Below the pieces are notes generated by a model. That model ran no database searches and was not told where the DNA came from. It worked only from the letters and a program-made list of their open reading frames with translations. Positions 1-64,000 of a stretch of DNA of 64,000 nucleotides are shown in pieces; within the stretch, counting starts at the first letter, position 1; each line of letters starts with the position of its first letter. The DNA is taken from the NCBI GenBank assembly GCA_963666285.1, contig OY762712.1, one strand, 5' to 3'. The stretch is from Sedimentisphaerales bacterium (GTDB taxonomy: Bacteria > Planctomycetota > Phycisphaerae > Sedimentisphaerales > SM23-30). The translations under genes were made by a program, and so were the position numbers.

Positions 1-3000
1 CCCATAGCTTATCGACCAGATAGAATTTCTGCCATTTTTGTTCACCTCTGAACCATCGTTCCAGAGCCTGTTTGGATTCCATCTCAAATGAACCTTTATG
101 AGTACCACCCAAACCAACATATTCCAGGTATGGCTGTGACCGTTCCATATCATCGGTTATTTTATATGATAAAACCTTTTTCCAGGTAAACGGATTTAAG
201 ACGCCAAGCACACCATCGCCATCAACAAAACACTGTGCTGCGATAGTACGCATATGATGAGTCGGCAGAAACAACTTTATACCATTTATAGTATGGACAA
301 TTGTCCGGAAAGTTTTAACTACACCTTTACCGGTAACATTAACACTGTTTAGAGCCGCTGTCGGCCTATACAAGTCAGGATGAAGAATATAGCCGCTAAA
401 GATCGGTTCTTCGGTATCGCTGCCGGGCTGCAAGTAAAGTTTTCGCCAGCCTTTCACCTGGTCAAATTCCGCATCCCCTGCCTTGATAATACCACTGCCA
501 TAATACTTATCAACCAGATAATCACGCCAGCGGATCATAGCGGCCAACCTCCATATTGCAGCGACCTCTCTAAAAGCGTTAAGGGCAGGGTTGGTATCCT
601 GCAATTTTAACCCTAAAGCATGGGCATCAGCTACTGTAGGTATTTTCTTGTTTTTTATCATCTTCTGGGTAGTTGGATAATAACTGCTTAACTGCTCTTT
701 AGCTCGCTGTGGATCCTGATAAGAGCCATAGAAGTAATCGCTATAATACATCGCATCCATACCGAGACTATCCAGCAGTTCAAATGCCTTATCATATAAC
801 TGGCTTATATAACCTGCATATTCTCTTGCCCTGTCGGTAATTTCTTTTCGGGCGATCTCCTGCAATTCTTTTCCGCCATCAGTTTTGGCCTTACCTCGAT
901 AGCGGAATATATGCTCCTGCTGGTCGGGAGGGAGCTGCCCAATTGCCTCTGCCAGCTCCTTAAAGGTCATCTCCATATTCTCAAGCTTGTTCTGGCCAAA
1001 CTTCAGCATACCAACTTCAGGTGTAGATGCTAAACGCACAATTTCAGCGGTCACATCATAACCGAAAGATTTCTGGGCCATCTTATTAGGTTCAAGGACA
1101 TTGATGATCCCCCAATATAATGAAGCAGACTTTTGGAAACCGCCCTTGCCATACTTTTTAACCTGTTTCAAAATAGAGTGATTTGCTTTTGGCTCTGGTT
1201 CTTCATTGCTATTTTCTTGCTGTTTATCTCCCTCTTTCCCAAATAGCTTCTGAACATCCTCTGCTGTGGTATTATCTATACCTTTACCAGTTAGATATGT
1301 TCCGGGCCTGTTATCGGTTTTCTGATACTGGATGTGGCGGCCTTTTTCAATATTGTCAGATTTCTGGTTCCATACCTTACCGGAATACACCCTATTAAAT
1401 ATATCTCCAATATTTGACTTGCCGGTAATAGCAGTCCAAATCCTTCTGAAGAAATCCCTCACCTTCTTAAAATATGGATATCCTTTTGTATCTTGATTTG
1501 CTGCCCATCTGCCATAAGTCTCGGCAGCTTTTTCTTCATCGCCATTAAACCGCTTCAATACAATAGACCGCTCTTTCTCTGAAAGTGCTATATCCATAGC
1601 TGCATGGAACTGTTCGTGTGATAGTGTATCATCAGTAGCATAATAAGATGATAGTTTTATCATACCATCAAAATCTATCTGGCTGCCATTTTCCAAAGTG
1701 ATACTGCCTGGGATATTACTCCATAGGCCACGATAACCGTTTTTTTCACCACGACCGGCTATCTCAAGTTCAGCATTATTAACCTTAATAGTCTGGCCGT
1801 TTGGCAGAATAACTGCATATACTCCCTGCTGATCTGTTTGCGATACCTTATCAGGAGAGATACCAAATGCCTTTGCCAACCTTGCAGCATTTAATTTACT
1901 ACCTGTAAAAGTCTCTGCCAGAGCTATATATTCGCTATTATCAAGTCTGTCTAATGCTTCTGTATTAGCATCTGAACCCGGACCTTGTGACACCGCCCTC
2001 TTATTATCCGGGTTGCTATTTATAGAGCTTCTACGCATCTTGAACTCTCTGATAAGAGCCTCTGCATCCTTCCTGACAAAGCCTTCCTCTTCTAATGCTT
2101 TTTCCAGTTTATAGAGCAAATTATCAACAGTATCAGCCTTAAAGCTCCCCTCATTATTAAAGAAACAACCTACCCCTTTACCTTCCCGGTCACATTTAGT
2201 GCAGGTCCAGCCAGAATTAGTACCCCTTCCGGCGAGTTTCTTTTTACCGGAATCAACCGGACAGACATAAGGCTGTAAATTATCAGGTATGTTCTCCAGT
2301 TGATCTTCAGATAATAGCTTACTGCCAAGTTTTACCGGCAGAATAACCTGTATCCGGTCTGCATATTTTACCAGGTTATCGAGATCATCTTCCCCTTGAT
2401 AGGTAAAAGCAATAGGCAGATCATTATTATCTGCAATATGGGTATTAGTCCTGTCAATAGATAACAGCCTGACATTCCTCTTATCTACTTTAGCAAGCAA
2501 TTCCGGCCTTTTAGAGAACACCTGGCATCTGATACCATTGCGGTTAACCTCGTTTATCACCTCCACCCAATCTTCGCTCAGATCGCCGATATCGTTAAAC
2601 CTGAGAGCCTTATTGGCATCATGGTTAGCGGTAGGCTTATACTGGTTACTTATCATACGGCCCAGACGCTGTGGGTCCAGCGAAGCGGCAATATCAATAA
2701 TCTCACTTTTTATCATCGGCCCGGAATAACTGTAATTACCGCCGGTAGCATAACAGAAACGGGCGCAATCATCAGAAGGGCTGCAATGTGCCAGCGAACT
2801 GTTTACCGCCAGTGTCGGTTTAGCAGCCTTGCCGATAACACCGGTATCAACTATATAGGAAAATACACCTTCGATCCCATTTTCCTGCAACTGGCGATAT
2901 AGCTTCTCATTTTTAGTTTCTACAATATCAGTTTCCGGTATCTTATTATTCAGGATATCGATTATCTCATTACGCACTACCGCTCTTTTAGCAACTGCCC

Positions 3001-6000
3001 TGCCCCAATTGGTATCTTTCAGCTTTTCATATGAATCAAAGGTAGATTCAGGCAATACCTCAATATCACCGTAACTGCGTTTACGCAGCTGATAAGTGAT
3101 TTCAGGATTGTCTATATCGATAGGCTTATCCTGTATGGTATCGCTATTTAGAATTGACTCTGCCAGCGTCAGATCAACAGTATCTGGATTATCATAGATA
3201 TACTCTCTTAATATAGAAGCTCTATTAACAGCATTCTTGAACCATTCAATAATCTTGGCAAATAGTCTTGCCAGGGAACTATTACTTTCGACCTGTTTTT
3301 GCCAGTTATTTACTGCATCGGTTAGCCCTGCATTGGTATTTTTCCCCAGCCCTGCCAGCAGATAATCTGTCAGAAAATCACTGAGCCATTCGAGATTAGA
3401 CTTATCGTTTGTATAGCCGTCCAGATGCGATTCTTCAATCTGCTTTCTGAAGGCTTTAATCTCACTGTTCCTTTCGATATAGCTGACATCACCGAAATGT
3501 ATCTTTATTCTGGATTCAACCGCTTCATGGATTGCTGTAGTAGGATCAGAATTAGTAATAGCAAGCGAGATAACCGCTTTTTCATCGGCGATATAATTAC
3601 TACCTGAAACATCCACATCTTCTGGATTGACACCTTCTAAACCAGCTTCTTTTAATTTTTGCTCGATAAAACTCTCACGCTGATCGGCGGCAAGTTTACC
3701 TTCTGCAATAAGCTTATCAACATCTTGGGCCAGTGACCGGACCGCTTTTTCCAGTTTAATACCGGCATCAGGATTGACAGCTTTAATAATCTGCTCTAAA
3801 CTATCGCCGATAGCACTTAAATCAGGTTTATTTGCATCTTCCAGTAATATCTCTACATACCGGCGCTCATTTTTATTTACCTCCCAGGAATCGCTATCAG
3901 ACTTATCACCTGCCTTTTTAAGATGGTATCTGTTGACCGCCCCAACTTTCCTGCGAACGATCTCGGTATAACCATCATCTACCAACTCTTCTAGCCATTT
4001 GTGGGTAGTTATATTCTTACCCTTATAGCTGACATATTCACTTTCGAGGGTATCTATCAGATCTTCACGTTCTTTGGCTTTTCGGGCTTCTGCCTGTATC
4101 ATCTCCTGCTCATGCAGGTGTCTTTCATATTTATTTACCGCTTCCGATCCTGCCCACTCTCTTAGATGCTCGACAGTCCTTTTGGCTGTTTTAGGTAGTT
4201 TAGTACCGGTTAGCACCTCAAAGGCTTTTCTACTGGCCTTATTATGGATTGTAACATGACTTATAAGATTATTTAGGTCTTTATCCTGAATATACCCATT
4301 GATACGCCCTGCAATCTGATATGCCAGTTTGGCATTATGGCCTTTATAAGCTTTCTCAACCAGCTGCTGGTCATGCACTATCCTGTTGTGCCTTTCAATA
4401 TCATCACCTGTGGTATTGCGCTGCAGAACTTTGAATATCTCCATCGCCACCTTATCACTATCATTTTCGCCGGATTCCATCTGCCTGATAATATCTTCAG
4501 ATTCATCGATATTTTTCTGTAAGAGCTTGCGGCCATCATCTCTACGTTTAACCTGGTCATCTGACAGTTTTTCCTCTGGTTCAGGCTTTTTCTCTGCTGC
4601 TACTGAAGGTTTGGCCTGTTTTTGACTGCTGAGATATTCACCTTCCAGAACATCACTCCATTGCGGGATAGCCTTCTTTTCACCGGCTATATTTATTGGC
4701 ATGATAATAACCTTACCCACTGATTTACCGGAACTATCAATACCGCTTAGTAAGAAAGGACCATGATTATCTTTAGTGGTGTTGGCAGCTATTGCTAATG
4801 ACAATTTATCACTGCCAAGCTGACGCAATACCTTAACAGCATCCCTGAGATATGCTAGGTTGATACCAACATGAAAGTCTTTTACCGGTATCTTAATAGC
4901 ACGTTCAACTACATAGCCATCTGCTACAAAGGCGTTTGGATTGGCCTTTTCAGTAGCATTGGCAACTGCAACGATTCTATCTGCCTGGTCAGCTGATATC
5001 TCTTTTTCGATAGTTATTGTCTTACCCGGTACTACATCTGTCCAGCGGGGATATTTGCCCTTATGGGTAATAGAATAGCCATTTGCAGCTTTTTTATCTC
5101 TTTCATATATCTGCTCTGATTCTACTTCAGGGAATCGCTCTGCCAAACCTTCAGCTATCAGCATCCTTCTGCCGTCAGTTGCAACTACCTCACCGGTACC
5201 AGCAACAAAGAAAGTATCATTTATAACATACCTGCTCTGTTCAGTACCAGAATGGGTTAAGACAGTAGATACAAGCTGTTTGGTAGTATTAACTTTACCT
5301 ATTCTACTTACTTTTTTAGGTACAATAACAGTAAGGCCGTTCCTGGTATGCAGGGCATCTGATGCAACTTTGCGATGTTTTAGTGAAAATGCCTTACCGG
5401 ATTTTACCATCATCCATAAAAAATCATCCCCTGCTTTTTCCAACAGCCCGGCAGCTTCGGGCAATTCCAGTAATTTTATTTCAGAATTGTTAAGCTTTCT
5501 GCCTAATAGCTCTGATATCTCAGCTGCATACCGCTTGCGGTCAGTATTAGTTACTGACCTGTGACCGATTACCTTACCGCCATACCATTCGGGTGCATTG
5601 GCATGATCCTGGGCAGGATTATGCTTATCAGCTTTTTTTTCTTCCAGAGGTTCTGGCTTCTTATCTGGAACGGGAGCAGAAGATGACTTATTAACTGATT
5701 TTACTTTTTTTTCTTTTCCTGTTTTAATTTCATTCGATTTAGGTGCCGCTTCAGAATCAATTTCGTTTCGTTCATCTTCTGTAATCTCTCTGAAACGTGG
5801 ATTATTCAAGGCATTATATGGTCTGGTAGTACCAGGTGAATAATTCTTTTTCATCTGTTCTTCAGTATATGGTATATTAGAGATACTTCTTTCCGGTCGA
5901 GCCTTGATAACTTCCATTTCGGCAACACCATTCTTTTTGGTTCTACCTACTTTATAGATAGTTCCGGAATTTACATCAGCTACATAATCACCTACCGCAA

Positions 6001-9000
6001 ATGCTGCCGGGTTTTTTCCATTAGCCTTTTGAGGCTGTTCTATCCCTTTGTCTTTGAGATATTCACTCTGGGCTTCTATTACTTCAGCTTCGGTTTTATG
6101 CCATCTGTCGTTAATCTGATGCGGCGTATCACCTCTGAAATAGTAACCAGGTTTTCCAGAACGGGAATGAACATATATATCACCATCATTCAATCTATCA
6201 CTATAGTCAGGATATTTATCAGATAATCTCTCCCCTGATGGTTTCTTGCCTTTAACATCGACAATACCATCTATCCCCATAGTATTATCATTTCCAACAA
6301 CTATAGTATCATGGCCATGATCTACCTTTTTAATAGTTTTATATGTCTTTGAACCGGATACACGAACCTTATCGCCCACTTCAATATCGGTTATCTGCCA
6401 GCCATTTGCTGTTGTAGGCGTATATGGCTTAATTCCTGTTTTTTCAAACTCATCTAACTTATCAAAAGCAGCAAAAGTCTTTTTAAGGTTATCATAGGCA
6501 GAAGGTAGAATATCGGTATCAACTGAACCATCCTCAATATGTCTCAGGGAAACACCGGGTACATAAGGGGTAACATCACGTACATCCAGTTTACGGCCCT
6601 GTTTTTTGGCCTGTTCGATAATATCTTCGATCTGACCATCAGCTATATTTACGGTATTCTGCCTTAAACGCTCCAGCATGGTATTAACGGTCTTGATCTC
6701 TTTATCATACATTGATACAGGTATCTCAACTGTTTTACCTTTATCTGGACCGGCTACTACTTCTGCTTCAGCATAATCACCATAATAATCATCCTCACGA
6801 ATATTACCGGTTAGTTTATGTAATTGGGGGTCATACTTGATACGAGCATTATTCTCTGGCTCTTGCTTTTCTTCTGCCTTTACCTTTTTGGCAGATTTCT
6901 TCTTTTTGGCATTCGCTTTTTTACGTTTTTTATTGTCAACAGGTTTTGGCTTCTGTTTTTTATCGACAACACCATCACCACTATTATCTGGTTTATCCGG
7001 CAGTTTTGCAGGACTGCCACCTGCTTCATTATCATTATCGCCTTTTTGCTGTTGCTTCAGCTCGCGCAGACGATCATTAAGTTCCCTAATGATCTCTCGT
7101 TGTGTATCCGTTTGACGGTCCTGCATATCAAACTGCCAGAGCCTGTCTTCAATATCCTTGATCTCTTGTAATAGGGCATCAGTTGTTTTCTCGGATTGTT
7201 CCTGTTTTTTAATATCAGGTTCAGAATCTACGGTTTCAGTTGTTTCTTCCTGCTGACGGTTCTCTGGTTCTGTATCTTTCTGATCTTTTAATTCTTTATT
7301 TTCAGTTTGTTTTTGCGGTTCAACCACTAAATACGGAGTATCATCTAGCGGTTTATCTTTGCCCAGAACAGGCTTGTTATTTTTATTTAAGCGAACATAC
7401 AAGGTCTGGCCTTTTTCATTTGCCTTATCCTGGATACGGGAATATTCATCCACACTCAATTCTACGCCCAATTCCCCTTCACCTACAAACTTCCCGGAGC
7501 CTCCGTTGCTGACACCTTCAAAATTCTCCGGGATATGCTGATCGGTTGAATTAACCGTCTCAAATTCCGGCTGAACATATTTTCCTTCATTACCAATTAC
7601 AGTACCGACAGGATTAGTCTGGGCTTGAAGATATTCCTTGGCTACCTGGTTATTAGAAGATTCGATCTTGGCCTTGATAAACTGCTGCTGATTTTCATTA
7701 CCAAAATCATCCATGGTCAGGCCAAGCTCAAATAATCGCTGGATATCGTCACTGGAAGCTGAATTAGTCAGAACATCTTCCAGAGCAACTTCAGACATGG
7801 AATCTATACTTTCAGCATCGAATCTCCGGTTCTTTTCCGGGTCTATCTGCCGGGCGATAATCTGCCATCTTTTGCCCTTCGGTTCGATCTGGACATCGAT
7901 ATCATCAAATGCGCGATACAGCATACCTGCAATAGTATTAGCTGCTTCCTTAGTTTTAGCAGTCATTTTATAGCCGTCTTTACCCGGCTTGAGCCGCTTT
8001 GCCAGCGGTGTTGAGACTAGATCAGACCGCTGTCTTTGTGCGGTATAAGCCTCATTCATCTTGCGAGAGTTACCGGCAAGCTGTGAATCCTGCTCATATC
8101 CTTCCATATCTGGTATATCATACGGCTCCTGCCCGGCAACTTGCGGCAGTTCATCTTCCAGTGACTCTGCTGTCTTAAATGCCCTGTCATCCTGATACTT
8201 ATTATACTGACCTTCAATGACACTACCGGCTTTGCGAGCCGCTGCCGGGACCATTAGCACACCGGCTGTTGTCAAAAACTCTCTACCATCGGTCATATTT
8301 TCAATTGCCGCAAGCATCCGAGGCCCTAAACCAGCATCTTCACCAGCTCCGTAATCCTCAACTCCAGTTGCAGCACGGAGGATAGTGCCTAATTCTTCCT
8401 CCGACAGCTCCTCAATAAAACTGCCGACCTTGAGATTATCCCGCACAAAATCTGTAAACGGCCCCTGTTTAGCACCTAATTTATTATATACCTTCTCCAG
8501 ACCGGACAGTATTCTACCGGCAAACTGTGAACCAGGCAGCTTTTCCCCTATTTTGCCTATTATACCGCCTATCTTTTTACCGGCTGCGGTTATACCCTTA
8601 CCGGATATTTCGGTAAGGTTCTCGATATACATATCACCGGCAGCCTTGATAATTGACCTGCTGAAATCTTCAGGCCTCTGGATAAGTTCAAAACCGGTAT
8701 CAGTTAATTTATACTGGCCACTGTCAACGTAACGCTCTCCTGCATTTGCCATAATATCCGGTGTCATCTGGGCGGTTCTGGCTGTGGCATCAATACCAGC
8801 TCCAAGCAGTTTACCTCCTAATTGGACACTTTTATTTTTTAGAAACTTCTCAGCAGCATTCTTGCCTAAAATCTTTGTAATCAGCTTAACTGTGCTTTTT
8901 TCAGCACCTTCTTTGACTATTGATGCTCCCGGACCTGTTAAAGCAAATGTAGCAATAAAATCTGGTAATTCTAGCAGCCCCTGGATAATATCATTTGTGA

Positions 9001-9919
9001 TAGTGGTACCTCTAACCTCCAGTTCAGCCCGCTTATGGAGATATTCACTAACGATAGCAATATCCTTCTGCATCAGTTCAAGCTTCTGCTGTTCGGTCGC
9101 TTCTTCTTCACCTTCGTTATATGGATTTTTCCCCAGCATTTTATCAAAGACAGTTCGGCCCATACCGATAGGCATAGTCCTTTTAACCTTCAGGTTCTGA
9201 TATCGAACTGGATCACTGAGCCTGTCAACAGCAAGTTTCAGATCGGTACTGTTTTGAAGTGATACCAGAGTACCGACAACCGGAAACTTCTCTTTTATCT
9301 CCTTTTCAGACATTTTCTCCAGACCTTCTATCGCTCCTACTGGACCGGAATTCTCCCATTGATATATCTGCTCCGGCGTGAAATTCTCAGTCACCTGCGG
9401 GCTATACAGCATTTTCTGCATGGTCGGGTCTGGTTTTGAGAAAGGACCACCCTGTGGGATATTCTCTGCCCCTGCCATTGCATTTTTATACATATCATAG
9501 ACAGTCGGATTATCCAGGTTTCCGCTCATAACCTTGTCGTATCTGCGTGCGTGCTCTAGCTGCTCCGGTTTCATCGCTGCTCTGATTGAATCCGGTACAC
9601 CGGCCAAAGGATCATATTGCGGCCTATCTACAGGTTCTGTCATAACATCAGTTGCAAACTGCTCCAGAATAGGCTTGGCACTTATTTTCGCGACGGGTAA
9701 GCTACGCTCTTTTGCCCGATTCAATAGAAAACCGTCAGGAATATCCACCGCCGCCATTGCCGACGATAATCTATCCTGAACAATTGGGTTTACAGGTTTT
9801 TGCTGCGGTCCTTGCGCATTTCCTTCGAGGTTGGCCAGAACAGAATCAACATCAAAACTAATATTATTTTCAGGCTGGTCATCTTCAAGATTGGCCAGAA
9901 CATCATTTACATCTACCAT
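1..9919 (-). CDS. giant multidomain virion-associated (polyvalent-type) protein, N-terminal 3306 codons; stop lies left of the window
   Basis: ATG at 9919-9917 (MVDVNDVLANLEDD...). I translated the minus frame and codon-checked 5021-5188, 2744-2794 and 1604-1618 without meeting a stop. The track shows only short low-complexity antisense ORFs here, which fits an ORF omitted for lack of an in-window stop. It is the last gene of the structural operon. Confidence 0.8.
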   Translation of the reverse strand, partial: MVDVNDVLANLEDDQPENNISFDVDSVLANLEGNAQGPQQKPVNPIVQDRLSSAMAAVDIPDGFLLNRAKERSLPVAKISAKPILEQFATDVMTEPVDRPQYDPLAGVPDSIRAAMKPEQLEHARRYDKVMSGNLDNPTVYDMYKNAMAGAENIPQGGPFSKPDPTMQKMLYSPQVTENFTPEQIYQWENSGPVGAIEGLEKMSEKEIKEKFPVVGTLVSLQNSTDLKLAVDRLSDPVRYQNLKVKRTMPIGMGRTVFDKMLGKNPYNEGEEEATEQQKLELMQKDIAIVSEYLHKRAELEVRGTTITNDIIQGLLELPDFIATFALTGPGASIVKEGAEKSTVKLITKILGKNAAEKFLKNKSVQLGGKLLGAGIDATARTAQMTPDIMANAGERYVDSGQYKLTDTGFELIQRPEDFSRSIIKAAGDMYIENLTEISGKGITAAGKKIGGIIGKIGEKLPGSQFAGRILSGLEKVYNKLGAKQGPFTDFVRDNLKVGSFIEELSEEELGTILRAATGVEDYGAGEDAGLGPRMLAAIENMTDGREFLTTAGVLMVPAAARKAGSVIEGQYNKYQDDRAFKTAESLEDELPQVAGQEPYDIPDMEGYEQDSQLAGNSRKMNEAYTAQRQRSDLVSTPLAKRLKPGKDGYKMTAKTKEAANTIAGMLYRAFDDIDVQIEPKGKRWQIIARQIDPEKNRRFDAESIDSMSEVALEDVLTNSASSDDIQRLFELGLTMDDFGNENQQQFIKAKIESSNNQVAKEYLQAQTNPVGTVIGNEGKYVQPEFETVNSTDQHIPENFEGVSNGGSGKFVGEGELGVELSVDEYSRIQDKANEKGQTLYVRLNKNNKPVLGKDKPLDDTPYLVVEPQKQTENKELKDQKDTEPENRQQEETTETVDSEPDIKKQEQSEKTTDALLQEIKDIEDRLWQFDMQDRQTDTQREIIRELNDRLRELKQQQKGDNDNEAGGSPAKLPDKPDNSGDGVVDKKQKPKPVDNKKRKKANAKKKKSAKKVKAEEKQEPENNARIKYDPQLHKLTGNIREDDYYGDYAEAEVVAGPDKGKTVEIPVSMYDKEIKTVNTMLERLRQNTVNIADGQIEDIIEQAKKQGRKLDVRDVTPYVPGVSLRHIEDGSVDTDILPSAYDNLKKTFAAFDKLDEFEKTGIKPYTPTTANGWQITDIEVGDKVRVSGSKTYKTIKKVDHGHDTIVVGNDNTMGIDGIVDVKGKKPSGERLSDKYPDYSDRLNDGDIYVHSRSGKPGYYFRGDTPHQINDRWHKTEAEVIEAQSEYLKDKGIEQPQKANGKNPAAFAVGDYVADVNSGTIYKVGRTKKNGVAEMEVIKARPERSISNIPYTEEQMKKNYSPGTTRPYNALNNPRFREITEDERNEIDSEAAPKSNEIKTGKEKKVKSVNKSSSAPVPDKKPEPLEEKKADKHNPAQDHANAPEWYGGKVIGHRSVTNTDRKRYAAEISELLGRKLNNSEIKLLELPEAAGLLEKAGDDFLWMMVKSGKAFSLKHRKVASDALHTRNGLTVIVPKKVSRIGKVNTTKQLVSTVLTHSGTEQSRYVINDTFFVAGTGEVVATDGRRMLIAEGLAERFPEVESEQIYERDKKAANGYSITHKGKYPRWTDVVPGKTITIEKEISADQADRIVAVANATEKANPNAFVADGYVVERAIKIPVKDFHVGINLAYLRDAVKVLRQLGSDKLSLAIAANTTKDNHGPFLLSGIDSSGKSVGKVIIMPINIAGEKKAIPQWSDVLEGEYLSSQKQAKPSVAAEKKPEPEEKLSDDQVKRRDDGRKLLQKNIDESEDIIRQMESGENDSDKVAMEIFKVLQRNTTGDDIERHNRIVHDQQLVEKAYKGHNAKLAYQIAGRINGYIQDKDLNNLISHVTIHNKASRKAFEVLTGTKLPKTAKRTVEHLREWAGSEAVNKYERHLHEQEMIQAEARKAKEREDLIDTLESEYVSYKGKNITTHKWLEELVDDGYTEIVRRKVGAVNRYHLKKAGDKSDSDSWEVNKNERRYVEILLEDANKPDLSAIGDSLEQIIKAVNPDAGIKLEKAVRSLAQDVDKLIAEGKLAADQRESFIEQKLKEAGLEGVNPEDVDVSGSNYIADEKAVISLAITNSDPTTAIHEAVESRIKIHFGDVSYIERNSEIKAFRKQIEESHLDGYTNDKSNLEWLSDFLTDYLLAGLGKNTNAGLTDAVNNWQKQVESNSSLARLFAKIIEWFKNAVNRASILREYIYDNPDTVDLTLAESILNSDTIQDKPIDIDNPEITYQLRKRSYGDIEVLPESTFDSYEKLKDTNWGRAVAKRAVVRNEIIDILNNKIPETDIVETKNEKLYRQLQENGIEGVFSYIVDTGVIGKAAKPTLAVNSSLAHCSPSDDCARFCYATGGNYSYSGPMIKSEIIDIAASLDPQRLGRMISNQYKPTANHDANKALRFNDIGDLSEDWVEVINEVNRNGIRCQVFSKRPELLAKVDKRNVRLLSIDRTNTHIADNNDLPIAFTYQGEDDLDNLVKYADRIQVILPVKLGSKLLSEDQLENIPDNLQPYVCPVDSGKKKLAGRGTNSGWTCTKCDREGKGVGCFFNNEGSFKADTVDNLLYKLEKALEEEGFVRKDAEALIREFKMRRSSINSNPDNKRAVSQGPGSDANTEALDRLDNSEYIALAETFTGSKLNAARLAKAFGISPDKVSQTDQQGVYAVILPNGQTIKVNNAELEIAGRGEKNGYRGLWSNIPGSITLENGSQIDFDGMIKLSSYYATDDTLSHEQFHAAMDIALSEKERSIVLKRFNGDEEKAAETYGRWAANQDTKGYPYFKKVRDFFRRIWTAITGKSNIGDIFNRVYSGKVWNQKSDNIEKGRHIQYQKTDNRPGTYLTGKGIDNTTAEDVQKLFGKEGDKQQENSNEEPEPKANHSILKQVKKYGKGGFQKSASLYWGIINVLEPNKMAQKSFGYDVTAEIVRLASTPEVGMLKFGQNKLENMEMTFKELAEAIGQLPPDQQEHIFRYRGKAKTDGGKELQEIARKEITDRAREYAGYISQLYDKAFELLDSLGMDAMYYSDYFYGSYQDPQRAKEQLSSYYPTTQKMIKNKKIPTVADAHALGLKLQDTNPALNAFREVAAIWRLAAMIRWRDYLVDKYYGSGIIKAGDAEFDQVKGWRKLYLQPGSDTEEPIFSGYILHPDLYRPTAALNSVNVTGKGVVKTFRTIVHTINGIKLFLPTHHMRTIAAQCFVDGDGVLGVLNPFTWKKVLSYKITDDMERSQPYLEYVGLGGTHKGSFEMESKQALERWFRGEQKWQKFYLVDKLW

Positions 9920-9951
9920 TATATATAAATATCCTATCGATAGGGTTTATA

Positions 9952-10812
9952 TTACTGTTTATTTGGACTGGATTGGGTCTTTTTGAACGCTGCTTCAAGC
10001 TGTTCGACGGTTTTACCTTGTGCCTTTGGACTGGTTAAAAATGACTCCCATTTTTTCGTATCACCTTTAAACGGGTCAAAACCAAGCTTTTTGATAAGGT
10101 TGTCTTTAGTAGGTACAGAACCAGGGTCAGGACTTGCCATCTCAACCAGTACATTACCGCTGGTGCGATCATATTTCTGCTGAAATCTATCTACATATTC
10201 ACGCAGCTTAGACCGCTTGGCGGCATAATCTCCGATTTTGTTATATTCATCCAGTGCATCATTATCATAACCATCGAATGTATCGCCAATATCCGGCAGC
10301 CATGAAGTCCATTTATTGCGATTATCTTCTCGAATGGAACTGTGCATTTCTTCATTGAAACTGCCATCTTCGTTATACCATTGATCGGCTGTTCCAGGAC
10401 CGCCCCATCCTTCTGGAACCGCTGCCTGCATCTGAGATTCCACCCCGGCAAGCTGCTCCTGGGCATATTCATACATTGAAAGTTCCGCTTTACTGGGAGT
10501 ACCGCTATTGGAATATTCAAAACCGCTGGTATCAATACCTAACTGAGTTCCCAATGACCTGAAATTCTCGAACTCTTCCGGGCTTCTGGCAGACATAGCT
10601 AACTGGGCAAACTTCATCATACTGTCCTGTTTGGCCTGTTTTTCCTGGAATGCAATTTGTTCCTGCTGTAATTTCTGCTGATCTTTATATCTTTTATCCT
10701 GCTGAGCCTGTCTATCTGCCTGGATAAGCGTATCACCTGCCTTACTCATCCCGGCAGCGAGTGCTGCACTTCTGGGGTCTATCCCCCTATGTATAACCTG
10801 CATCTGTGGCAT
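9952..10812 (-). CDS. hypothetical virion-associated protein (Gln/Lys-rich N-terminal half)
   Basis: 286-aa ORF between the ejection-type protein and the giant gene. Same strand with tight spacing. Confidence 0.6.
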   Translation of the reverse strand: MPQMQVIHRGIDPRSAALAAGMSKAGDTLIQADRQAQQDKRYKDQQKLQQEQIAFQEKQAKQDSMMKFAQLAMSARSPEEFENFRSLGTQLGIDTSGFEYSNSGTPSKAELSMYEYAQEQLAGVESQMQAAVPEGWGGPGTADQWYNEDGSFNEEMHSSIREDNRNKWTSWLPDIGDTFDGYDNDALDEYNKIGDYAAKRSKLREYVDRFQQKYDRTSGNVLVEMASPDPGSVPTKDNLIKKLGFDPFKGDTKKWESFLTSPKAQGKTVEQLEAAFKKTQSSPNKQ

Positions 10813-10840
10813 ATTATATTTCTCCTCAAAATAACTGTGT

Positions 10841-12982
10841 TTATGCTGTTACCGCCGCAACTTGTGTTTCGCCCATATAGCCATTCATCAAACCCAACAG
10901 CGAAGCCATATCCAGACCACCGGTATTACTCTGGAACCAGTTTGCCATAGCCGTATCAAGAGATGCCTGGTCCTGAACCTGCTCCATACCATATAACTGC
11001 CATAAAATCGCCAGAGTATTAGCTTCCTGCATGTCAAGGTCAGCATTCATCATGGCATCAGTCCACTTGGCATTATTAAATACCTGATCTGTCAAAGCCT
11101 GGGTATAGTCAGTTGAAGCCTTCTGGCTACGCAATGTTTCCGGCAATGAAGCGAGCGACATCATACTCTGGGCCGCTGTCAGGCCACGATTGGCATGTGT
11201 CTCTTTCATCTGTGTGATATAATCCGACCGGCTCGATGCAAGTTCATCTTCCAGTTCAGATCGGGCAGCTCCCACTGTTTTAGTTGCCTGAGAGCCAAAC
11301 AGATCATCATCCCCGAACTGCTGATAAACATCTGCTACCGTTTCATTATTGAATTTCTCGATAGTTGGGTCATAGATACTCTTATCGAAACCTTCGTTAG
11401 CCGCATCAGAGTCAAAGGAATCCGTATATTCACTTAACGCCTGTGATATTGTTTCAAGGTAATGGTCACTACCAACTGAAGTATCAATCGGGGTTTCTAC
11501 CTGAGACCAGATACCATCTTCACCCTGACTGTATTTAGATGGGTCAACTATCCAGTTGCCGCTACTGTCACGGGTAAGATCATCGGCTGTAATTTCGGTA
11601 GTTCCCAGACCGGAGAGGTAATCCTGCTGGGACTGCTGATCGGTTAGATAGTCATTTACCGCTGTGTCCATACCAGCGAGAATATCATCACCGGCGGCAA
11701 GTTTCCAATCGCCGGTAGTTGCATCCCAGGACATGCCCTGATTTTTTAATACTCCACTGTTATAACTGTCCAGATAGTCGTTAAAGCCGCTATAGTCACT
11801 GCCAAGCCGTTCCATGATACTGGCTCGCAACTCTTCATTATCACTGGTTTTCTGCTGCTGATTGTTATAATAATTATCAAATTCACTAAAAACAGCATCC
11901 ATCGAGCCATCTGTATATTGGAAGGGATTTTCAAAGCCAAGTTTACCAGTCGCAGTATCATAGCCAAGTGTCTTATTAGAGTCATAATACTTATTTAGAT
12001 CGCTGTCGTTATACCATTTCTCAAAAGCGGCAGATTTATCAGAATCATACTGACCGATAGTATTATCGAGATATGGGTTAGTCTCAGAGGTTTCCAGGCT
12101 ATCCAGCCATTTGCCATACTCATCCATATAGTTTTTAGCTGAACCATAGCCAGGTAATTTCCACACCCCGGAATTTTCCTTATATAACATATTGTCGGAA
12201 CCGCCTTTATTGTTCCATTTTTCATACCAGGACCATTCATTTTTATTTTTCGGCGTTTTTGTCTGGTTGCCACCACGACCGCTTACATTATAGCCACCAG
12301 TTTTATAATCCTCCATATACTGATTATAAGAATCATCCAGATAGCTGTTAAAAGCACCCATAACATCATCATCCGGTTTTACACCGCTGGTATATTGATT
12401 CAACTGGTCCGGGTCATACCACTTATCACCAACCTTATAATGAGGTGTAATTGTGCCACCTGCCGCCATACCAACATCAGCTCCCATCTGCTTTTTAACC
12501 GCCTCAGATTTAGCCTGTGCGGATTCCGGGTCTTTAAGACTGTTTGGGTTAGGCTCTACAACTACAGTACCATCAGCGGCAACATGTAATTTCTCAGGAC
12601 CATCTTCACCTACAACAATAGTATCACCAGGCCCGGCGACAGCTCCCAAAGCGGCATAATGAACCCCCGGAGTCTCTCCCGGTCTGGAATAGCCGCCCAT
12701 CCTTGCACCGATCTGGTCAGCTTTATCTAATATCCCCTTCTGCCGGTCGGTCAAACCCGCTAACTTACGCTGAGGCGCATTTTTCAGCTTATTCATTATC
12801 GGGTCCATACTCTCGATCTTACCACGACTGTTACGGGTAACACCCTGGATAAAATCAAATAGCTGACGATTGATTACTTTTTGCTCCTTCGATAACGTAC
12901 TTGTACGATGTACATCTGCACCTTTCTGTAATAAAGGTGATGCTGCCTGCATCGCTGCACCTGCTAAAGCCATCCAACTCAT
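10841..12982 (-). CDS. internal virion/ejection or tape-measure-like protein
   Basis: 713-aa ORF. It has a VVGEDGPEK motif (nt 12593-12613) of the GE-x-GPE type seen in tape-measure/ejection proteins. The central region is rich in Tyr, Trp, Asp and Asn. Confidence 0.55.
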   Translation of the reverse strand: MSWMALAGAAMQAASPLLQKGADVHRTSTLSKEQKVINRQLFDFIQGVTRNSRGKIESMDPIMNKLKNAPQRKLAGLTDRQKGILDKADQIGARMGGYSRPGETPGVHYAALGAVAGPGDTIVVGEDGPEKLHVAADGTVVVEPNPNSLKDPESAQAKSEAVKKQMGADVGMAAGGTITPHYKVGDKWYDPDQLNQYTSGVKPDDDVMGAFNSYLDDSYNQYMEDYKTGGYNVSGRGGNQTKTPKNKNEWSWYEKWNNKGGSDNMLYKENSGVWKLPGYGSAKNYMDEYGKWLDSLETSETNPYLDNTIGQYDSDKSAAFEKWYNDSDLNKYYDSNKTLGYDTATGKLGFENPFQYTDGSMDAVFSEFDNYYNNQQQKTSDNEELRASIMERLGSDYSGFNDYLDSYNSGVLKNQGMSWDATTGDWKLAAGDDILAGMDTAVNDYLTDQQSQQDYLSGLGTTEITADDLTRDSSGNWIVDPSKYSQGEDGIWSQVETPIDTSVGSDHYLETISQALSEYTDSFDSDAANEGFDKSIYDPTIEKFNNETVADVYQQFGDDDLFGSQATKTVGAARSELEDELASSRSDYITQMKETHANRGLTAAQSMMSLASLPETLRSQKASTDYTQALTDQVFNNAKWTDAMMNADLDMQEANTLAILWQLYGMEQVQDQASLDTAMANWFQSNTGGLDMASLLGLMNGYMGETQVAAVTA

Positions 12983-13048
12983 ATTCTGCTTCCTTTACTA
13001 TACATAGTCCGGTTACTTTACCGGCTCATAAACCCATTTAACAAAAAA

Positions 13049-15289
13049 CTATTTCCAAGCGAAAATCCTGATATCTGACGGATCAGCAACACCACCCCAA
13101 TTACCTGTACTGCCGCCAGGTTCTGTAGAAAACTGATATGTAGGATTACTGCCATCTATACCAAAATATATATACGATGATGTTACCTTATACACCGCTG
13201 CCCCATAATCACCGCCATGCACCGAATTTGCTTCATTTACTATTTCCGGGCTGGCGTGTGATCTTACATACAGCTTAAAATATGTAGGTACTACACCAAG
13301 GCCATGACTTACTTTATATGAATAGTTACTGACTAGCCCTGTACCAGATGCATTTACAGAAGCAATTCCACTGGATGAACTATTAAGCCAGCCACTATCG
13401 AAAAACTTACTGGATACAGAACCGTTCCCGGAAAACTTCAATGCCGCCGGGTGAATTGTATTTGATGATTCTATTGTGCAATTTCTTATGTAGGTTTTAT
13501 TGTAGCCGTCTATATAAGTGTTTCCATTGGTACTGCCACAATATAATAGAAAAGACATCACCCAACTGCCCGTACCATATTTACTACTGACTGATAAACC
13601 ACCAGGCGCCAGCCTTAACAGTGTATCTCTCGATGTTGATGTGCTGGAATTACGTATCTGGGCGGCATCGACAATAGCGGCTGATATCTCTATAATATCC
13701 TTATAACTGCTCTTATCATCTTCCATATACAGTTTACCGTCAGTTACATTGAAGTATGCCGTATTACTGCCTAAGAAACCCTCATCCACCCGTACAACAA
13801 CTCTGGTTGTATAGGCTGAATCTTCATAGACGGTATAACAGTGTATATACCTGTCAGATGCTTCAGTACCACCGGTACCAACGTAGAAATATCCCTTCTG
13901 CTGACCATTTACGGTATTCATCCCTAAAAACGCAGGCCATTGGTTAGCACTCGTATCGAAGAAACCAACGCCATTATGCCAGATATAACAGCCGGTAGAA
14001 TTAGCATCACTCCAGGTCTGACCAATATCGTTTGCGGCGATAATATCGTTTATCTTCTGATAACTACTGACATCCGGGATAGCATTATCAACATAAGTTG
14101 TAGTGGCATATCCTGCCAGACTGGGAATTGCATCATCTACATACGATTCAGTTGCATAACCTGACAAATCTGGGATAGAATCATCCACATAGGTCTCTGT
14201 CGCATACCCAGATAGAGAATTGCTTATCTTGGTATTTACCTCAGAAGCGGTATCATAACTATTTAATGTACTGGAAAGTTCGCTGCCGGTAACATAATCG
14301 GTAAGAGTTATCGATATCTGACCATCGGTAATGGTAGTATTATATACCCTGTCTTTGAGCAACACCCAACCAGAGCCATTAAACTGATACCTCTGGCCCG
14401 TTACATAATTATGGTTATCATAAGTGAAATCATCATTTATATGGACAATATCACCGGTAAGCGGTGTATCGGGCATATCATCGGCACTCTCGGCAATGAA
14501 ATTACTGATCTTATTAGCTATCATCTGCCAGTTGCCACCGTTATATTGATACATTCGACCGGCATCAAAAATATCGAAACTTGTATCAACATAAATGATA
14601 TAGCCATCAGTTGGATTTGCCGGCAATTCAGATATGTCTGATACATTACTGGAAAACTGCTGCTGACCGACAAGCTGCCAGCCGGCAGCGGTATAGCTGT
14701 AAACTGAACCTTTAGTATAGGTATCATCACCAACAGTAAAATCTGATTCAATATACAACATATCGCCAATCTTAGGCTCATCGGGCATATCAGATGCTTC
14801 ATTAGCTATCAGAATATTCTGCCGGTTGCCTATCTCCTGCCAGTTTTCACCATCAAAACTATAAACCTCCCCTTTTTGATAAATACCAAAATCCGCTGTT
14901 ATATAAATTAGATCGCCAATATCAGGATCTTCTGGCATCTCAGCTAAGCTTGCCGCAAAAGTTGATATTATCCCGGTCGCTTCTGTAGTAAATACCAGAG
15001 AGTTATTTTCCGGGTCAATAGTAATTGAACCGGCACCCGAAGATGAAAGTACAAGACTGCCCCCTGTCCCGGCTGATGTGATAACGCTGCCATCTTCTGT
15101 TATCATCTCGGTAAAGCCCAGTTGAGCCTGGATACGACTGCGCCTGCCGAAATCTGCCAGACCATCGTGTATCCGGTTCATTTGAGCTACAATCCTGTCC
15201 AGATATTCTTCCAGCGGTTCACCTGGCTGTCTGTATTCGATCTTAGATGCAGGAAGCATACGATCAATATGTAACCCTAAATCGGCCAT
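13049..15289 (-). CDS. tail fiber protein
   Basis: 746 aa. Four tandem ~45-aa repeats (P-[ED]-x-P-x-x-G-D-[LMI]-x-Y-I ... G-x-W-Q). Three consecutive GYAT-x-x-YVD-x-x-IP repeats typical of phage fibers. Start overlaps the terS stop. Confidence 0.75.
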   Translation of the reverse strand: MADLGLHIDRMLPASKIEYRQPGEPLEEYLDRIVAQMNRIHDGLADFGRRSRIQAQLGFTEMITEDGSVITSAGTGGSLVLSSSGAGSITIDPENNSLVFTTEATGIISTFAASLAEMPEDPDIGDLIYITADFGIYQKGEVYSFDGENWQEIGNRQNILIANEASDMPDEPKIGDMLYIESDFTVGDDTYTKGSVYSYTAAGWQLVGQQQFSSNVSDISELPANPTDGYIIYVDTSFDIFDAGRMYQYNGGNWQMIANKISNFIAESADDMPDTPLTGDIVHINDDFTYDNHNYVTGQRYQFNGSGWVLLKDRVYNTTITDGQISITLTDYVTGSELSSTLNSYDTASEVNTKISNSLSGYATETYVDDSIPDLSGYATESYVDDAIPSLAGYATTTYVDNAIPDVSSYQKINDIIAANDIGQTWSDANSTGCYIWHNGVGFFDTSANQWPAFLGMNTVNGQQKGYFYVGTGGTEASDRYIHCYTVYEDSAYTTRVVVRVDEGFLGSNTAYFNVTDGKLYMEDDKSSYKDIIEISAAIVDAAQIRNSSTSTSRDTLLRLAPGGLSVSSKYGTGSWVMSFLLYCGSTNGNTYIDGYNKTYIRNCTIESSNTIHPAALKFSGNGSVSSKFFDSGWLNSSSSGIASVNASGTGLVSNYSYKVSHGLGVVPTYFKLYVRSHASPEIVNEANSVHGGDYGAAVYKVTSSYIYFGIDGSNPTYQFSTEPGGSTGNWGGVADPSDIRIFAWK

Positions 15290-15861
15290 TATTCGGTGGA
15301 CTCCTCCCCTATCTGCGTTGCCATTTGCAGCATTTCAGTTAGCCGTTTAGCTCTTTCTGCCGGTGTAAGATCGATGATATCATCTCTTATAAGCTGTTTA
15401 CCGCCACTGGTAATATCAACCTTATTACCATAGACATCAGGCATACGTGATTGCAGATACAGTCTCATCGCCGGTACATCAGGTGGACAGTGCATTTTTT
15501 TGGTAACTTTCTTGGTTTTAGTAGTGTCAATAACCTCACCTGTTTTAGTTACCACCTGATCATCGATTGTTTCAGAGTGTTCTTCCTCATAATCGTAGCC
15601 TAAACAGCGGTCGATAAGTTTGCGTTCGATCTTCTCGGTAGCAAACTCACGTTCACCTTTCAATACCGCCTGTCGAAATTCGGGTTTTTCCTTTCTCCAT
15701 CGCATCCAGGTACGATATGAAATACCCATCGCATCACAGGCATCTTTTACCGACCAGCCAAGCTTCAGGAACTTGGTAGCCTGGGAAGGCATAACCTTAT
15801 CACAATATTTCTCATGTGCTACAGGTTCAGTTTTTTTACTTGTCACTTTCTTTTTTGCCAT
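15289..15861 (-). CDS. terS: terminase small subunit
   Basis: 190 aa. HTH region (GWSVKDACDAMGISYRTWMRWRKEKPEFRQAV) and C-terminal PPDVPAMRLYLQSRMPDVYGNK resemble terS families. The gene is coupled 1 nt (TAATG) to terL. Confidence 0.65.
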   Translation of the reverse strand: MAKKKVTSKKTEPVAHEKYCDKVMPSQATKFLKLGWSVKDACDAMGISYRTWMRWRKEKPEFRQAVLKGEREFATEKIERKLIDRCLGYDYEEEHSETIDDQVVTKTGEVIDTTKTKKVTKKMHCPPDVPAMRLYLQSRMPDVYGNKVDITSGGKQLIRDDIIDLTPAERAKRLTEMLQMATQIGEESTE

Positions 15862-17726
15862 TAGTAATAGTCATCCTCATCATCTTCATAGTGATCCGCA
15901 GGATGCCAGCGTCCCTCACAGCCGCCAATTACCATATCAGGTGCAAAACCACTATTATCATCTGTATTAGTTGCCGCTACCGTCCCCCTGTGTGCTGCCA
16001 GATGTAATAACATCTGGATAGCTATAAGCAGACTTATCACATCATCATCATGCTCACCGTCTGGATGGGTTGGCTTACCATTTTTATCAAATCGCCAAGC
16101 CGCTGCCTGTGAAATCGTCTGCCAGCAGTTGATCTTGACCATATTATCACGTATCCAATGCTGACCATCTGACACCATCATGGCACGAGATATCTTATCA
16201 GTACACCATCCTACCTTCTTTGTAGGTTTATCAGTCTCGGTATCATATATTTCACGGGTATATAAATTGGGATATTCCAGTCGCAATAAACCAGACCTCA
16301 CCGCACCACCGGAAGTATTATTAACTTCAAAGCCAAGCAAGGCGTTATTATAGAATCGGCCCAGCATATCCAATTGACAGGCATATAAATCAGGGTCAAA
16401 CCGCCCTTCAAGCTTCGCTACCATTTCACGGGTATCAGCACGCAAAACAGTTGCAGAATGACTATCCGGGTCTTTTGTTTCGGTTGGGTCCAGACCTTCG
16501 GAAGTGTCAGCTCCTATCACATAATCAATACCTATCAGCGGCATTTCCCATATTTTTAGCCACGGATATGGGTTTTCCGGCTGCTGGTCCAGGACAATAT
16601 CAGGTGCGGTCTTGGGCGGCCTTACACCATTAGTAATAGTAGAATCTGTAAACTGACCTTTTTTAAGCAGCGACTTACAACGCTTGTGCATCTGCTGAAG
16701 GATACCGGCATTAAATACCGGCCTGCCGGAAACCAGAAAGGCTTCATTATCACAACTGGGATATTCCTGTTTGAACTTATCCAGATCGCTCTGGCATTTA
16801 CCGGTGATAGTTTCCCTACGCCATTGTAGTTGTTCATCTGTCAGATCGTATAATTCTGCCAGTTCCTGTTCATTACCATAGACCGAATGTTCATAGTTGG
16901 TACGCTTAAAATCAACCGGAATCGGCGATTTATAATCCTCAAAGACATGCCACGGCAGAAATACCGCAATCCATTCTGTTTGGCCTTTGGGAAGTGTTAC
17001 AAACTTATTATCCGGGTCGAAACTGGTAGCACTGCACCACATATCATAAAATGTACCACCCAGACCATTTGCCGTACTTTCCAGAACTACACAAGTATCA
17101 GGTGTCATATTAGCATCCGGTACAGACTGCATAACGGCATTAAGACATTCACCGGCAAAAGGCCAAAAAGCCACCTCAGAGCCATGTATATAGTGGTTAG
17201 TACTTCCACGACCAAGTTCCGGGTTTCCTGCCGTCTGAACGGCGATAAGGGAATTATGCGGGCTTTGATATTCTATTTCCCGGCGGTTATTATACTTCTC
17301 GCTCCTGCGATACGGGTTAGCATCCTGCATCTGCTTAACCCTGCGAAATATATCGATAGAACTTTCCTGTTTATGGGCAACTATCATCGCCCGGCGATTG
17401 GCTTTTGTATTTATATCACAGAAGGAATCGGCAGAAGCTTCGGTTGTTATACCCATCTGCCTGGCTTTAAGAATAATCATCTTAATAGGCAGTCCAGCCG
17501 ACCGGAGCCTGTGCTTTACCTTCTGTACGATAATCTGGGCCTTATTAAGACGTAAAGGTATTTGCTTGCCCTCTTTATCGGTTATCAGGCAATGCACAGG
17601 AATCCAGTTAGCCGGTTCTGCCAATAACAGTTCTTCCAGCCGGGCCGCCATTGTGGGGTCTTTGGCAATCTCCTCAATTGCTTCCGGGTTTATCTGGGAG
17701 CTGATTTTGTCGGTTAAAGCTACCAA
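15861..17726 (-). CDS. terL: terminase large subunit
   Basis: 621 aa. ILKARQMGITT Walker-A-like motif and a C-terminal nuclease-type acidic motif (GEHDDDVISLLIA). TTG start preceded by AAGAGG. Confidence 0.85.
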   Translation of the reverse strand: MVALTDKISSQINPEAIEEIAKDPTMAARLEELLLAEPANWIPVHCLITDKEGKQIPLRLNKAQIIVQKVKHRLRSAGLPIKMIILKARQMGITTEASADSFCDINTKANRRAMIVAHKQESSIDIFRRVKQMQDANPYRRSEKYNNRREIEYQSPHNSLIAVQTAGNPELGRGSTNHYIHGSEVAFWPFAGECLNAVMQSVPDANMTPDTCVVLESTANGLGGTFYDMWCSATSFDPDNKFVTLPKGQTEWIAVFLPWHVFEDYKSPIPVDFKRTNYEHSVYGNEQELAELYDLTDEQLQWRRETITGKCQSDLDKFKQEYPSCDNEAFLVSGRPVFNAGILQQMHKRCKSLLKKGQFTDSTITNGVRPPKTAPDIVLDQQPENPYPWLKIWEMPLIGIDYVIGADTSEGLDPTETKDPDSHSATVLRADTREMVAKLEGRFDPDLYACQLDMLGRFYNNALLGFEVNNTSGGAVRSGLLRLEYPNLYTREIYDTETDKPTKKVGWCTDKISRAMMVSDGQHWIRDNMVKINCWQTISQAAAWRFDKNGKPTHPDGEHDDDVISLLIAIQMLLHLAAHRGTVAATNTDDNSGFAPDMVIGGCEGRWHPADHYEDDEDDYY

Positions 17727-17865
17727 CTCTCTTATCTATCCTCTTTCGCTGCTGAATACAGTCATAACATTCGTAATACACCTGGCCGGTTATCCGTTCG
17801 ATTTTCGACCACCATCCATACCTGCCGCAATAGCGGCAAGGGTATTTTGAAACTGAAAAATTCAT
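17674..17865 (-). CDS. small zinc-ribbon protein (CxxC...CxxC)
   Basis: 63 aa with CRYCG and CYDC pairs. It overlaps the terL start by 53 nt, so one of the two boundaries is uncertain. Confidence 0.4.
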   Translation of the reverse strand: MNFSVSKYPCRYCGRYGWWSKIERITGQVYYECYDCIQQRKRIDKRVGSFNRQNQLPDKPGSN

Positions 17866-17923
17866 TATAAATTAATATTTCAAGGTCATTAAAAATAGCA
17901 CCAATTAAAAGTACCAAGGGTAC

Positions 17924-19471
17924 TCAGGTAATCTCTGTCCAAATCCGGCCAAGTTTGATCTGGCCGTTATAAGTTTTACATTGAAACAAAAAGCGAACCT
18001 TGTATTGATGACCGGTATCAAGGTTCAACTCATACCGGTTCCAGCCTTCGGTAACAGTTACCGGAGTAATATCATTAAAATCACCGTATTGTTCTGTACT
18101 ATCAGCAGACCATCCAACCTGCAACTGGACATTACCATCCGACCAGGCTTCAAAAAACATCTTTCTAACTCGCTGGGTACTGGAAATATCTGATATATAA
18201 TCACCGGTAACAGCATAAGCGTTGATATATTCACCAATATCACTGTTAGCCTCTCTGTCAAATGTCAGTACCAGATTTTGAGATCCAAATACCCGTCCCT
18301 CTCTATCACAACAGCAGATAGAATGACCAGGCTTCCAGACCTGCCAGACATCGGTTCGGTAAAAATAAACATACATCGTCCTGGGCCATTGTTCCGAACC
18401 GGTCGGTACGGCAAAGAAAACAGCGTCCAGTTCCCGAATTTCACCGGCAAAGATACGTTCTTTATATGGGATGTTAATAGTCCCAAATAGATTAGACTCT
18501 ATCTTTTTGCCAATCCAATCAGGTTCTACCCCGCCTCTATTAACATAAATTCGATTATCAGCACCCAGATAGAAATGACCGGTATCAGTAACAGCAAGTG
18601 CATTTGCAGCATACAGGCCACGACCATTAACATCAATGAACCGTATAGGTGCTGTCACACTCTGGGTAGCATATCCTGCCCGGATACCATTATCGCAATA
18701 GATATACAAGGTATCACCCAATACCGCCATATTCATAATTATACTGGAATCGGCGATTGTATGGTCATAACCGGCTGTACTATTGAAATCTGCATCATTC
18801 CAATCATCAGGACTATCGAATTTTCTTCGCTGCGACCAGCGTAATCTGTAAGGTAATGCGGTCCACTGCCCTGCCGAGGTCATTTCATACGTACCACCGA
18901 GGAACACCCTGCCGTCAAATACACACATACACTTGGTTCTATGCTGATTCTGCGGGCTTGCCAAAGCCGCTGCATAATGGCTTGCATCAAATACACCATC
19001 TTCCAACGAATATGGATACTCACTGTTTGGGTCATAATAGGCAAAATTATAGCCTAAAGCCCCGCCAAGCGGTGCCGGACTGGATAGAACATTACCGGAA
19101 TCAACCTGCATATACAGGACAACATCATCACTTTCAGCCGATGTTATCACCCGGTCATGGCCGGTCAACTGATAGAGATAATATCTCTGGTAGTCACTGG
19201 CTGTTATCTGTTCAGAGATAATACGGCGATCATCACCAGCGGTAAGCTCTATTGACACCTGACCACCCGATTTACGATCTATCAGTTCATCAACAGCAGC
19301 GACCCGACCGGAAATGCCATTAGCTGTATAGCCATGTCTGCGAGTTAATATCCCGTCAGAACCGACAATCCAATCTCTTCCGGCTGCCATCTCTATTGTT
19401 GATAACTGATCTCTCGGCCTACCGTAGTTAACACCGCCAACCAGCCCTAATATGTTAATAGCACTGGTCAT
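17924..19471 (-). CDS. virion structural protein (tail/adsorption apparatus candidate)
   Basis: 515-aa ORF whose start overlaps the stop of the tailspike gene by 1 nt (both at 19471). No motif recognised. Confidence 0.55.
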   Translation of the reverse strand: MTSAINILGLVGGVNYGRPRDQLSTIEMAAGRDWIVGSDGILTRRHGYTANGISGRVAAVDELIDRKSGGQVSIELTAGDDRRIISEQITASDYQRYYLYQLTGHDRVITSAESDDVVLYMQVDSGNVLSSPAPLGGALGYNFAYYDPNSEYPYSLEDGVFDASHYAAALASPQNQHRTKCMCVFDGRVFLGGTYEMTSAGQWTALPYRLRWSQRRKFDSPDDWNDADFNSTAGYDHTIADSSIIMNMAVLGDTLYIYCDNGIRAGYATQSVTAPIRFIDVNGRGLYAANALAVTDTGHFYLGADNRIYVNRGGVEPDWIGKKIESNLFGTINIPYKERIFAGEIRELDAVFFAVPTGSEQWPRTMYVYFYRTDVWQVWKPGHSICCCDREGRVFGSQNLVLTFDREANSDIGEYINAYAVTGDYISDISSTQRVRKMFFEAWSDGNVQLQVGWSADSTEQYGDFNDITPVTVTEGWNRYELNLDTGHQYKVRFLFQCKTYNGQIKLGRIWTEIT

Positions 19472-21180
19472 TAAATTCTCTCACGCATCTTATCAACACA
19501 GCCAGCCGGTGCCAGATAGCCGATAAACCTGCCATTACCAAGGTCACAAACTCCGTCAATCTGCGGTCTGTAGTCAAGGTCAAGAAGCGGGTTTACTATC
19601 CTGTTATTGCGTTCCAGCACCAGGTTAACAGGATAGCCCTGATGTGATTCTTCGGTTGTATCACCCATAGGATCATCTTGATTGAGACCACCGTAAGCCT
19701 GATAGTTCTCTCCTATTCTGTTATAATCCCAAACGATATTATCTTCGAGTGCAACAGGACCATACCCTCTGCCAACACCAATACCACGTCCCAGTACCTT
19801 ACAAACAATATTTCTGGCTATTACAATCGGTCCAACCTGACCAGACCCAGGAGTATCAACCGGCAAAGTAAAAATACCCTGATCGCAATCGAAAACAGTA
19901 TTATTGGTTACACTAACATTTGTATGACACTGACGTGCTGTTATAATCCCATGCCCTCGGCAATTATATACCAGGTTATTATGGCACTCTGTTACCCAAC
20001 ATAAAGCATTAGACATTGTATCGTTTATAACACAATCCTTAATGGAATACTCAGCTCTCGGTAATATTACCGGCCCGCCTGTACCTTCCCAGGAAACAAG
20101 CCCGTTACCGCCGTTTAAGATACATCGATAGAAACTTACCTTACCGGCCCATTCATCATCGTTTGCCTGATTATCAAGACATATCGCTGCACGCTGGTAT
20201 TCGCCAAGGTCAAATTCACATTCGATTATCTGGATATCCTGTGTGTCCCTGAACTGGAACGGATACCAATATGTCTGCTGTAAGGTAGCCTTAAAGACCA
20301 GGCCACGAAATACCGGCTGAGCGAAACCATAATTATTTGTATTGGTATGGAAAAGGTTTGACGTTGCCATATTCTCATTATCAATGGTAGCGCCAAAAGC
20401 GGAATATTCACCATTGGTATCAACAGCCATATATAGAAGATGATCTGCCACCCCATATACAGAACCGTTGGACGATTGCGGGTAAGGCTTGATATGACCC
20501 TCTATCAATATCTGCGAATAGTCCGGGAAAGCGGTACTATGGATTTCAGTTCCATCCCAATGACCGCCAATATTAAGCTCTATAATACTATAACTGATAA
20601 GATTTAGACCGGTATCGCCGTAAACAACAATAGTTAATACTTCCTGTTCTTCACCATCTACACTACTGACATAACCCCAGAAATCCTGACCGGATAAATC
20701 AATATGACAACCACACCCTCTTGGGATAGTTGGCCCTATCGGATTACAGTTCACACGAAACTCAGTTACATAAGAGTGAACGTATATACTTGATGTATTC
20801 TTACTGGTTGATGATCCGTAAACATAAAAAGATGAATAATCATCAGGTCTAAGATCATCGTCAAGAAGAACTTCAATATAATTCAAGGATGTATTGATAG
20901 CCTGGACATAACCATAGTAATAATCATATCCGCCATTATAAGCACTTATCGTTACATATTCATAACTATTAAAATCATCAGTGGAAAGTGATGAAAAACT
21001 TATACGTATATACCTTCCTGCAACACCTTCTATGCCATAAAATGTAGTAAGATTGGCAAGTGCAGCACCATTATTATGTATATTGGAAGCGTTAGCTTCC
21101 ATACCAGGCATCCAGTTACCGCCGTTATACATACTGGCACCGGGCCGGTCTGACATATAAAACTTAGCAGCGCCGTTCAT
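19471..21180 (-). CDS. tailspike / depolymerase-like right-handed beta-helix protein
   Basis: 569 aa. The C-terminal half shows periodic beta-helix-type rungs (NNLVYNC, NNTVFDC, ARNIVC, EDNIVWD, ERNNRIVN). Confidence 0.6.
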   Translation of the reverse strand: MNGAAKFYMSDRPGASMYNGGNWMPGMEANASNIHNNGAALANLTTFYGIEGVAGRYIRISFSSLSTDDFNSYEYVTISAYNGGYDYYYGYVQAINTSLNYIEVLLDDDLRPDDYSSFYVYGSSTSKNTSSIYVHSYVTEFRVNCNPIGPTIPRGCGCHIDLSGQDFWGYVSSVDGEEQEVLTIVVYGDTGLNLISYSIIELNIGGHWDGTEIHSTAFPDYSQILIEGHIKPYPQSSNGSVYGVADHLLYMAVDTNGEYSAFGATIDNENMATSNLFHTNTNNYGFAQPVFRGLVFKATLQQTYWYPFQFRDTQDIQIIECEFDLGEYQRAAICLDNQANDDEWAGKVSFYRCILNGGNGLVSWEGTGGPVILPRAEYSIKDCVINDTMSNALCWVTECHNNLVYNCRGHGIITARQCHTNVSVTNNTVFDCDQGIFTLPVDTPGSGQVGPIVIARNIVCKVLGRGIGVGRGYGPVALEDNIVWDYNRIGENYQAYGGLNQDDPMGDTTEESHQGYPVNLVLERNNRIVNPLLDLDYRPQIDGVCDLGNGRFIGYLAPAGCVDKMRERI

Positions 21181-21183
21181 TGA

Positions 21184-21663
21184 TTATTCTCCTGAAGATA
21201 GTTGTACCTTTGCCAGAGACGCCAGAGCCGTTCCACTCATCGCTTCACGCTGGTAAGGCTGCCCTTCTGTCCCTTCAACGATCATCTGCCAGACCTCAAG
21301 ACATGCAGCTCCTATTTTGAACAGTTCCAGGGCATCAACAGCGTTTACTTTCTTGCGAAGATCGATTCTAATATCCGGCCCTATCAACTCACCCTGCTCA
21401 TCTGCAATTACTTCCAGAACCTCAATAGCATTCAATAATGCCTTCATATTCGGGTCTGTCTCAGAATCTCCCGCCGTTGGCGTATAACCACTTTCTGCTG
21501 CCAGACGCAACAGCATAGCCACAACCTCAGCCTGCCGGTCTTTAACCGCTGTCATTATCCGCTTTATACTGGTCATAAAATCAGCGATATTACGGCTATG
21601 GGCCGTTAGTTTCTGCTGTTCGATCTTTTCCAGGGTAATTGTATTACTTGTTTCTGCTGCCAT
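21184..21663 (-). CDS. hypothetical phage protein
   Basis: 159-aa ORF in the operon. Overlaps its upstream neighbour by 20 nt. Confidence 0.55.
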   Translation of the reverse strand: MAAETSNTITLEKIEQQKLTAHSRNIADFMTSIKRIMTAVKDRQAEVVAMLLRLAAESGYTPTAGDSETDPNMKALLNAIEVLEVIADEQGELIGPDIRIDLRKKVNAVDALELFKIGAACLEVWQMIVEGTEGQPYQREAMSGTALASLAKVQLSSGE

Positions 21664-21889
21664 GCTTTATTCCTCTTTTCCTAAACTCATCCAGCAAAAT
21701 AACCGGATATGTACGTGGTTCATATTTCAGTAATTTCATAACATCCTGCTTATTTCGATACCCTTCAGAAAATATCAGGATATTGCCGTTAGCGGCAACT
21801 TTACGCATGCGCCACTGACCACGGCCATCACGATATATCTCGATTTTGGCCTTGGGATATCGAAACCGGTCAATTAACTTCTTTATCAT
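21644..21889 (-). CDS. DUF1508 / YegP-like domain protein
   Basis: KIEIYRDGRGQWRMRKVAANGNILIFSEGYRNKQD matches the YegP repeat pattern (F/IE-x-Y-x-x-x-x-G-x-W/F-R-x-x-x-x-A-x-NG-x-I-x-x-S-E-x-Y). Confidence 0.6.
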   Translation of the reverse strand: MIKKLIDRFRYPKAKIEIYRDGRGQWRMRKVAANGNILIFSEGYRNKQDVMKLLKYEPRTYPVILLDEFRKRGIKHGSRNK

Positions 21890-21961
21890 TGAAAAACCCT
21901 TTTATAGTAAAGCCTGCCCTGCCGATTTACGGCAGGACAGACGACAATCCACCAAATTAAA

Positions 21962-22693
21962 CTATAGCTGTGCCTTGATCTCTGCAATCTTAGCCGGGGT
22001 AGTTGGCGACTTCTGTTTCTCACGAAGAGAATCTTTAAGTACCTGCAATGCCCCGGTATCGCTATTGATACTGTCTTTGGCCTTCTGGACACCCTGAATA
22101 GTCTCTTTTAAGGCTGTCCTGGTCTCATGCAGTTCAGCTTCTGCCTCACTTAGCATTTGTTCAGACTCATCCAGATCATCTTTGATAAGCCACTTATCAA
22201 ACTCGACCTGCTCTTTTTCCTTAGTAACAGCCTTAACCTGCTTACCTTTCTTACGGGCAATTACAGATGCGATACCGGTTATTGCCAGTAGAATAGCATC
22301 TATAGTGCCGGAAAACGGATTGAATGCAGAAGTCCATCGATTGATCGTTCGGGCGGTATCAATCATCCCAACAGTACCATCTTCATACTGATAATCTGCC
22401 ATCTGGTCAGTTACAGTCTTGATATTGCCCTGGACGACATCTATCTCACCGGATACTTTCGAGACCTGCTGAACTACCTTATCATCTACAACACCCTGTT
22501 CATTTAGATTTTGAACAAGCGGCACCACAGCTTCCTGTAGAGATTCGACAGTTTCGTTAAGCATTTCGGTATAACTGACAATATCCTGACCGGTCTGGGC
22601 TTTATAGCTACTGCAACCGGTGGTAAAAAAGCACAAGGCCAGCATAGCCGCCAGAGTGCAAAGTAATATCCCACTAATCTGTTTATTAGACAT
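21962..22693 (-). CDS. lipoprotein with an internal TM helix and C-terminal coiled coil
   Basis: Signal peptide with lipobox (LCFFTTGC-S), a hydrophobic helix (GTIDAILLAITGIASVIA) mid-protein, and a charged helical tail. Confidence 0.6.
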   Translation of the reverse strand: MSNKQISGILLCTLAAMLALCFFTTGCSSYKAQTGQDIVSYTEMLNETVESLQEAVVPLVQNLNEQGVVDDKVVQQVSKVSGEIDVVQGNIKTVTDQMADYQYEDGTVGMIDTARTINRWTSAFNPFSGTIDAILLAITGIASVIARKKGKQVKAVTKEKEQVEFDKWLIKDDLDESEQMLSEAEAELHETRTALKETIQGVQKAKDSINSDTGALQVLKDSLREKQKSPTTPAKIAEIKAQL

Positions 22694-22731
22694 TTTTATT
22701 TTCTTTCTTCCTTTTGGATTATTTGAGTGTG

Positions 22732-22929
22732 TTATTGAGTGTTATTAGATTTATGTGTCGTTTCACAGTGCATCTGAAACTGGGCCGCGATAACCGCAAT
22801 TGCCTTCTGATTCTCAGATATCGATTTCTGATTCTCGGTTGTGACTTTGAAAAACCAACCTAAAACCACAATCAAAACTGTAAGAAGCGGCACACTTATC
22901 ATTGTATTTTTATTTACGGGTTCTGGCAT
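22732..22929 (-). CDS. small single-TM protein (holin-like or exclusion candidate)
   Basis: 65 aa with one TM helix (ISVPLLTVLIVVLGWFF) and a polar C-terminus. Lies directly upstream of the lipoprotein gene. Confidence 0.45.
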   Translation of the reverse strand: MPEPVNKNTMISVPLLTVLIVVLGWFFKVTTENQKSISENQKAIAVIAAQFQMHCETTHKSNNTQ

Positions 22930-23040
22930 TACAGTCCCCTTTCCAATATTTACTATCTAATTTGCACGCCAGAGCGTGAAACATAATTAACCATCCCCTA
23001 TCATGTCTCCCTGCGATCAAAGTTAAACACACAAGGTGTG

Positions 23041-23697
23041 CTATAAGAAACTAAGTTCAACATCATATTCATCCTGCTGAGATGCAATTTCAGCGGCAAG
23101 GGCCATACCCTGACTGATATATAACTCACTTACCCCGGATAATTGTGGTTTCTCATTAACTTCAAGGCGCAAGGCATAACCGGCTGTAATCTGGGTTAAT
23201 GCCTGATAGAAGTCCTGTAAGATAAGATTATCACCAGATACAGGGTCAGCCGGTGATATGCTGTACCAGAGATGAAGCGGTATATCGCTATACTGCGGTT
23301 GCGGGAACAGGATGATAGTTTTGTCACGTCGGGCATAAAATTCAGGTATGCTGCTACCATAATCTGCAATATCAGGGACATGGTTATCCAACAATACCGC
23401 ACCACCGGGAAACGGAGATAATGTCCTGGGCGAATAAGAATCCATGTATTTAAGGGTAATGATTTTACCCAGACCGCCCTCAACCGATGAGAAATCATAC
23501 TCATTCTGATCGGCGACAGTTGTAAATGAACTCTTATCAACCTTTGAACAGCCGTCGAGAGTAGGGTTAGCGGCAATAATCGCACGCTGGGCCGCACCGA
23601 CAAACCGCAGTAGTCTCGCTTCAGTTACCACGGCAGTATCATATTTTCTGCCAAGCTCAACCTGGACATCCTGAACAATATCACCAGCGGTCAACAT
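23041..23697 (-). CDS. virion structural protein (possible head-tail adaptor)
   Basis: 218 aa, coupled (1-nt overlap) to the upstream gene. Assignment rests on position downstream of the capsid genes only. Confidence 0.45.
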   Translation of the reverse strand: MLTAGDIVQDVQVELGRKYDTAVVTEARLLRFVGAAQRAIIAANPTLDGCSKVDKSSFTTVADQNEYDFSSVEGGLGKIITLKYMDSYSPRTLSPFPGGAVLLDNHVPDIADYGSSIPEFYARRDKTIILFPQPQYSDIPLHLWYSISPADPVSGDNLILQDFYQALTQITAGYALRLEVNEKPQLSGVSELYISQGMALAAEIASQQDEYDVELSFL

Positions 23698-24371
23698 TAA
23701 ACTGCCCCAAACGCAACATACTGAACCTGCTGATCGGGTACTTCAGGGATAAGTTCAACTTCAACCTTCAACTGGGAAGGACTGGAAGTGCCACCGGAAG
23801 AACCAAAGACCAGGTAATCACCGGCGGCAACCTGCGGACCGGCACCATCGGCATAGACCTTATCAGTTACCCCGTCAGCTGAAATACTAACAGCGTCAGC
23901 AGCGGCGATATAGGCATCTGCATCTGCTGTATTGCCAAGCAACGCAACAGGCGCACCGCCAGGTGCATTAGCCTGATATACCGTTACCCGTCCTATACGG
24001 GCATCTACCGGGCATATCCCAATCGGAACACCCGACCAGTTATTAGCCGAGACATGATCGCCATCATCAGCATCTGCAAACTTAAAGACAGGACGTGGCA
24101 CTCGTTTTGCCGAGACAATATGGTTACGGTCCCCGCTCCGGGAAATCTCGACATGTTCATTTACATATCTACCGCCCTGCTGCATGGCACCTGCAACTAT
24201 CGATACCTGCTCTAAAGCAAGCGGTGTATCAACCTGCATTTTATCTGTATGGTCTGGGTCTGTCGGGTTGCCATCTGAATCAGCAAACGGTATCTGACGT
24301 ATCACCAGAAACGGTCCACCCATCACACGGCCCCACAGCTCTTTACCGACCTGTAATATCTGTTTAATCAT
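23697..24371 (-). CDS. virion structural protein, function unknown
   Basis: 224 aa, GGAGG RBS 7 nt upstream, located in the capsid-proximal block. Confidence 0.55.
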   Translation of the reverse strand: MIKQILQVGKELWGRVMGGPFLVIRQIPFADSDGNPTDPDHTDKMQVDTPLALEQVSIVAGAMQQGGRYVNEHVEISRSGDRNHIVSAKRVPRPVFKFADADDGDHVSANNWSGVPIGICPVDARIGRVTVYQANAPGGAPVALLGNTADADAYIAAADAVSISADGVTDKVYADGAGPQVAAGDYLVFGSSGGTSSPSQLKVEVELIPEVPDQQVQYVAFGAV

Positions 24372-24427
24372 CGATTATCCTCCAAAATGATATGATTAAG
24401 GGCGGAGAACCCGCCCTGGAAATGAAA

Positions 24428-24967
24428 TTAGCTCGCTGCCTTGACATAGCCGACAACCGGCTTATCTGACATTGAAGCGTTACTAATGGCAATTTCACCG
24501 GATAAACCATGAAGCTGCATACTGTCACCTGCATCCAGTGAAAGAGTTACAGTAACACTTTTATCACTGAGACCGGGAACAAGCCCGATTGGACACTTAC
24601 CACCGGTCCAGAACCAGCCGAATTTGCCATCTTCCATTGCCGTAAGTGCAACTGCCGGTAACGCTCCTGTACTGATATTATCGCCATCCGGTGTAACTTC
24701 AGTATCCTTACCCTTGACAGTACCACACATCTGACCGGCAGCAGTTGCCGCAGCTCCACCTTTATTAAATTTAAGGTAGGTAAACTGGGTATAACCACCT
24801 GCTTCACGATCATAGATATTGACAGTAGTACCTAAATCTTCGGTAGGTTTTTCAACATTTGTCACATGACCGCTGGCGAAGGTATCGCCGTCACGGTCGA
24901 TTGAGATATCAGCCTGTTTGATAATACCGCAGATACGGCCCAAAAAGGTTATATTCACTAAATCCAT
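24428..24967 (-). CDS. capsid-associated protein (decoration/cement candidate)
   Basis: 179 aa immediately after the major capsid gene. Followed by a stem-loop at 24399-24417. Function is assigned by position only. Confidence 0.45.
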   Translation of the reverse strand: MDLVNITFLGRICGIIKQADISIDRDGDTFASGHVTNVEKPTEDLGTTVNIYDREAGGYTQFTYLKFNKGGAAATAAGQMCGTVKGKDTEVTPDGDNISTGALPAVALTAMEDGKFGWFWTGGKCPIGLVPGLSDKSVTVTLSLDAGDSMQLHGLSGEIAISNASMSDKPVVGYVKAAS

Positions 24968-25050
24968 CGTTATCCTCTTTTCGATGTTAGTTGTTTAAGT
25001 TAAATAATGGTGCCTGCCGGATGAACCGACAGACACACTAAATTTATGTG

Positions 25051-26244
25051 CTATGCACACAATACATTTGCACGCATCATGTTATTAACCGGGCTTTCAC
25101 AAGTGAAATTACCACGGAACTTAACATGTGCGAGATCCTCTTCCACACCACCTTTAACCTGGCTCTGGTCGAAGAAATCAGTAACCTCAAACGGCCCTTC
25201 ACTACTCTGTTGAGCGTCCGGGTCAGCCCAGTAACGAATACGCCAGGTCTTCAGATTCAAAATGAACAGGAAGTTATCACCGTTTGTTCCGTCAACTGTC
25301 AGCTCACCACAAAGGCCCTGCGCCCTGCCGTTGGAATCCTTAATGGAATTGTCATTGCGGTTTTTGCTGTCAAGTCCCCATTTAGTCATGTGAGACAGGT
25401 ATGGGTCTTTGATAATTTCCACATCGTTATAGATCATGCGGTCGAAACCTTGATTTATAACTTTTTCAGAACCGGTTACGGTCTGAATCTGTGACATCTC
25501 CAGGATACGTTTTAGCCCGTTAAACAGCTTATAACCGACGATAATGACTAGATCACCGTTAGATGTTTCGCTGTTTTCATTACAGGCATCTATCCATTCA
25601 TCCAGAATAGTCTTATTGAGAACAACCTCGCTAAAGATATTCTCATCATCAGCACTGAGCCACATTCTATTGCGGTCGATACCACGATCCAGCCCGCCGT
25701 AATAGTACAGATTATGTTCTGTATCACGACTGACAGCCGGGTTATCAGGATGTCTGGCAATTGCCCTCGGACTCAATAGAGCAGAACACAATCCCTGCAC
25801 ATTTGTATGGCCTTCATCCCACTCTCTATCACCGGCGCAAGAATATGTCCTTGCGATCAGTTTCTTTTTGAGTGCATCCAGAGCCATTCGGCTGTGCAAC
25901 CCTGCCAGATTGATAAGCTGATGGTCCCCCTTTGGCTTATTCTTGATCTTTTCATCGATCTTGGTTTCAATCGGCACCCTGATAAACGCAACATTCCAAC
26001 CTGCTTTAGCCAGGAAGTCCTTACGACCGCCGACAGTTGGGGTATTAGGCCCGTATTCCTGTGCCAGAGCATAGTAATCGTCCATCTGGTTTATCTGTTC
26101 GAATTTCAGACCGGCAGTAAACTGGGTCCGTTCCAGCAACCTGGTATATAATCCATTCTTCATTGCGAGTTGGGCTTTCCAACTCTTTTCCAATGCTTCG
26201 CGGGTTGCAATCGCGAGATTGGATTCTCCTTGTGTAACAGCCAT
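25051..26244 (-). CDS. major capsid protein (candidate)
   Basis: 397 aa, GGAGAGGA RBS, directly downstream of a coiled-coil scaffold-like gene. Size and synteny are typical. No motif-level proof. Confidence 0.6.
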   Translation of the reverse strand: MAVTQGESNLAIATREALEKSWKAQLAMKNGLYTRLLERTQFTAGLKFEQINQMDDYYALAQEYGPNTPTVGGRKDFLAKAGWNVAFIRVPIETKIDEKIKNKPKGDHQLINLAGLHSRMALDALKKKLIARTYSCAGDREWDEGHTNVQGLCSALLSPRAIARHPDNPAVSRDTEHNLYYYGGLDRGIDRNRMWLSADDENIFSEVVLNKTILDEWIDACNENSETSNGDLVIIVGYKLFNGLKRILEMSQIQTVTGSEKVINQGFDRMIYNDVEIIKDPYLSHMTKWGLDSKNRNDNSIKDSNGRAQGLCGELTVDGTNGDNFLFILNLKTWRIRYWADPDAQQSSEGPFEVTDFFDQSQVKGGVEEDLAHVKFRGNFTCESPVNNMMRANVLCA

Positions 26245-26312
26245 TTACGCTATCCTCTCCGGGTAGCTGGCTTATGACTGTCAGATCAAATCAAATAACC
26301 GGTTTTATGGCA

Positions 26313-27185
26313 TTAGCCACTACCTCCGGCCCTCATTTGCTCTAACACCTCATCCAGCGTCCCTTCTTTGATCGCTGGTTGGCCATAATCGCCACTGGCT
26401 GAGTCAAGAATAGCGTTATTAGTAACCTGGCTGTTGTTCTGATTACCAGAACCATCGCCATTTTGTCGGTCAAGTGTCATATAACTAAGCCTGGCCTGCT
26501 TTTTCATAATGTCACGTCTGGTCTCAAGCGGCATCTTACCGAAGCCTTTTGTACCTGTTACCGTCTGCTCGATCTCTTGCAGTACCTTATTACGATAGCC
26601 CTTGCTAAAGCCTTCCTTTTCGAGTTCGGTACACATATCGTTCAGCCATTTCTCGCCGTTCTGGGCGGCCTGCTGACGATGTGTTGTATGCAGCATTTCC
26701 TGGAGCTTTTGAGTTTGACTCTTCAAACTGCTGTTCTCCTGCTCCATCCTTGTCATCTTCTCGTTTAGCTCTACAATGACCTCGGTAGCCTTGTTATAAT
26801 CTTCCAAATCTTCAGCGGATAACTTCGATTTATTACCACCTGACTGACTTTCCAATTCGGCTATACGCACCTGGGCCTGCTCATGCTGGCTTGCCAGATC
26901 ATCATAATCTGTCTGTAATTCCCAAACCTTCTTATTGAGCCCTTTAACCTCGTTTTTATGCTGACGGTCCATATCCCACTGTTTGGAATCGCTGCCGTCT
27001 TTATTTGCCGAATCGCTATTATCGCCGTTGTCAGTGTTATCTGACTGCTCGTTGTTATTACCTGAGCCGCCACCGCCGCCGTCTTGTTCAGCGAACCGAT
27101 GACATGAAACACCGCCAATACCACTTAAAATGCTATACCTGCCCCGCAGTTTTGATTTTGTCCAATAGCTTTCAAAATTAAACAT
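26313..27185 (-). CDS. capsid scaffolding protein (candidate)
   Basis: 290 aa with a low-complexity G/N/D/S-rich N-terminal region and a long helical, charged core. Lies between the portal-side genes and the capsid gene. Confidence 0.55.
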   Translation of the reverse strand: MFNFESYWTKSKLRGRYSILSGIGGVSCHRFAEQDGGGGGSGNNNEQSDNTDNGDNSDSANKDGSDSKQWDMDRQHKNEVKGLNKKVWELQTDYDDLASQHEQAQVRIAELESQSGGNKSKLSAEDLEDYNKATEVIVELNEKMTRMEQENSSLKSQTQKLQEMLHTTHRQQAAQNGEKWLNDMCTELEKEGFSKGYRNKVLQEIEQTVTGTKGFGKMPLETRRDIMKKQARLSYMTLDRQNGDGSGNQNNSQVTNNAILDSASGDYGQPAIKEGTLDEVLEQMRAGGSG

Positions 27186-27335
27186 ACTTTCTCCTTCCCC
27201 GGCTGGTAAGCACGTAGCCCGCCATCGGCGATTAAAAGAACATAATTACAACACACCTTCTGCTGGTCTCAGCTCCCATCGGAAAGCACATGGCCCGCCA
27301 TAGGGTTACTTCAACTGCTCTGGTGTAACAATAAA

Positions 27336-28028
27336 CTAAACATTAATATTCAACAGCGTGCGCAGCTCTACTATACGCCTGCGGACCTTAATACTGGCCT
27401 TCGCTGTGAATGCTCCATCTTTCTTGAGCCATTTTGCTGTAAGATGTTCATATTCCTGCTGCATCGCAGCTTTCTTTTCTGCCCCTTTATCAACAGGTTC
27501 CGATTCTTCTTCCTGTTCGACTTCTTCATCAGAAATGCAGGAACCATCATCTTCGTTGCACTCTTCAGCCTCGCTCGTAGCTTTCTCTGGCTGTTTCGAT
27601 GTTGGTTTAGTGTCGTTTGATGTGGCCCCTGCAATATTCCGATATGTCTTGTGTACTTGCAATATAGTATCTTTTGACAGGTTCAAAGCTTCTATTACCG
27701 CTTCGATACTGCCAGCATTTTCAACCTGTGGTACGATAAAATCTGCAAAAGCTGTCTCATCATCCAATAGCGATAAGATCATCGCATCGTTACTGGTAAG
27801 CTTTGCAGCATCATCCGGGCTGATACAATCTGCAATATTCCTTGGTATCAATGATATATCCAGAACAATGTCCGGGAACTGCTCGTTAAACTGTGCTATA
27901 GCCAGTTTCCGGGCAGATTTCATGTTATGACCGGTTATCATATTACGCCGCCATAACGTAATAAAATCCTGCGGTACAATTGTCGGTTTTACTAGCGATA
28001 CTGTCGGTGGTTGTGTACTATCTTGCAT
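27336..28028 (-). CDS. hypothetical acidic phage protein
   Basis: 230-aa ORF with an acidic tract (EEECNEDDGSCISDEEVEQEEESE). In the operon. Confidence 0.55.
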   Translation of the reverse strand: MQDSTQPPTVSLVKPTIVPQDFITLWRRNMITGHNMKSARKLAIAQFNEQFPDIVLDISLIPRNIADCISPDDAAKLTSNDAMILSLLDDETAFADFIVPQVENAGSIEAVIEALNLSKDTILQVHKTYRNIAGATSNDTKPTSKQPEKATSEAEECNEDDGSCISDEEVEQEEESEPVDKGAEKKAAMQQEYEHLTAKWLKKDGAFTAKASIKVRRRIVELRTLLNINV

Positions 28029-28220
28029 TTATTTAACCTCTCGCTGCCTTTTAGGGTGAGTTTTATACACTTCTACCCTTGCAGCTATCTCTTTCCTTGC
28101 TTTATTAAGAGCGTGGCAGGTGTGCATATCAGGGTTTTCTACCTGTAGAATTGCCAATCGCTCCTGAAACTCGTAACTGTTTTCATCAACCTGCGGATAC
28201 CGGCTCTTTTTGCTTTTCAT
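28029..28220 (-). CDS. small hypothetical protein
   Basis: 63 aa. Overlaps the end of the portal candidate by 35 nt and abuts the next gene. Confidence 0.4.
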   Translation of the reverse strand: MKSKKSRYPQVDENSYEFQERLAILQVENPDMHTCHALNKARKEIAARVEVYKTHPKRQREVK

Positions 28221-30555
28221 TTGCGTTATTTCCCTGCTGCTGTTGAGCCATAGCTTCAGCCTGCATCTGCATATTAACCTCCTGGACCTTCTGTACTAAT
28301 GCCTGCATAAGCACTTCTTTCGGGATTCCCATCTCTTTTGACATCTCGATAAGCTGATGCAGTGGTCCTAACATTTCATGCCGCTGTAAAATCTCATCTG
28401 AATTAGCGATTTTCAGCTTTTCCAGTATCTCTTTTGCCATCAGACCGCCGCCGGAAACAATGTCATTTGCCATTAGAAGCTTTTGAACTTCCCGTTCATC
28501 ATCGTATGGCATGGTAGATGTCGGCTTGATCTGGACATCATAACGAGCCTTTTGCATCGCTTGTGACCATATCAATACCGCTTCTTCCTGATCTTCCAGA
28601 TCATCCGAAACATATTCCAGGTAATCACCGGGCTTATTGAAAGTTGCCATGAACTCGACAATGTTACGGGCTATCTCTGTCAGCCACATATCAAGCGAAA
28701 TACCCTGCATGGCGATTCGTTGACGACTATTGCGGTCCAGAGCCTGTATCTCACCCAGAGTCTGATCACCATCTGAAGCTCTGCCACGGCTGACATCGTG
28801 AACTCCGTTGGTATCCTGCTGCCGGTCGTGCATAGTTGACAGAAAATGCAATACCTCACCCGGTATTGATGGCGGTTCAAACGGCTTAATACCATCCATA
28901 CGCCCTTTTGTAACTGGTATTACAGCTCCCGGCCCTCTTGGTATTATCCCCTGCCCTCTGCTGTTTGTTTTGGCATGTTTTGACAGTGCGCCATCCTCGA
29001 TCATGGTACGTGGGTTACCGTAACCCTCGATATAATTGGCCATGATCCGGGCCATATCATTCTGATAGTCCTGATATTCCCGTACCAGCTCCACGCAGTT
29101 AAGGCCATGCCATGTATGCGGCAATAAATAGCCAGGTGCAACTGCATAAGGCCAGCGTTTCATCTCCCAGGGCTGATCCTGTACTATGACCATACGGTCC
29201 AATCTGGTAATTAGTCTGCCATAAGGATATTTTGGACGCTTCTGGGCTGGTTTAGTCTCTCTCCTGGGCCAATCTCCGCTAAACGGTTCATATCCGCCAC
29301 TTTCGACCGGTTTATTACGGTCATAAAAGGCCGGATCACCTTCATTCTGGAAGATATGCTCTGCACCTGCTTCACCAAACGGTATTTCCTCGGTCTCGGC
29401 TGGTATCTCATCCAAAGCGCCATCCCTTACGAAAAACTCTTCGACAAGGACTGTCTGATCGGTTGCCTTGGCGGTTTCGGCTGCATTTACATCTATCCCC
29501 GGAAAATTACCCAGAAGCAAATCAGCTAATCTCTGCTGTAACTCCCGGTCAGATGCCCTTCTCCTGTCACTCTCACGCCCCCCATAACGGCTGTCAGCGG
29601 CGAAACCGGCATAAACACTACCCGGAACACCAACCGGCTTACCATTCTTGTCTATGAGAACCTCGCTGGCTTCATCATATCTGCCATTTTCAATTAAAAA
29701 TCGCTTATACGCCGGATAGCGGAACAAGGCATACTTGGTATCTACCCACCTTCTCGACCAGACAAATGTTGCATCCTGCTGCATATCAAAGGCATTTGTC
29801 AGGTTTGGGTCCATACCAAAATTACATGGATTCATAATTCTTGTGCGAATCTCATGTTTCCAGCCGTATCCGGTCTGCCTGAACTTATCCTCATCCCATT
29901 GTGCAAAGGGTTCTACGTAGGTTTTGGCAATTTTCACACCCCAGATATGGTCATCAAGCAAAGCCTGGATAATACGCATCCGCATTCGGTTATGTACCAT
30001 ATTGCGGCGTATCGCCGTACCACACCTTTGGGCTGTCTCTGGATCGGTCCCTTCCCACGGTTGGGCCGCTATTGTAGGATTATTTGCAGATAATAAGGCG
30101 ATTTCCTGTATCATATCGCCGAAGATTTGATTTAATACCGGCTGACGGGTCTTTTTATCCTGGGCCTTACGGAAATTCTGATCGCCATAGATATATCGAA
30201 GTGCATCACGGCCCATCTGCCAGAATTGACGGGCCGAACCTTCCCCGGCTGTAATTAGCTGGTCCAGCATCTCATTTAATTTATCATCTTCCCGGTAAGT
30301 ATGCTTCTTAACCGAGGCAAACTTGTCCATACTGGCACGCAACGCTTCACGACCGGCACCGGCAAAGTTCTTTAACGATGATAGAATACGCCCCCTCTGG
30401 CCCATTAGCGACGCTCTCCATGCTGAATGAGCCATATCTGATAGAATGGCAAAGATATATTTATTTGTCGATCCTTTTCGGTCATAGTTGTGTTGGTCAG
30501 TGCTGTATAAGAAAGCATGACGGCTATCGCCCTCCTTGAAAACGATAACCGGCAT
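28186..30555 (-). CDS. portal protein (candidate)
   Basis: 789 aa, the largest head-module ORF, upstream of scaffold and capsid. Assigned by size and synteny. The RBS at the annotated start is poorly spaced. Confidence 0.5.
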   Translation of the reverse strand: MPVIVFKEGDSRHAFLYSTDQHNYDRKGSTNKYIFAILSDMAHSAWRASLMGQRGRILSSLKNFAGAGREALRASMDKFASVKKHTYREDDKLNEMLDQLITAGEGSARQFWQMGRDALRYIYGDQNFRKAQDKKTRQPVLNQIFGDMIQEIALLSANNPTIAAQPWEGTDPETAQRCGTAIRRNMVHNRMRMRIIQALLDDHIWGVKIAKTYVEPFAQWDEDKFRQTGYGWKHEIRTRIMNPCNFGMDPNLTNAFDMQQDATFVWSRRWVDTKYALFRYPAYKRFLIENGRYDEASEVLIDKNGKPVGVPGSVYAGFAADSRYGGRESDRRRASDRELQQRLADLLLGNFPGIDVNAAETAKATDQTVLVEEFFVRDGALDEIPAETEEIPFGEAGAEHIFQNEGDPAFYDRNKPVESGGYEPFSGDWPRRETKPAQKRPKYPYGRLITRLDRMVIVQDQPWEMKRWPYAVAPGYLLPHTWHGLNCVELVREYQDYQNDMARIMANYIEGYGNPRTMIEDGALSKHAKTNSRGQGIIPRGPGAVIPVTKGRMDGIKPFEPPSIPGEVLHFLSTMHDRQQDTNGVHDVSRGRASDGDQTLGEIQALDRNSRQRIAMQGISLDMWLTEIARNIVEFMATFNKPGDYLEYVSDDLEDQEEAVLIWSQAMQKARYDVQIKPTSTMPYDDEREVQKLLMANDIVSGGGLMAKEILEKLKIANSDEILQRHEMLGPLHQLIEMSKEMGIPKEVLMQALVQKVQEVNMQMQAEAMAQQQQGNNANEKQKEPVSAG

Positions 30556-30600
30556 ACCCTCAAGGACATAAAATGAACACCATTGTGTTAAGATTTATGA

Positions 30601-31161
30601 TTACCAGAAGCGAATGCGAAGCTTTGCATCTTCACAATTGCCATCTGTTAGTTTGTATTCCGGGTAGAGCTGTTGTGCGCCCTGCACATCGATTGTTGCC
30701 TCTGCGGTCGCTCCCTCGATGACTGTATCCCCATAGCAGCCATTGACCTCGATCTTACGCTCACAGAACTTCTGCAACACTTTAACCTTATTGCAGGCGT
30801 ACCATTTTGAGCCATCCTGTTCACCCTGGACTGCAGCGCCGAGAGTGAACCTGGCTTCAAATAATGGGACAAACCCGCTGCCGGATGACCTGGAATAGAA
30901 CATCACATCAAAATATTTATCAGTGATATCTGCACCGGCCAGATCGCCCGGAATTTTCCCCATCCCCTGTAAGGTTATTCGATTTGCTCCGTTGTCATTA
31001 CCCATAATTGCAGGGATACCCTCTTGGATATCGCCAGCTTTTAATGCAGCTCCAGGATAGATCGCCCCCTCGATGCCGGGGTTATAGTTCTGTAATTTCG
31101 TGGTCTGTTGGCTTGCTGCGAACAACTCTTTGAAACTTGCTTTAAGTGTATCCTGGTACAA
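30601..31161 (-). CDS. hypothetical phage protein, first gene of the structural operon (start revised)
   Basis: The track ORF runs to 31281. However, a TTG at 31161 sits 6 nt after a perfect AGGAGG (31168-31173, minus strand), and the upstream 40 codons look non-coding. Confidence 0.5.
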   Translation of the reverse strand: MYQDTLKASFKELFAASQQTTKLQNYNPGIEGAIYPGAALKAGDIQEGIPAIMGNDNGANRITLQGMGKIPGDLAGADITDKYFDVMFYSRSSGSGFVPLFEARFTLGAAVQGEQDGSKWYACNKVKVLQKFCERKIEVNGCYGDTVIEGATAEATIDVQGAQQLYPEYKLTDGNCEDAKLRIRFW

Positions 31162-31596
31162 ATTTATCCTCCTATAATGTAATTCACGGTTTTGGGCTTT
31201 TAGCTCTACCCATACTCCAGAGATACAACATGAATTTACCAAAGGCGAACATTTCGGGTCTATCAAAGACCACAATTGCACCTGGAGCCAAAATAATGGA
31301 AAATCCCGCCGCTATGACACCGCCAACACCCCCTGCAAACCCAAAAGTACCTCCCTGCCCGTCGAAATTTCAATATTAACGACGTATGACCACGTTTAAA
31401 AAGCACTTGCTCTCGTGGCAAACCATTACAGAATAACACTTTGAATAAAAATGGGTATAATTCAGGGTTTAAAGTGAGAATAAAGGCAAAATATAACGTA
31501 ACTTCATACTATAAAGCTATTTACACAAATCAATCACAAATATAAGAAAATATGGAGACTAAATTGAACAGAAATGGTCTGACCGCGCATAAAAAT

Positions 31597-31621
31597 AACC
31601 GCCTAAGATTGTTAAGCGGTT
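31597..31621 (-). terminator. stem-loop followed by ATTTTTAT on the minus strand, between the rep gene and the structural operon
   Basis: aaccgc(c)taa / tta(a)gcggtt stem. T-rich run on the minus strand at 31590-31596. Confidence 0.45.
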
Positions 31622-31640
31622 CCAGGACATTATATTCAAA

Positions 31641-31735
31641 AAAAAAGCCGGTATGATCCTGCCCTTATGATGTTATGGTCGGGATTCAGAAGGGAAAAAT
31701 TAAAGACAAAACCACACCAGCCAAAATTGAGTGTC
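31641..31735. repeat. left copy of a 95-nt direct repeat (att-like)
   Basis: aaaaaagccggtaTgatcCtgccc...aaaaccAcaccagccaaaattgagtgtc. Differs from 42694-42788 at 3 positions. Followed by an extra partial duplication, aaaattgagtatt. Confidence 0.9.
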
Positions 31736-31899
31736 AAAATTGAGTATTATTTAATTGTCTGTATAGTTGGAAAATCTCCAAATCACAATGTTAATTGTAA
31801 CATATAGAAATATGAATTTCAATACCCCCCCAGTAAAAAAACTCAACCTGGCTGATGATATAGCACAATCTCAAAATTAGCAAATATTGTCAAAACCAC

Positions 31900-33228
31900 T
31901 TAACTCCCCTGCTCCTCCAGTTCGGCTAATTCTCTTTCCAGACGATTGACACTTGACTGCCATATACGACTCATCGGCCCGCCATCTTTCAGCTTGGCGC
32001 GATAGTCAATTATCAACTCTCGTTTGGTAGCGATCTGATCGACAATTGGAATTTCAGGTTCCGGTTGTTCAAGCCTTGTTTGATTTGGAATATCTGGTTT
32101 CTGGGAAAATCGTTTTTGTTTCATCCAGGCCAGAGATTCTATACACCCGTCAAGACGACTAATTGCAAAAAGTTCTTTATTATCAGCGCATGTCACCACA
32201 TGTTTAACAAGGCCATAACCATATTCTTTTACTCGTTCAGATAGCCACTGAATACCTGCTGCCGGTTTAAGTCCCATACGTTTTGGATTGGCATTGTAAA
32301 ATTGAGTCAACAAGTCTTCTATTTTTTCCTTATCAATATTACGCTCACCGTCAGAAGAACTGGTAGTATTAATACGGGAATTAATGTTAGTGTTAATTTT
32401 TCGGACATCTTGGGATGTCTGATTATTTAACTTCCGGATGTCCGATATATTACCTTCTGGATGTCCGGTTTTTTTACTCTTAGATGTCCGGTTTTTTAAC
32501 CCATCGCTGTAAGTTCTTGATGAAACAGGCCATATATAATAGCCATTAGCGATATTTCCTTTGGAAGTTCTGCGTTTAGCAACTTCAACTAAGCTTACAT
32601 TTTCTAGCAATTTTAATGATTTAATAATTGTCGGCTTGGATATCATGCAGTCTTTTTCAATAGTAGAGATTTGCGGAAACGCAAAGCCGTCTTCAAAGTC
32701 AGCTCTATATAGAAGACCACAATAAATTTTCCATGCTGCGTGGTTCCGACCAAGAGATTGGAAGAAACCACTATCAAATAATTCACGACTAAGTCTCACA
32801 TGACCAGGTGTAGATGTCTGGTCAGCAATTGTAATTTCGATAGGTTTATTTGAAAGAACCTGCCCAGCGTATATAGGATCTGTTTCTGGCGGGTTGGTTT
32901 CAGGAATACTCAGATGATATATACTTGGTTGTTTACCTGATCTTGTTATTTGTTTTTGGCATATCAACAGGCGGTTGAGTTCAAGCTCTCGTATCAGTTC
33001 AGGAATACCTTGTCTTCGGATTCCACAATCTTTTGAAAGTTCAGAATGACTAATTTTGCATCGAAAGGTTTGGAAGTCTGCTGCATATAATAATCGGCAA
33101 TATATCCGCCAAGCTGAAGGCCGAACAAGTGCAAAAAAACCTTCATGAAAATGGCTAAGCCATAGTTTAAGATACCCTGGATTGGCTGGTCCCTGCCCAC
33201 TAAAATTGTAAACGTGCTTTTCGGTCAT
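31900..33228 (-). CDS. replication-initiator-like protein with two HTH_36-type winged-helix domains
   Basis: Internal duplication: WRIYCRLLYAADFQTFRCKISHSELSKDCGIRRQGIPELIRELELNRLL and WKIYCGLLYRADFEDGFAFPQISTIEKDCMISKPTIIKSLKLLENVSLV. Overlaps the upstream gene by 4 nt. Confidence 0.6.
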   Translation of the reverse strand: MTEKHVYNFSGQGPANPGYLKLWLSHFHEGFFALVRPSAWRIYCRLLYAADFQTFRCKISHSELSKDCGIRRQGIPELIRELELNRLLICQKQITRSGKQPSIYHLSIPETNPPETDPIYAGQVLSNKPIEITIADQTSTPGHVRLSRELFDSGFFQSLGRNHAAWKIYCGLLYRADFEDGFAFPQISTIEKDCMISKPTIIKSLKLLENVSLVEVAKRRTSKGNIANGYYIWPVSSRTYSDGLKNRTSKSKKTGHPEGNISDIRKLNNQTSQDVRKINTNINSRINTTSSSDGERNIDKEKIEDLLTQFYNANPKRMGLKPAAGIQWLSERVKEYGYGLVKHVVTCADNKELFAISRLDGCIESLAWMKQKRFSQKPDIPNQTRLEQPEPEIPIVDQIATKRELIIDYRAKLKDGGPMSRIWQSSVNRLERELAELEEQGS

Positions 33229-34172
33229 TTTCCATCCATGTGACTGACATTCGGATCAGCTTCCTTGCTATCCGATTTATCTATTTTAACTTGATTTATT
33301 TCTTCATGCAAGAGAAGATTTTCAGCTTCCCTTGCATTAATTTGCTGCGTTAGGTCTTCAATCTTACTTTCAAGTTGTGATTTTTCTAAGTCAATTTTGG
33401 ATAACTCAGTTTGCAATTGCTTTTTCTCTGCCTCAGTTGCCCTTTCTAATAGTTTGATCTTTTCCTCTCCATTTTTTGCTATTTGTTCTTTTTCCAATTT
33501 GAGACGTGATATTTCTTCAATATTATCTGTAATTGATTTTTCTGCCTGGTTTGCTCTTAATTGTTCTGTATTTGCTCTACCTGTCTCTATAATTTTACTA
33601 CTGTAAAGAAACCAAGATATTCCTATAGATACCGATATGATAAATAAAATTGAAGCTATATAGTAGTAGTTAAGTTTGCGACATTGTTTTTCTAGCTCTT
33701 GACATTCTTGTTCATATTGCCTAATTTCTTTTGTTTTGCTAGTTGCTAAAGCAGTTGTTTTCGCTAATGTTTCATTATCTACTTTAATGCTGTTTATAGT
33801 TCTTTGCAGCAATTCATTAACATCTTTCATATTAAGTGCTGGTTCAGTATTAGATGGTGGCTTATGAGCGTCACCGCCCTGCCCTTTCTCATAAGTGTCT
33901 TCAATATCGGTGTTTATACTGTGAGCGTTATCTTGAGCGTTATAAGAAACTGGATTTGGATTAGGTAAATCATTATCTGCTGCCACTATTCTTTTTTCTA
34001 ATAAAAACTCTCTGAGTTGTTCAATATCAAAGTATGTTATTTTTCCAACCTTAAAGCTCTCTGGGTCTCCCATACGTCTCCAGCGTCTTAAAGTGGCTTC
34101 GCTCACACCTAATATTGCACACCCTTCTTTTATGGTCTTGAATCGCTCTCTATCGATACTCATGTCGCTCAT
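33225..34172 (-). CDS. membrane-tethered MerR/excisionase-type HTH protein with a C-terminal coiled coil
   Basis: N-terminal KEGCAILGVSEATLRRWRRMG HTH. TM helix YYYIASILFIISVSIGISWFLY. About 125 aa of heptad-like charged sequence after the TM. Confidence 0.65.
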   Translation of the reverse strand: MSDMSIDRERFKTIKEGCAILGVSEATLRRWRRMGDPESFKVGKITYFDIEQLREFLLEKRIVAADNDLPNPNPVSYNAQDNAHSINTDIEDTYEKGQGGDAHKPPSNTEPALNMKDVNELLQRTINSIKVDNETLAKTTALATSKTKEIRQYEQECQELEKQCRKLNYYYIASILFIISVSIGISWFLYSSKIIETGRANTEQLRANQAEKSITDNIEEISRLKLEKEQIAKNGEEKIKLLERATEAEKKQLQTELSKIDLEKSQLESKIEDLTQQINAREAENLLLHEEINQVKIDKSDSKEADPNVSHMDGK

Positions 34173-34217
34173 CGTAAAGCCTTTCTATATAATATATTGC
34201 TATAACATTATCGACAA

Positions 34218-34400
34218 GTTACGCTTATTTTGATTATATATTACGCTTATTTTCGCTTATAATGCAATAAGAAATTTGAGCGATATTAAGCGTTATTGTC
34301 GCTCGTGTAAGCGTTATTAAGCGATATGATCGATTATAAGCGATACTTGAGCGAAATTGAGTGATTATGAGCGAAATTGATTAAAGATTATCGCTTATGA
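34218..34400. repeat. iteron/operator array with a TAAGCG (CGCTTA) core
   Basis: (G/A)TTACGCTTATTTT x2 (34218, 34240). TAAGCGTTATT x2 (34287, 34308). TAAGCGATA x2 (34318, 34337). TGAGCGAAATTGA x2 (34348, 34368). Further TGAGCGAT and CGCTTAT copies. Confidence 0.8.
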
Positions 34401-34468
34401 TCGCCGATAGTCAAGGTGAGGGTTGAAAACTTACTGTATCCTGGAAATGGTTTCCAGGCGCATAAAAA

Positions 34469-34491
34469 AACCGGCTCTGGTACAGCCGGTT
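34469..34491 (-). terminator. intrinsic terminator (minus strand)
   Basis: aaccggct-ctggtac-agccggtt stem preceded on the plus strand by a 7-A run (a T-run on the minus strand). A second perfect 8-bp hairpin lies at 34440-34458. Confidence 0.55.
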
Positions 34492-34529
34492 AGATATCAA
34501 CAGCCCAAGATGGGCAGTAAGGTTTCAAT

Positions 34530-34655
34530 ATGAATACTTTGGTAACTATTATCGGTCACGGAGTAATAATAACTTTAGGAGTTCTGATAATTGGCGGTGT
34601 GATGTTTATGCCAATGTTGACCGAACATCCGGCGTGTCGGCCTGATGAGAAGTAG
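34530..34655 (+). CDS. 41-aa hydrophobic peptide (candidate)
   Basis: MNTLVTIIGHGVIITLGVLIIGGVMFMPMLTEHPACRPDEK. AAGG lies 8 nt upstream, and a strong terminator lies 30 nt downstream. Confidence 0.3.
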   Translation: MNTLVTIIGHGVIITLGVLIIGGVMFMPMLTEHPACRPDEK

Positions 34656-34683
34656 GGCGGTAAGGTACAACGGATTGAATTTT

Positions 34684-34711
34684 AGCAGCCACGGAAGGCT
34701 GCTTTTTTTTT
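34684..34711 (+). terminator. intrinsic terminator (plus strand)
   Basis: agcagcc-acggaa-ggctgct stem followed by nine T. Confidence 0.7.
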
Positions 34712-35216
34712 GAGTTTTTGGATTTTCAGGATAAATTATTATATAATTCTGAGTTATTATTTCCATATTGCTCAATTATTATTAACAAATAATTGGCAAT
34801 ATTTTGAATTTCTATTCTATATTTTGGTCTCTGTTTCATATTACTGATTTCCGCTAAAATATCTATTTTGCCAAATTTTAGGCAGGGCAGGGTCTTATAA
34901 TTATTCATTGATAATTGAGTTTGTATGTTAATTTTAAGTTTTTCGGTATGTAAAATTAATTTTGGTTTTTTGATTTTGGCTAGTTATAATTTACAACCTT
35001 TACACAGGATGAAGCAAATATTGAGGTTTAGCTGACAGAAAGGATTGGTTTAATGTCAGAAAATAAGAGTGAGGAGAAAAGCCAAAATCAACCACACCTT
35101 AACGACGATTATATCAAGGCAAAGGAATATTATACGGCATTAGGAGAATCGTTTTCACAAGAAGAAATGATAAATGTCGTGGCATTTATAAAAGCGATCC
35201 GGTTGAGAGATTCAGA

Positions 35217-36194
35217 TTAGAAAAGTTTTCCAGATAGGGCGAAAGCAAAAAGTTCGATCATTTCCTGCTCATCATCAGCTATGACTTCAAAGGTATAATT
35301 ATCTTTTGAGTATGTCTTTTTAATATATTTTGCTATTTCGTTATCTTTTGAGTCCATCAGCATGAGTAAAGCTGATGCTAAAAATGTACCTTTGCTGATG
35401 ACAATATTTTCATTTTTCAGCTTCTTGAAAGCTATTTTACCAGTCTCGCAAACCCATTTCAGGTTAATGTAGTTAGGGATTATGGCATGGATGTTTTTAG
35501 TTTCATCATCGTGATTTAATACTTTTTCAATATATTCCCAGATCAGTTTTTCTTTTGAATCCATGAATATGGATAGGGCGGTAGAAGCCAAAGTGCCTTT
35601 GGAGAGGTCAAAATGAACTATATTTACATTGCACCACTGGTCCCACCGGTCGGCAACTCTTTTTGGTATTCTGGCCGCAATTTCGCTGGTTTTAATTTTA
35701 TCACATAGAGTTTTTTCTATATACTTTGACACGATATCATCTTTGGTACTCATTAGCATGGCAAAAGCCGCCGCCATGAAATTCCCTTTATTGATGTCGT
35801 CGTTTTTATCGTACTGTTCACACCAGGCCAACCATTGGTCAGCTATTTTCTTTGGTATTTTGGTAGAAACCTGCTTAGATGTTCCATTTTTTACCGAAGT
35901 TTTTTTAAGGAAATGGTCAATATTTTTTTTGGCAGATTCCATAAAAAAAAGAAATGCTGCTGAAGCAAAATTACCCTTACTTAGACTTGTATCCAGAGCA
36001 AGTAAACTATGGTTTTTATACCAAATATTCCATTGTCCGGCTATTTCTGCCGGTATTCTGGCTGATATTTGTTCGGACTCAATAGCGGGCTGATGTAAGT
36101 TCTGCATGTGTGTTATTCTATCAGTGACATCAAAAAAAAACCAGATTTTTCTATTGAAATTAACAATAAAAGTTGTTATCTTTTCGCCATTCAT
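35217..36194 (-). CDS. single-chain protein with four tandem ribbon-helix-helix-like repeats (repressor candidate)
   Basis: Four ~65-aa repeats, each with a beta-strand (ISARIP / VSTKIP / IAARIP / IHAIIP), a helix (..QW..W..), an SKG(N/T)F turn and a second helix. Divergent from the plus-strand early genes. Confidence 0.65.
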   Translation of the reverse strand: MNGEKITTFIVNFNRKIWFFFDVTDRITHMQNLHQPAIESEQISARIPAEIAGQWNIWYKNHSLLALDTSLSKGNFASAAFLFFMESAKKNIDHFLKKTSVKNGTSKQVSTKIPKKIADQWLAWCEQYDKNDDINKGNFMAAAFAMLMSTKDDIVSKYIEKTLCDKIKTSEIAARIPKRVADRWDQWCNVNIVHFDLSKGTLASTALSIFMDSKEKLIWEYIEKVLNHDDETKNIHAIIPNYINLKWVCETGKIAFKKLKNENIVISKGTFLASALLMLMDSKDNEIAKYIKKTYSKDNYTFEVIADDEQEMIELFAFALSGKLF

Positions 36195-36271
36195 GTTACT
36201 CTTTTATGTAACATTTTATTTTGCATGATGATACAACAGCTTTGAAATTCCGACATTGCAGAGGATAAAAA

Positions 36272-36424
36272 ATGACTAAATTTTTTGAAGGTGGTGCATT
36301 TCTTTGGACCATCATAGTATTGTTTTTTCTTGGGGCAATAGCTTACTTACTCTCAGGTAAACCGTTAAAGGCATTGTATATGACCGGGGCTGGTCTTGTC
36401 AATATTGCTGTAGTTCTGCAATAG
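36272..36424 (+). CDS. 50-aa two-TM small membrane protein (candidate)
   Basis: MTKFFEGGAFLWTIIVLFFLGAIAYLLSGKPLKALYMTGAGLVNIAVVLQ. GAGGA lies 6 nt upstream. Below the track size cutoff. Confidence 0.35.
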   Translation: MTKFFEGGAFLWTIIVLFFLGAIAYLLSGKPLKALYMTGAGLVNIAVVLQ

Positions 36425-36440
36425 TATATGGGAGAGGTAT

Positions 36441-37127
36441 ATGCCGTCAGTAATTAAATCAAATAATTACCCTGAACTTGAAGGTATTGCAATGGCTACT
36501 GAAATGATTGCGCTATTTGGCAATCAGATCCACATCTTCAGCCAAAAGCAGCAAAGCTACGCAGATCCCGATGATTGCTTTGAGAACTTTAGATTAGCTG
36601 GCAAATTGTCCAAACAGTCCCCGGAATGTGCATTGTATGGGATGGTCTTAAAACACGCTGTCGCATGGGAAAGGGCGTATTTGCTTTTAGCAAATGAAGA
36701 GAAGCTTTATCCACCGGAATTTTACCTTGATAAACTGGGCGATATACTTGTTTATGCTGATTTTTGGCGTTGTATGGCTCATGCCAGACTGGACCAAAAA
36801 GCCTATGAGCCTGATGAATTACCGAAAGTTAAACGAGCAGATCAGGCTTTAAGTGCTGCTTCCAGATATAAGTCTATTACAGAATGGATGGGGCAGGAGT
36901 GGGGTATATCCAGGGATTTCTGGCCTACAGTTAAAGCCCAATATGCAGAGTTAAGCGATGCTTTCGATCAGTGTCGCTATCATATATTCCAGGATAAACC
37001 TGATATTTCCAATAGTCGTCAGTTAGTGATAGAAGCCGAACGTTGTCAACAAAGTTCAGCTATTCTTTATGCTGCAATGATTCTGGCATGGAACGCAAAT
37101 AATGGACAGGGGAGTGCTTATAGATAG
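36441..37127 (+). CDS. hypothetical early protein
   Basis: 228 aa with a GGGAGAGG RBS. No secure motif. Confidence 0.6.
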   Translation: MPSVIKSNNYPELEGIAMATEMIALFGNQIHIFSQKQQSYADPDDCFENFRLAGKLSKQSPECALYGMVLKHAVAWERAYLLLANEEKLYPPEFYLDKLGDILVYADFWRCMAHARLDQKAYEPDELPKVKRADQALSAASRYKSITEWMGQEWGISRDFWPTVKAQYAELSDAFDQCRYHIFQDKPDISNSRQLVIEAERCQQSSAILYAAMILAWNANNGQGSAYR

Positions 37128-37311
37128 ATCACAGTTAATCACAGTGGGTATGTTTGTTGTGCCATTCATACTTACAGCGGTCGTTAGCAGCTATCTGACT
37201 TACAGAGTCTTAAAGGCAGGCATTGAGATAGGCAGGGCGGTCAGGGATGATCGATCACTGTCAAATCAGGCTGATGGTCTTGATGCCGCTATTGATAGCG
37301 ATAACGATTAA
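37102..37311 (+). CDS. small TM protein
   Basis: 69 aa with TM helix ITVGMFVVPFILTAVVSSYL. Followed by a terminator. Confidence 0.45.
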   Translation: MDRGVLIDRSQLITVGMFVVPFILTAVVSSYLTYRVLKAGIEIGRAVRDDRSLSNQADGLDAAIDSDND

Positions 37312-37400
37312 ACCAGCCGGGGTAAGGAAACCCCGGCCCAAGATCAATCGTCCAGCCCGGCAAAGCGGACGTTTTTATATAGAGTTATATCGTATTAACC

Positions 37401-37428
37401 TCCCTGCTGCGGGCGGCAGGGATTTTTT
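37401..37428 (+). terminator. intrinsic terminator
   Basis: tccctgctgc-ggg-cggcaggga stem followed by TTTTTT. Confidence 0.65.
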
Positions 37429-37534
37429 ATATCATTGTCGCTGCTTCGGTCATAGAGAATTCAGCTTGAGTAACAGCATGTCCGCAGCAGCTTATATATT
37501 ATATTAACCTAATCATTACAAAGGAAAAGATGAG

Positions 37535-37951
37535 ATGGTAGGTATAAACCGTTCAGAACAGTTATTTGGCAAGGATGGGCAAAAGCAGGAGGGAAAGGAA
37601 GTTCACCCCTTTTTTAAGCTACTGGAAGATTTGAAAAATAATCTTGATGGCAGTAGTGCTTTTGAGGATATGGCGGAAAAGTCAAAAGTAAGTAGTTTTT
37701 TGGAAGAATTAACAAATCAGATCAAAGCAAATGAAATACTTACCAAAAAGTCAATGACTTTTATTGCATGTGAAGTGGATCGGCTTGAAGGTAATTGCAG
37801 TTTTAAGACAAGCGTTTTGGTTTCAGTTTCCAGTTCGGTCTTATTTAATATTTTAGGCGGCCTTTCTGATTTGGGAATGCCTAATGAGGTACGAGGAAAA
37901 GTTATTGATACTTTAATAGAGCAGTTAATAAAGATAAAAAGGGGAGGGTAA
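37535..37951 (+). CDS. hypothetical protein
   Basis: 138 aa with an AAAGGA RBS. Confidence 0.55.
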   Translation: MVGINRSEQLFGKDGQKQEGKEVHPFFKLLEDLKNNLDGSSAFEDMAEKSKVSSFLEELTNQIKANEILTKKSMTFIACEVDRLEGNCSFKTSVLVSVSSSVLFNILGGLSDLGMPNEVRGKVIDTLIEQLIKIKRGG

Positions 37952-38226
37952 TGAGTAATTTTTTAGTAATAACTGAAATTGACGATGGCTGCGAGTACGA
38001 GCATTTAATCAATATAAATTGTATAGATGATATTAGCATTTCAGAAAATCATATAGACCAATGCCAGTATGAAACAACTGAGACAGACGGCAGAGCGGAA
38101 ATATGGATATCAAATATAGCTAATATCCATACAGGTGAGCCTGAAGGGTTTCGGCCTTCATTTAGAGTTAAGGAAACTTATCAGAATATAAAAGCCAGGC
38201 TTGAGAAAGCCGGGGCATTAATTTAA
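37951..38226 (+). CDS. hypothetical protein
   Basis: 91 aa, start coupled (TAATG) to the previous gene. Confidence 0.55.
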   Translation: MSNFLVITEIDDGCEYEHLININCIDDISISENHIDQCQYETTETDGRAEIWISNIANIHTGEPEGFRPSFRVKETYQNIKARLEKAGALI

Positions 38227-38253
38227 TAACAACTAACCGAAAGGCAAACAGCA

Positions 38254-38835
38254 ATGAATACACAACAATGTTCAAATCCGGTGCCTGCAACCTTAAAGCC
38301 GTATATGGCTGTTAAGATGGTATCGGCAGGGCCGCTAACGAGAGGTGCCTATGATGAATGGAGAGGGCAGGACACTCCAAAATCATACGAACCAGGCGAT
38401 AATGGATACCTGGTCCAGTATTATGGAGGGTATATTTCCTGGTGTCCTAAAGAGGAATTTGAAAAGTTCAATCTGCCATTAACGGAATATGGCTGCATAA
38501 CCGATCAGGAAGTTGATCTTATGTTAGGTCAGGTCTCTATTGAAACTCGTGAGCCTAAAACTACGTTTGCAGAAGTTAATATGCTGACCGGGTTTTATGA
38601 TATGGACCATTCCAGTTGTGTCAGACCAGACAACTATGATGAAAAAATAGGTGCTGACAACGCTGTCAGGAAGATTCGTAACAGATTGTGGGGACATTTA
38701 GGCTTTATGCTTCAATGGGCTATAAGCGGCCTTACAGGGAATATGTTGCCGGAAATAGATGAGACGGATAGTGAGCCGCCATATATCAATGAAAAAGACA
38801 ATGCGGAGGTATCTATATCGAATAATCAGTTGTAA
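38254..38835 (+). CDS. Gp49/Gp66-family-like phage protein
   Basis: The C-terminal SSCVRPDNYDEKIGADNAVRKIRNRLWGHLGF resembles the conserved end of the N4 Gp49 / Sf6 Gp66 family. The N-terminal DNGYLVQYYGGYISWCPKEEFE motif is also seen there (from memory). Confidence 0.5.
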   Translation: MNTQQCSNPVPATLKPYMAVKMVSAGPLTRGAYDEWRGQDTPKSYEPGDNGYLVQYYGGYISWCPKEEFEKFNLPLTEYGCITDQEVDLMLGQVSIETREPKTTFAEVNMLTGFYDMDHSSCVRPDNYDEKIGADNAVRKIRNRLWGHLGFMLQWAISGLTGNMLPEIDETDSEPPYINEKDNAEVSISNNQL

Positions 38836-38896
38836 TCTCTTCACTGTATTGGGCCGTACTTATGTGTCGGCCCATATTTTTTGTTCACGGATCGAT

Positions 38897-39634
38897 ATGG
38901 CAAAGAAACAGATATATTGGATAAGTATGGACCCGTCAGATTTTCTGAAAGATAATGACTGGGTTTATAATTTTTCCGCTGAACAACGGGGAGTATATTG
39001 GCATTTGTATGTAGAAGTTGCTGATGCCGGTGGCGGTGTCGATTATCTCATAGAAGAGATATCGGTACGGTGTAAAGCTCCTCCAGATGTGGTGGATTAT
39101 ATTATCAGGAAAAAGTTTTATTTAGTGAAACATAAAGGAAGGAATAGTAAAAATAAACCGCTTCAAATCAGACATAAAACCATTGATTTAAAAATAAAGG
39201 AGGCAAAAAAACGCGTAAGTGACGCTCAGAAAGCAATTAACAAACGTTGGCAAAATGATACGCCCGTATTACCGGGGGAACAACGAGGGAATTACTATAA
39301 GAATAGAATAGACAATAATAGAAAAGAATTTTTAAAAAAATATAATAAAAAAGAAATTTCAGACTTTCACAAAGCCTTGAAATCGTGGTCTGTGCGCCGG
39401 GGGATACCTCCCGATTCGATACCGGAACGTGAATGCAACCAGCTCCTGGAACTGCTTGTCCAGATGCCGGTTGACCGTATCTGCGAAATGATCGAAAGCG
39501 ATGTGGTTGCGTTTACTCCCAAGAGCCTGGTAGTCGAATGGAGCAAGCGCCAGCAGCCGGAGAAGCAGAGTATGGCCGAACAATTGCGGCAATATCGACA
39601 GCAGAATAAGCGTGATAGGGGAGCTGACCGGTGA
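38897..39634 (+). CDS. DUF1376 (YdaU)-like replication-associated protein (start revised)
   Basis: MAKKQIYWISMDPSDFLKDNDWVYNFSAEQRGVYWHLY fits the DUF1376 N-terminal pattern. The track start at 38759 would overlap the previous gene by 77 nt. Confidence 0.45.
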   Translation: MAKKQIYWISMDPSDFLKDNDWVYNFSAEQRGVYWHLYVEVADAGGGVDYLIEEISVRCKAPPDVVDYIIRKKFYLVKHKGRNSKNKPLQIRHKTIDLKIKEAKKRVSDAQKAINKRWQNDTPVLPGEQRGNYYKNRIDNNRKEFLKKYNKKEISDFHKALKSWSVRRGIPPDSIPERECNQLLELLVQMPVDRICEMIESDVVAFTPKSLVVEWSKRQQPEKQSMAEQLRQYRQQNKRDRGADR

Positions 39635-40332
39635 GCGAGATTTCCGATCATGTGACCAGGGTATTCGAGGGCTACGGCTATGATTATTCCGGCTGTATGG
39701 CGATTGTTGATGAGATCATCCATGCTTGCGAAACTGTCGGTATGACACCCGAAGAGTTCGATAATACCCACGCTAATTATCGCACACAATACACAATCAA
39801 ACCGTCCGGTTGGCGTGTGTTTGCGAAATTTCGTCCCAGGCGATCCAGTGGCGAAAATGTCGATCAGCAGGCCCGTAACCACATCTTTCACTGGATTGAA
39901 CGTGAAGGCTGGCGAGCCGGTTTGAAGATCATTTACGACGGTGTTTGCGGCGATAAACCCAGGAAGCTTGCCGAATTGTGGGGCTTGGATATTGAAGACC
40001 CGGAGTATGCTGGATTGCCTGAAAACTGGCAGCGGTATTTTGAACTGCTGCATAGCGGCAATATGTATGCAGCCTATATTTTTATGGCACAAAGCATGAT
40101 CGGTGATAGTGATCGATGGCAGAGATTAGCAGACCAGGCAGAAGCAAATCCTGCACTGGCTCTCAACAGTCAGCCATACTTGAAACGGCTGGTGGAAGAT
40201 GGTGAAGTTGCACTCGTCAGCCTACCTTGTGAAAAGCGAAATAAGCGTAAATGGATAGTACCATCTCGAAATGAAAGAGGTAAAAAACATGATGATGAAC
40301 CAGCAAGAGGACCAGGTGAGTTTTTGTTCTAG
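39631..40332 (+). CDS. hypothetical protein (locally GC-richer segment)
   Basis: 233 aa, GTG start overlapping the previous stop. Confidence 0.5.
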   Translation: MSEISDHVTRVFEGYGYDYSGCMAIVDEIIHACETVGMTPEEFDNTHANYRTQYTIKPSGWRVFAKFRPRRSSGENVDQQARNHIFHWIEREGWRAGLKIIYDGVCGDKPRKLAELWGLDIEDPEYAGLPENWQRYFELLHSGNMYAAYIFMAQSMIGDSDRWQRLADQAEANPALALNSQPYLKRLVEDGEVALVSLPCEKRNKRKWIVPSRNERGKKHDDEPARGPGEFLF

Positions 40333-40452
40333 CGAACAGGATTACTCGATGTTGTCGGCAGAACAACTATTGGCGTTGTTGCAGATAGGGCTGATAAACG
40401 AAGAAGATATATGTTGTTGAGATAAACCCTAAAATTGTAGAAAGGACAAATA

Positions 40453-40587
40453 ATGGCAAAATGGTGTAACTTCTTTGATATGTGGTGCAGAGAGGTCAGA
40501 AAAGAACATGGCGAAGATTATAAAGATATCTGCGGTGGCGAAGGATGTAATGACAATTGTAATGAATTTGAAGAGGTAGAATCGTGA
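40453..40587 (+). CDS. 44-aa Cys-rich mini-protein (candidate)
   Basis: MAKWCNFFDMWCREVRKEHGEDYKDICGGEGCNDNCNEFEEVES. AAAGGA lies 6 nt upstream. The stop overlaps the next start (GTGA). Confidence 0.3.
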   Translation: MAKWCNFFDMWCREVRKEHGEDYKDICGGEGCNDNCNEFEEVES

Positions 40588-40820
40588 TAAATAATATGCC
40601 GGGACTTCTGGTTAGCCGTATAACCGGCAAAGCAGAGGTTTTAAGAGTAAAGGATATTGCTGATATAAGACCTGACAGTTCACCGGCAGGGGGAAGCTGG
40701 ATCACGCTTATAACCGGCAATGAGATTTGGGTTAGCCAGTCATCAGAAATGTTGAACTACCTCACCGGTTATCATTTGGAAAAACGGAAAGTTGATAAAA
40801 TGCTGAAGGGGGGAATATAG
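40584..40820 (+). CDS. hypothetical protein
   Basis: 78-aa ORF followed by a terminator. Confidence 0.45.
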   Translation: MINNMPGLLVSRITGKAEVLRVKDIADIRPDSSPAGGSWITLITGNEIWVSQSSEMLNYLTGYHLEKRKVDKMLKGGI

Positions 40821-40862
40821 CTTATTTATAATACATAACATCTTTTCCCATATTAAATTTAG

Positions 40863-40888
40863 GCCCGGCCTGGTCCGGGCTGATTTTT
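40863..40888 (+). terminator. intrinsic terminator
   Basis: gcccgg-cctggt-ccgggc stem followed by tgattttt. Confidence 0.6.
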
Positions 40889-40892
40889 ACTG

Positions 40893-40922
40893 TTGACTGG
40901 ATTAGTGGTTGCAGGTTACAAT
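40893..40922 (+). promoter_or_regulatory. sigma70-like promoter for the wHTH-integrase pair
   Basis: TTGACT (40893-40898), an 18-nt spacer, then TACAAT (40917-40922). A GGAGG RBS precedes 40960. Confidence 0.4.
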
Positions 40923-40959
40923 ATTACCCAATGGTTAATACGATAATGGAGGATATCGT

Positions 40960-41238
40960 ATGGGGTGTAATCGTAACACTGCAATTGTTTTGACAGCGTT
41001 AGCTGAAAAAACATGTTCAATTCAAGAACTTACAAAGTTAGTCGGTAATGTTTCCAGTGTCCGTTCAGCTATACACAGGCTGAGAAGATGGGGCTGGCAT
41101 ATTGTTATGTGTCAGTATTCTGTTGGTGTATGTGCATATTATATTGTCGATACCGATCAGAGGATAGCTGCCGGCAAATTATCAAAAGGCGATCTTAACC
41201 GTAAGATGATCTTGCCTTCCAGGAAGGGGGGTAAATAA
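40960..41238 (+). CDS. small winged-helix protein (excisionase/regulator candidate)
   Basis: 92 aa. CSIQELTKLVGNVSSVRSAIHRLRRWGW is HTH-like. Coupled 1 nt (TAATG) to the integrase. Confidence 0.5.
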   Translation: MGCNRNTAIVLTALAEKTCSIQELTKLVGNVSSVRSAIHRLRRWGWHIVMCQYSVGVCAYYIVDTDQRIAAGKLSKGDLNRKMILPSRKGGK

Positions 41239-42272
41239 TGAGAAAGCCTCAACTTCATCATTACAAAAAAAGATTTACTTTTCGCTGGGAAGATAAGTTA
41301 ACGGGAACAAACAGAAGTCGTGTTTTACCCAAAGGGATAGATCGTGAAGAAGCTGAAAGGAGACGAAATGATTTTTGTATCGATCTTGATAATGTAACAT
41401 GGGATCGATGGTGTGAAATTGATATTCAGACACACAGTAGCAAGGTGCGGGAAAGCTCAATAGATAGTATTGACAGAACGTACAGGCATATCTCAAGGCT
41501 ATTAGGTCCAGACTATCTAAGAGATATTGACTCTAATATGGTCTTGGAATATCGCCGTATCCGGTACGAGGAGGGATGCAAGCCTGGTACAATAAATACA
41601 GAACTTGCGGTAATACAGGCCGCATTTAACCGCGCAATAAAACGAGATGTTGTAAATTACAATCCAGTTGATAGCTCGATGAGGTGTAATGTTGATGAAA
41701 AACCAATATCAATTGTGTCGGATTATTATTATCAAATTTTATTAGAAGCTGCACCTACTTTTGACTGGGAACTTATTATAGCTATTGGATATCATGTCGG
41801 ATTGAGGATAGGGGAGATATTAGCATTAAACACCTGGGATATTAATATTGACCATTATGAACTTTATATAACAAATACCAAGGTACATAAACTTAAAAGC
41901 GGCAGAAACAGGGTTGTACCTATACCGCTACCGTTATATGGTTATCTCGTTAAACGGCTTAAAGAAGGTCCAAGAGGTAGGGTTATAGGTTCGGTAAGTA
42001 TGAAGCCCAATAAACATTGCAGCTATAATGTTAATAATGCCAGTCGGAACTTTGCCAGGATATGTGAAAAAGCCGGACTGGTAAATGAATTAGATAAGAA
42101 CGTGTACACGACTCATTCATTACGTAGAACCTGTATAACTGACTGGATCAGGAAAGGTTGTAGCGTTGAAGAAGTAAAGGAGATGGCCGGACATAAGTCC
42201 ATTGTCACAACTCTGAAGTATTATTGCCAGACTGCTGAAATAGAATCTGCCAAAAAGAAACTTGTGCGATAG
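41238..42272 (+). CDS. int: tyrosine recombinase / phage integrase
   Basis: GLRIGEILAL (Arg), HSLRRT (H-x-x-R), GHKSIVTTLKYY (His ... catalytic Tyr). 344 aa. Confidence 0.9.
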   Translation: MRKPQLHHYKKRFTFRWEDKLTGTNRSRVLPKGIDREEAERRRNDFCIDLDNVTWDRWCEIDIQTHSSKVRESSIDSIDRTYRHISRLLGPDYLRDIDSNMVLEYRRIRYEEGCKPGTINTELAVIQAAFNRAIKRDVVNYNPVDSSMRCNVDEKPISIVSDYYYQILLEAAPTFDWELIIAIGYHVGLRIGEILALNTWDINIDHYELYITNTKVHKLKSGRNRVVPIPLPLYGYLVKRLKEGPRGRVIGSVSMKPNKHCSYNVNNASRNFARICEKAGLVNELDKNVYTTHSLRRTCITDWIRKGCSVEEVKEMAGHKSIVTTLKYYCQTAEIESAKKKLVR

Positions 42273-42287
42273 TAGGGGGGCATTAAT

Positions 42288-42695
42288 GTGGGTTATGACA
42301 AACCAACCAAGTATGAACTGCGCCAACGTAGATTAGAAACCATAATGCAGAAGATATTCTATCAATGCTGGCAGAATGCCTTGAAAGAATGCAACGATAA
42401 CAATATAGCATTTTCCAGGGCTGTATCTGACACTATGGCTTTATATCGGAGTAATAGCAAAGATAAACGTGTTTTGGCAATATGTTATCATCGTATGACA
42501 ATGTACCACAAAGTATTTCTAAAGGAAGGAGGTGTCAGAAAATACAGGTTAGCAATCAATGTTTTAAGATATGTCAGGTTGATAGTTCAAATCAAACCTT
42601 CAGTCGCTATCGCGATCAAGGATTACGTGGCAGATATAAAAAAATATCTGGAAATAAATTATCCAGATATTGATATTGGCAGATATTTAAAATAA
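42288..42695 (+). CDS. hypothetical protein, last gene before the right repeat
   Basis: 135-aa ORF. Its stop codon abuts the first base of the repeat. Confidence 0.5.
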   Translation: MGYDKPTKYELRQRRLETIMQKIFYQCWQNALKECNDNNIAFSRAVSDTMALYRSNSKDKRVLAICYHRMTMYHKVFLKEGGVRKYRLAINVLRYVRLIVQIKPSVAIAIKDYVADIKKYLEINYPDIDIGRYLK

Positions 42696-42788
42696 AAAAG
42701 CCGGTACGATCTTGCCCTTATGATGTTATGGTCGGGATTCAGAAGGGAAAAATTAAAGACAAAACCGCACCAGCCAAAATTGAGTGTC
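42694..42788. repeat. right copy of the 95-nt direct repeat (att-like)
   Basis: Fills the whole gap between convergent genes 42288..42695 and 42799..46185. Confidence 0.9.
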
Positions 42789-42798
42789 TATTTAATTG

Positions 42799-45700
42799 TT
42801 ATTTAGAAGACTCTAATAACTGAGTCTTCATATACATTATATACAAATCCTTCTTAGCTTCAAGGATTTCCTTGAGAAGTTTCTTGTATTCCTTCTCAGG
42901 TATCTGGTCTTTGATTTCTTCGATGAAATTCTCTAGCTGAGTTAGCTGTAAAGCCATGATCTCAATAGTTGGATTCTGGCTATCAACTTTCCGCTTAGTA
43001 TCAATAAGATTTGAACGTGATAGCTTTCTGGTCACGATCTCATCAGATACAACCGGATCATGTTCTGTTGATGTAAGATCAAATACACTCATACTAGCGA
43101 TTGAAACCTCTGTTGTAACAGGTTCGACGTATGATGTGCTTTCAAGGCTCATTGTCATCGGTGAAGCCATAGCCATTGCAGCAACCATATCACTCATGGA
43201 ACTATTAGTTATATAGCAAGGTCGCCATAGCCAGTTATCAGCCAGGATTGAGAAATCATCCATATCAATGATATTGGCACTTGAACCGGTATCAGCCCAG
43301 TTATAATCTGGATTCCAGTCAGTTGGTCCATTTAGTAACCAGGTTGCTGCCATACCTGCAAATTCATACATATTAATTCTGCTGTCCAGATTAATATCGT
43401 ATATCGAGAATGTATCCCAGCATGAAATCTCATCAGCACCCATATCAACATCATCATCTTCTAACCTGTACGAACCGTCAATATCAAGCTCGTTGACTAT
43501 ATCCACAGCAGAGGTCAAACCAAGTTCTTTACAAGGTGATTCGATTGACAAATGAAGATCATAGAAGTCTGAATAATTAGGGTCATACGGATAAGCAAAT
43601 AGCGGATCACACTTGATATTACTGTTCGGGTCAGCTTCACATTCAAAAAGATTATTAGGGTCTAAATTTTGAATACAGTTATATGTTATATCTAATGGTC
43701 CGCTAATCTGGTTGTCATTTTTCCAGATGATATTGTTTGTAACTTTTACTTCACCATCAGCAGAAATACCATATCTATCATTTAGTGCTATTGTATTTCC
43801 CCTGATTTCATCAGAAGAATCAGCACCACTAAGATAAACACCGCCGTCATTTTTATGTATAAAACTATTCAAAATGGTAATGTCACCGTTGTTATCTGTG
43901 TGGATAGCACGGGAATCATTATTATAGATATTGCAATTGGCAATAGTAGCTGAAGAATTAGCGATATCAATACCATAGGTTCCACTATCTGTAATAGCAC
44001 AGAATGAAATCTCAGGGGCATTGCCTGTTGTGCTGGTATTGTCAATCTTAATTCCAGCCTGGCCACTGCCTTTTATGACAAAACCATTCAAAACAGTATC
44101 GTTACCAGTAATTGTTATTACGTTTGACTTATCAGCAGCACCATCTTCATCAGGATCGCCAGTCAGTATGGTTTTGTTCAAAACGATATTTCGCTGGTCC
44201 AAAGATGATTCATTACCTGCAAACCCTCCGTACATAGATAGTCCTTCATAGATAACAAAAGAGTCATCAGTTAAATCACAATATGATATTGGTGCATACG
44301 CGCCTGTAGCTACCCATATAGAGTCGTAATCGTAGTAGCTATCCTCGATAAACATCATTGCTTGGTTAATATCGGTGAATGCATTGCGCCAGGAAGTTCC
44401 CGATGTATAGCCTGTGGCATTCTGGTCCACATATACTACGCCTTGAACAGCACCGGTAGAGGTCCAATATCCTACCTCAAGATGATAGTGCCTTAAAACT
44501 CTATTCTGGTCGCTCTCATATTTAACGTGAAAATTGATTGATGTCCCAGGCTTTGCCAGTTCGCTAATGGTAAGAGTGAGTGTTTGGTTAACTACCGCTG
44601 GCATATCTCCGAGAGAAAAAGTATAGGCATGTAGCTTATCATCATAATTACCACTCATTGCTGTAGCAAAATCAATATTCATCTCAGGTGCGAGATATAA
44701 TTTAACGGTCAGGTTGGTGTCTGTGCCGCCAAAAGTGTCATTAACATTTATGTCTATTTCATCTCCGGGTAGAATGTCATAGTGAAAATCAGTATCATTT
44801 GGGTCTGTACTAAATCCACCTTGTGATAAATCAATTAGATTGTCCTCATTGTCATATACGAATAGATTGTTAGGGTCAATATTAGTAGGTTTGATTATAT
44901 CGAATCCTAATGGCATAAACTCAGCATACCAATCTAACGTAAAACCATAATAAACTGTGACTAAATCATCAGAATCTACCTCCACATCATAGTCATAATC
45001 GTAGGTACATCCAATGTCAACTCCTCCATTTGTTAGTTCAACGCTTTCCTTTATATCGAGTAAAGCTGGAAAAATATCATCTGCGGTGCTTCCACTATCA
45101 GCAGATAAGCCATTGGCAGAATTGTATAAATTAACAGTTGTATTATTAGTGTGTGAAAGTATGTATAATTTATCATCACCATTAAGCATATTAAGTAGCA
45201 TGTAGTTATCCAAGCTACCAAAACCACTGCCATCTTCCCCAGGGGTATATACCAATCTGTTGTTAGTGTTATAAACAGATACGGAGATATTATTGCTTGA
45301 GGCAACTTCATAATAATGACCGAAGTCTTGACGAGTGTCTGAATATTCGTACATTTTATGTTCGTAAACTTGTCCTTTATCTAAGGTAAAATCTAAAAAA
45401 CTATTTCCTTCCTGGGTTACAGTCACTTGTGTGTTATCTGTGTATCCAACAAAAACAAAGTATTTTTCGCTGCCATGAGAGGGGAAGTAAGTATAAAATT
45501 CCTGCCCGCTGAATGTTCCATTGCTTGCGGGGACATAGTATCCAGAATCTGTCATACAAAGTGCAGAAACCCCTTTGTTGGCGGTAATGCGTAACTTCTT
45601 TTCCCAAATTGAGTAAAAATCATCGGTGGTATTCCATTCCAGGTGTTCTCCTTTATTAATATAATTAGGATCAGATGGTCGCATGATAGATGAAAACTCT

Positions 45701-46185
45701 GGGTATCCGGGATTATTAGGGTCATCCTGGCCTGTATATTGACTAACTTCTATGTACGTTTCATCTTCATGGGCAAATACTACAAATTTGCCGCCAGCTT
45801 TTGGAAATGAGGTGTATAATTCTGTGCTTACACCTTTGTCATAAGGGTCTAAGGCGTAATACCCACTTATAGTGTTTATGTCGCCACCATCACCATCATC
45901 ACCATTTAGTAGCGTAAATCTACCATTTCCTGTAACTGTATGTACTTTCTTTTTCTCGGTGGAATTTGTGATATAGCGACCAGATTCTCCTTTCATCAAG
46001 GTGTCTGACCAAAGCAAGGTATTAGCTCTGTTTCGTATTTCCAAGTAATTGTTGTCTTCATAACTGAAGACTTCAAGACTGCCAAAGTTAATTACACTTG
46101 CTTGATAATCAGCCAATGCTAAATTGACCGTAAATAAGGTAAAAATAAGCGCAAATAATCCCCGTAGATTTGAATCTTTCATCAT
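42799..46185 (-). CDS. large secreted beta-helix surface protein with a dockerin-like C-terminal module
   Basis: 1128 aa. Signal peptide (LFALIFTLFTVNLALA). VVYVDQNATGYTSGTSWRNAFTDINQA ... YGGFAG cap motif followed by beta-helix rungs. The C-terminal module is shared with 49681.. and 57830... AAGGAG RBS. Confidence 0.8.
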   Translation of the reverse strand: MMKDSNLRGLFALIFTLFTVNLALADYQASVINFGSLEVFSYEDNNYLEIRNRANTLLWSDTLMKGESGRYITNSTEKKKVHTVTGNGRFTLLNGDDGDGGDINTISGYYALDPYDKGVSTELYTSFPKAGGKFVVFAHEDETYIEVSQYTGQDDPNNPGYPEFSSIMRPSDPNYINKGEHLEWNTTDDFYSIWEKKLRITANKGVSALCMTDSGYYVPASNGTFSGQEFYTYFPSHGSEKYFVFVGYTDNTQVTVTQEGNSFLDFTLDKGQVYEHKMYEYSDTRQDFGHYYEVASSNNISVSVYNTNNRLVYTPGEDGSGFGSLDNYMLLNMLNGDDKLYILSHTNNTTVNLYNSANGLSADSGSTADDIFPALLDIKESVELTNGGVDIGCTYDYDYDVEVDSDDLVTVYYGFTLDWYAEFMPLGFDIIKPTNIDPNNLFVYDNEDNLIDLSQGGFSTDPNDTDFHYDILPGDEIDINVNDTFGGTDTNLTVKLYLAPEMNIDFATAMSGNYDDKLHAYTFSLGDMPAVVNQTLTLTISELAKPGTSINFHVKYESDQNRVLRHYHLEVGYWTSTGAVQGVVYVDQNATGYTSGTSWRNAFTDINQAMMFIEDSYYDYDSIWVATGAYAPISYCDLTDDSFVIYEGLSMYGGFAGNESSLDQRNIVLNKTILTGDPDEDGAADKSNVITITGNDTVLNGFVIKGSGQAGIKIDNTSTTGNAPEISFCAITDSGTYGIDIANSSATIANCNIYNNDSRAIHTDNNGDITILNSFIHKNDGGVYLSGADSSDEIRGNTIALNDRYGISADGEVKVTNNIIWKNDNQISGPLDITYNCIQNLDPNNLFECEADPNSNIKCDPLFAYPYDPNYSDFYDLHLSIESPCKELGLTSAVDIVNELDIDGSYRLEDDDVDMGADEISCWDTFSIYDINLDSRINMYEFAGMAATWLLNGPTDWNPDYNWADTGSSANIIDMDDFSILADNWLWRPCYITNSSMSDMVAAMAMASPMTMSLESTSYVEPVTTEVSIASMSVFDLTSTEHDPVVSDEIVTRKLSRSNLIDTKRKVDSQNPTIEIMALQLTQLENFIEEIKDQIPEKEYKKLLKEILEAKKDLYIMYMKTQLLESSK

Positions 46186-46205
46186 AAAACTCCTTTTTCG
46201 TTATA

Positions 46206-46772
46206 TTATTTTCTTCTCTTTATGGTTAATAAACCGCCCAGGCTAAGCAAACATAGTGATATTGGTTCTGGAACAATTTCAATATTTGAAAAGTGATCTA
46301 CTCCTTGCGAGTAAGGTCGCAGTATATGGAAATCAAATTCAATTGATGTCCCATCGTCAAGAATACCCGAAATAGAACCTCTCCACTCATCGACTTCAGT
46401 TTGAAGATATGATAAAGCACCTAAGTCGGTTAAGCTTTGAAGGTCAAGATTTCCAATACCAACAGGAATATTACCCACCATAAAATCTGAACCAGAAAGT
46501 TGAATTAGAGCATCAGACCTAACAAATACGTGACCCAATATATTTCCACCAGATATTGTCATTATTGAGTCATTATCAATTTCTGAATAGTAATCAAAAT
46601 CAATAGTTCCCCCTAAAACAGTAGCTTTTGAATTATCTTTCATAAATACTTCAACATAACTATCTCCCGGATTTACAGTTAATGTTTCATCACCAGACAA
46701 GTCTATTATTGTTGCCTGCAATTGGGACGCAAAACCTAAAAACAACATTAACAATACAAATTTCATTTTCAT
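46206..46772 (-). CDS. small PEP-CTERM protein
   Basis: Signal peptide, x-S-x-L-x-I-x-GG-x-I repeats, C-terminal VPEPISLCLLSLGGLLTIKRRK. Confidence 0.85.
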   Translation of the reverse strand: MKMKFVLLMLFLGFASQLQATIIDLSGDETLTVNPGDSYVEVFMKDNSKATVLGGTIDFDYYSEIDNDSIMTISGGNILGHVFVRSDALIQLSGSDFMVGNIPVGIGNLDLQSLTDLGALSYLQTEVDEWRGSISGILDDGTSIEFDFHILRPYSQGVDHFSNIEIVPEPISLCLLSLGGLLTIKRRK

Positions 46773-46831
46773 ACCATATTCTCCTAAAAAATATCATTTA
46801 GTTTTCCCCGAAGCATTTCGATACTTCAGCG

Positions 46832-47602
46832 TTAGTTTATTTTTTTTATTGTTATTAGACTGCCAAAACCAAGTAAGCAGAGTGAAAATGGTTCTGGTAT
46901 AATTATTACGTTCATTGTATTAAAAAAACTATAAACTGAAGCAAGTCTGACATTAATGTTAATGTCATTTCCATCAGCTAAAGTTCCATTTAAGTCGCCT
47001 TCTAATATAAAATAATCGCCATATCTGTATGAGGTTAAAGCTCCTTTATCAACTAACATATCAAGATCAAGTTCTCCTAAATCAAGTGCGATTCCGCCAA
47101 GGCTAAAGTTATTTCCTGATAGTATTAAATGGGAGTTCCCACCGATAAAAAAATTGGATGATACATTTCCACCTTGTATGAGAAATTGTCCGTTTACTCC
47201 CATATTTAAATTACCACCTAATGTTCCGCTAAGCATAGTAGCGTGTCCAGCTAAGTGAGAATAGTTGTTAAGGTTAACTGTACCGCCATTTATTATCATA
47301 TTGCTAATTGAATCGATACTATCAACAATGCCGCCAGTAATGTTTAATATAGAATCATCATCAACTGTAACTTTTGAAACTCTTCCACCTGTAATATTGA
47401 TTTTAGAGGAATTGATTGCCATAATTGACACTGATTGGCAGTTTGCAATTGTTACGGTTGCTGAATCTCTTGTATAGATAGTACCAATATTTTCATCGGG
47501 AGAATCTATTAAAATGGAATCATTACCTGATAGAAACAATGATGCTTTTGATTGACATACTATACTACTAATAAATATTATGACTATAAATATTTTTTTC
47601 AT
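46832..47602 (-). CDS. small PEP-CTERM protein
   Basis: Signal peptide, many GG-containing short repeats, C-terminal IPEPFSLCLLGFGSLITIKKIN. Confidence 0.8.
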   Translation of the reverse strand: MKKIFIVIIFISSIVCQSKASLFLSGNDSILIDSPDENIGTIYTRDSATVTIANCQSVSIMAINSSKINITGGRVSKVTVDDDSILNITGGIVDSIDSISNMIINGGTVNLNNYSHLAGHATMLSGTLGGNLNMGVNGQFLIQGGNVSSNFFIGGNSHLILSGNNFSLGGIALDLGELDLDMLVDKGALTSYRYGDYFILEGDLNGTLADGNDININVRLASVYSFFNTMNVIIIPEPFSLCLLGFGSLITIKKIN

Positions 47603-48342
47603 AGATAAACCCTTGCTATGTTTTTCTTACGAACGATAATTCCACCCAGACTGAGAAGTAAAATTGAAATTGGTTCAGGAACAATAGTGAAGTCTATTTG
47701 GTCAATTAATCTATAGACATCACCATTGGCCCATTTAGTGTCAATCAATCTGATACTAAATACTGAATCGTCAGCCCAATAGCCACTTAAGATATTATTA
47801 TCCTCATCCCAATCCCAAGTCTTGCATAGAATATTGAAAGAAATTTTTTCATCTAATGGGACAAATTGGTTGTTGAGAATATCATTGATAGTACCGCCAG
47901 ATAAGATGGTTGAAGAATTACCTAAAACATACAGGGTGCTAGCTTTTCCTCCTGACATTGAAACAGTACTATATTCATCTGAAATTAAAGTGTACATTTT
48001 TCCACCATATACATTTATATAACTGGAACCATAAGCCCATACACTTGCACCAACTTGCCCACCACAAAAATCTAAGCTACTTGAATCGTGTATTTGAACA
48101 CTGTTTATACCGCTTGTGTTACGAATATATTTGTCTGTGCTGTTAATCTTTACATAACTATCCTGATATGCTTCTATTCTTTCTACTCCACCACCTTCAA
48201 CCAATAACGATTGATTGTTCAGCTTAAATATGTCGCTAGAATAACCACTTGAAATAGTATAATCAAAAGTGGAAGATAATACTGTGCTAGCACATACTAC
48301 CATTACGCATAAGACTATTCTAATCATAATGTTTTTCTCCAA
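47599..48342 (-). CDS. small PEP-CTERM protein
   Basis: Signal peptide, C-terminal VPEPISILLLSLGGIIVRKKN. 4-nt overlap with the next gene. Confidence 0.8.
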   Translation of the reverse strand: MEKNIMIRIVLCVMVVCASTVLSSTFDYTISSGYSSDIFKLNNQSLLVEGGGVERIEAYQDSYVKINSTDKYIRNTSGINSVQIHDSSSLDFCGGQVGASVWAYGSSYINVYGGKMYTLISDEYSTVSMSGGKASTLYVLGNSSTILSGGTINDILNNQFVPLDEKISFNILCKTWDWDEDNNILSGYWADDSVFSIRLIDTKWANGDVYRLIDQIDFTIVPEPISILLLSLGGIIVRKKNIARVYL

Positions 48343-48348
48343 GGAATA

Positions 48349-48377
48349 GGCTTCCAGTCCAAGTCGAACCGGAAGCC
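48349..48377 (-). promoter_or_regulatory. intercistronic stem-loop (copy 1, one mismatch)
   Basis: ggcttccag-N11-ccggaagcc, between the stop of 48388.. and the start of 47599..48342. Confidence 0.6.
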
Positions 48378-48387
48378 TTAGAATAAC

Positions 48388-49008
48388 TTATTTTTTTCTT
48401 CTGACAATTAAGCCACCAACACCCAATAAAACTAAAGAAATCGGTTCAGGGACAATAGTAAACTTGATATTATCAAGTACAGGGTCGTAACCTGACTGAT
48501 TTTCCAAATTGATAGAAAAAGTGTCATAGGAGCCATTACCATCATTGTCAACATCCCAAACGCCCGTGACTAAACTGCTGTTTGCTGTATATTCACGGCA
48601 GATAATTTCAATATGTGGTGGAAGTGGGTTAGGTAAATTAAGATTTTGATAGCTAAAAATCTTACTGATACTTCCACCTGATAAAGTTGCGGAAGCAATG
48701 CTATATATTCGCAAATTGCCAATCTCACCTCCAGAAACTTCAAGTACACTACTATCATTTAATAGAATTGAAGCTATCCCTCCTACATTCACTTGCAGAG
48801 GTGCAGTGTTTTGGATTTCTATGGTACTAAAATTTTGAGCATCAATACGATACGCGCCACCACCAGCAACTAATAAAGAATCATTATTTTCTATTAGTGT
48901 TACTCCATTTCTATATTCACCGTCAGAGATTACATAAGCAGCAGCATTAGCAAAGCAGGCAAACAGCAGCAATAAACATAACATCTTTTCCATAATAAGA
49001 TTCTCCAT
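48388..49008 (-). CDS. small PEP-CTERM protein (tandem paralog A)
   Basis: C-terminal VPEPISLVLLGVGGLIVRRKK. The likely true start is the MEKMLCLLLLF Met at 48993, by comparison with paralog B. Confidence 0.85.
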   Translation of the reverse strand: MENLIMEKMLCLLLLFACFANAAAYVISDGEYRNGVTLIENNDSLLVAGGGAYRIDAQNFSTIEIQNTAPLQVNVGGIASILLNDSSVLEVSGGEIGNLRIYSIASATLSGGSISKIFSYQNLNLPNPLPPHIEIICREYTANSSLVTGVWDVDNDGNGSYDTFSINLENQSGYDPVLDNIKFTIVPEPISLVLLGVGGLIVRRKK

Positions 49009-49013
49009 AAATA

Positions 49014-49042
49014 GGCTTCCAGTCCAAGTCGAACTGGAAGCC
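49014..49042 (-). promoter_or_regulatory. intercistronic stem-loop (copy 2, perfect 9 bp)
   Basis: ggcttccag-tccaagtcgaa-ctggaagcc, between the paralogs. Confidence 0.6.
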
Positions 49043-49052
49043 TAGAAATAAC

Positions 49053-49658
49053 TTATCTTTTTCTTCTGACAACTAAGCCACCAACACCTAATAGAACTAA
49101 AGAAATCGGTTCAGGGACAATAGTGAACTTTATATTGTCAAGTACAGGGTCGTAACCTGACTGATTTTCCAAATTGATAGAAAAAGTGTCATAGAAACCA
49201 TCGTTATCATTATCAACGTCCCAAATACCTGTGACTAAACTGCTGTTTGCAGTATATTCACGACAGATGATTTCAATATGTGGTGGAAGTGGGTTTGGTA
49301 AATTAAGTCTTTGATAACTAAAAATTTTACTGATACTTCCACCTGATAAAGTAGTGGTACTGTGGCTATATGTACGTAGATGCCCAACTTCTCCACCAAA
49401 AATTTCAAGTGAACTCCAACCATTTAATGAGATATCAGCTATACCACCAATATCAACTTGTAGAGGTGCTGTATTTTGAACTACAATTGAACTATAGTCA
49501 GAAGCATCTATCTGATAAGCGCCACCACCTGTAACCAAAAGAGTATCATAGTTTTCTATTTTCAATAATCCGTGGTCATAATCACCATCTGAAATTACAT
49601 AAGCGGCAGCATTAGCAAAGCTTGCAAACAGCAGCAATAAACATAACATCTTTTTCAT
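49053..49658 (-). CDS. small PEP-CTERM protein (tandem paralog B)
   Basis: C-terminal VPEPISLVLLGVGGLVVRRKR. The C-terminal half is nearly identical to paralog A. Confidence 0.85.
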   Translation of the reverse strand: MKKMLCLLLLFASFANAAAYVISDGDYDHGLLKIENYDTLLVTGGGAYQIDASDYSSIVVQNTAPLQVDIGGIADISLNGWSSLEIFGGEVGHLRTYSHSTTTLSGGSISKIFSYQRLNLPNPLPPHIEIICREYTANSSLVTGIWDVDNDNDGFYDTFSINLENQSGYDPVLDNIKFTIVPEPISLVLLGVGGLVVRRKR

Positions 49659-49680
49659 TTTTTTAGTCTCCTAAAATGGG

Positions 49681-52647
49681 TTATTTTGTTTTATATTTCT
49701 TGGTCTTTTTATCTATAGAATAGTAATCATCATACATTTCCCAGAGAATTTCTTCCAGTTTTTCTATCTCTGCATCCACATCATCAATTGCCAGTTCAGA
49801 AGTTGCATTGTACTTGGATTCTTCCATTAAATCCATTATCTGATATATACCTAATACCAACATTGCAAGATTTTCCCGTTCTGCCTGTTCATCAATGCTT
49901 ACCTCTTCAACACTAGCTAAACTTACAGTTGATTCAAGTGGCATTGACATAGGGGCCATCATCATTGTTTCTCCGCCAAGTGGAGCTGCAATATTATCAA
50001 ATCTACTGTCCAGGCTGTCTTTCCAACAGGCCGTCCAAAGCCATTCATCTGTGAATAGCTCAAAATCTTGTATGTCTATGGTGTAGTCAACATACAAATT
50101 ACAAGTTTCATTCCAGTTATCTACAAAATTCGGGTCATAGTTATTTGGGTCAGCCACATAACCCGGAGTATCTGGGCTATTAGTCAGCCACGCAGCAGAC
50201 ATCAAAGAAAATTCTTTTAGATTGACTATGCCATCGTTATTCCAGTCCCTTACATTATAGATATCATCTTCGCTTAGGTCGCTGTCACAAGTATTTACTT
50301 CATCAGCTCCAATATCTAACCAGTAATCATCTATTCTGGCTTCGTTATCTATATCTACAGAGCCGATTTCTGCACTGGTTAAGTCTGAATCACCTCTATC
50401 TATCAGCAAAGAATCATGAGCCAGGTGAATATTATTAGGATCTCCAAGATATGCAAACATTGGCTTACCTGTGATATTATAAAAATAATCAGGGTCAAGA
50501 TAGTTTAACCCGTTAGGGTCATTAACCGAGTCTTGAATACAGCAGTATTCAGTATATTCTATGCCATACATCTGCTCATTATCATCATTGTTATAGTATA
50601 GGATACATCCATTAACATCAGGCTCTGAAGCGTTTGGGTCTGATTGAATGTATGAAATTCCCATATTATAGTTATAAGCAATTGTGTTATGATACAAAAC
50701 AGGTGGTTCATTTGGGTCAATAATTCTTATACCATAGGATGATTCATCACCATTTTTAGTAATAACACTGTTTTTTAGAGTTAGCGAAGAATTATCAGCA
50801 AAAATACCATTTTCACCGTTAAAAGATGAAAAACAATGTGATATTACTATATTTTTTTCAACTCCCATATGGTGAATACCGTTTTTCTCATTATACCTAA
50901 CCTTGTTCCAATTAAGATTTACATTTCCATTTTCAAAAAATAGACCATATTGCTGAGATTTCAAAATCTGACAATTATTGACTTCACAATCAGCATTTTC
51001 GCCATAAACGACATAGACATTTGCATTTTCAACAACAAATCCATCGAGAATACAGTCATCGCCCATTGAAACTATAGTGTTATTTAAAGTTGTATCATTT
51101 ATTTTTCCGTTTAACACTGTAATGTATTTGTCAGGGTTTCTATCTTCAAAAGCACAGCCGCCACGTTTGAAACCACCATACATTTCAGTGCCATATGGTA
51201 ATTCAAAGTCATTCATTATAAAATTACCAGGGCTGTAACGGCCTTCAGCTACATATATCTTATAGCCAGAAGCCGAACAAACTGCTTCTCTTGCTCTTGT
51301 CAGGGCTTTTTGAAGGTCTGTATAGGCATGTTCCCATGATGTTCCTGTATTAAAACCTGTGGCGTTTTTATCAACCAGAATTAAATCAGCATCTTCAGTT
51401 TCCCAGCAGCAAACAGGAGTGTCTGCTGTTGCTACCCCAATTAAAACGTCTCCGTTATAGATATATGCTTCATTATGGAGGAACATCCCGGCTTCTGCGT
51501 GTTCATTTACTGTTACAGTTAATGAAACGCAACCTGTGATAATATTTGGATCAATAGTTCCAATATGCCACGTATAAGTATGGTTCAGGATATCGTAGTT
51601 TGGGTCAGGGTTAAACGGGTCAACAGCAAAATCGTAATCTACCCCATAAGGCAAGACATCTACTATTGTAACATCATCAAAAATTCTATTGCTGACATTG
51701 CTCCAACAAATAGTATATTCGATATCATCATCAGGATCACAACAGTCAGTACCTGTACCATCATTATCTATTATAAGGTCTTCTTTTGATAGTTCTAGTT
51801 GTTCATAAGGATTAATATCTGCTGCAATTGTTATGGCATATTCAATGTCTGTCGTATCGCTAATGTATTTTATCTCAAAAGGAGAGAAAGAGTCTGATGT
51901 ATTTACTACATCAAATGAATTATGATAAGATTGAACCCAATTGGACATATGCTCCGGTTCTAACCCATCATAAACACCGCTATTATAGGCTTCTGTTGTG
52001 AAGTCTGAAACTTCCTCTCCGCCTCCTGAAACGACATCTGTTACTACTCCCCAAGTAGTAGGAATCCATTGAAAGCCTTGTGAGTCACCTAGGGCAATTA
52101 AACCGGTTCCTGAGCCATTTAACACGTATTCAATTGCTTGGGAGAAGAATATGTCTGCCGGTTGAAATGCTCCATCATCATGGTTTCCAGCCGCTTTAAC
52201 AGTGTGATAATCTGCGTCATGGCCTGAGAGCAGGACTCTCCCGGTAATACCATAATCAATTATAGTATTAGTCAGGCCGCTCGTATTTCCGCCAGAATTC
52301 CATCCGACGATAAGAATATCATTGTTATTTAGATCATAAGCTGTAACTGGATTGGAGCTACTCCTATAAGTGAAATTTTCACCAAGGTACTTATTTTCTC
52401 CAAACAGTTCTTTCATAGCAGCAACAATATCAGTTAAATCTGAGCTTGCACCTGTAGTTCCGCAATCATAAATAAGAAAATTGTAGTTATCAGGATTAAA
52501 ACCAAGAGGGACAGAGCTACTTGAGCCGACTGATAATGTTTGTATAGGTAAATCTGCCCATACACTTGGCGTTAGTATTGCCAATAATCCTATAACCAAA
52601 TACCATGTAATAACCTTTTTTAACTTAAACCTTCTTTTCCACATCAT
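49681..52647 (-). CDS. large secreted DUF11-like plus beta-helix surface protein with a dockerin-like C-terminal module (start revised)
   Basis: The likely start is MMWKRRFKLKK at 52647 (AAAGGA upstream, then a signal peptide). DUF11-like segment (VTIVDVLPYGVDY...TWHIGTI...LTVTVN). LILVDKNATGFNTGTSWEHAYTDLQKAL...YGGF cap and beta-helix rungs. Confidence 0.8.
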   Translation of the reverse strand: MMWKRRFKLKKVITWYLVIGLLAILTPSVWADLPIQTLSVGSSSSVPLGFNPDNYNFLIYDCGTTGASSDLTDIVAAMKELFGENKYLGENFTYRSSSNPVTAYDLNNNDILIVGWNSGGNTSGLTNTIIDYGITGRVLLSGHDADYHTVKAAGNHDDGAFQPADIFFSQAIEYVLNGSGTGLIALGDSQGFQWIPTTWGVVTDVVSGGGEEVSDFTTEAYNSGVYDGLEPEHMSNWVQSYHNSFDVVNTSDSFSPFEIKYISDTTDIEYAITIAADINPYEQLELSKEDLIIDNDGTGTDCCDPDDDIEYTICWSNVSNRIFDDVTIVDVLPYGVDYDFAVDPFNPDPNYDILNHTYTWHIGTIDPNIITGCVSLTVTVNEHAEAGMFLHNEAYIYNGDVLIGVATADTPVCCWETEDADLILVDKNATGFNTGTSWEHAYTDLQKALTRAREAVCSASGYKIYVAEGRYSPGNFIMNDFELPYGTEMYGGFKRGGCAFEDRNPDKYITVLNGKINDTTLNNTIVSMGDDCILDGFVVENANVYVVYGENADCEVNNCQILKSQQYGLFFENGNVNLNWNKVRYNEKNGIHHMGVEKNIVISHCFSSFNGENGIFADNSSLTLKNSVITKNGDESSYGIRIIDPNEPPVLYHNTIAYNYNMGISYIQSDPNASEPDVNGCILYYNNDDNEQMYGIEYTEYCCIQDSVNDPNGLNYLDPDYFYNITGKPMFAYLGDPNNIHLAHDSLLIDRGDSDLTSAEIGSVDIDNEARIDDYWLDIGADEVNTCDSDLSEDDIYNVRDWNNDGIVNLKEFSLMSAAWLTNSPDTPGYVADPNNYDPNFVDNWNETCNLYVDYTIDIQDFELFTDEWLWTACWKDSLDSRFDNIAAPLGGETMMMAPMSMPLESTVSLASVEEVSIDEQAERENLAMLVLGIYQIMDLMEESKYNATSELAIDDVDAEIEKLEEILWEMYDDYYSIDKKTKKYKTK

Positions 52648-53754
52648 AGTATAGCATCCTTTCAGTTTTGCTACATCAACTTCTATCCTCAACTGTTCAC
52701 GTTGAACAGTTTTCTCATAAGGCTGAAAAAACTCACTCTATACAGTTCAACTAACTCAATCACACTCTTTGTTTGCTGGAAATGCCCATAAAAAAGGGGC
52801 ACCACCTACACATTTCACTGAGGTCCGGCAAAGAACCCTAGAAGATATGTAAAGCAGTACCCGTTCCGGGTACTGTCTCTTTTACACACTTCTATATAAA
52901 ATTTTGCCGATTTCAGTGAATGCGATAAAAGATCAGTGATCTTGTAATATTCAATTGTCACGAAGTCACAGCAGGGAATTAAAGAAGATAAATCCCTTGT
53001 ATGCCAGCTCCGCAGTATTTTAATCCTAAGCCATACGATTATGTATGTCAAAGAATAATAGGTTGGTTTCATTATTCTTTCCTTCTGACTCCATCATAAG
53101 TGTAATATATTTCCTACATTTACATTCCATTGATAATCATCAGGCCAACGCAATAGACAAACTCTAAATTACCATAAATGCCCTATCTAAATCAAGTAGA
53201 AAATCAGTATAAAAAAATACTAAAAATTCACTATCTATATAATTTCTAATAATTTATGAAAAGCCGACCAGCTTTCGCCTGCCATTTCCCAGATACACTC
53301 TGAAACACTCATTAAGTTTTCAGCATTGAATCATGTGCTACTTTATATAAATTATTTATTTCACGCAACTTATAGTGTTTTTAGCATGGCAGGCGGCGCA
53401 CAAAAAAACAGAAGCCATTAAGGGCGCTACACAGTCATGCTCACTAGAGGCCCGCTAAAGCCCTTGCAGAAACACAACATTTATAGCACCCTCAGCAACC
53501 TCTGTATGAAATCAGGGTTTCTGAGAGTGCCGTTGCTGACATTTCTGCAATAAAAATTTAGCGATTTCTAGTGAAACATCTAAACGGTACATCCAAATTG
53601 TCAAAATGTATTATGCCATCCTTTTGGGGCTATTTCAATATCTTTTTCCAGTAGGATGGTTTTTGTTTCATAATTCTTGATAAATTTCGTTAGAATATGT
53701 AATATAGGAAAATTGAATGATTTATGTTACTTATGATATATTTATGGAGTGTTT

Positions 53755-54094
53755 GATGGTTGAGATCACTGAAATAGATATGACATTTGTTGATGGTTCA
53801 GCAAGTGATTTTAAGAAAGGTTCTATTCCAGCCCTGGATGGTCTTGTCACCGATTTGGAAAGCAAATTGGCAAATCCGGGCGATTTTCCAGGGAAAAAAA
53901 TTCCACTTGTTGAATTAACCGGCGGATTTTTCTCAGGTGAGAATCTAATACATAACATTATAAGTGACGATTTTGCAGCTCCGCCCAGGGGCTTGTACTT
54001 TACAGGCAATATTGATGGTAAGGGTTTTACTGTGGGAATACCGTATTCTGACGACTCTTATTGTTTTTTTGGTATAGAAGATGAGGTGAATTGA
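53755..54094 (+). CDS. hypothetical protein (start revised); 5-prime part duplicated at 61459
   Basis: MVEITEIDMTFVDGSASDFKKGSIPALDGLVTDLESKL. GGAG lies 6 nt upstream. The paralog remnant begins at the equivalent Met. Confidence 0.55.
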
Positions 54095-54095
54095 T

Positions 54096-54389
54096 ATGTC
54101 TAAAGATGCTGAAGCAAAACATATTTTGGTTAAGTTTGAAAAAGGGGTTGAAGTTGGCGAACCGGAAAAGTTTGATAAGCAAAAGGATGCTATCGCAAAA
54201 GCTGGTGAATATATTGGAGATAATTTGGGTAAAAAGCCCGGAGTATTTACGTATATTTATGACAGGGAAGAAAGAATTAAATGGGAAAATGCAAGTGCCA
54301 CTCAAAACCTTGACTTTTTTGAGTATTTTACAGGCTACAGAGTCCATAGAGAACCACCTTTGAAAAAAAGATCGCAGCCAGCAGAATAG
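54096..54389 (+). CDS. hypothetical protein
   Basis: 97 aa. Starts 1 nt after the previous stop codon (stop ends 54094, ATG at 54096). Confidence 0.5.
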   Translation: MSKDAEAKHILVKFEKGVEVGEPEKFDKQKDAIAKAGEYIGDNLGKKPGVFTYIYDREERIKWENASATQNLDFFEYFTGYRVHREPPLKKRSQPAE

Positions 54390-54514
54390 CCTGCCGCCCT
54401 GCCGCTGTATAATCTCCAATGAAACATAAGACCCATTATCGGACGTTTGTAATGTATGCCCTTTTAAGGACTTATGGCAAAATAATACATAATGAATGAT
54501 ATAGGAATGAGTAT

Positions 54515-54799
54515 ATGAAACCAATGGTAATTTCATTAACAAAGCATTACGAGAAAAACGATGAGAACTTGAAACTTGAATTGGAATTACTGAGAAATGG
54601 CATATTCAAAAAATGCTCAGATGGCGCATGGAAGCTATATTGCCACCTTGCTAATGTTGCCGATAATGACGGTAATTGTTGGCGTGGGACATCAACAATA
54701 GCCAACGATCTTGATATGAGTCGCCATAAAGTTTTTAGTTCGATCAAAGAGCTGGAACAGCTTGGCATGATAATAATAACAAGAGATATGAAAGTTTGA
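54515..54799 (+). CDS. HTH_36-type winged-helix protein
   Basis: WKLYCHLANVADNDGNCWRGTSTIANDLDMSRHKVFSSIKELEQLGMII. Same pattern as the two domains of 31900..33228. Confidence 0.6.
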   Translation: MKPMVISLTKHYEKNDENLKLELELLRNGIFKKCSDGAWKLYCHLANVADNDGNCWRGTSTIANDLDMSRHKVFSSIKELEQLGMIIITRDMKV

Positions 54800-54881
54800 T
54801 TAAAGGCAAAGCTAAAAGATAGGTTTGCTAAGAAATTAATACCGAGGAAGTCTGAAAAACAAAAATTGAAAGGATGAGGAA

Positions 54882-55748
54882 ATGAAGAAATATGGGTTGA
54901 TTTGTTTGTGTTTAATTGTTATGAGTGGCAGTGTATGGGCAAAAGTCATCAGAGGTATCGATATTGATTTTGTATCTATCGGTAATGCAGGTAATACGGC
55001 TGACAGTAGCGGTTTTGGTGCAGTAGATTATGCTTACCAGATCGGCAGGTATGAAATTACTAATAACCAGTGGAACGCATTTGTATCAGCAGCAGGAAAA
55101 CCTACAGGTAGTAGTGAAAACTTCATTCGTAATCCTTATGATGAGAGTGCTAAATGGACAAGAGACTTATTTCCAACGAATGGGGTAAGCTGGCCTGAAG
55201 CTGCTCAATTCTGTAATTACCTTACCAGCGGAGATAAGTATTCGGGGGCATATAATTTTGACTCAAGTGGTGTTTATCTAGGTGCTGATCGCACTTCTGC
55301 AATTTCGACCTATGGGACCACTTATGTCATTCCTAACAATGATGAATGGTACAAGGCAGCTTATTATACCGGTAGCGGATACTCACTGTATGCCAATGGT
55401 TCAATTACAGCTCCAATCGAAGACATTGATTCAAATTATGGTTATGAGGATGGTACTTACCCTTGGAATGTTGGAACCGGTACAATGGAACAAAACGGTA
55501 CTTTTGATATGATGGGCAATGTATGGGAATGGAGTGAGTCAATAGTCGATAGCCGTTCCTTTCGTCGTCTCTGGGGTGGCTCCTATTACGGTCAAGGTAT
55601 TCACCTCAGTTCATCCACCTATGCCAGCATTAATCCGGGCAGTGAGTTTGACTATATAGGTTTTCGTATTGCCTCTGTCCCTGAACCAGCCAGTATGGTT
55701 TTGATTGGGTTGGGGGGTGTATTGCTAAAGTGTAAGAGATTTTGTTAA
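54882..55748 (+). CDS. FGE-sulfatase (SUMF1/C-type-lectin-fold) domain protein with a PEP-CTERM anchor
   Basis: Signal peptide. YEITNNQWNAFV, NGVSWPEAAQFCNYL, IPNNDEWYKAAYY, MGNVWEWSES, WGGSY and IGFRIASVPEPASMVLIGLGGVLLKCKRFC. Confidence 0.75.
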   Translation: MKKYGLICLCLIVMSGSVWAKVIRGIDIDFVSIGNAGNTADSSGFGAVDYAYQIGRYEITNNQWNAFVSAAGKPTGSSENFIRNPYDESAKWTRDLFPTNGVSWPEAAQFCNYLTSGDKYSGAYNFDSSGVYLGADRTSAISTYGTTYVIPNNDEWYKAAYYTGSGYSLYANGSITAPIEDIDSNYGYEDGTYPWNVGTGTMEQNGTFDMMGNVWEWSESIVDSRSFRRLWGGSYYGQGIHLSSSTYASINPGSEFDYIGFRIASVPEPASMVLIGLGGVLLKCKRFC

Positions 55749-55813
55749 ATCGCTTAAAATATGTTTACATAATTATGGAGATAAGTTTTAATACAAAGGA
55801 GTAATTATCGATA

Positions 55814-56059
55814 ATGTTAACATTTGAACAATTCAAACAAGACAAAGAAGTATTGTATCAGAATGGCGATTATGGAGTATGGCGCACTGTGAACGGTTCT
55901 GGCAATACAATCTATATGTTGTATGAGATAATGGGTGAGGACGAGATAAAAGATGTTTTTCTTCCAGTATTTAGCGCTGATAGTTTTGGTATCGCAGTTG
56001 ACGAGGCTAACAATTTAGCAACTTACGGAACCAGAAAACATAAAAATCTATATATGTGA
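55814..56059 (+). CDS. hypothetical protein
   Basis: 81-aa ORF with AAGGAG upstream. Confidence 0.5.
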   Translation: MLTFEQFKQDKEVLYQNGDYGVWRTVNGSGNTIYMLYEIMGEDEIKDVFLPVFSADSFGIAVDEANNLATYGTRKHKNLYM

Positions 56060-56093
56060 TTTTAATAAGTTTATCTAATGAGGTTAGAGTGAA

Positions 56094-56573
56094 ATGACCA
56101 ATAAAAAAATGCTTGTTATCAATGCTGACGAAGCAACTGACGATATGTTTCTTCCAGCGATCCTCAAGAACCCAGACGGTACATGTGTTGCGATTACTCC
56201 TGATGGTGAAAGGCAGGACTGTAAAGATTTTGACCAGGCATCGCGCATTATATATAATGATTCCTGGGTAAGAGATTTTGAGGGAAATGGCACGATCAGG
56301 AATGGCGAGTTAGCTTGTCGTTATACGTTTGAAAAGATCGATAATATTGGTTTTGATTTGTTAATAGGTAAATATTTTAATGAAGATGGTGCAGAAATAG
56401 ATTATGCGATATATGATTCCAACAGTATGACTGCTTATCCCAGAGATAGTGAAGTAGAAATGTTTCTTGGAAACAAGAAAAGTAGTAAAGAGTATGCTCT
56501 CAGCAAGGCTTTACCAGAACTGGGGATGATGACTAAAGAAGGGTTGATAGCCCTTATAAAGTTTATTGCCTAA
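56094..56573 (+). CDS. hypothetical protein
   Basis: 159-aa ORF with GAGG upstream. Confidence 0.5.
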   Translation: MTNKKMLVINADEATDDMFLPAILKNPDGTCVAITPDGERQDCKDFDQASRIIYNDSWVRDFEGNGTIRNGELACRYTFEKIDNIGFDLLIGKYFNEDGAEIDYAIYDSNSMTAYPRDSEVEMFLGNKKSSKEYALSKALPELGMMTKEGLIALIKFIA

Positions 56574-56777
56574 TTATCATCTTCTATGTAGTGTAATGAA
56601 AAATACTAAATATTATAAAATTACTCTTGATTTGATCGTCAGGATTTGGTACTAATAAATTAACACTCAACTTTGGTGGTCAGTTTGTTCTTATTTTCAG
56701 ACTGATCGCACTCAACTGTTCGATTTTAATCGAACCCAGATTTTGGCGGGCTATACTCACTCGCCAATCCTTTCATA

Positions 56778-56804
56778 GGCGGGCCACTCAACCCGCCTTA
56801 TTTT
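56778..56804 (+). terminator. stem-loop followed by TTATTTT
   Basis: ggcggg-ccactcaa-cccgcc. Confidence 0.45.
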
Positions 56805-56847
56805 GTACAATTGCTATGGAATTCTAACTGTTATATATTCAAAAAAA

Positions 56848-56877
56848 GCGACTGTCAGAAGTGGTTCAGACAGTCGC
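56848..56877 (-). terminator. intrinsic terminator for the 57123..57749 transcript
   Basis: gcgactgtc-N12-gacagtcgc, with a 7-A run on the plus side (a T-run on the minus strand). Confidence 0.65.
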
Positions 56878-57122
56878 CTATTGTTATAGTATTTGAATTA
56901 AGCCAGCATAGCTTTCAGGTCTTTATTAGCATCAGTAGTAGGTTTAATGTCGAAATACCAGTACATTCAATACCTTTGGACTGATAAACGCTGGTAATGA
57001 TGGACCAATTCTCATATTTTTGATGCCAAGATGTAGTAAAGTCAGCAAGATACAAACGGCTTTTTGTTCATACCAGCAATAACATCATTTGTAAACATTT
57101 CTCTCCTGTAACTAAGAGAAAG

Positions 57123-57749
57123 TTACACTCTTTTTTTCAATAACAAACCACCCAACCCAAGTAGCAACATTGATGCTGGTTCGGGTACAACATCAACATG
57201 CGTCCATGTTTTAGTGATAAATGGAGCATCTATATCGATAAATTTAATGGAAAAATCATCGCCATTTTTCCATTTTCCTGTAATACCTGTATAGGCATCT
57301 TCTTCACCAACCCAGGACCAACTGTTTGGCATACAATCAATAGTGATTGTCTTACCGGCAGATTCATATTGGGCTGTTTTAAGTAGATTTATCTGTCCGC
57401 CATTGAGTAAAACAGTAGAATTTTTTAACGCATAAATATGGTTAACAATTCCGCCAGAGACAGTTAAAGTACTAACTTCAGCACTACTAACAGTAATGTC
57501 AGATATCCCGCTCTCATTGCTGATGAGAGGCATAGATGTAGCAACAACTTCCACATGTGCAATATCGTAAATTTCTATATCATTTGCACCACCACCATTA
57601 ATTGTTAAAACACTATTGTCTCTAACTTTGACTAACCCGCCATATTCGTTTTCTGACAATAATCCATCTTCTGCATAATTGTGAGAGTCAAAGATACTTG
57701 CCAGGGAAGTTGATACACAAACCATCAATAACACCGCTATTATTTTCAT
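57123..57749 (-). CDS. small PEP-CTERM protein
   Basis: Signal peptide, GG repeats, C-terminal VPEPASMLLLGLGGLLLKKRV. Confidence 0.85.
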   Translation of the reverse strand: MKIIAVLLMVCVSTSLASIFDSHNYAEDGLLSENEYGGLVKVRDNSVLTINGGGANDIEIYDIAHVEVVATSMPLISNESGISDITVSSAEVSTLTVSGGIVNHIYALKNSTVLLNGGQINLLKTAQYESAGKTITIDCMPNSWSWVGEEDAYTGITGKWKNGDDFSIKFIDIDAPFITKTWTHVDVVPEPASMLLLGLGGLLLKKRV

Positions 57750-57829
57750 TATTTCTCTCCTGTAACTTTTGTTAAAATATAACCTTACCTGCCGCTATTG
57801 TACCAAATAGCAGCAGGTAAGTTCAATAT

Positions 57830-60508
57830 TTATTGTAAAGATTCCTTTATTTTGGCCAGTTCATCATCGAAAAAGACCAGTATTTCCTGCAAATCTTTCT
57901 TATCTTTACGTTTAAGATCATCGTTTAACATATCTGAGACACAATCCTGAAGATAGTAAATATCCCTGAGTATTATGGCAACCTCGTTATTTGTCATGGT
58001 TTCATACATATTTAGAACTTCTTTTTCAGCGTCCAGATCGAGATTAGAAACTGAAACAGTTCTGGCAACAGACTCAACTGTCATCAGAGAATCACCTGCG
58101 GGAACAGACATCATTACCATTTCACCACCTGTAACAGCCATATAATTATCATACCAACAGGCTTTCCACAGCCACGGAACATCACTGACAAATGCTGCCA
58201 GATCAGCCAGGTCAATACTGTATTGGCTGCTGCCGGTATCATCTAAATTGCATATTTCGTTCCAGTTATCATCTGAATTCGGATCAGCAAGAGCTGCGGG
58301 GCTGTTAGGCTCATTTGTAAGCCATGCTCCGGCTATTATTGAAAACTCTTCAAGGTTAACAATACCATCTGCACTCCAATCGTATTCATTAGCAAAATCA
58401 TCTTCGGTATAATCACCATCACAGGAATACAGTTCATCTGCACCTCTGTCAACATTAGTGCCTGCGACACGAACCTCATTATCATAGTCAACCTGACCGG
58501 TATAATCCAAACTTGGATTGCCACTATCTTTACATAAAGAGTCATGGGCCAGGTGATAATTTTCCGGATCAGGCGCACCCAGAGGGTCAACTGTATAGGC
58601 GAATTTTGGGATATCATTGATATTATTATTTAGCTCTGCACAGTTTTGTACACAACTGTATGATACATAGGTATTCGGATCAAAGCCCGCCATCTGTCTT
58701 GCATTATTGTTATTATAGTAAACAATGCAATTCTGTATATCAGGGTAATCCAGTGCCATACTATTCGGATCACTGCTTTCATTATCCTCAAAATATATTC
58801 CCCTTGATTTATTATTTGAGACAGTAAGATTGTGCAATACGGGACGACTAAATGGGTTTTCTATGTGAATACCATCTTTTCCTTCTTCTGCTAGATCACT
58901 TTCGGAGATAATGGAATTTTTAATAACAGGTGTGGAGTTTAGACTAAACACACCATATTTATCGTTTCTCATAATCCAGGAATTAGAAACATTTAGATTT
59001 TGCCCAATACTCTCATGGTAAATACCATCCTCACTATTATTTTTTACCAAACAAGATTTGACAGTCATATTACCATATTCTGCATAAATACCATAACGTA
59101 ATCCATCAGTAATTTCGCAGTTATTAACTTCAAAATCAACACCATAGCCTACAATATTATAGTCAACACCATAATTTACCGTTACGCCGTCAAGTAGTGA
59201 TTCATGGCCCATTTCAACTACGGAATAGGCAAGGCTGGCATCCAGCCAACCGCTTAGAATAGTCTCATATTTCTTTGGATTTCTATATGCGAAATCACAG
59301 CCGCCGGTTGGGAATCCACCGTAAATTTCTGTTTCATCTGGTAGTTCAAAAGTTTCGGTTGCACTTATGCCAGGCAGGTATGTTCCCTGGGCTATATATA
59401 TTGTAAACGGTCCGGTACAGGTAGAGAATCTTGCTCTATGTAGAGCCTTTTTCAGACCATATTTTGTATTATAAGCATTTTGCCAGTCAACACCGGTATT
59501 ATTGCCTGTAGCATTCAAATCTACAAATAGGGTGTTTGGATAATCTCCCCAGCAGCAAATTGGCGTTTCTTCGATAGCTCGTGCTATAATACCGTAATCA
59601 TTAGGATCATTTGAATCACCGCTATAAAGCTCAGCTATATTTGTCTGGTCAAAACCCGGTTCTGCGTGTTCATTTACAACTACTTCCAACTCTACACAAC
59701 CTGAATCGCCTGGCCCAATATCGCCTAAATACCAATAATAGCTGTGCGAATTTGGATCGTAGGCTGGGTCTGGCGGTATTGGTATCATGTTAGGGTCAAC
59801 GGTCCAGTCTCCTCCCGGATATGTCATACCATATGGGAGAAGGTCTATTATATAACAATCCGGCAGTGTTACATCATCATTATTCTCATAACAAATTGTA
59901 TAAACTACTGTGTCATCTAATGTTGCACAGCTTCCTTCTTCGACATCATCTTCTTTGGTAAAAGATAAATCAAAGAGAGTGCTTTGCAGCATAATAACAT
60001 CATGTTCATTGTAGCCGGTGTTACTTATCGTAAGAGTTCCAGCCTCAACAACTCGATGGATAGACCAGTTTAATATATCATTCTGGTCATTTGTTCTTAC
60101 CCTGATATACGGGCAGTTAGGATCAACCACTATAGTTCCAGTAAAATCATAATCTCCTTCCGGAGGTGTTTCACCATGTGTAGCGTCCTCATCCCAGACA
60201 ATCATTATATCATTCTCGTTAAGTTCAACTGGCACTGGATTTGAACCTTGCTTTATAGTATATACTTGATAAGAAGGGACTATACAGCCATCTATGTCAA
60301 CATACAGATACAATTCAGTATGAGCATCTGTACTGGGCCTGTTAAATACCTCTACCCAGCAACTACTGTTAGGGTCTGCTCCTTCAGAAAGTCCAATGTA
60401 ACTTTCTGTTTGTGTTGTAAAAGACATTGTTTCTGCAACTTGTGCAGATACGACACCTGTCAGCAACATTGATAAAATAATACAGAAACCGATAAAATAC
60501 TTTTTCAT
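57830..60508 (-). CDS. large secreted DUF11-like plus beta-helix surface protein with a dockerin-like C-terminal module (start revised)
   Basis: MKKYFIGFCIILSMLLTGVVSA start at 60508, with AAGGAG 7 nt upstream. Paralog of 49681..52647 from the DUF11-like segment onward. Confidence 0.8.
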   Translation of the reverse strand: MKKYFIGFCIILSMLLTGVVSAQVAETMSFTTQTESYIGLSEGADPNSSCWVEVFNRPSTDAHTELYLYVDIDGCIVPSYQVYTIKQGSNPVPVELNENDIMIVWDEDATHGETPPEGDYDFTGTIVVDPNCPYIRVRTNDQNDILNWSIHRVVEAGTLTISNTGYNEHDVIMLQSTLFDLSFTKEDDVEEGSCATLDDTVVYTICYENNDDVTLPDCYIIDLLPYGMTYPGGDWTVDPNMIPIPPDPAYDPNSHSYYWYLGDIGPGDSGCVELEVVVNEHAEPGFDQTNIAELYSGDSNDPNDYGIIARAIEETPICCWGDYPNTLFVDLNATGNNTGVDWQNAYNTKYGLKKALHRARFSTCTGPFTIYIAQGTYLPGISATETFELPDETEIYGGFPTGGCDFAYRNPKKYETILSGWLDASLAYSVVEMGHESLLDGVTVNYGVDYNIVGYGVDFEVNNCEITDGLRYGIYAEYGNMTVKSCLVKNNSEDGIYHESIGQNLNVSNSWIMRNDKYGVFSLNSTPVIKNSIISESDLAEEGKDGIHIENPFSRPVLHNLTVSNNKSRGIYFEDNESSDPNSMALDYPDIQNCIVYYNNNNARQMAGFDPNTYVSYSCVQNCAELNNNINDIPKFAYTVDPLGAPDPENYHLAHDSLCKDSGNPSLDYTGQVDYDNEVRVAGTNVDRGADELYSCDGDYTEDDFANEYDWSADGIVNLEEFSIIAGAWLTNEPNSPAALADPNSDDNWNEICNLDDTGSSQYSIDLADLAAFVSDVPWLWKACWYDNYMAVTGGEMVMMSVPAGDSLMTVESVARTVSVSNLDLDAEKEVLNMYETMTNNEVAIILRDIYYLQDCVSDMLNDDLKRKDKKDLQEILVFFDDELAKIKESLQ

Positions 60509-61458
60509 AAGAGATCTCCTTAATTTTTGTAGATATAAGTCTGTCTCCAGCAATATTAATTGTAGGTGAAACAGCTATAGACATATAAATAGACTTTTAC
60601 TATACTGCAACAACCATAGCAACAAATGCAGTTAGTAATAAACAATTACAAATAAAGGGAAATATACCAAATTAGTTTTTCGTCTCAATTATTCCCTTCT
60701 GGCAATTAAGCCAACATTATAGTTTCGCATACCTTATAGCAATATATAATATTGATTAATCAGGCAAAAACGTAAATATAATAAATATCCGCAATCCATT
60801 TACCCTTATGATAACTCAAGGGTTAAGTCCTTACAAAACCTCCTTTCCAGAAATAACCAGTGTGGCCTGCAAGCGCAACTAAAAGTTCTTACATAGTTAG
60901 CTATTAACTAAAAATAGACCAACACCAGCTAGTTTTTATTAAGGAAATGACCATTATCCCAAGCTGTAAACCACCCAGATAATATCAAAATTCCTCATCC
61001 TTCCGATATATATTTAACCAGGATAAACCTGAATTATAGCAAGTAAAAGGAATAGGAAATTGAATAATTTTCCCTGTTGTAACCAACCCAATTTAATAAA
61101 AAAATTGGGGACTGGCACAACTATCGCACAAGCGGGCTCGCCAGAACCCAGAAAGAGATATAGCCGACCAGTACCCCTTATCAAGGGTACTGACTAGCCA
61201 ATAACATCTAATTCTTACAAACTGGCGATCTGCTTATGCGGTTATCGGTTCAGTATTATTTACTGTTTTTATTCAATTTTCACTACATTTTTATCATATT
61301 CTTTATCAAATACTTTGCAAGCATAAACCATATTTGTTTTTTTATAAAATTATGTTTAAATGTTCTGATTATTAGTATATCTTATAGGTGATTTATGCGA
61401 TAATAAAATGCGTAACTTGATGTTGTCGCAAGATTTAAGGTTTTTGATAAAGGTAATT

Positions 61459-61580
61459 ATGGTTAAAGTTACAGCTATTGATATGATATTTGAGGATGAC
61501 TCATTTAGCATTTTTTAGCGAGGTTCTATCCCGGCCCTGGATGGGCTAGTTACCAACCTTGAAAGTAAATTGGAAAATAC
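61459..61580 (+). pseudogene. truncated, stop-interrupted remnant of a 53755..54094 paralog
   Basis: MVKVTAIDMIFEDDSFSIF*RGSIPALDGLVTNLESKLEN aligns codon for codon with MVEITEIDMTFVDGSASDFKKGSIPALDGLVTDLESKLAN. In-frame TAG at 61516-61518. Similarity is lost after about 40 codons. Confidence 0.7.
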
Positions 61581-61769
61581 TCTAGTGAAACTGGTGTTGA
61601 GGTTGGCTTATACAACCCATTTTTTATGCTTTTTTGAAAAGTATTGTTTTGCTAGTTATGGGACGTGATTTTGATTGTTTAATATAATATTCTATAATTC
61701 ATGTTTATGTTGCCAGCGAATAGGTCTTAAAATAATTGCTGAGATTATTTTGAACAATATCAGAAAGGA

Positions 61770-64000
61770 ATGAAAGTGAAGAATGTTGGTTTGATTGGGC
61801 TCGTTGTTCTTTTGTTACCGTGTGTGATATATGCCGTTAATGGTGATATGGGATCAAATAAGGGAGCGAGTGGTTCAGAAAGCAATCCCTGGCTAATTGA
61901 GGATTTCGATGATTTTAAGGCTTTTTGCAATGACACCAGCAAATGGGAAAATGGAGAATATGCAAGGCTTGAATGTGACCTTGATCTTGATCCGGCATTA
62001 TCAGATAGAGAAATCTATAGTAAAGCTCCTATAGCGGCAAATACCCGCTATAGTGGATATTTCGATGGGAATTATCATTTAATAAATAACTTGGCTATAA
62101 ACGGTTCAAATTATTGTGCATTATTTGGCCAAATCAATTATGAAGCAATTATAGAAAATCTCGGTGTTACTAATGTTGCTATTATAGCTGCTTACAATTA
62201 TGCAGCAGCTATTGCTGGGTACAATGCCGGTCATATTAAGCAATGCTTTTCCAACGGTACAGTTGAAAGTAACTACAATGTCGGAGGTTTAGCTGGATAT
62301 AATGACGGTCATATCACCAATTGCTATTCGCTTTGCTCTTTGAGCGGTAGAAGTACTGTTGGTAATATAGTGGGCTATAATGGGGAAAAAGTATCTAACT
62401 GTTATTCAGCAGGATTTGTCGATGGTGTCAGCAGAGTTGGCAGTGTTTGCGGCTTTAACGGTAATGGTAACGTTCAGAATTGTTTTTATTATGTTTATGG
62501 TGGCCCTTTAAGTAAGTTTGGTATGGCACTAGATGATCAAGGGCTGCTTGAAAAAGTGAATTTTATTGGTTTTGATTTTGAAGGTAATAGTTCTGATGGA
62601 ACTGAAGATATTTGGGCTATTGACTCAAGCTGTATGCCGAGATTATCATGGCAAAAAACACCAGGTTTTGAACCACCATATATTCTTGATACCATAAATA
62701 CAACATTGTCCGGTTATGGAAGTATAAGCGACCCATTTGTAATATTTGATAAGACAGACTTACTGGAGTTTCGGAATAATACTGCTTTACGAATAGGTTA
62801 TTATAAAATGACTGGCAGTATAGACCTTAACGGAATAACTTACCCAGATGCGTTTATTTCTCAGAATTATTTTGGCAATTTTGATGGAAACAATAATACA
62901 ATCTATAATATGGTTATTGAGGGTGATTCTAATCTTGGTTTATTTGCAAAATTCTCTGGTAACATAAAAGATCTTGAATTAAAGAATGTCAATATAAATG
63001 GTACAGGTGATTACATTGGAGCTTTGGCAGGTGAGGTGGTAGATGGTTCAGTTAGAAATTGTAAATCATCAGGTAGTGTTAATGGAAGAAGTTACGTTGG
63101 CGGTTTAGTTGGATATAACTCAGGAAATTTGATTAGTTGCGGTTCTTCTACAAATACTAGCGGCACTAATTCAGGTATAGGTGGTTTGGTAGGTTACAAT
63201 GAAGGAGATTGTATAAAATGTTTCTCAGATTGCACTGTTATAGGTAGTTTTTCTGTTGGGGGATTTGCTGGAGAAAGCTATGGCCCGGTTTCAATGTGTT
63301 TTTCTTCTGGGAATGTCTCAGGCACTTATAATGTTGGCGGTTTTTGTGGTATGAGCCAGGCAGGTTATAGCATAATAAGTAATTGTTATTCATTGTCCAA
63401 TGTCTCTGGAGAAGACTATATAGGCGGGTTTACTGGTTATTGTTTCGGATATTTTAAGAATTGTTATGCGACAGGTTTAGTTGAAGGAGATCGGTTTGTT
63501 GGTGGCTTCGTACCTGGTGACGAGGATACGCTATCAAACATAGTATTATTAGGGTGTTTTTGGGACACAGAAACATCTAACCTGAAAGAAAGCGTTGGTG
63601 GGGTAGGATTAGATACTATCAGTATGCAATATGCGACACCGTATTTGAATTCATACTGGGATTTCTTTGATGAAACTGCAAATGGCAAAGATGATATTTG
63701 GTTTATTAGACCTGGTGAATACCCCACTCTAATGTGGCAGATAGATACAAGTACACAACCAAAAGGGGATTTCTTCAGTATGCCTTTGACTGTTAATTGT
63801 GGTTTTGCATATTTTGGTAATAACGTTGGTACATGTGGTCTGGACCTAACGGCATACGGCTATAAAGACTATTCAGACATCTGGTACAAATTTGATTCAA
63901 ATAGTAATACTACTTATGATATTGACCTATCCGGCAGTGATTTTGACACAACATTGGCTGTATTTGACAAAGATCAGATTGAAGTAGTATTTAATGATGA
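61770..64000 (+). CDS. secreted GLUG-repeat protein, C-terminus beyond the window
   Basis: ATG at 61770 (MKVKNVGLIGLVVLLLPCVIYA signal peptide). Repeated VGGLAGYN / VGGLVGYN / IGGLVGYN / VGGFAGES motifs. No stop through 64000. Absent from the track because it runs off the edge. Confidence 0.8.
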   Translation, partial: MKVKNVGLIGLVVLLLPCVIYAVNGDMGSNKGASGSESNPWLIEDFDDFKAFCNDTSKWENGEYARLECDLDLDPALSDREIYSKAPIAANTRYSGYFDGNYHLINNLAINGSNYCALFGQINYEAIIENLGVTNVAIIAAYNYAAAIAGYNAGHIKQCFSNGTVESNYNVGGLAGYNDGHITNCYSLCSLSGRSTVGNIVGYNGEKVSNCYSAGFVDGVSRVGSVCGFNGNGNVQNCFYYVYGGPLSKFGMALDDQGLLEKVNFIGFDFEGNSSDGTEDIWAIDSSCMPRLSWQKTPGFEPPYILDTINTTLSGYGSISDPFVIFDKTDLLEFRNNTALRIGYYKMTGSIDLNGITYPDAFISQNYFGNFDGNNNTIYNMVIEGDSNLGLFAKFSGNIKDLELKNVNINGTGDYIGALAGEVVDGSVRNCKSSGSVNGRSYVGGLVGYNSGNLISCGSSTNTSGTNSGIGGLVGYNEGDCIKCFSDCTVIGSFSVGGFAGESYGPVSMCFSSGNVSGTYNVGGFCGMSQAGYSIISNCYSLSNVSGEDYIGGFTGYCFGYFKNCYATGLVEGDRFVGGFVPGDEDTLSNIVLLGCFWDTETSNLKESVGGVGLDTISMQYATPYLNSYWDFFDETANGKDDIWFIRPGEYPTLMWQIDTSTQPKGDFFSMPLTVNCGFAYFGNNVGTCGLDLTAYGYKDYSDIWYKFDSNSNTTYDIDLSGSDFDTTLAVFDKDQIEVVFND

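Follow-up and report, generated by a model that had tools for sequence, protein, structure and literature searches.

The three large proteins A, B and C encoded in the window (the whole 64-kb stretch of Sedimentisphaerales DNA analysed here) end in a common tail composed of a dockerin/EF-hand-type module (D), a Met-rich linker and a helical hairpin (H). This tail defines a family of hundreds of secreted beta-helix proteins from anaerobic Planctomycetota. In our favoured reading, to which we give a probability of about 0.35, the tail would be a two-part protein-protein docking handle on Sec-exported beta-helix surface proteins and not a sorting signal.

Three paralogues with a common C-terminal tail

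An earlier note had placed the tails at positions 42799-43425 (A), 49681-50290 (B) and 57830-58425 (C). It described five elements in the same order: a Cys followed by a dockerin- or EF-hand-like loop (i), a second loop unit (ii), WLWxxC (iii), a Met-rich stretch (iv) and an acidic helical tail (v). Translations and an alignment confirmed the five elements and their order in all three proteins at these positions. Across all six reading frames of the window, the pattern W-L-W-x-x-C-[WYF] was found three times and no more, with one copy in each protein. In BLASTP comparisons, the segment from GADE to WLWxxC gave E values of 4e-12 for A/B, 2e-10 for A/C and 8e-33 for B/C. For the part after WLWxxC, the values were 2e-5 for B/C and 0.005 for A/B, the latter over the Met-rich piece only, and A and C gave no match. 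Therefore, elements iv and v are clear in B and C and weak in A. Judged by sequence comparison, the similarity of the three tails is real and above chance, and formal alignment did not reduce it to the dockerin-like part.

Table 1. Positions in the window of proteins A, B and C, their tail modules and the neighbouring PEP-CTERM genes
Feature	Position	Strand	Residues	Description
Protein A	42799..46185	(-)	1128 aa	Signal peptide, head without known family, beta-helix, tail (ORF, translation)
A, D module	43213..43422	(-)	aa 922-991	Divergent; Cys922 to WLWRPCY
A, Met/Ser-rich linker	42988..43212	(-)	aa 992-1066	Longer than the B and C linkers; contains MSDMVAAMAMASPMTMSLEST
A, H-like hairpin	42802..42987	(-)		Divergent, weak; H1 HMM 4.0 bits; K-x-L-x-E-I-L common to A, B and C
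Protein B	49681..52647	(-)	988 aa	From ATG at 52647; signal peptide, head, DUF11, beta-helix, tail
B, D module	50023..50289	(-)	aa 787-875	BLASTP, D HMM
B, Met-rich linker	49909..50022	(-)	aa 876-913	Contains GGETMMMAPMSMPLEST
B, H module, type H1	49684..49908	(-)	aa 914-988	H1 HMM 23.9 bits, B being among the seed sequences of this HMM
Protein C	57830..60508	(-)	892 aa	From ATG at 60508; signal peptide, head, DUF11, beta-helix, tail
C, D module	58154..58423	(-)	aa 696-785	Canonical EF loop DWSADGIVNLEEF; ends WLWKACW
C, Met-rich linker	58022..58153	(-)	aa 786-829	Predicted disordered
C, H module, type H1 hairpin	57833..58021	(-)	aa 830-892	H1 HMM 41 bits
Small PEP-CTERM protein gene	57123..57749	(-)		Directly downstream of C, 80-nt gap; PF07589 E 3e-5; TIGR02595
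Five tandem small PEP-CTERM genes	46206..49658	(-)		Between B and A; 49053-49658, 48388-49008, 47599-48342, 46832-47602, 46206-46772

The proteins had been called otherwise divergent, which they are not. Upstream of the tail, identity was 40% over 517 aa for B and C (BLASTP E 4e-101) and 28% over 445 aa for A and B (E 6e-28). A Pfam search found Beta_helix (PF13229) in all three (E 2.4e-13 for A), and DUF11 scored slightly under the cut-off in B and C. Sec-type signal peptides were evident in the translated N termini, that of A being MMKDSNLRGLFALIFTLFTVNLALA followed by DY. The mechanical ORF of B begins at a TTG at 52692; the ATG at 52647 was chosen as the start, and this yields a signal peptide. 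On their sequences, A, B and C are paralogues that share DUF11 and the beta-helix (about 450 to 520 aa) besides the tail. The difference among them is confined to the N-terminal heads of 200 to 500 aa; across the family, the same stalk and tail also carry RCC1, subtilase and PA14 heads.

The D module, the linker and the H hairpin

Elements i to iii make up D, a dockerin/EF-hand-type module. The EF-hand loop pattern D-x-[DNS]-x-[DNS]-G-x-[ILV]-x-x-x-[DE] occurs as DWSADGIVNLEE in C and DWNNDGIVNLKE in B. Loop 1 of these two proteins has the canonical 12-residue calcium-loop form, and that of A lacks the Gly; loop 2 is lengthened by 4 residues in C and deviates from the canonical residues in B. 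The D module of A scored 24.9 bits (E 4.9e-9) against a D HMM built without A. In a PDB profile search, the EF loop profile matched calmodulin loops (E 4e-6), and the AF2 model of the C tail has a helix after each loop (tail-model residues 31-43 and 79-88). Dockerin_1 (PF00404) gave no match with the whole proteins A, B and C at E<=0.1 or with their tails at E<=10. Relatives of the three had sub-threshold Pfam EF-hand matches, and a short D copy in one relative (P0040) passed Dockerin_1 with 31.8 bits against a cut-off of 22.9. Foldseek with the AF2 model of P0005, a protein with two D and two H modules, returned 2b59_B, 3kcp_A, 5g5d_B, 6kgf_D and 5m0y_B over 53 to 59 columns at an rmsd of about 2.6 Å, all with E>1. 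These entries include several solved dockerins, with weak scores; no dockerin was among the PDB matches of the C-tail model.

WLWxxC had been regarded as a separate element of no nameable kind. It is instead the C-terminal end of D, where it is invariant. We assign it to D because it is repeated along with D in multi-module proteins and because its Cys co-occurs with the Cys before EF loop 1 (both in 180 modules, neither in about 6). A disulfide between these two residues, Cys696 and Cys784 in C, probably clasps the ends of D.

In place of the 80- to 100-aa acidic helical tail reported to follow, AF2 gives a disordered linker of about 40 aa and then a two-helix hairpin of 55 to 60 aa. In the model of the C tail, the pLDDT was below 50 at tail residues 101-135, corresponding to the linker, and 91 to 97 in the two hairpin helices (residues 152-174 and 179-203). 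The linker is 23 to 75 aa long and contains 11.6% Met versus 1.4% in the body, an 8-fold enrichment. Its conservation is one of composition, and a conserved cleavage motif is absent. An internal translation start, with GGGE and the Met cluster supplying a Shine-Dalgarno sequence and an ATG for a free hairpin peptide, was rejected because the linker Gly codons are mostly GGC or GGT and an SD-like word lies 4 to 12 nt before an in-frame ATG in only 9 of 44 linkers.

H is confidently predicted by modelling to be an acidic two-helix hairpin of 55 to 60 aa that belongs to an undescribed family, and two types of it, H1 and H2, were distinguished. Sequence and fold searches found no relative of H in Pfam, NCBIfam or the PDB, and the AF2 models of the C tail and of P0005 had no significant PDB fold match. 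In support of the earlier note, elements iv and v matched no family in these three databases. A word-indexed homologue search with an H-only alignment returned just tail fragments of 46 to 110 aa.

Both helices of H bear a wide conserved hydrophobic face. This a/d/e stripe would be exposed in a lone hairpin, and the hairpins at the ends of two or three chains might accordingly form a four- or six-helix bundle that dimerises or trimerises the stalks, while D would act on its own as a dockerin for some other protein, a cohesin scaffoldin. The best fold matches were dimeric helical-hairpin domains, such as the DHp domain of histidine kinases, and cohesin scaffoldins have been reported as encoded by Limihaloglobus, a related family member (PMC11557425). 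Such oligomerization is nevertheless unlikely, since none of these fold matches was significant and since it explains neither why hairpins and D modules are equal in number nor why extra hairpins stand in tandem.

Matched D and H numbers and PEP-CTERM neighbours

At E<=1e-30, a profile of the tail retrieved no fewer than 470 clusters made at 50% identity, and its genomic matches came only from Sedimentisphaerales or other Phycisphaerae. The top 150 matches were mostly proteins of 850 to 1280 aa aligned to their very C terminus, and the stretch after WLWxxC was 85 to 125 aa long in 36 of the first 39 matches. A word-indexed homologue search with a second alignment gave 16 matches. Elements iv and v thus proved to be conserved at the extreme C terminus of a large family, and the tails themselves gave no Pfam or NCBIfam match at lenient thresholds.

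The numbers of D and H modules per protein were (1,1) in 149 proteins, (2,2) in 6 and (3,3) in 3. A lone (2,3) protein was N-terminally truncated, with part of a third D still present. Among multi-module proteins, D and H were equal in number in 10 of 10, and having several D modules was associated with having several H modules (Fisher test, p = 5e-16). The order was invariably all D modules and then all H modules, with the Met-rich linker always just before the last H and with linkers of 0 to 7 aa between internal hairpins. In the AF2 model of P0005, the pLDDT was at least 76 from the second D across a 16-aa linker into the first H; its pTM, 0.41, is the value that a rigid body made of some 155 of the 388 residues would give. 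The pTM for the 1:1 tail of C was 0.40, and therefore no confident D-H packing was obtained. Covariation between D and H was not found by mean-field DCA of 182 D-H pairs (of the 80 strongest couplings, 4 joined the two modules, versus 51% expected by chance), and the hairpin type, H1 or H2, was not predicted from the D sequence in a nearest-neighbour test.

Under the docking reading, D would fold around calcium after export, with the Cys-Cys disulfide clasping its two ends. D and H would then act as matched 1:1 pairs, each hairpin most likely binding one dockerin-type module, in keeping with the wide hydrophobic face on both hairpin helices. Binding could occur in cis, with the hairpin as a lid or stabiliser, as AF2 hints for the internal pair with the short linker, or in trans, with the last hairpin reaching on its long flexible tether the D of a neighbouring molecule. 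Such pairs would keep the beta-helix proteins together in an assembly at the cell surface, and the co-encoded exosortase-sorted PEP-CTERM protein would be its likely covalent anchor or a matrix component. Against the docking reading stand the missing D-H covariation, the low-confidence packing in the C tail, the absence of Dockerin_1 matches in A, B and C, the non-canonical loop 2 of B and C, and the neighbour divergence and gene numbers described below. More speculatively, and with considerable doubt on our part, H could be a new cognate ligand of dockerin-type modules that provides cohesin-independent coupling with balanced valency, encoded within a single polypeptide, in a self-assembling Sedimentisphaerales surface mesh, the long Met-rich tether chaining together secreted beta-helix proteins with different heads.

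The earlier note had suggested a targeting, anchoring or pro-domain role. Anchoring or docking stays the best reading, whereas a targeting signal and a pro-domain are weakened by the internal hairpins, by the equal counts of hairpins and D modules and by the N-terminal Sec-type signal peptides. In type I secretion substrates, calcium-binding motifs lie just upstream of an acidic helical C terminus. The tail resembles this arrangement, H is at the extreme C terminus of all complete members (extra hairpins being internal in multi-module proteins), and the Met-rich linker with the last H is constant even when modules are multiplied. It is quite improbable, however, that this segment and the terminal amphipathic hairpin are a secretion or sorting signal, cleaved or uncleaved, for an outer-membrane export machine. 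Internal hairpins matched to the D number argue against it, as do the Sec-type signal peptides and conserved Cys pairs, unlike type I substrates. No transporter or sortase gene was conserved beside the tail genes, and no transporter gene was present in the window region or at related loci. The tails of A, B and C also lacked matches to PEP-CTERM, LPXTG, T9SS-CTD, PPC and S74 chaperone domains in Pfam and NCBIfam at lenient thresholds, and to HemolysinCabind in Pfam.

There is also a slim chance that H is a pro-domain or intramolecular chaperone. It would assist the folding of D or the beta-helix, or keep D masked up to export, and would afterwards be removed by a cut in the Met-rich linker. 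A disordered, protease-accessible linker immediately before a well-folded terminal module would fit this, and the 1:1 ratio would suit one mask per dockerin. However, the linker has no conserved cleavage motif, the surroundings of the genes have no conserved protease, H shows the degree of conservation of a functional domain, and the 0- to 7-aa linkers between internal hairpins leave no room for processing.

The small genes between B and A and downstream of C have counterparts after nearly every tail gene. By an automatic rule, a PEP-CTERM gene lay downstream of 36 of 43 tail-bearing ORFs, and 5 of the 7 misses were contig ends or failures of the rule. Across Sedimentisphaerales genomes, the neighbour is a protein of about 200 aa encoded on the same strand after a gap of about 50 to 90 nt, and TIGR02595 matched 18 of 19 members. 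All five tandem products in the window end in [IV][VI]PEP[IF]S followed by a hydrophobic stretch and basic residues, and two of the five had Pfam PEP-CTERM matches slightly under the gathering cut-off.

This very strong synteny with a genuine PEP-CTERM protein, whose mature domain of about 155 aa has the size of a cohesin, raises another possibility: D, H or both might bind the globular part of the neighbour as a cohesin stand-in, without being partners of each other. Tail-only proteins (P0002, P0003, P0021 and others) are read as gene remnants or duplicated 3' ends because they lack a signal peptide and start inside the beta-helix cap, and the persistence of tail and PEP-CTERM gene together in remnants fits such binding. 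We nevertheless hold it to be rather unlikely. The divergence of the neighbour tracks the beta-helix body (Mantel, r = 0.80), and after correction for the body no correlation between neighbour and tail is left (partial Mantel). Each neighbour subtype is seen with H1 as well as with H2, and at related loci the count of PEP-CTERM genes downstream does not follow the D count. Profile searches found no cohesin or other known-family signal in the neighbour beyond PEP-CTERM, and no cohesin was found adjoining the tail genes. The equality of D and H numbers would also be left unexplained.

Relation to known systems and genomic setting

D resembles the type I dockerins (PF00404) of cellulosomal enzymes in being a C-terminal module of secreted proteins with what may be two calcium-loop-plus-helix segments, in its canonical loop 1 (D-x-[NS]-x-D-G-x-V-N-x-x-E-F) and in having its ends probably tied together, the intramolecular clasp being a recognised dockerin feature (PMC3821032). 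It differs in the 10- to 45-aa D/P/N-rich insertion between the loops and the often non-canonical loop 2, in a clasp that is apparently a Cys-Cys pair beside the invariant WLW, and in being always trailed by a Met-rich linker and a hairpin, in a planctomycete host with PEP-CTERM sorting. The X-module-dockerin pairs of types II and III likewise combine a dockerin with one fixed accessory module at the C terminus of a chain. Their X module, however, is an Ig-like beta domain that precedes the dockerin in the chain and packs rigidly against it, whereas the accessory module here is an alpha-helical hairpin on a flexible tether, C-terminal to D, and multiple copies are arranged as all D and then all H. 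With EF-hand pairs such as calmodulin lobes, S100 and centrin, the likeness is limited to the loop sequence, with no wider sequence or fold relationship, although the principle proposed here, calcium-dependent clasping of a helix, would be analogous. D is extracytoplasmic with predicted disulfides, and its proposed target is a hairpin in the same polypeptide.

The tail shares with C-terminal sorting signals (PEP-CTERM/exosortase, LPXTG, GlyGly-CTERM, T9SS CTD and T1SS) a strictly C-terminal position on differing cargo heads. Unlike them, it lacks a transmembrane segment, a signature motif and a basic cluster, and its roughly 200 aa are built of modules that can also be internal. The tails of A, B and C end in the acidic hairpin; the PEP-CTERM signal sits on the small neighbouring proteins. 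RTX-type substrates of type I secretion have no N-terminal signal peptide and carry GGxGxD nonapeptide repeats, with ABC, MFP and TolC genes nearby, in contrast to A, B and C, which have signal peptides and no nearby transporter genes.

Non-cellulosomal bacteria, Planctomycetota among them, commonly have dockerin-like modules, and few of the partners of these modules have been identified. The tail family offers a testable clue to such partners, namely, one hairpin of an undescribed family per dockerin-type module. If the hairpin is a dockerin ligand, the pair would represent a new cohesin-free assembly principle and a compact, calcium-switchable pair of tags (about 60 to 90 aa each) for protein engineering. 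The fixed PEP-CTERM pairing gives an inroad to surface organisation by exosortase-sorted proteins in anaerobic polysaccharide-degrading Phycisphaerae. At the least, thousands of metagenomic proteins now called hypothetical could be annotated with two new domain models, one for the long-insert dockerin and one for the H hairpin.

We also considered whether A, B and C are genes of an adjacent prophage. This was rejected: homologous loci sit among ordinary chromosomal genes, including che genes, GH97 and NADH dehydrogenase.

The common tail of three paralogous proteins

The tails of about 200 aa that end the three large proteins A, B and C were compared by translation and alignment, and the five elements recognized in the earlier note (i and ii, EF-hand-like; iii, WLWxxC; iv, Met rich; v, acidic and helical) indeed occurred in identical order in all three. 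The pattern W-L-W-x-x-C-[WYF] had only three matches across the six frames of the window, one each in A, B and C. Pairwise BLASTP of the segment from GADE to WLWxxC gave E values of 4e-12 (A/B), 2e-10 (A/C) and 8e-33 (B/C); for the segment after WLWxxC, the values were 2e-5 (B/C) and 0.005 (A/B), and no match was found between A and C. Therefore, the tail resemblance among the three proteins is not due to chance. They had also been described as otherwise divergent, which proved wrong: upstream of the tail, BLASTP aligned B with C at 40% identity over 517 aa (E 4e-101) and A with B at 28% over 445 aa (E 6e-28). In Pfam, a right-handed beta-helix (PF13229) was common to A, B and C, and DUF11 matches slightly under the cut-off were found in B and C. 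Each N terminus, read from the ATG start proposed in that note, had a Sec-type signal peptide. Judged from their sequences, A, B and C are paralogues with differences confined to the N-terminal heads.

Features of the window and of related loci (rows beginning with L, coordinates within the locus)
Feature	Coordinates	Strand	Remarks
Prophage-like block	1-42700
Giant ORF	2-9919	minus	at least 3306 aa, past window start; weak GP88 match
SU10-type portal	28186-30555
HTH proteins	31900-34172
Tyrosine integrase	41238-42272	+
Protein A	42799-46185	minus
Five tandem PEP-CTERM genes	46206-49658		paralogous, 188-256 aa; downstream of B, up to A start
Protein B	49681-52647	minus
FGE-sulfatase (formylglycine-generating enzyme-like) protein	54882-55748	+	PF03781 E 2e-17; ends in own PEP-CTERM signal, PF07589 E 1e-4
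Protein C	57830-60508	minus
Large ORF	61743-64000	+	past window end; signal peptide; GLUG motifs E 5e-21
L004, recurrent arrangement	3956-6876
L006, recurrent arrangement	7470-8833
L011, recurrent arrangement	5932-7209
L026, recurrent arrangement	7268-8501
L029/L030, recurrent arrangement
L001-L003, recurrent arrangement

Architecture and distribution of the tail

No Pfam or NCBIfam model matched the tails of A, B and C, even at E<=10. The tail of C was modeled by AlphaFold2 on a 35-sequence alignment. Its first part, predicted with moderate confidence (pLDDT 55-85), had one helix behind each calcium loop and its two ends joined by short strand pairing; residues 101-135, coinciding with the Met-rich element, were disordered (pLDDT <50); and the end formed a very confident helix-turn-helix hairpin (residues 152-174 and 179-203 of the tail, pLDDT 91-97). 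When a profile of the tail was compared with PDB sequences, 'DwnaDGiVnleEF' was the only stretch to match, and it did so to calmodulin EF-hand loops (E 4e-6). PDB fold searches with the models of the C tail and of P0005, a homologue with two copies of each module, returned nothing significant, the search with P0005 giving a series of weak matches to solved dockerins. Another homologue, P0040, carries the first module in a short copy that scored above the Pfam Dockerin_1 cut-off (31.8 versus 22.9 bits). Based on the predicted regions, the EF-hand and dockerin matches and the P0040 score, we divided the tail into a dockerin/EF-hand-type module comprising elements i, ii and iii (D), a linker, which is element iv, and a helical hairpin (H), which is the ordered part of element v. 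WLWxxC is not an element of its own, as had been thought, but part of D, and it is copied along with D in multi-module proteins.

The Cys of WLWxxC and a Cys ahead of loop 1 occurred together in 180 modules, and about 6 modules lacked the two, apparent exceptions being truncations or misassigned residues. Dockerins have an 'intramolecular clasp' (PMC3821032), and the co-occurrence of the two residues points to a disulfide form of this clasp in D. The linkers were 23-75 aa long (median, 37-38) and contained 11.6% Met versus 1.4% in the body; at least three Met were found in 81% of 182 linkers. The hairpins fell into two sequence types, H1 (n=91) and H2 (n=91), with a wide conserved hydrophobic stripe along both helices. 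Those of B and C were H1, and A ended in a weak, divergent H1-like hairpin.

We searched 1.84 billion representative proteins with a profile that spanned the tail and the preceding ~60 residues, which form the end of the beta-helix cap. Matches numbered 12,556 at E<=1e-3, 3,247 at 1e-10 and 470 at 1e-30. The best 150 matches were mostly 850-1280 aa long, aligned over the whole profile and ended a few residues from the C terminus. Heads varied among the tail-bearing relatives (e.g., RCC1 repeats, subtilase, PA14), and 'hypothetical protein' was the only database name of the tail proteins. When genomes were scanned, one per species, 30 loci were found, all from Planctomycetota: Sedimentisphaerales, Anaerohalosphaeraceae and other Phycisphaerae MAGs (some labeled Pirellulales), plus one isolate. 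No description of the D-linker-H tail was found in the literature searched. As far as searched, the hairpin, the Met-rich tether and the copy number rule reported below are undescribed in libraries and literature; word-indexed protein searches gave few, length-biased matches, and an H beyond the tail family could escape them. P0001 and P0002, the proteins most closely related to B and C, lie on the same 6.15-Mb contig (NCBI/ENA) and were called as truncated proteins (378 and 227 aa). Giants of 2300-7700 aa (P0041, P0044-P0046, P0053, P0058 and others) had 6-12 copies of the beta-helix C-terminal cap, corresponding to the first ~60-80 profile positions alone, and neither D nor H, so that in other proteins the cap forms a repeat unit by itself.

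Balanced numbers of D and H

HMMs of D, H1 and H2 were built, and the modules were counted in 180 available sequences. We found (nD,nH) to be (1,1) in 149 proteins, (2,2) in six and (3,3) in three, and no complete protein among the 180 had unequal numbers (Fisher p = 5e-16). The single (2,3) protein was N-terminally truncated, with the end of a third D still present. The (1,0) and (0,1) cases were truncated or frame-shifted fragments, dockerin-only proteins from outside the tail family (P0037-39), or protein A, whose divergent hairpin was missed by the H models. Every D lay ahead of every H. In multi-module proteins, the linker from the D array to the first H was rich in Pro, Gln and Glu with 0-1 Met, inner hairpins were separated by 0-7 aa, and a Met-rich linker (3-8 Met) directly preceded the last hairpin in 10/10 cases. 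The order D-H-D-H, expected from tandem duplication of a D-H unit, was never seen; its absence, with the balanced D^nH^n pattern, speaks for selection to keep D and H as functional 1:1 pairs.

In the AlphaFold2 model of P0005, the pLDDT was at least 76 from D2 across a 16-aa linker into the first hairpin, and the pTM of 0.41 fitted a rigid body of ~155 of the 388 residues, hinting that the inner D-H pair may pack together. For C, with its 1:1 tail, no D-H packing was predicted (pTM 0.40). DCA of 182 D-H pairs gave couplings almost solely within modules, and hairpin type was unrelated to D or to body similarity. Such absent within-protein covariation is compatible with, although not positive evidence for, a 'common handle' for all paralogues of a genome, as in cellulosomal dockerins.

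We favor, with a probability of roughly 0.35, the tail being a paired docking handle. D would be a calcium-dependent, disulfide-clasped dockerin-type module acting 1:1 with the hairpin; the two would most likely bind each other, in cis where the linker is short, and either in cis or in trans where the terminal hairpin sits on its Met-rich tether. The exported beta-helix proteins would be held in an assembly on the surface, along with the small, exosortase-sorted PEP-CTERM protein encoded downstream. Judged entirely from sequence patterns, the tail would function as a dockerin-based attachment system does, and its first module is dockerin-like. However, the D copies of the window miss the Dockerin_1 model and no cohesin was in evidence, so the tail was not filed as a plain dockerin member. 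That D serves a separate cohesin while the hairpins drive oligomerization is unlikely. Of the C-terminal targeting, anchoring or pro-domain role proposed in the earlier note, docking or anchoring survives as the preferred reading. An export or sorting signal is quite unlikely and a cleaved pro-domain slightly more so: N-terminal signal peptides are already present, hairpins are also internal, D and H are balanced, and no conserved machinery gene lies nearby.

PEP-CTERM neighbors and genomic context

A gene for a 208-aa PEP-CTERM protein lies 80 nt downstream of C, and B is followed by the five-gene array, in which 49053-49658 and 48388-49008 are near-duplicates. Only A has no such downstream gene; the integrase and prophage-like block begin there. 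At related loci, a PEP-CTERM ORF started within ~400 nt in 36 of 43 tail-bearing ORFs, typically after 50-90 nt; among the seven without a detected neighbor, three lay at the end of a contig, and in two the gene exists but escaped the automatic rule. TIGR02595 matched 18 of 19 neighbor proteins, showing a genuine PEP-CTERM domain. Their globular part (~155 aa, rich in GG-containing repeats) had no known relatives in our searches; the ~20-aa repeats of the window array proteins suggest a short beta-solenoid. By Mantel test, neighbor divergence tracked the beta-helix body (r = 0.80). It was also correlated with the hairpin (0.45), but no longer once the body was controlled for. The count of downstream PEP-CTERM genes did not match nD. 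Binding of the tail to this neighbor is a rather doubtful alternative.

Many loci had short ORFs of cap end, D and H alone, or of linker and H alone, without a signal peptide and each again followed by a PEP-CTERM gene; we take them to be remnants, or 3' ends that have been duplicated. The order of full-length gene, PEP-CTERM gene, short cap end-D-H ORF and PEP-CTERM gene recurred (see the table), at L004 as near-identical tandem repeats of ~1.4 kb. The short cap end-D-H units could be remnants or 3'-end exchange cassettes, and frequent recombination fits, since H1 and H2 assort freely relative to D and body. At L038-L040 (4851-5955), a Met-rich linker and H2 hairpin alone, without D or body, preceded a PEP-CTERM gene, flanked by sigma-54 activator and NADH dehydrogenase genes; this protein was present on 18 contigs from several samples.

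The product of 61743-64000 is a further secreted surface protein and resembles M26 IgA1 metallo-endopeptidase in the N-terminal region of the latter. The prophage-like block had no tRNA and contained a long operon on the minus strand, most of which had no Pfam matches. Its GC content was 0.41-0.47 up to 32 kb and then mostly 0.33-0.40, and ~100-500 nt separated its end from the stop codon of A.
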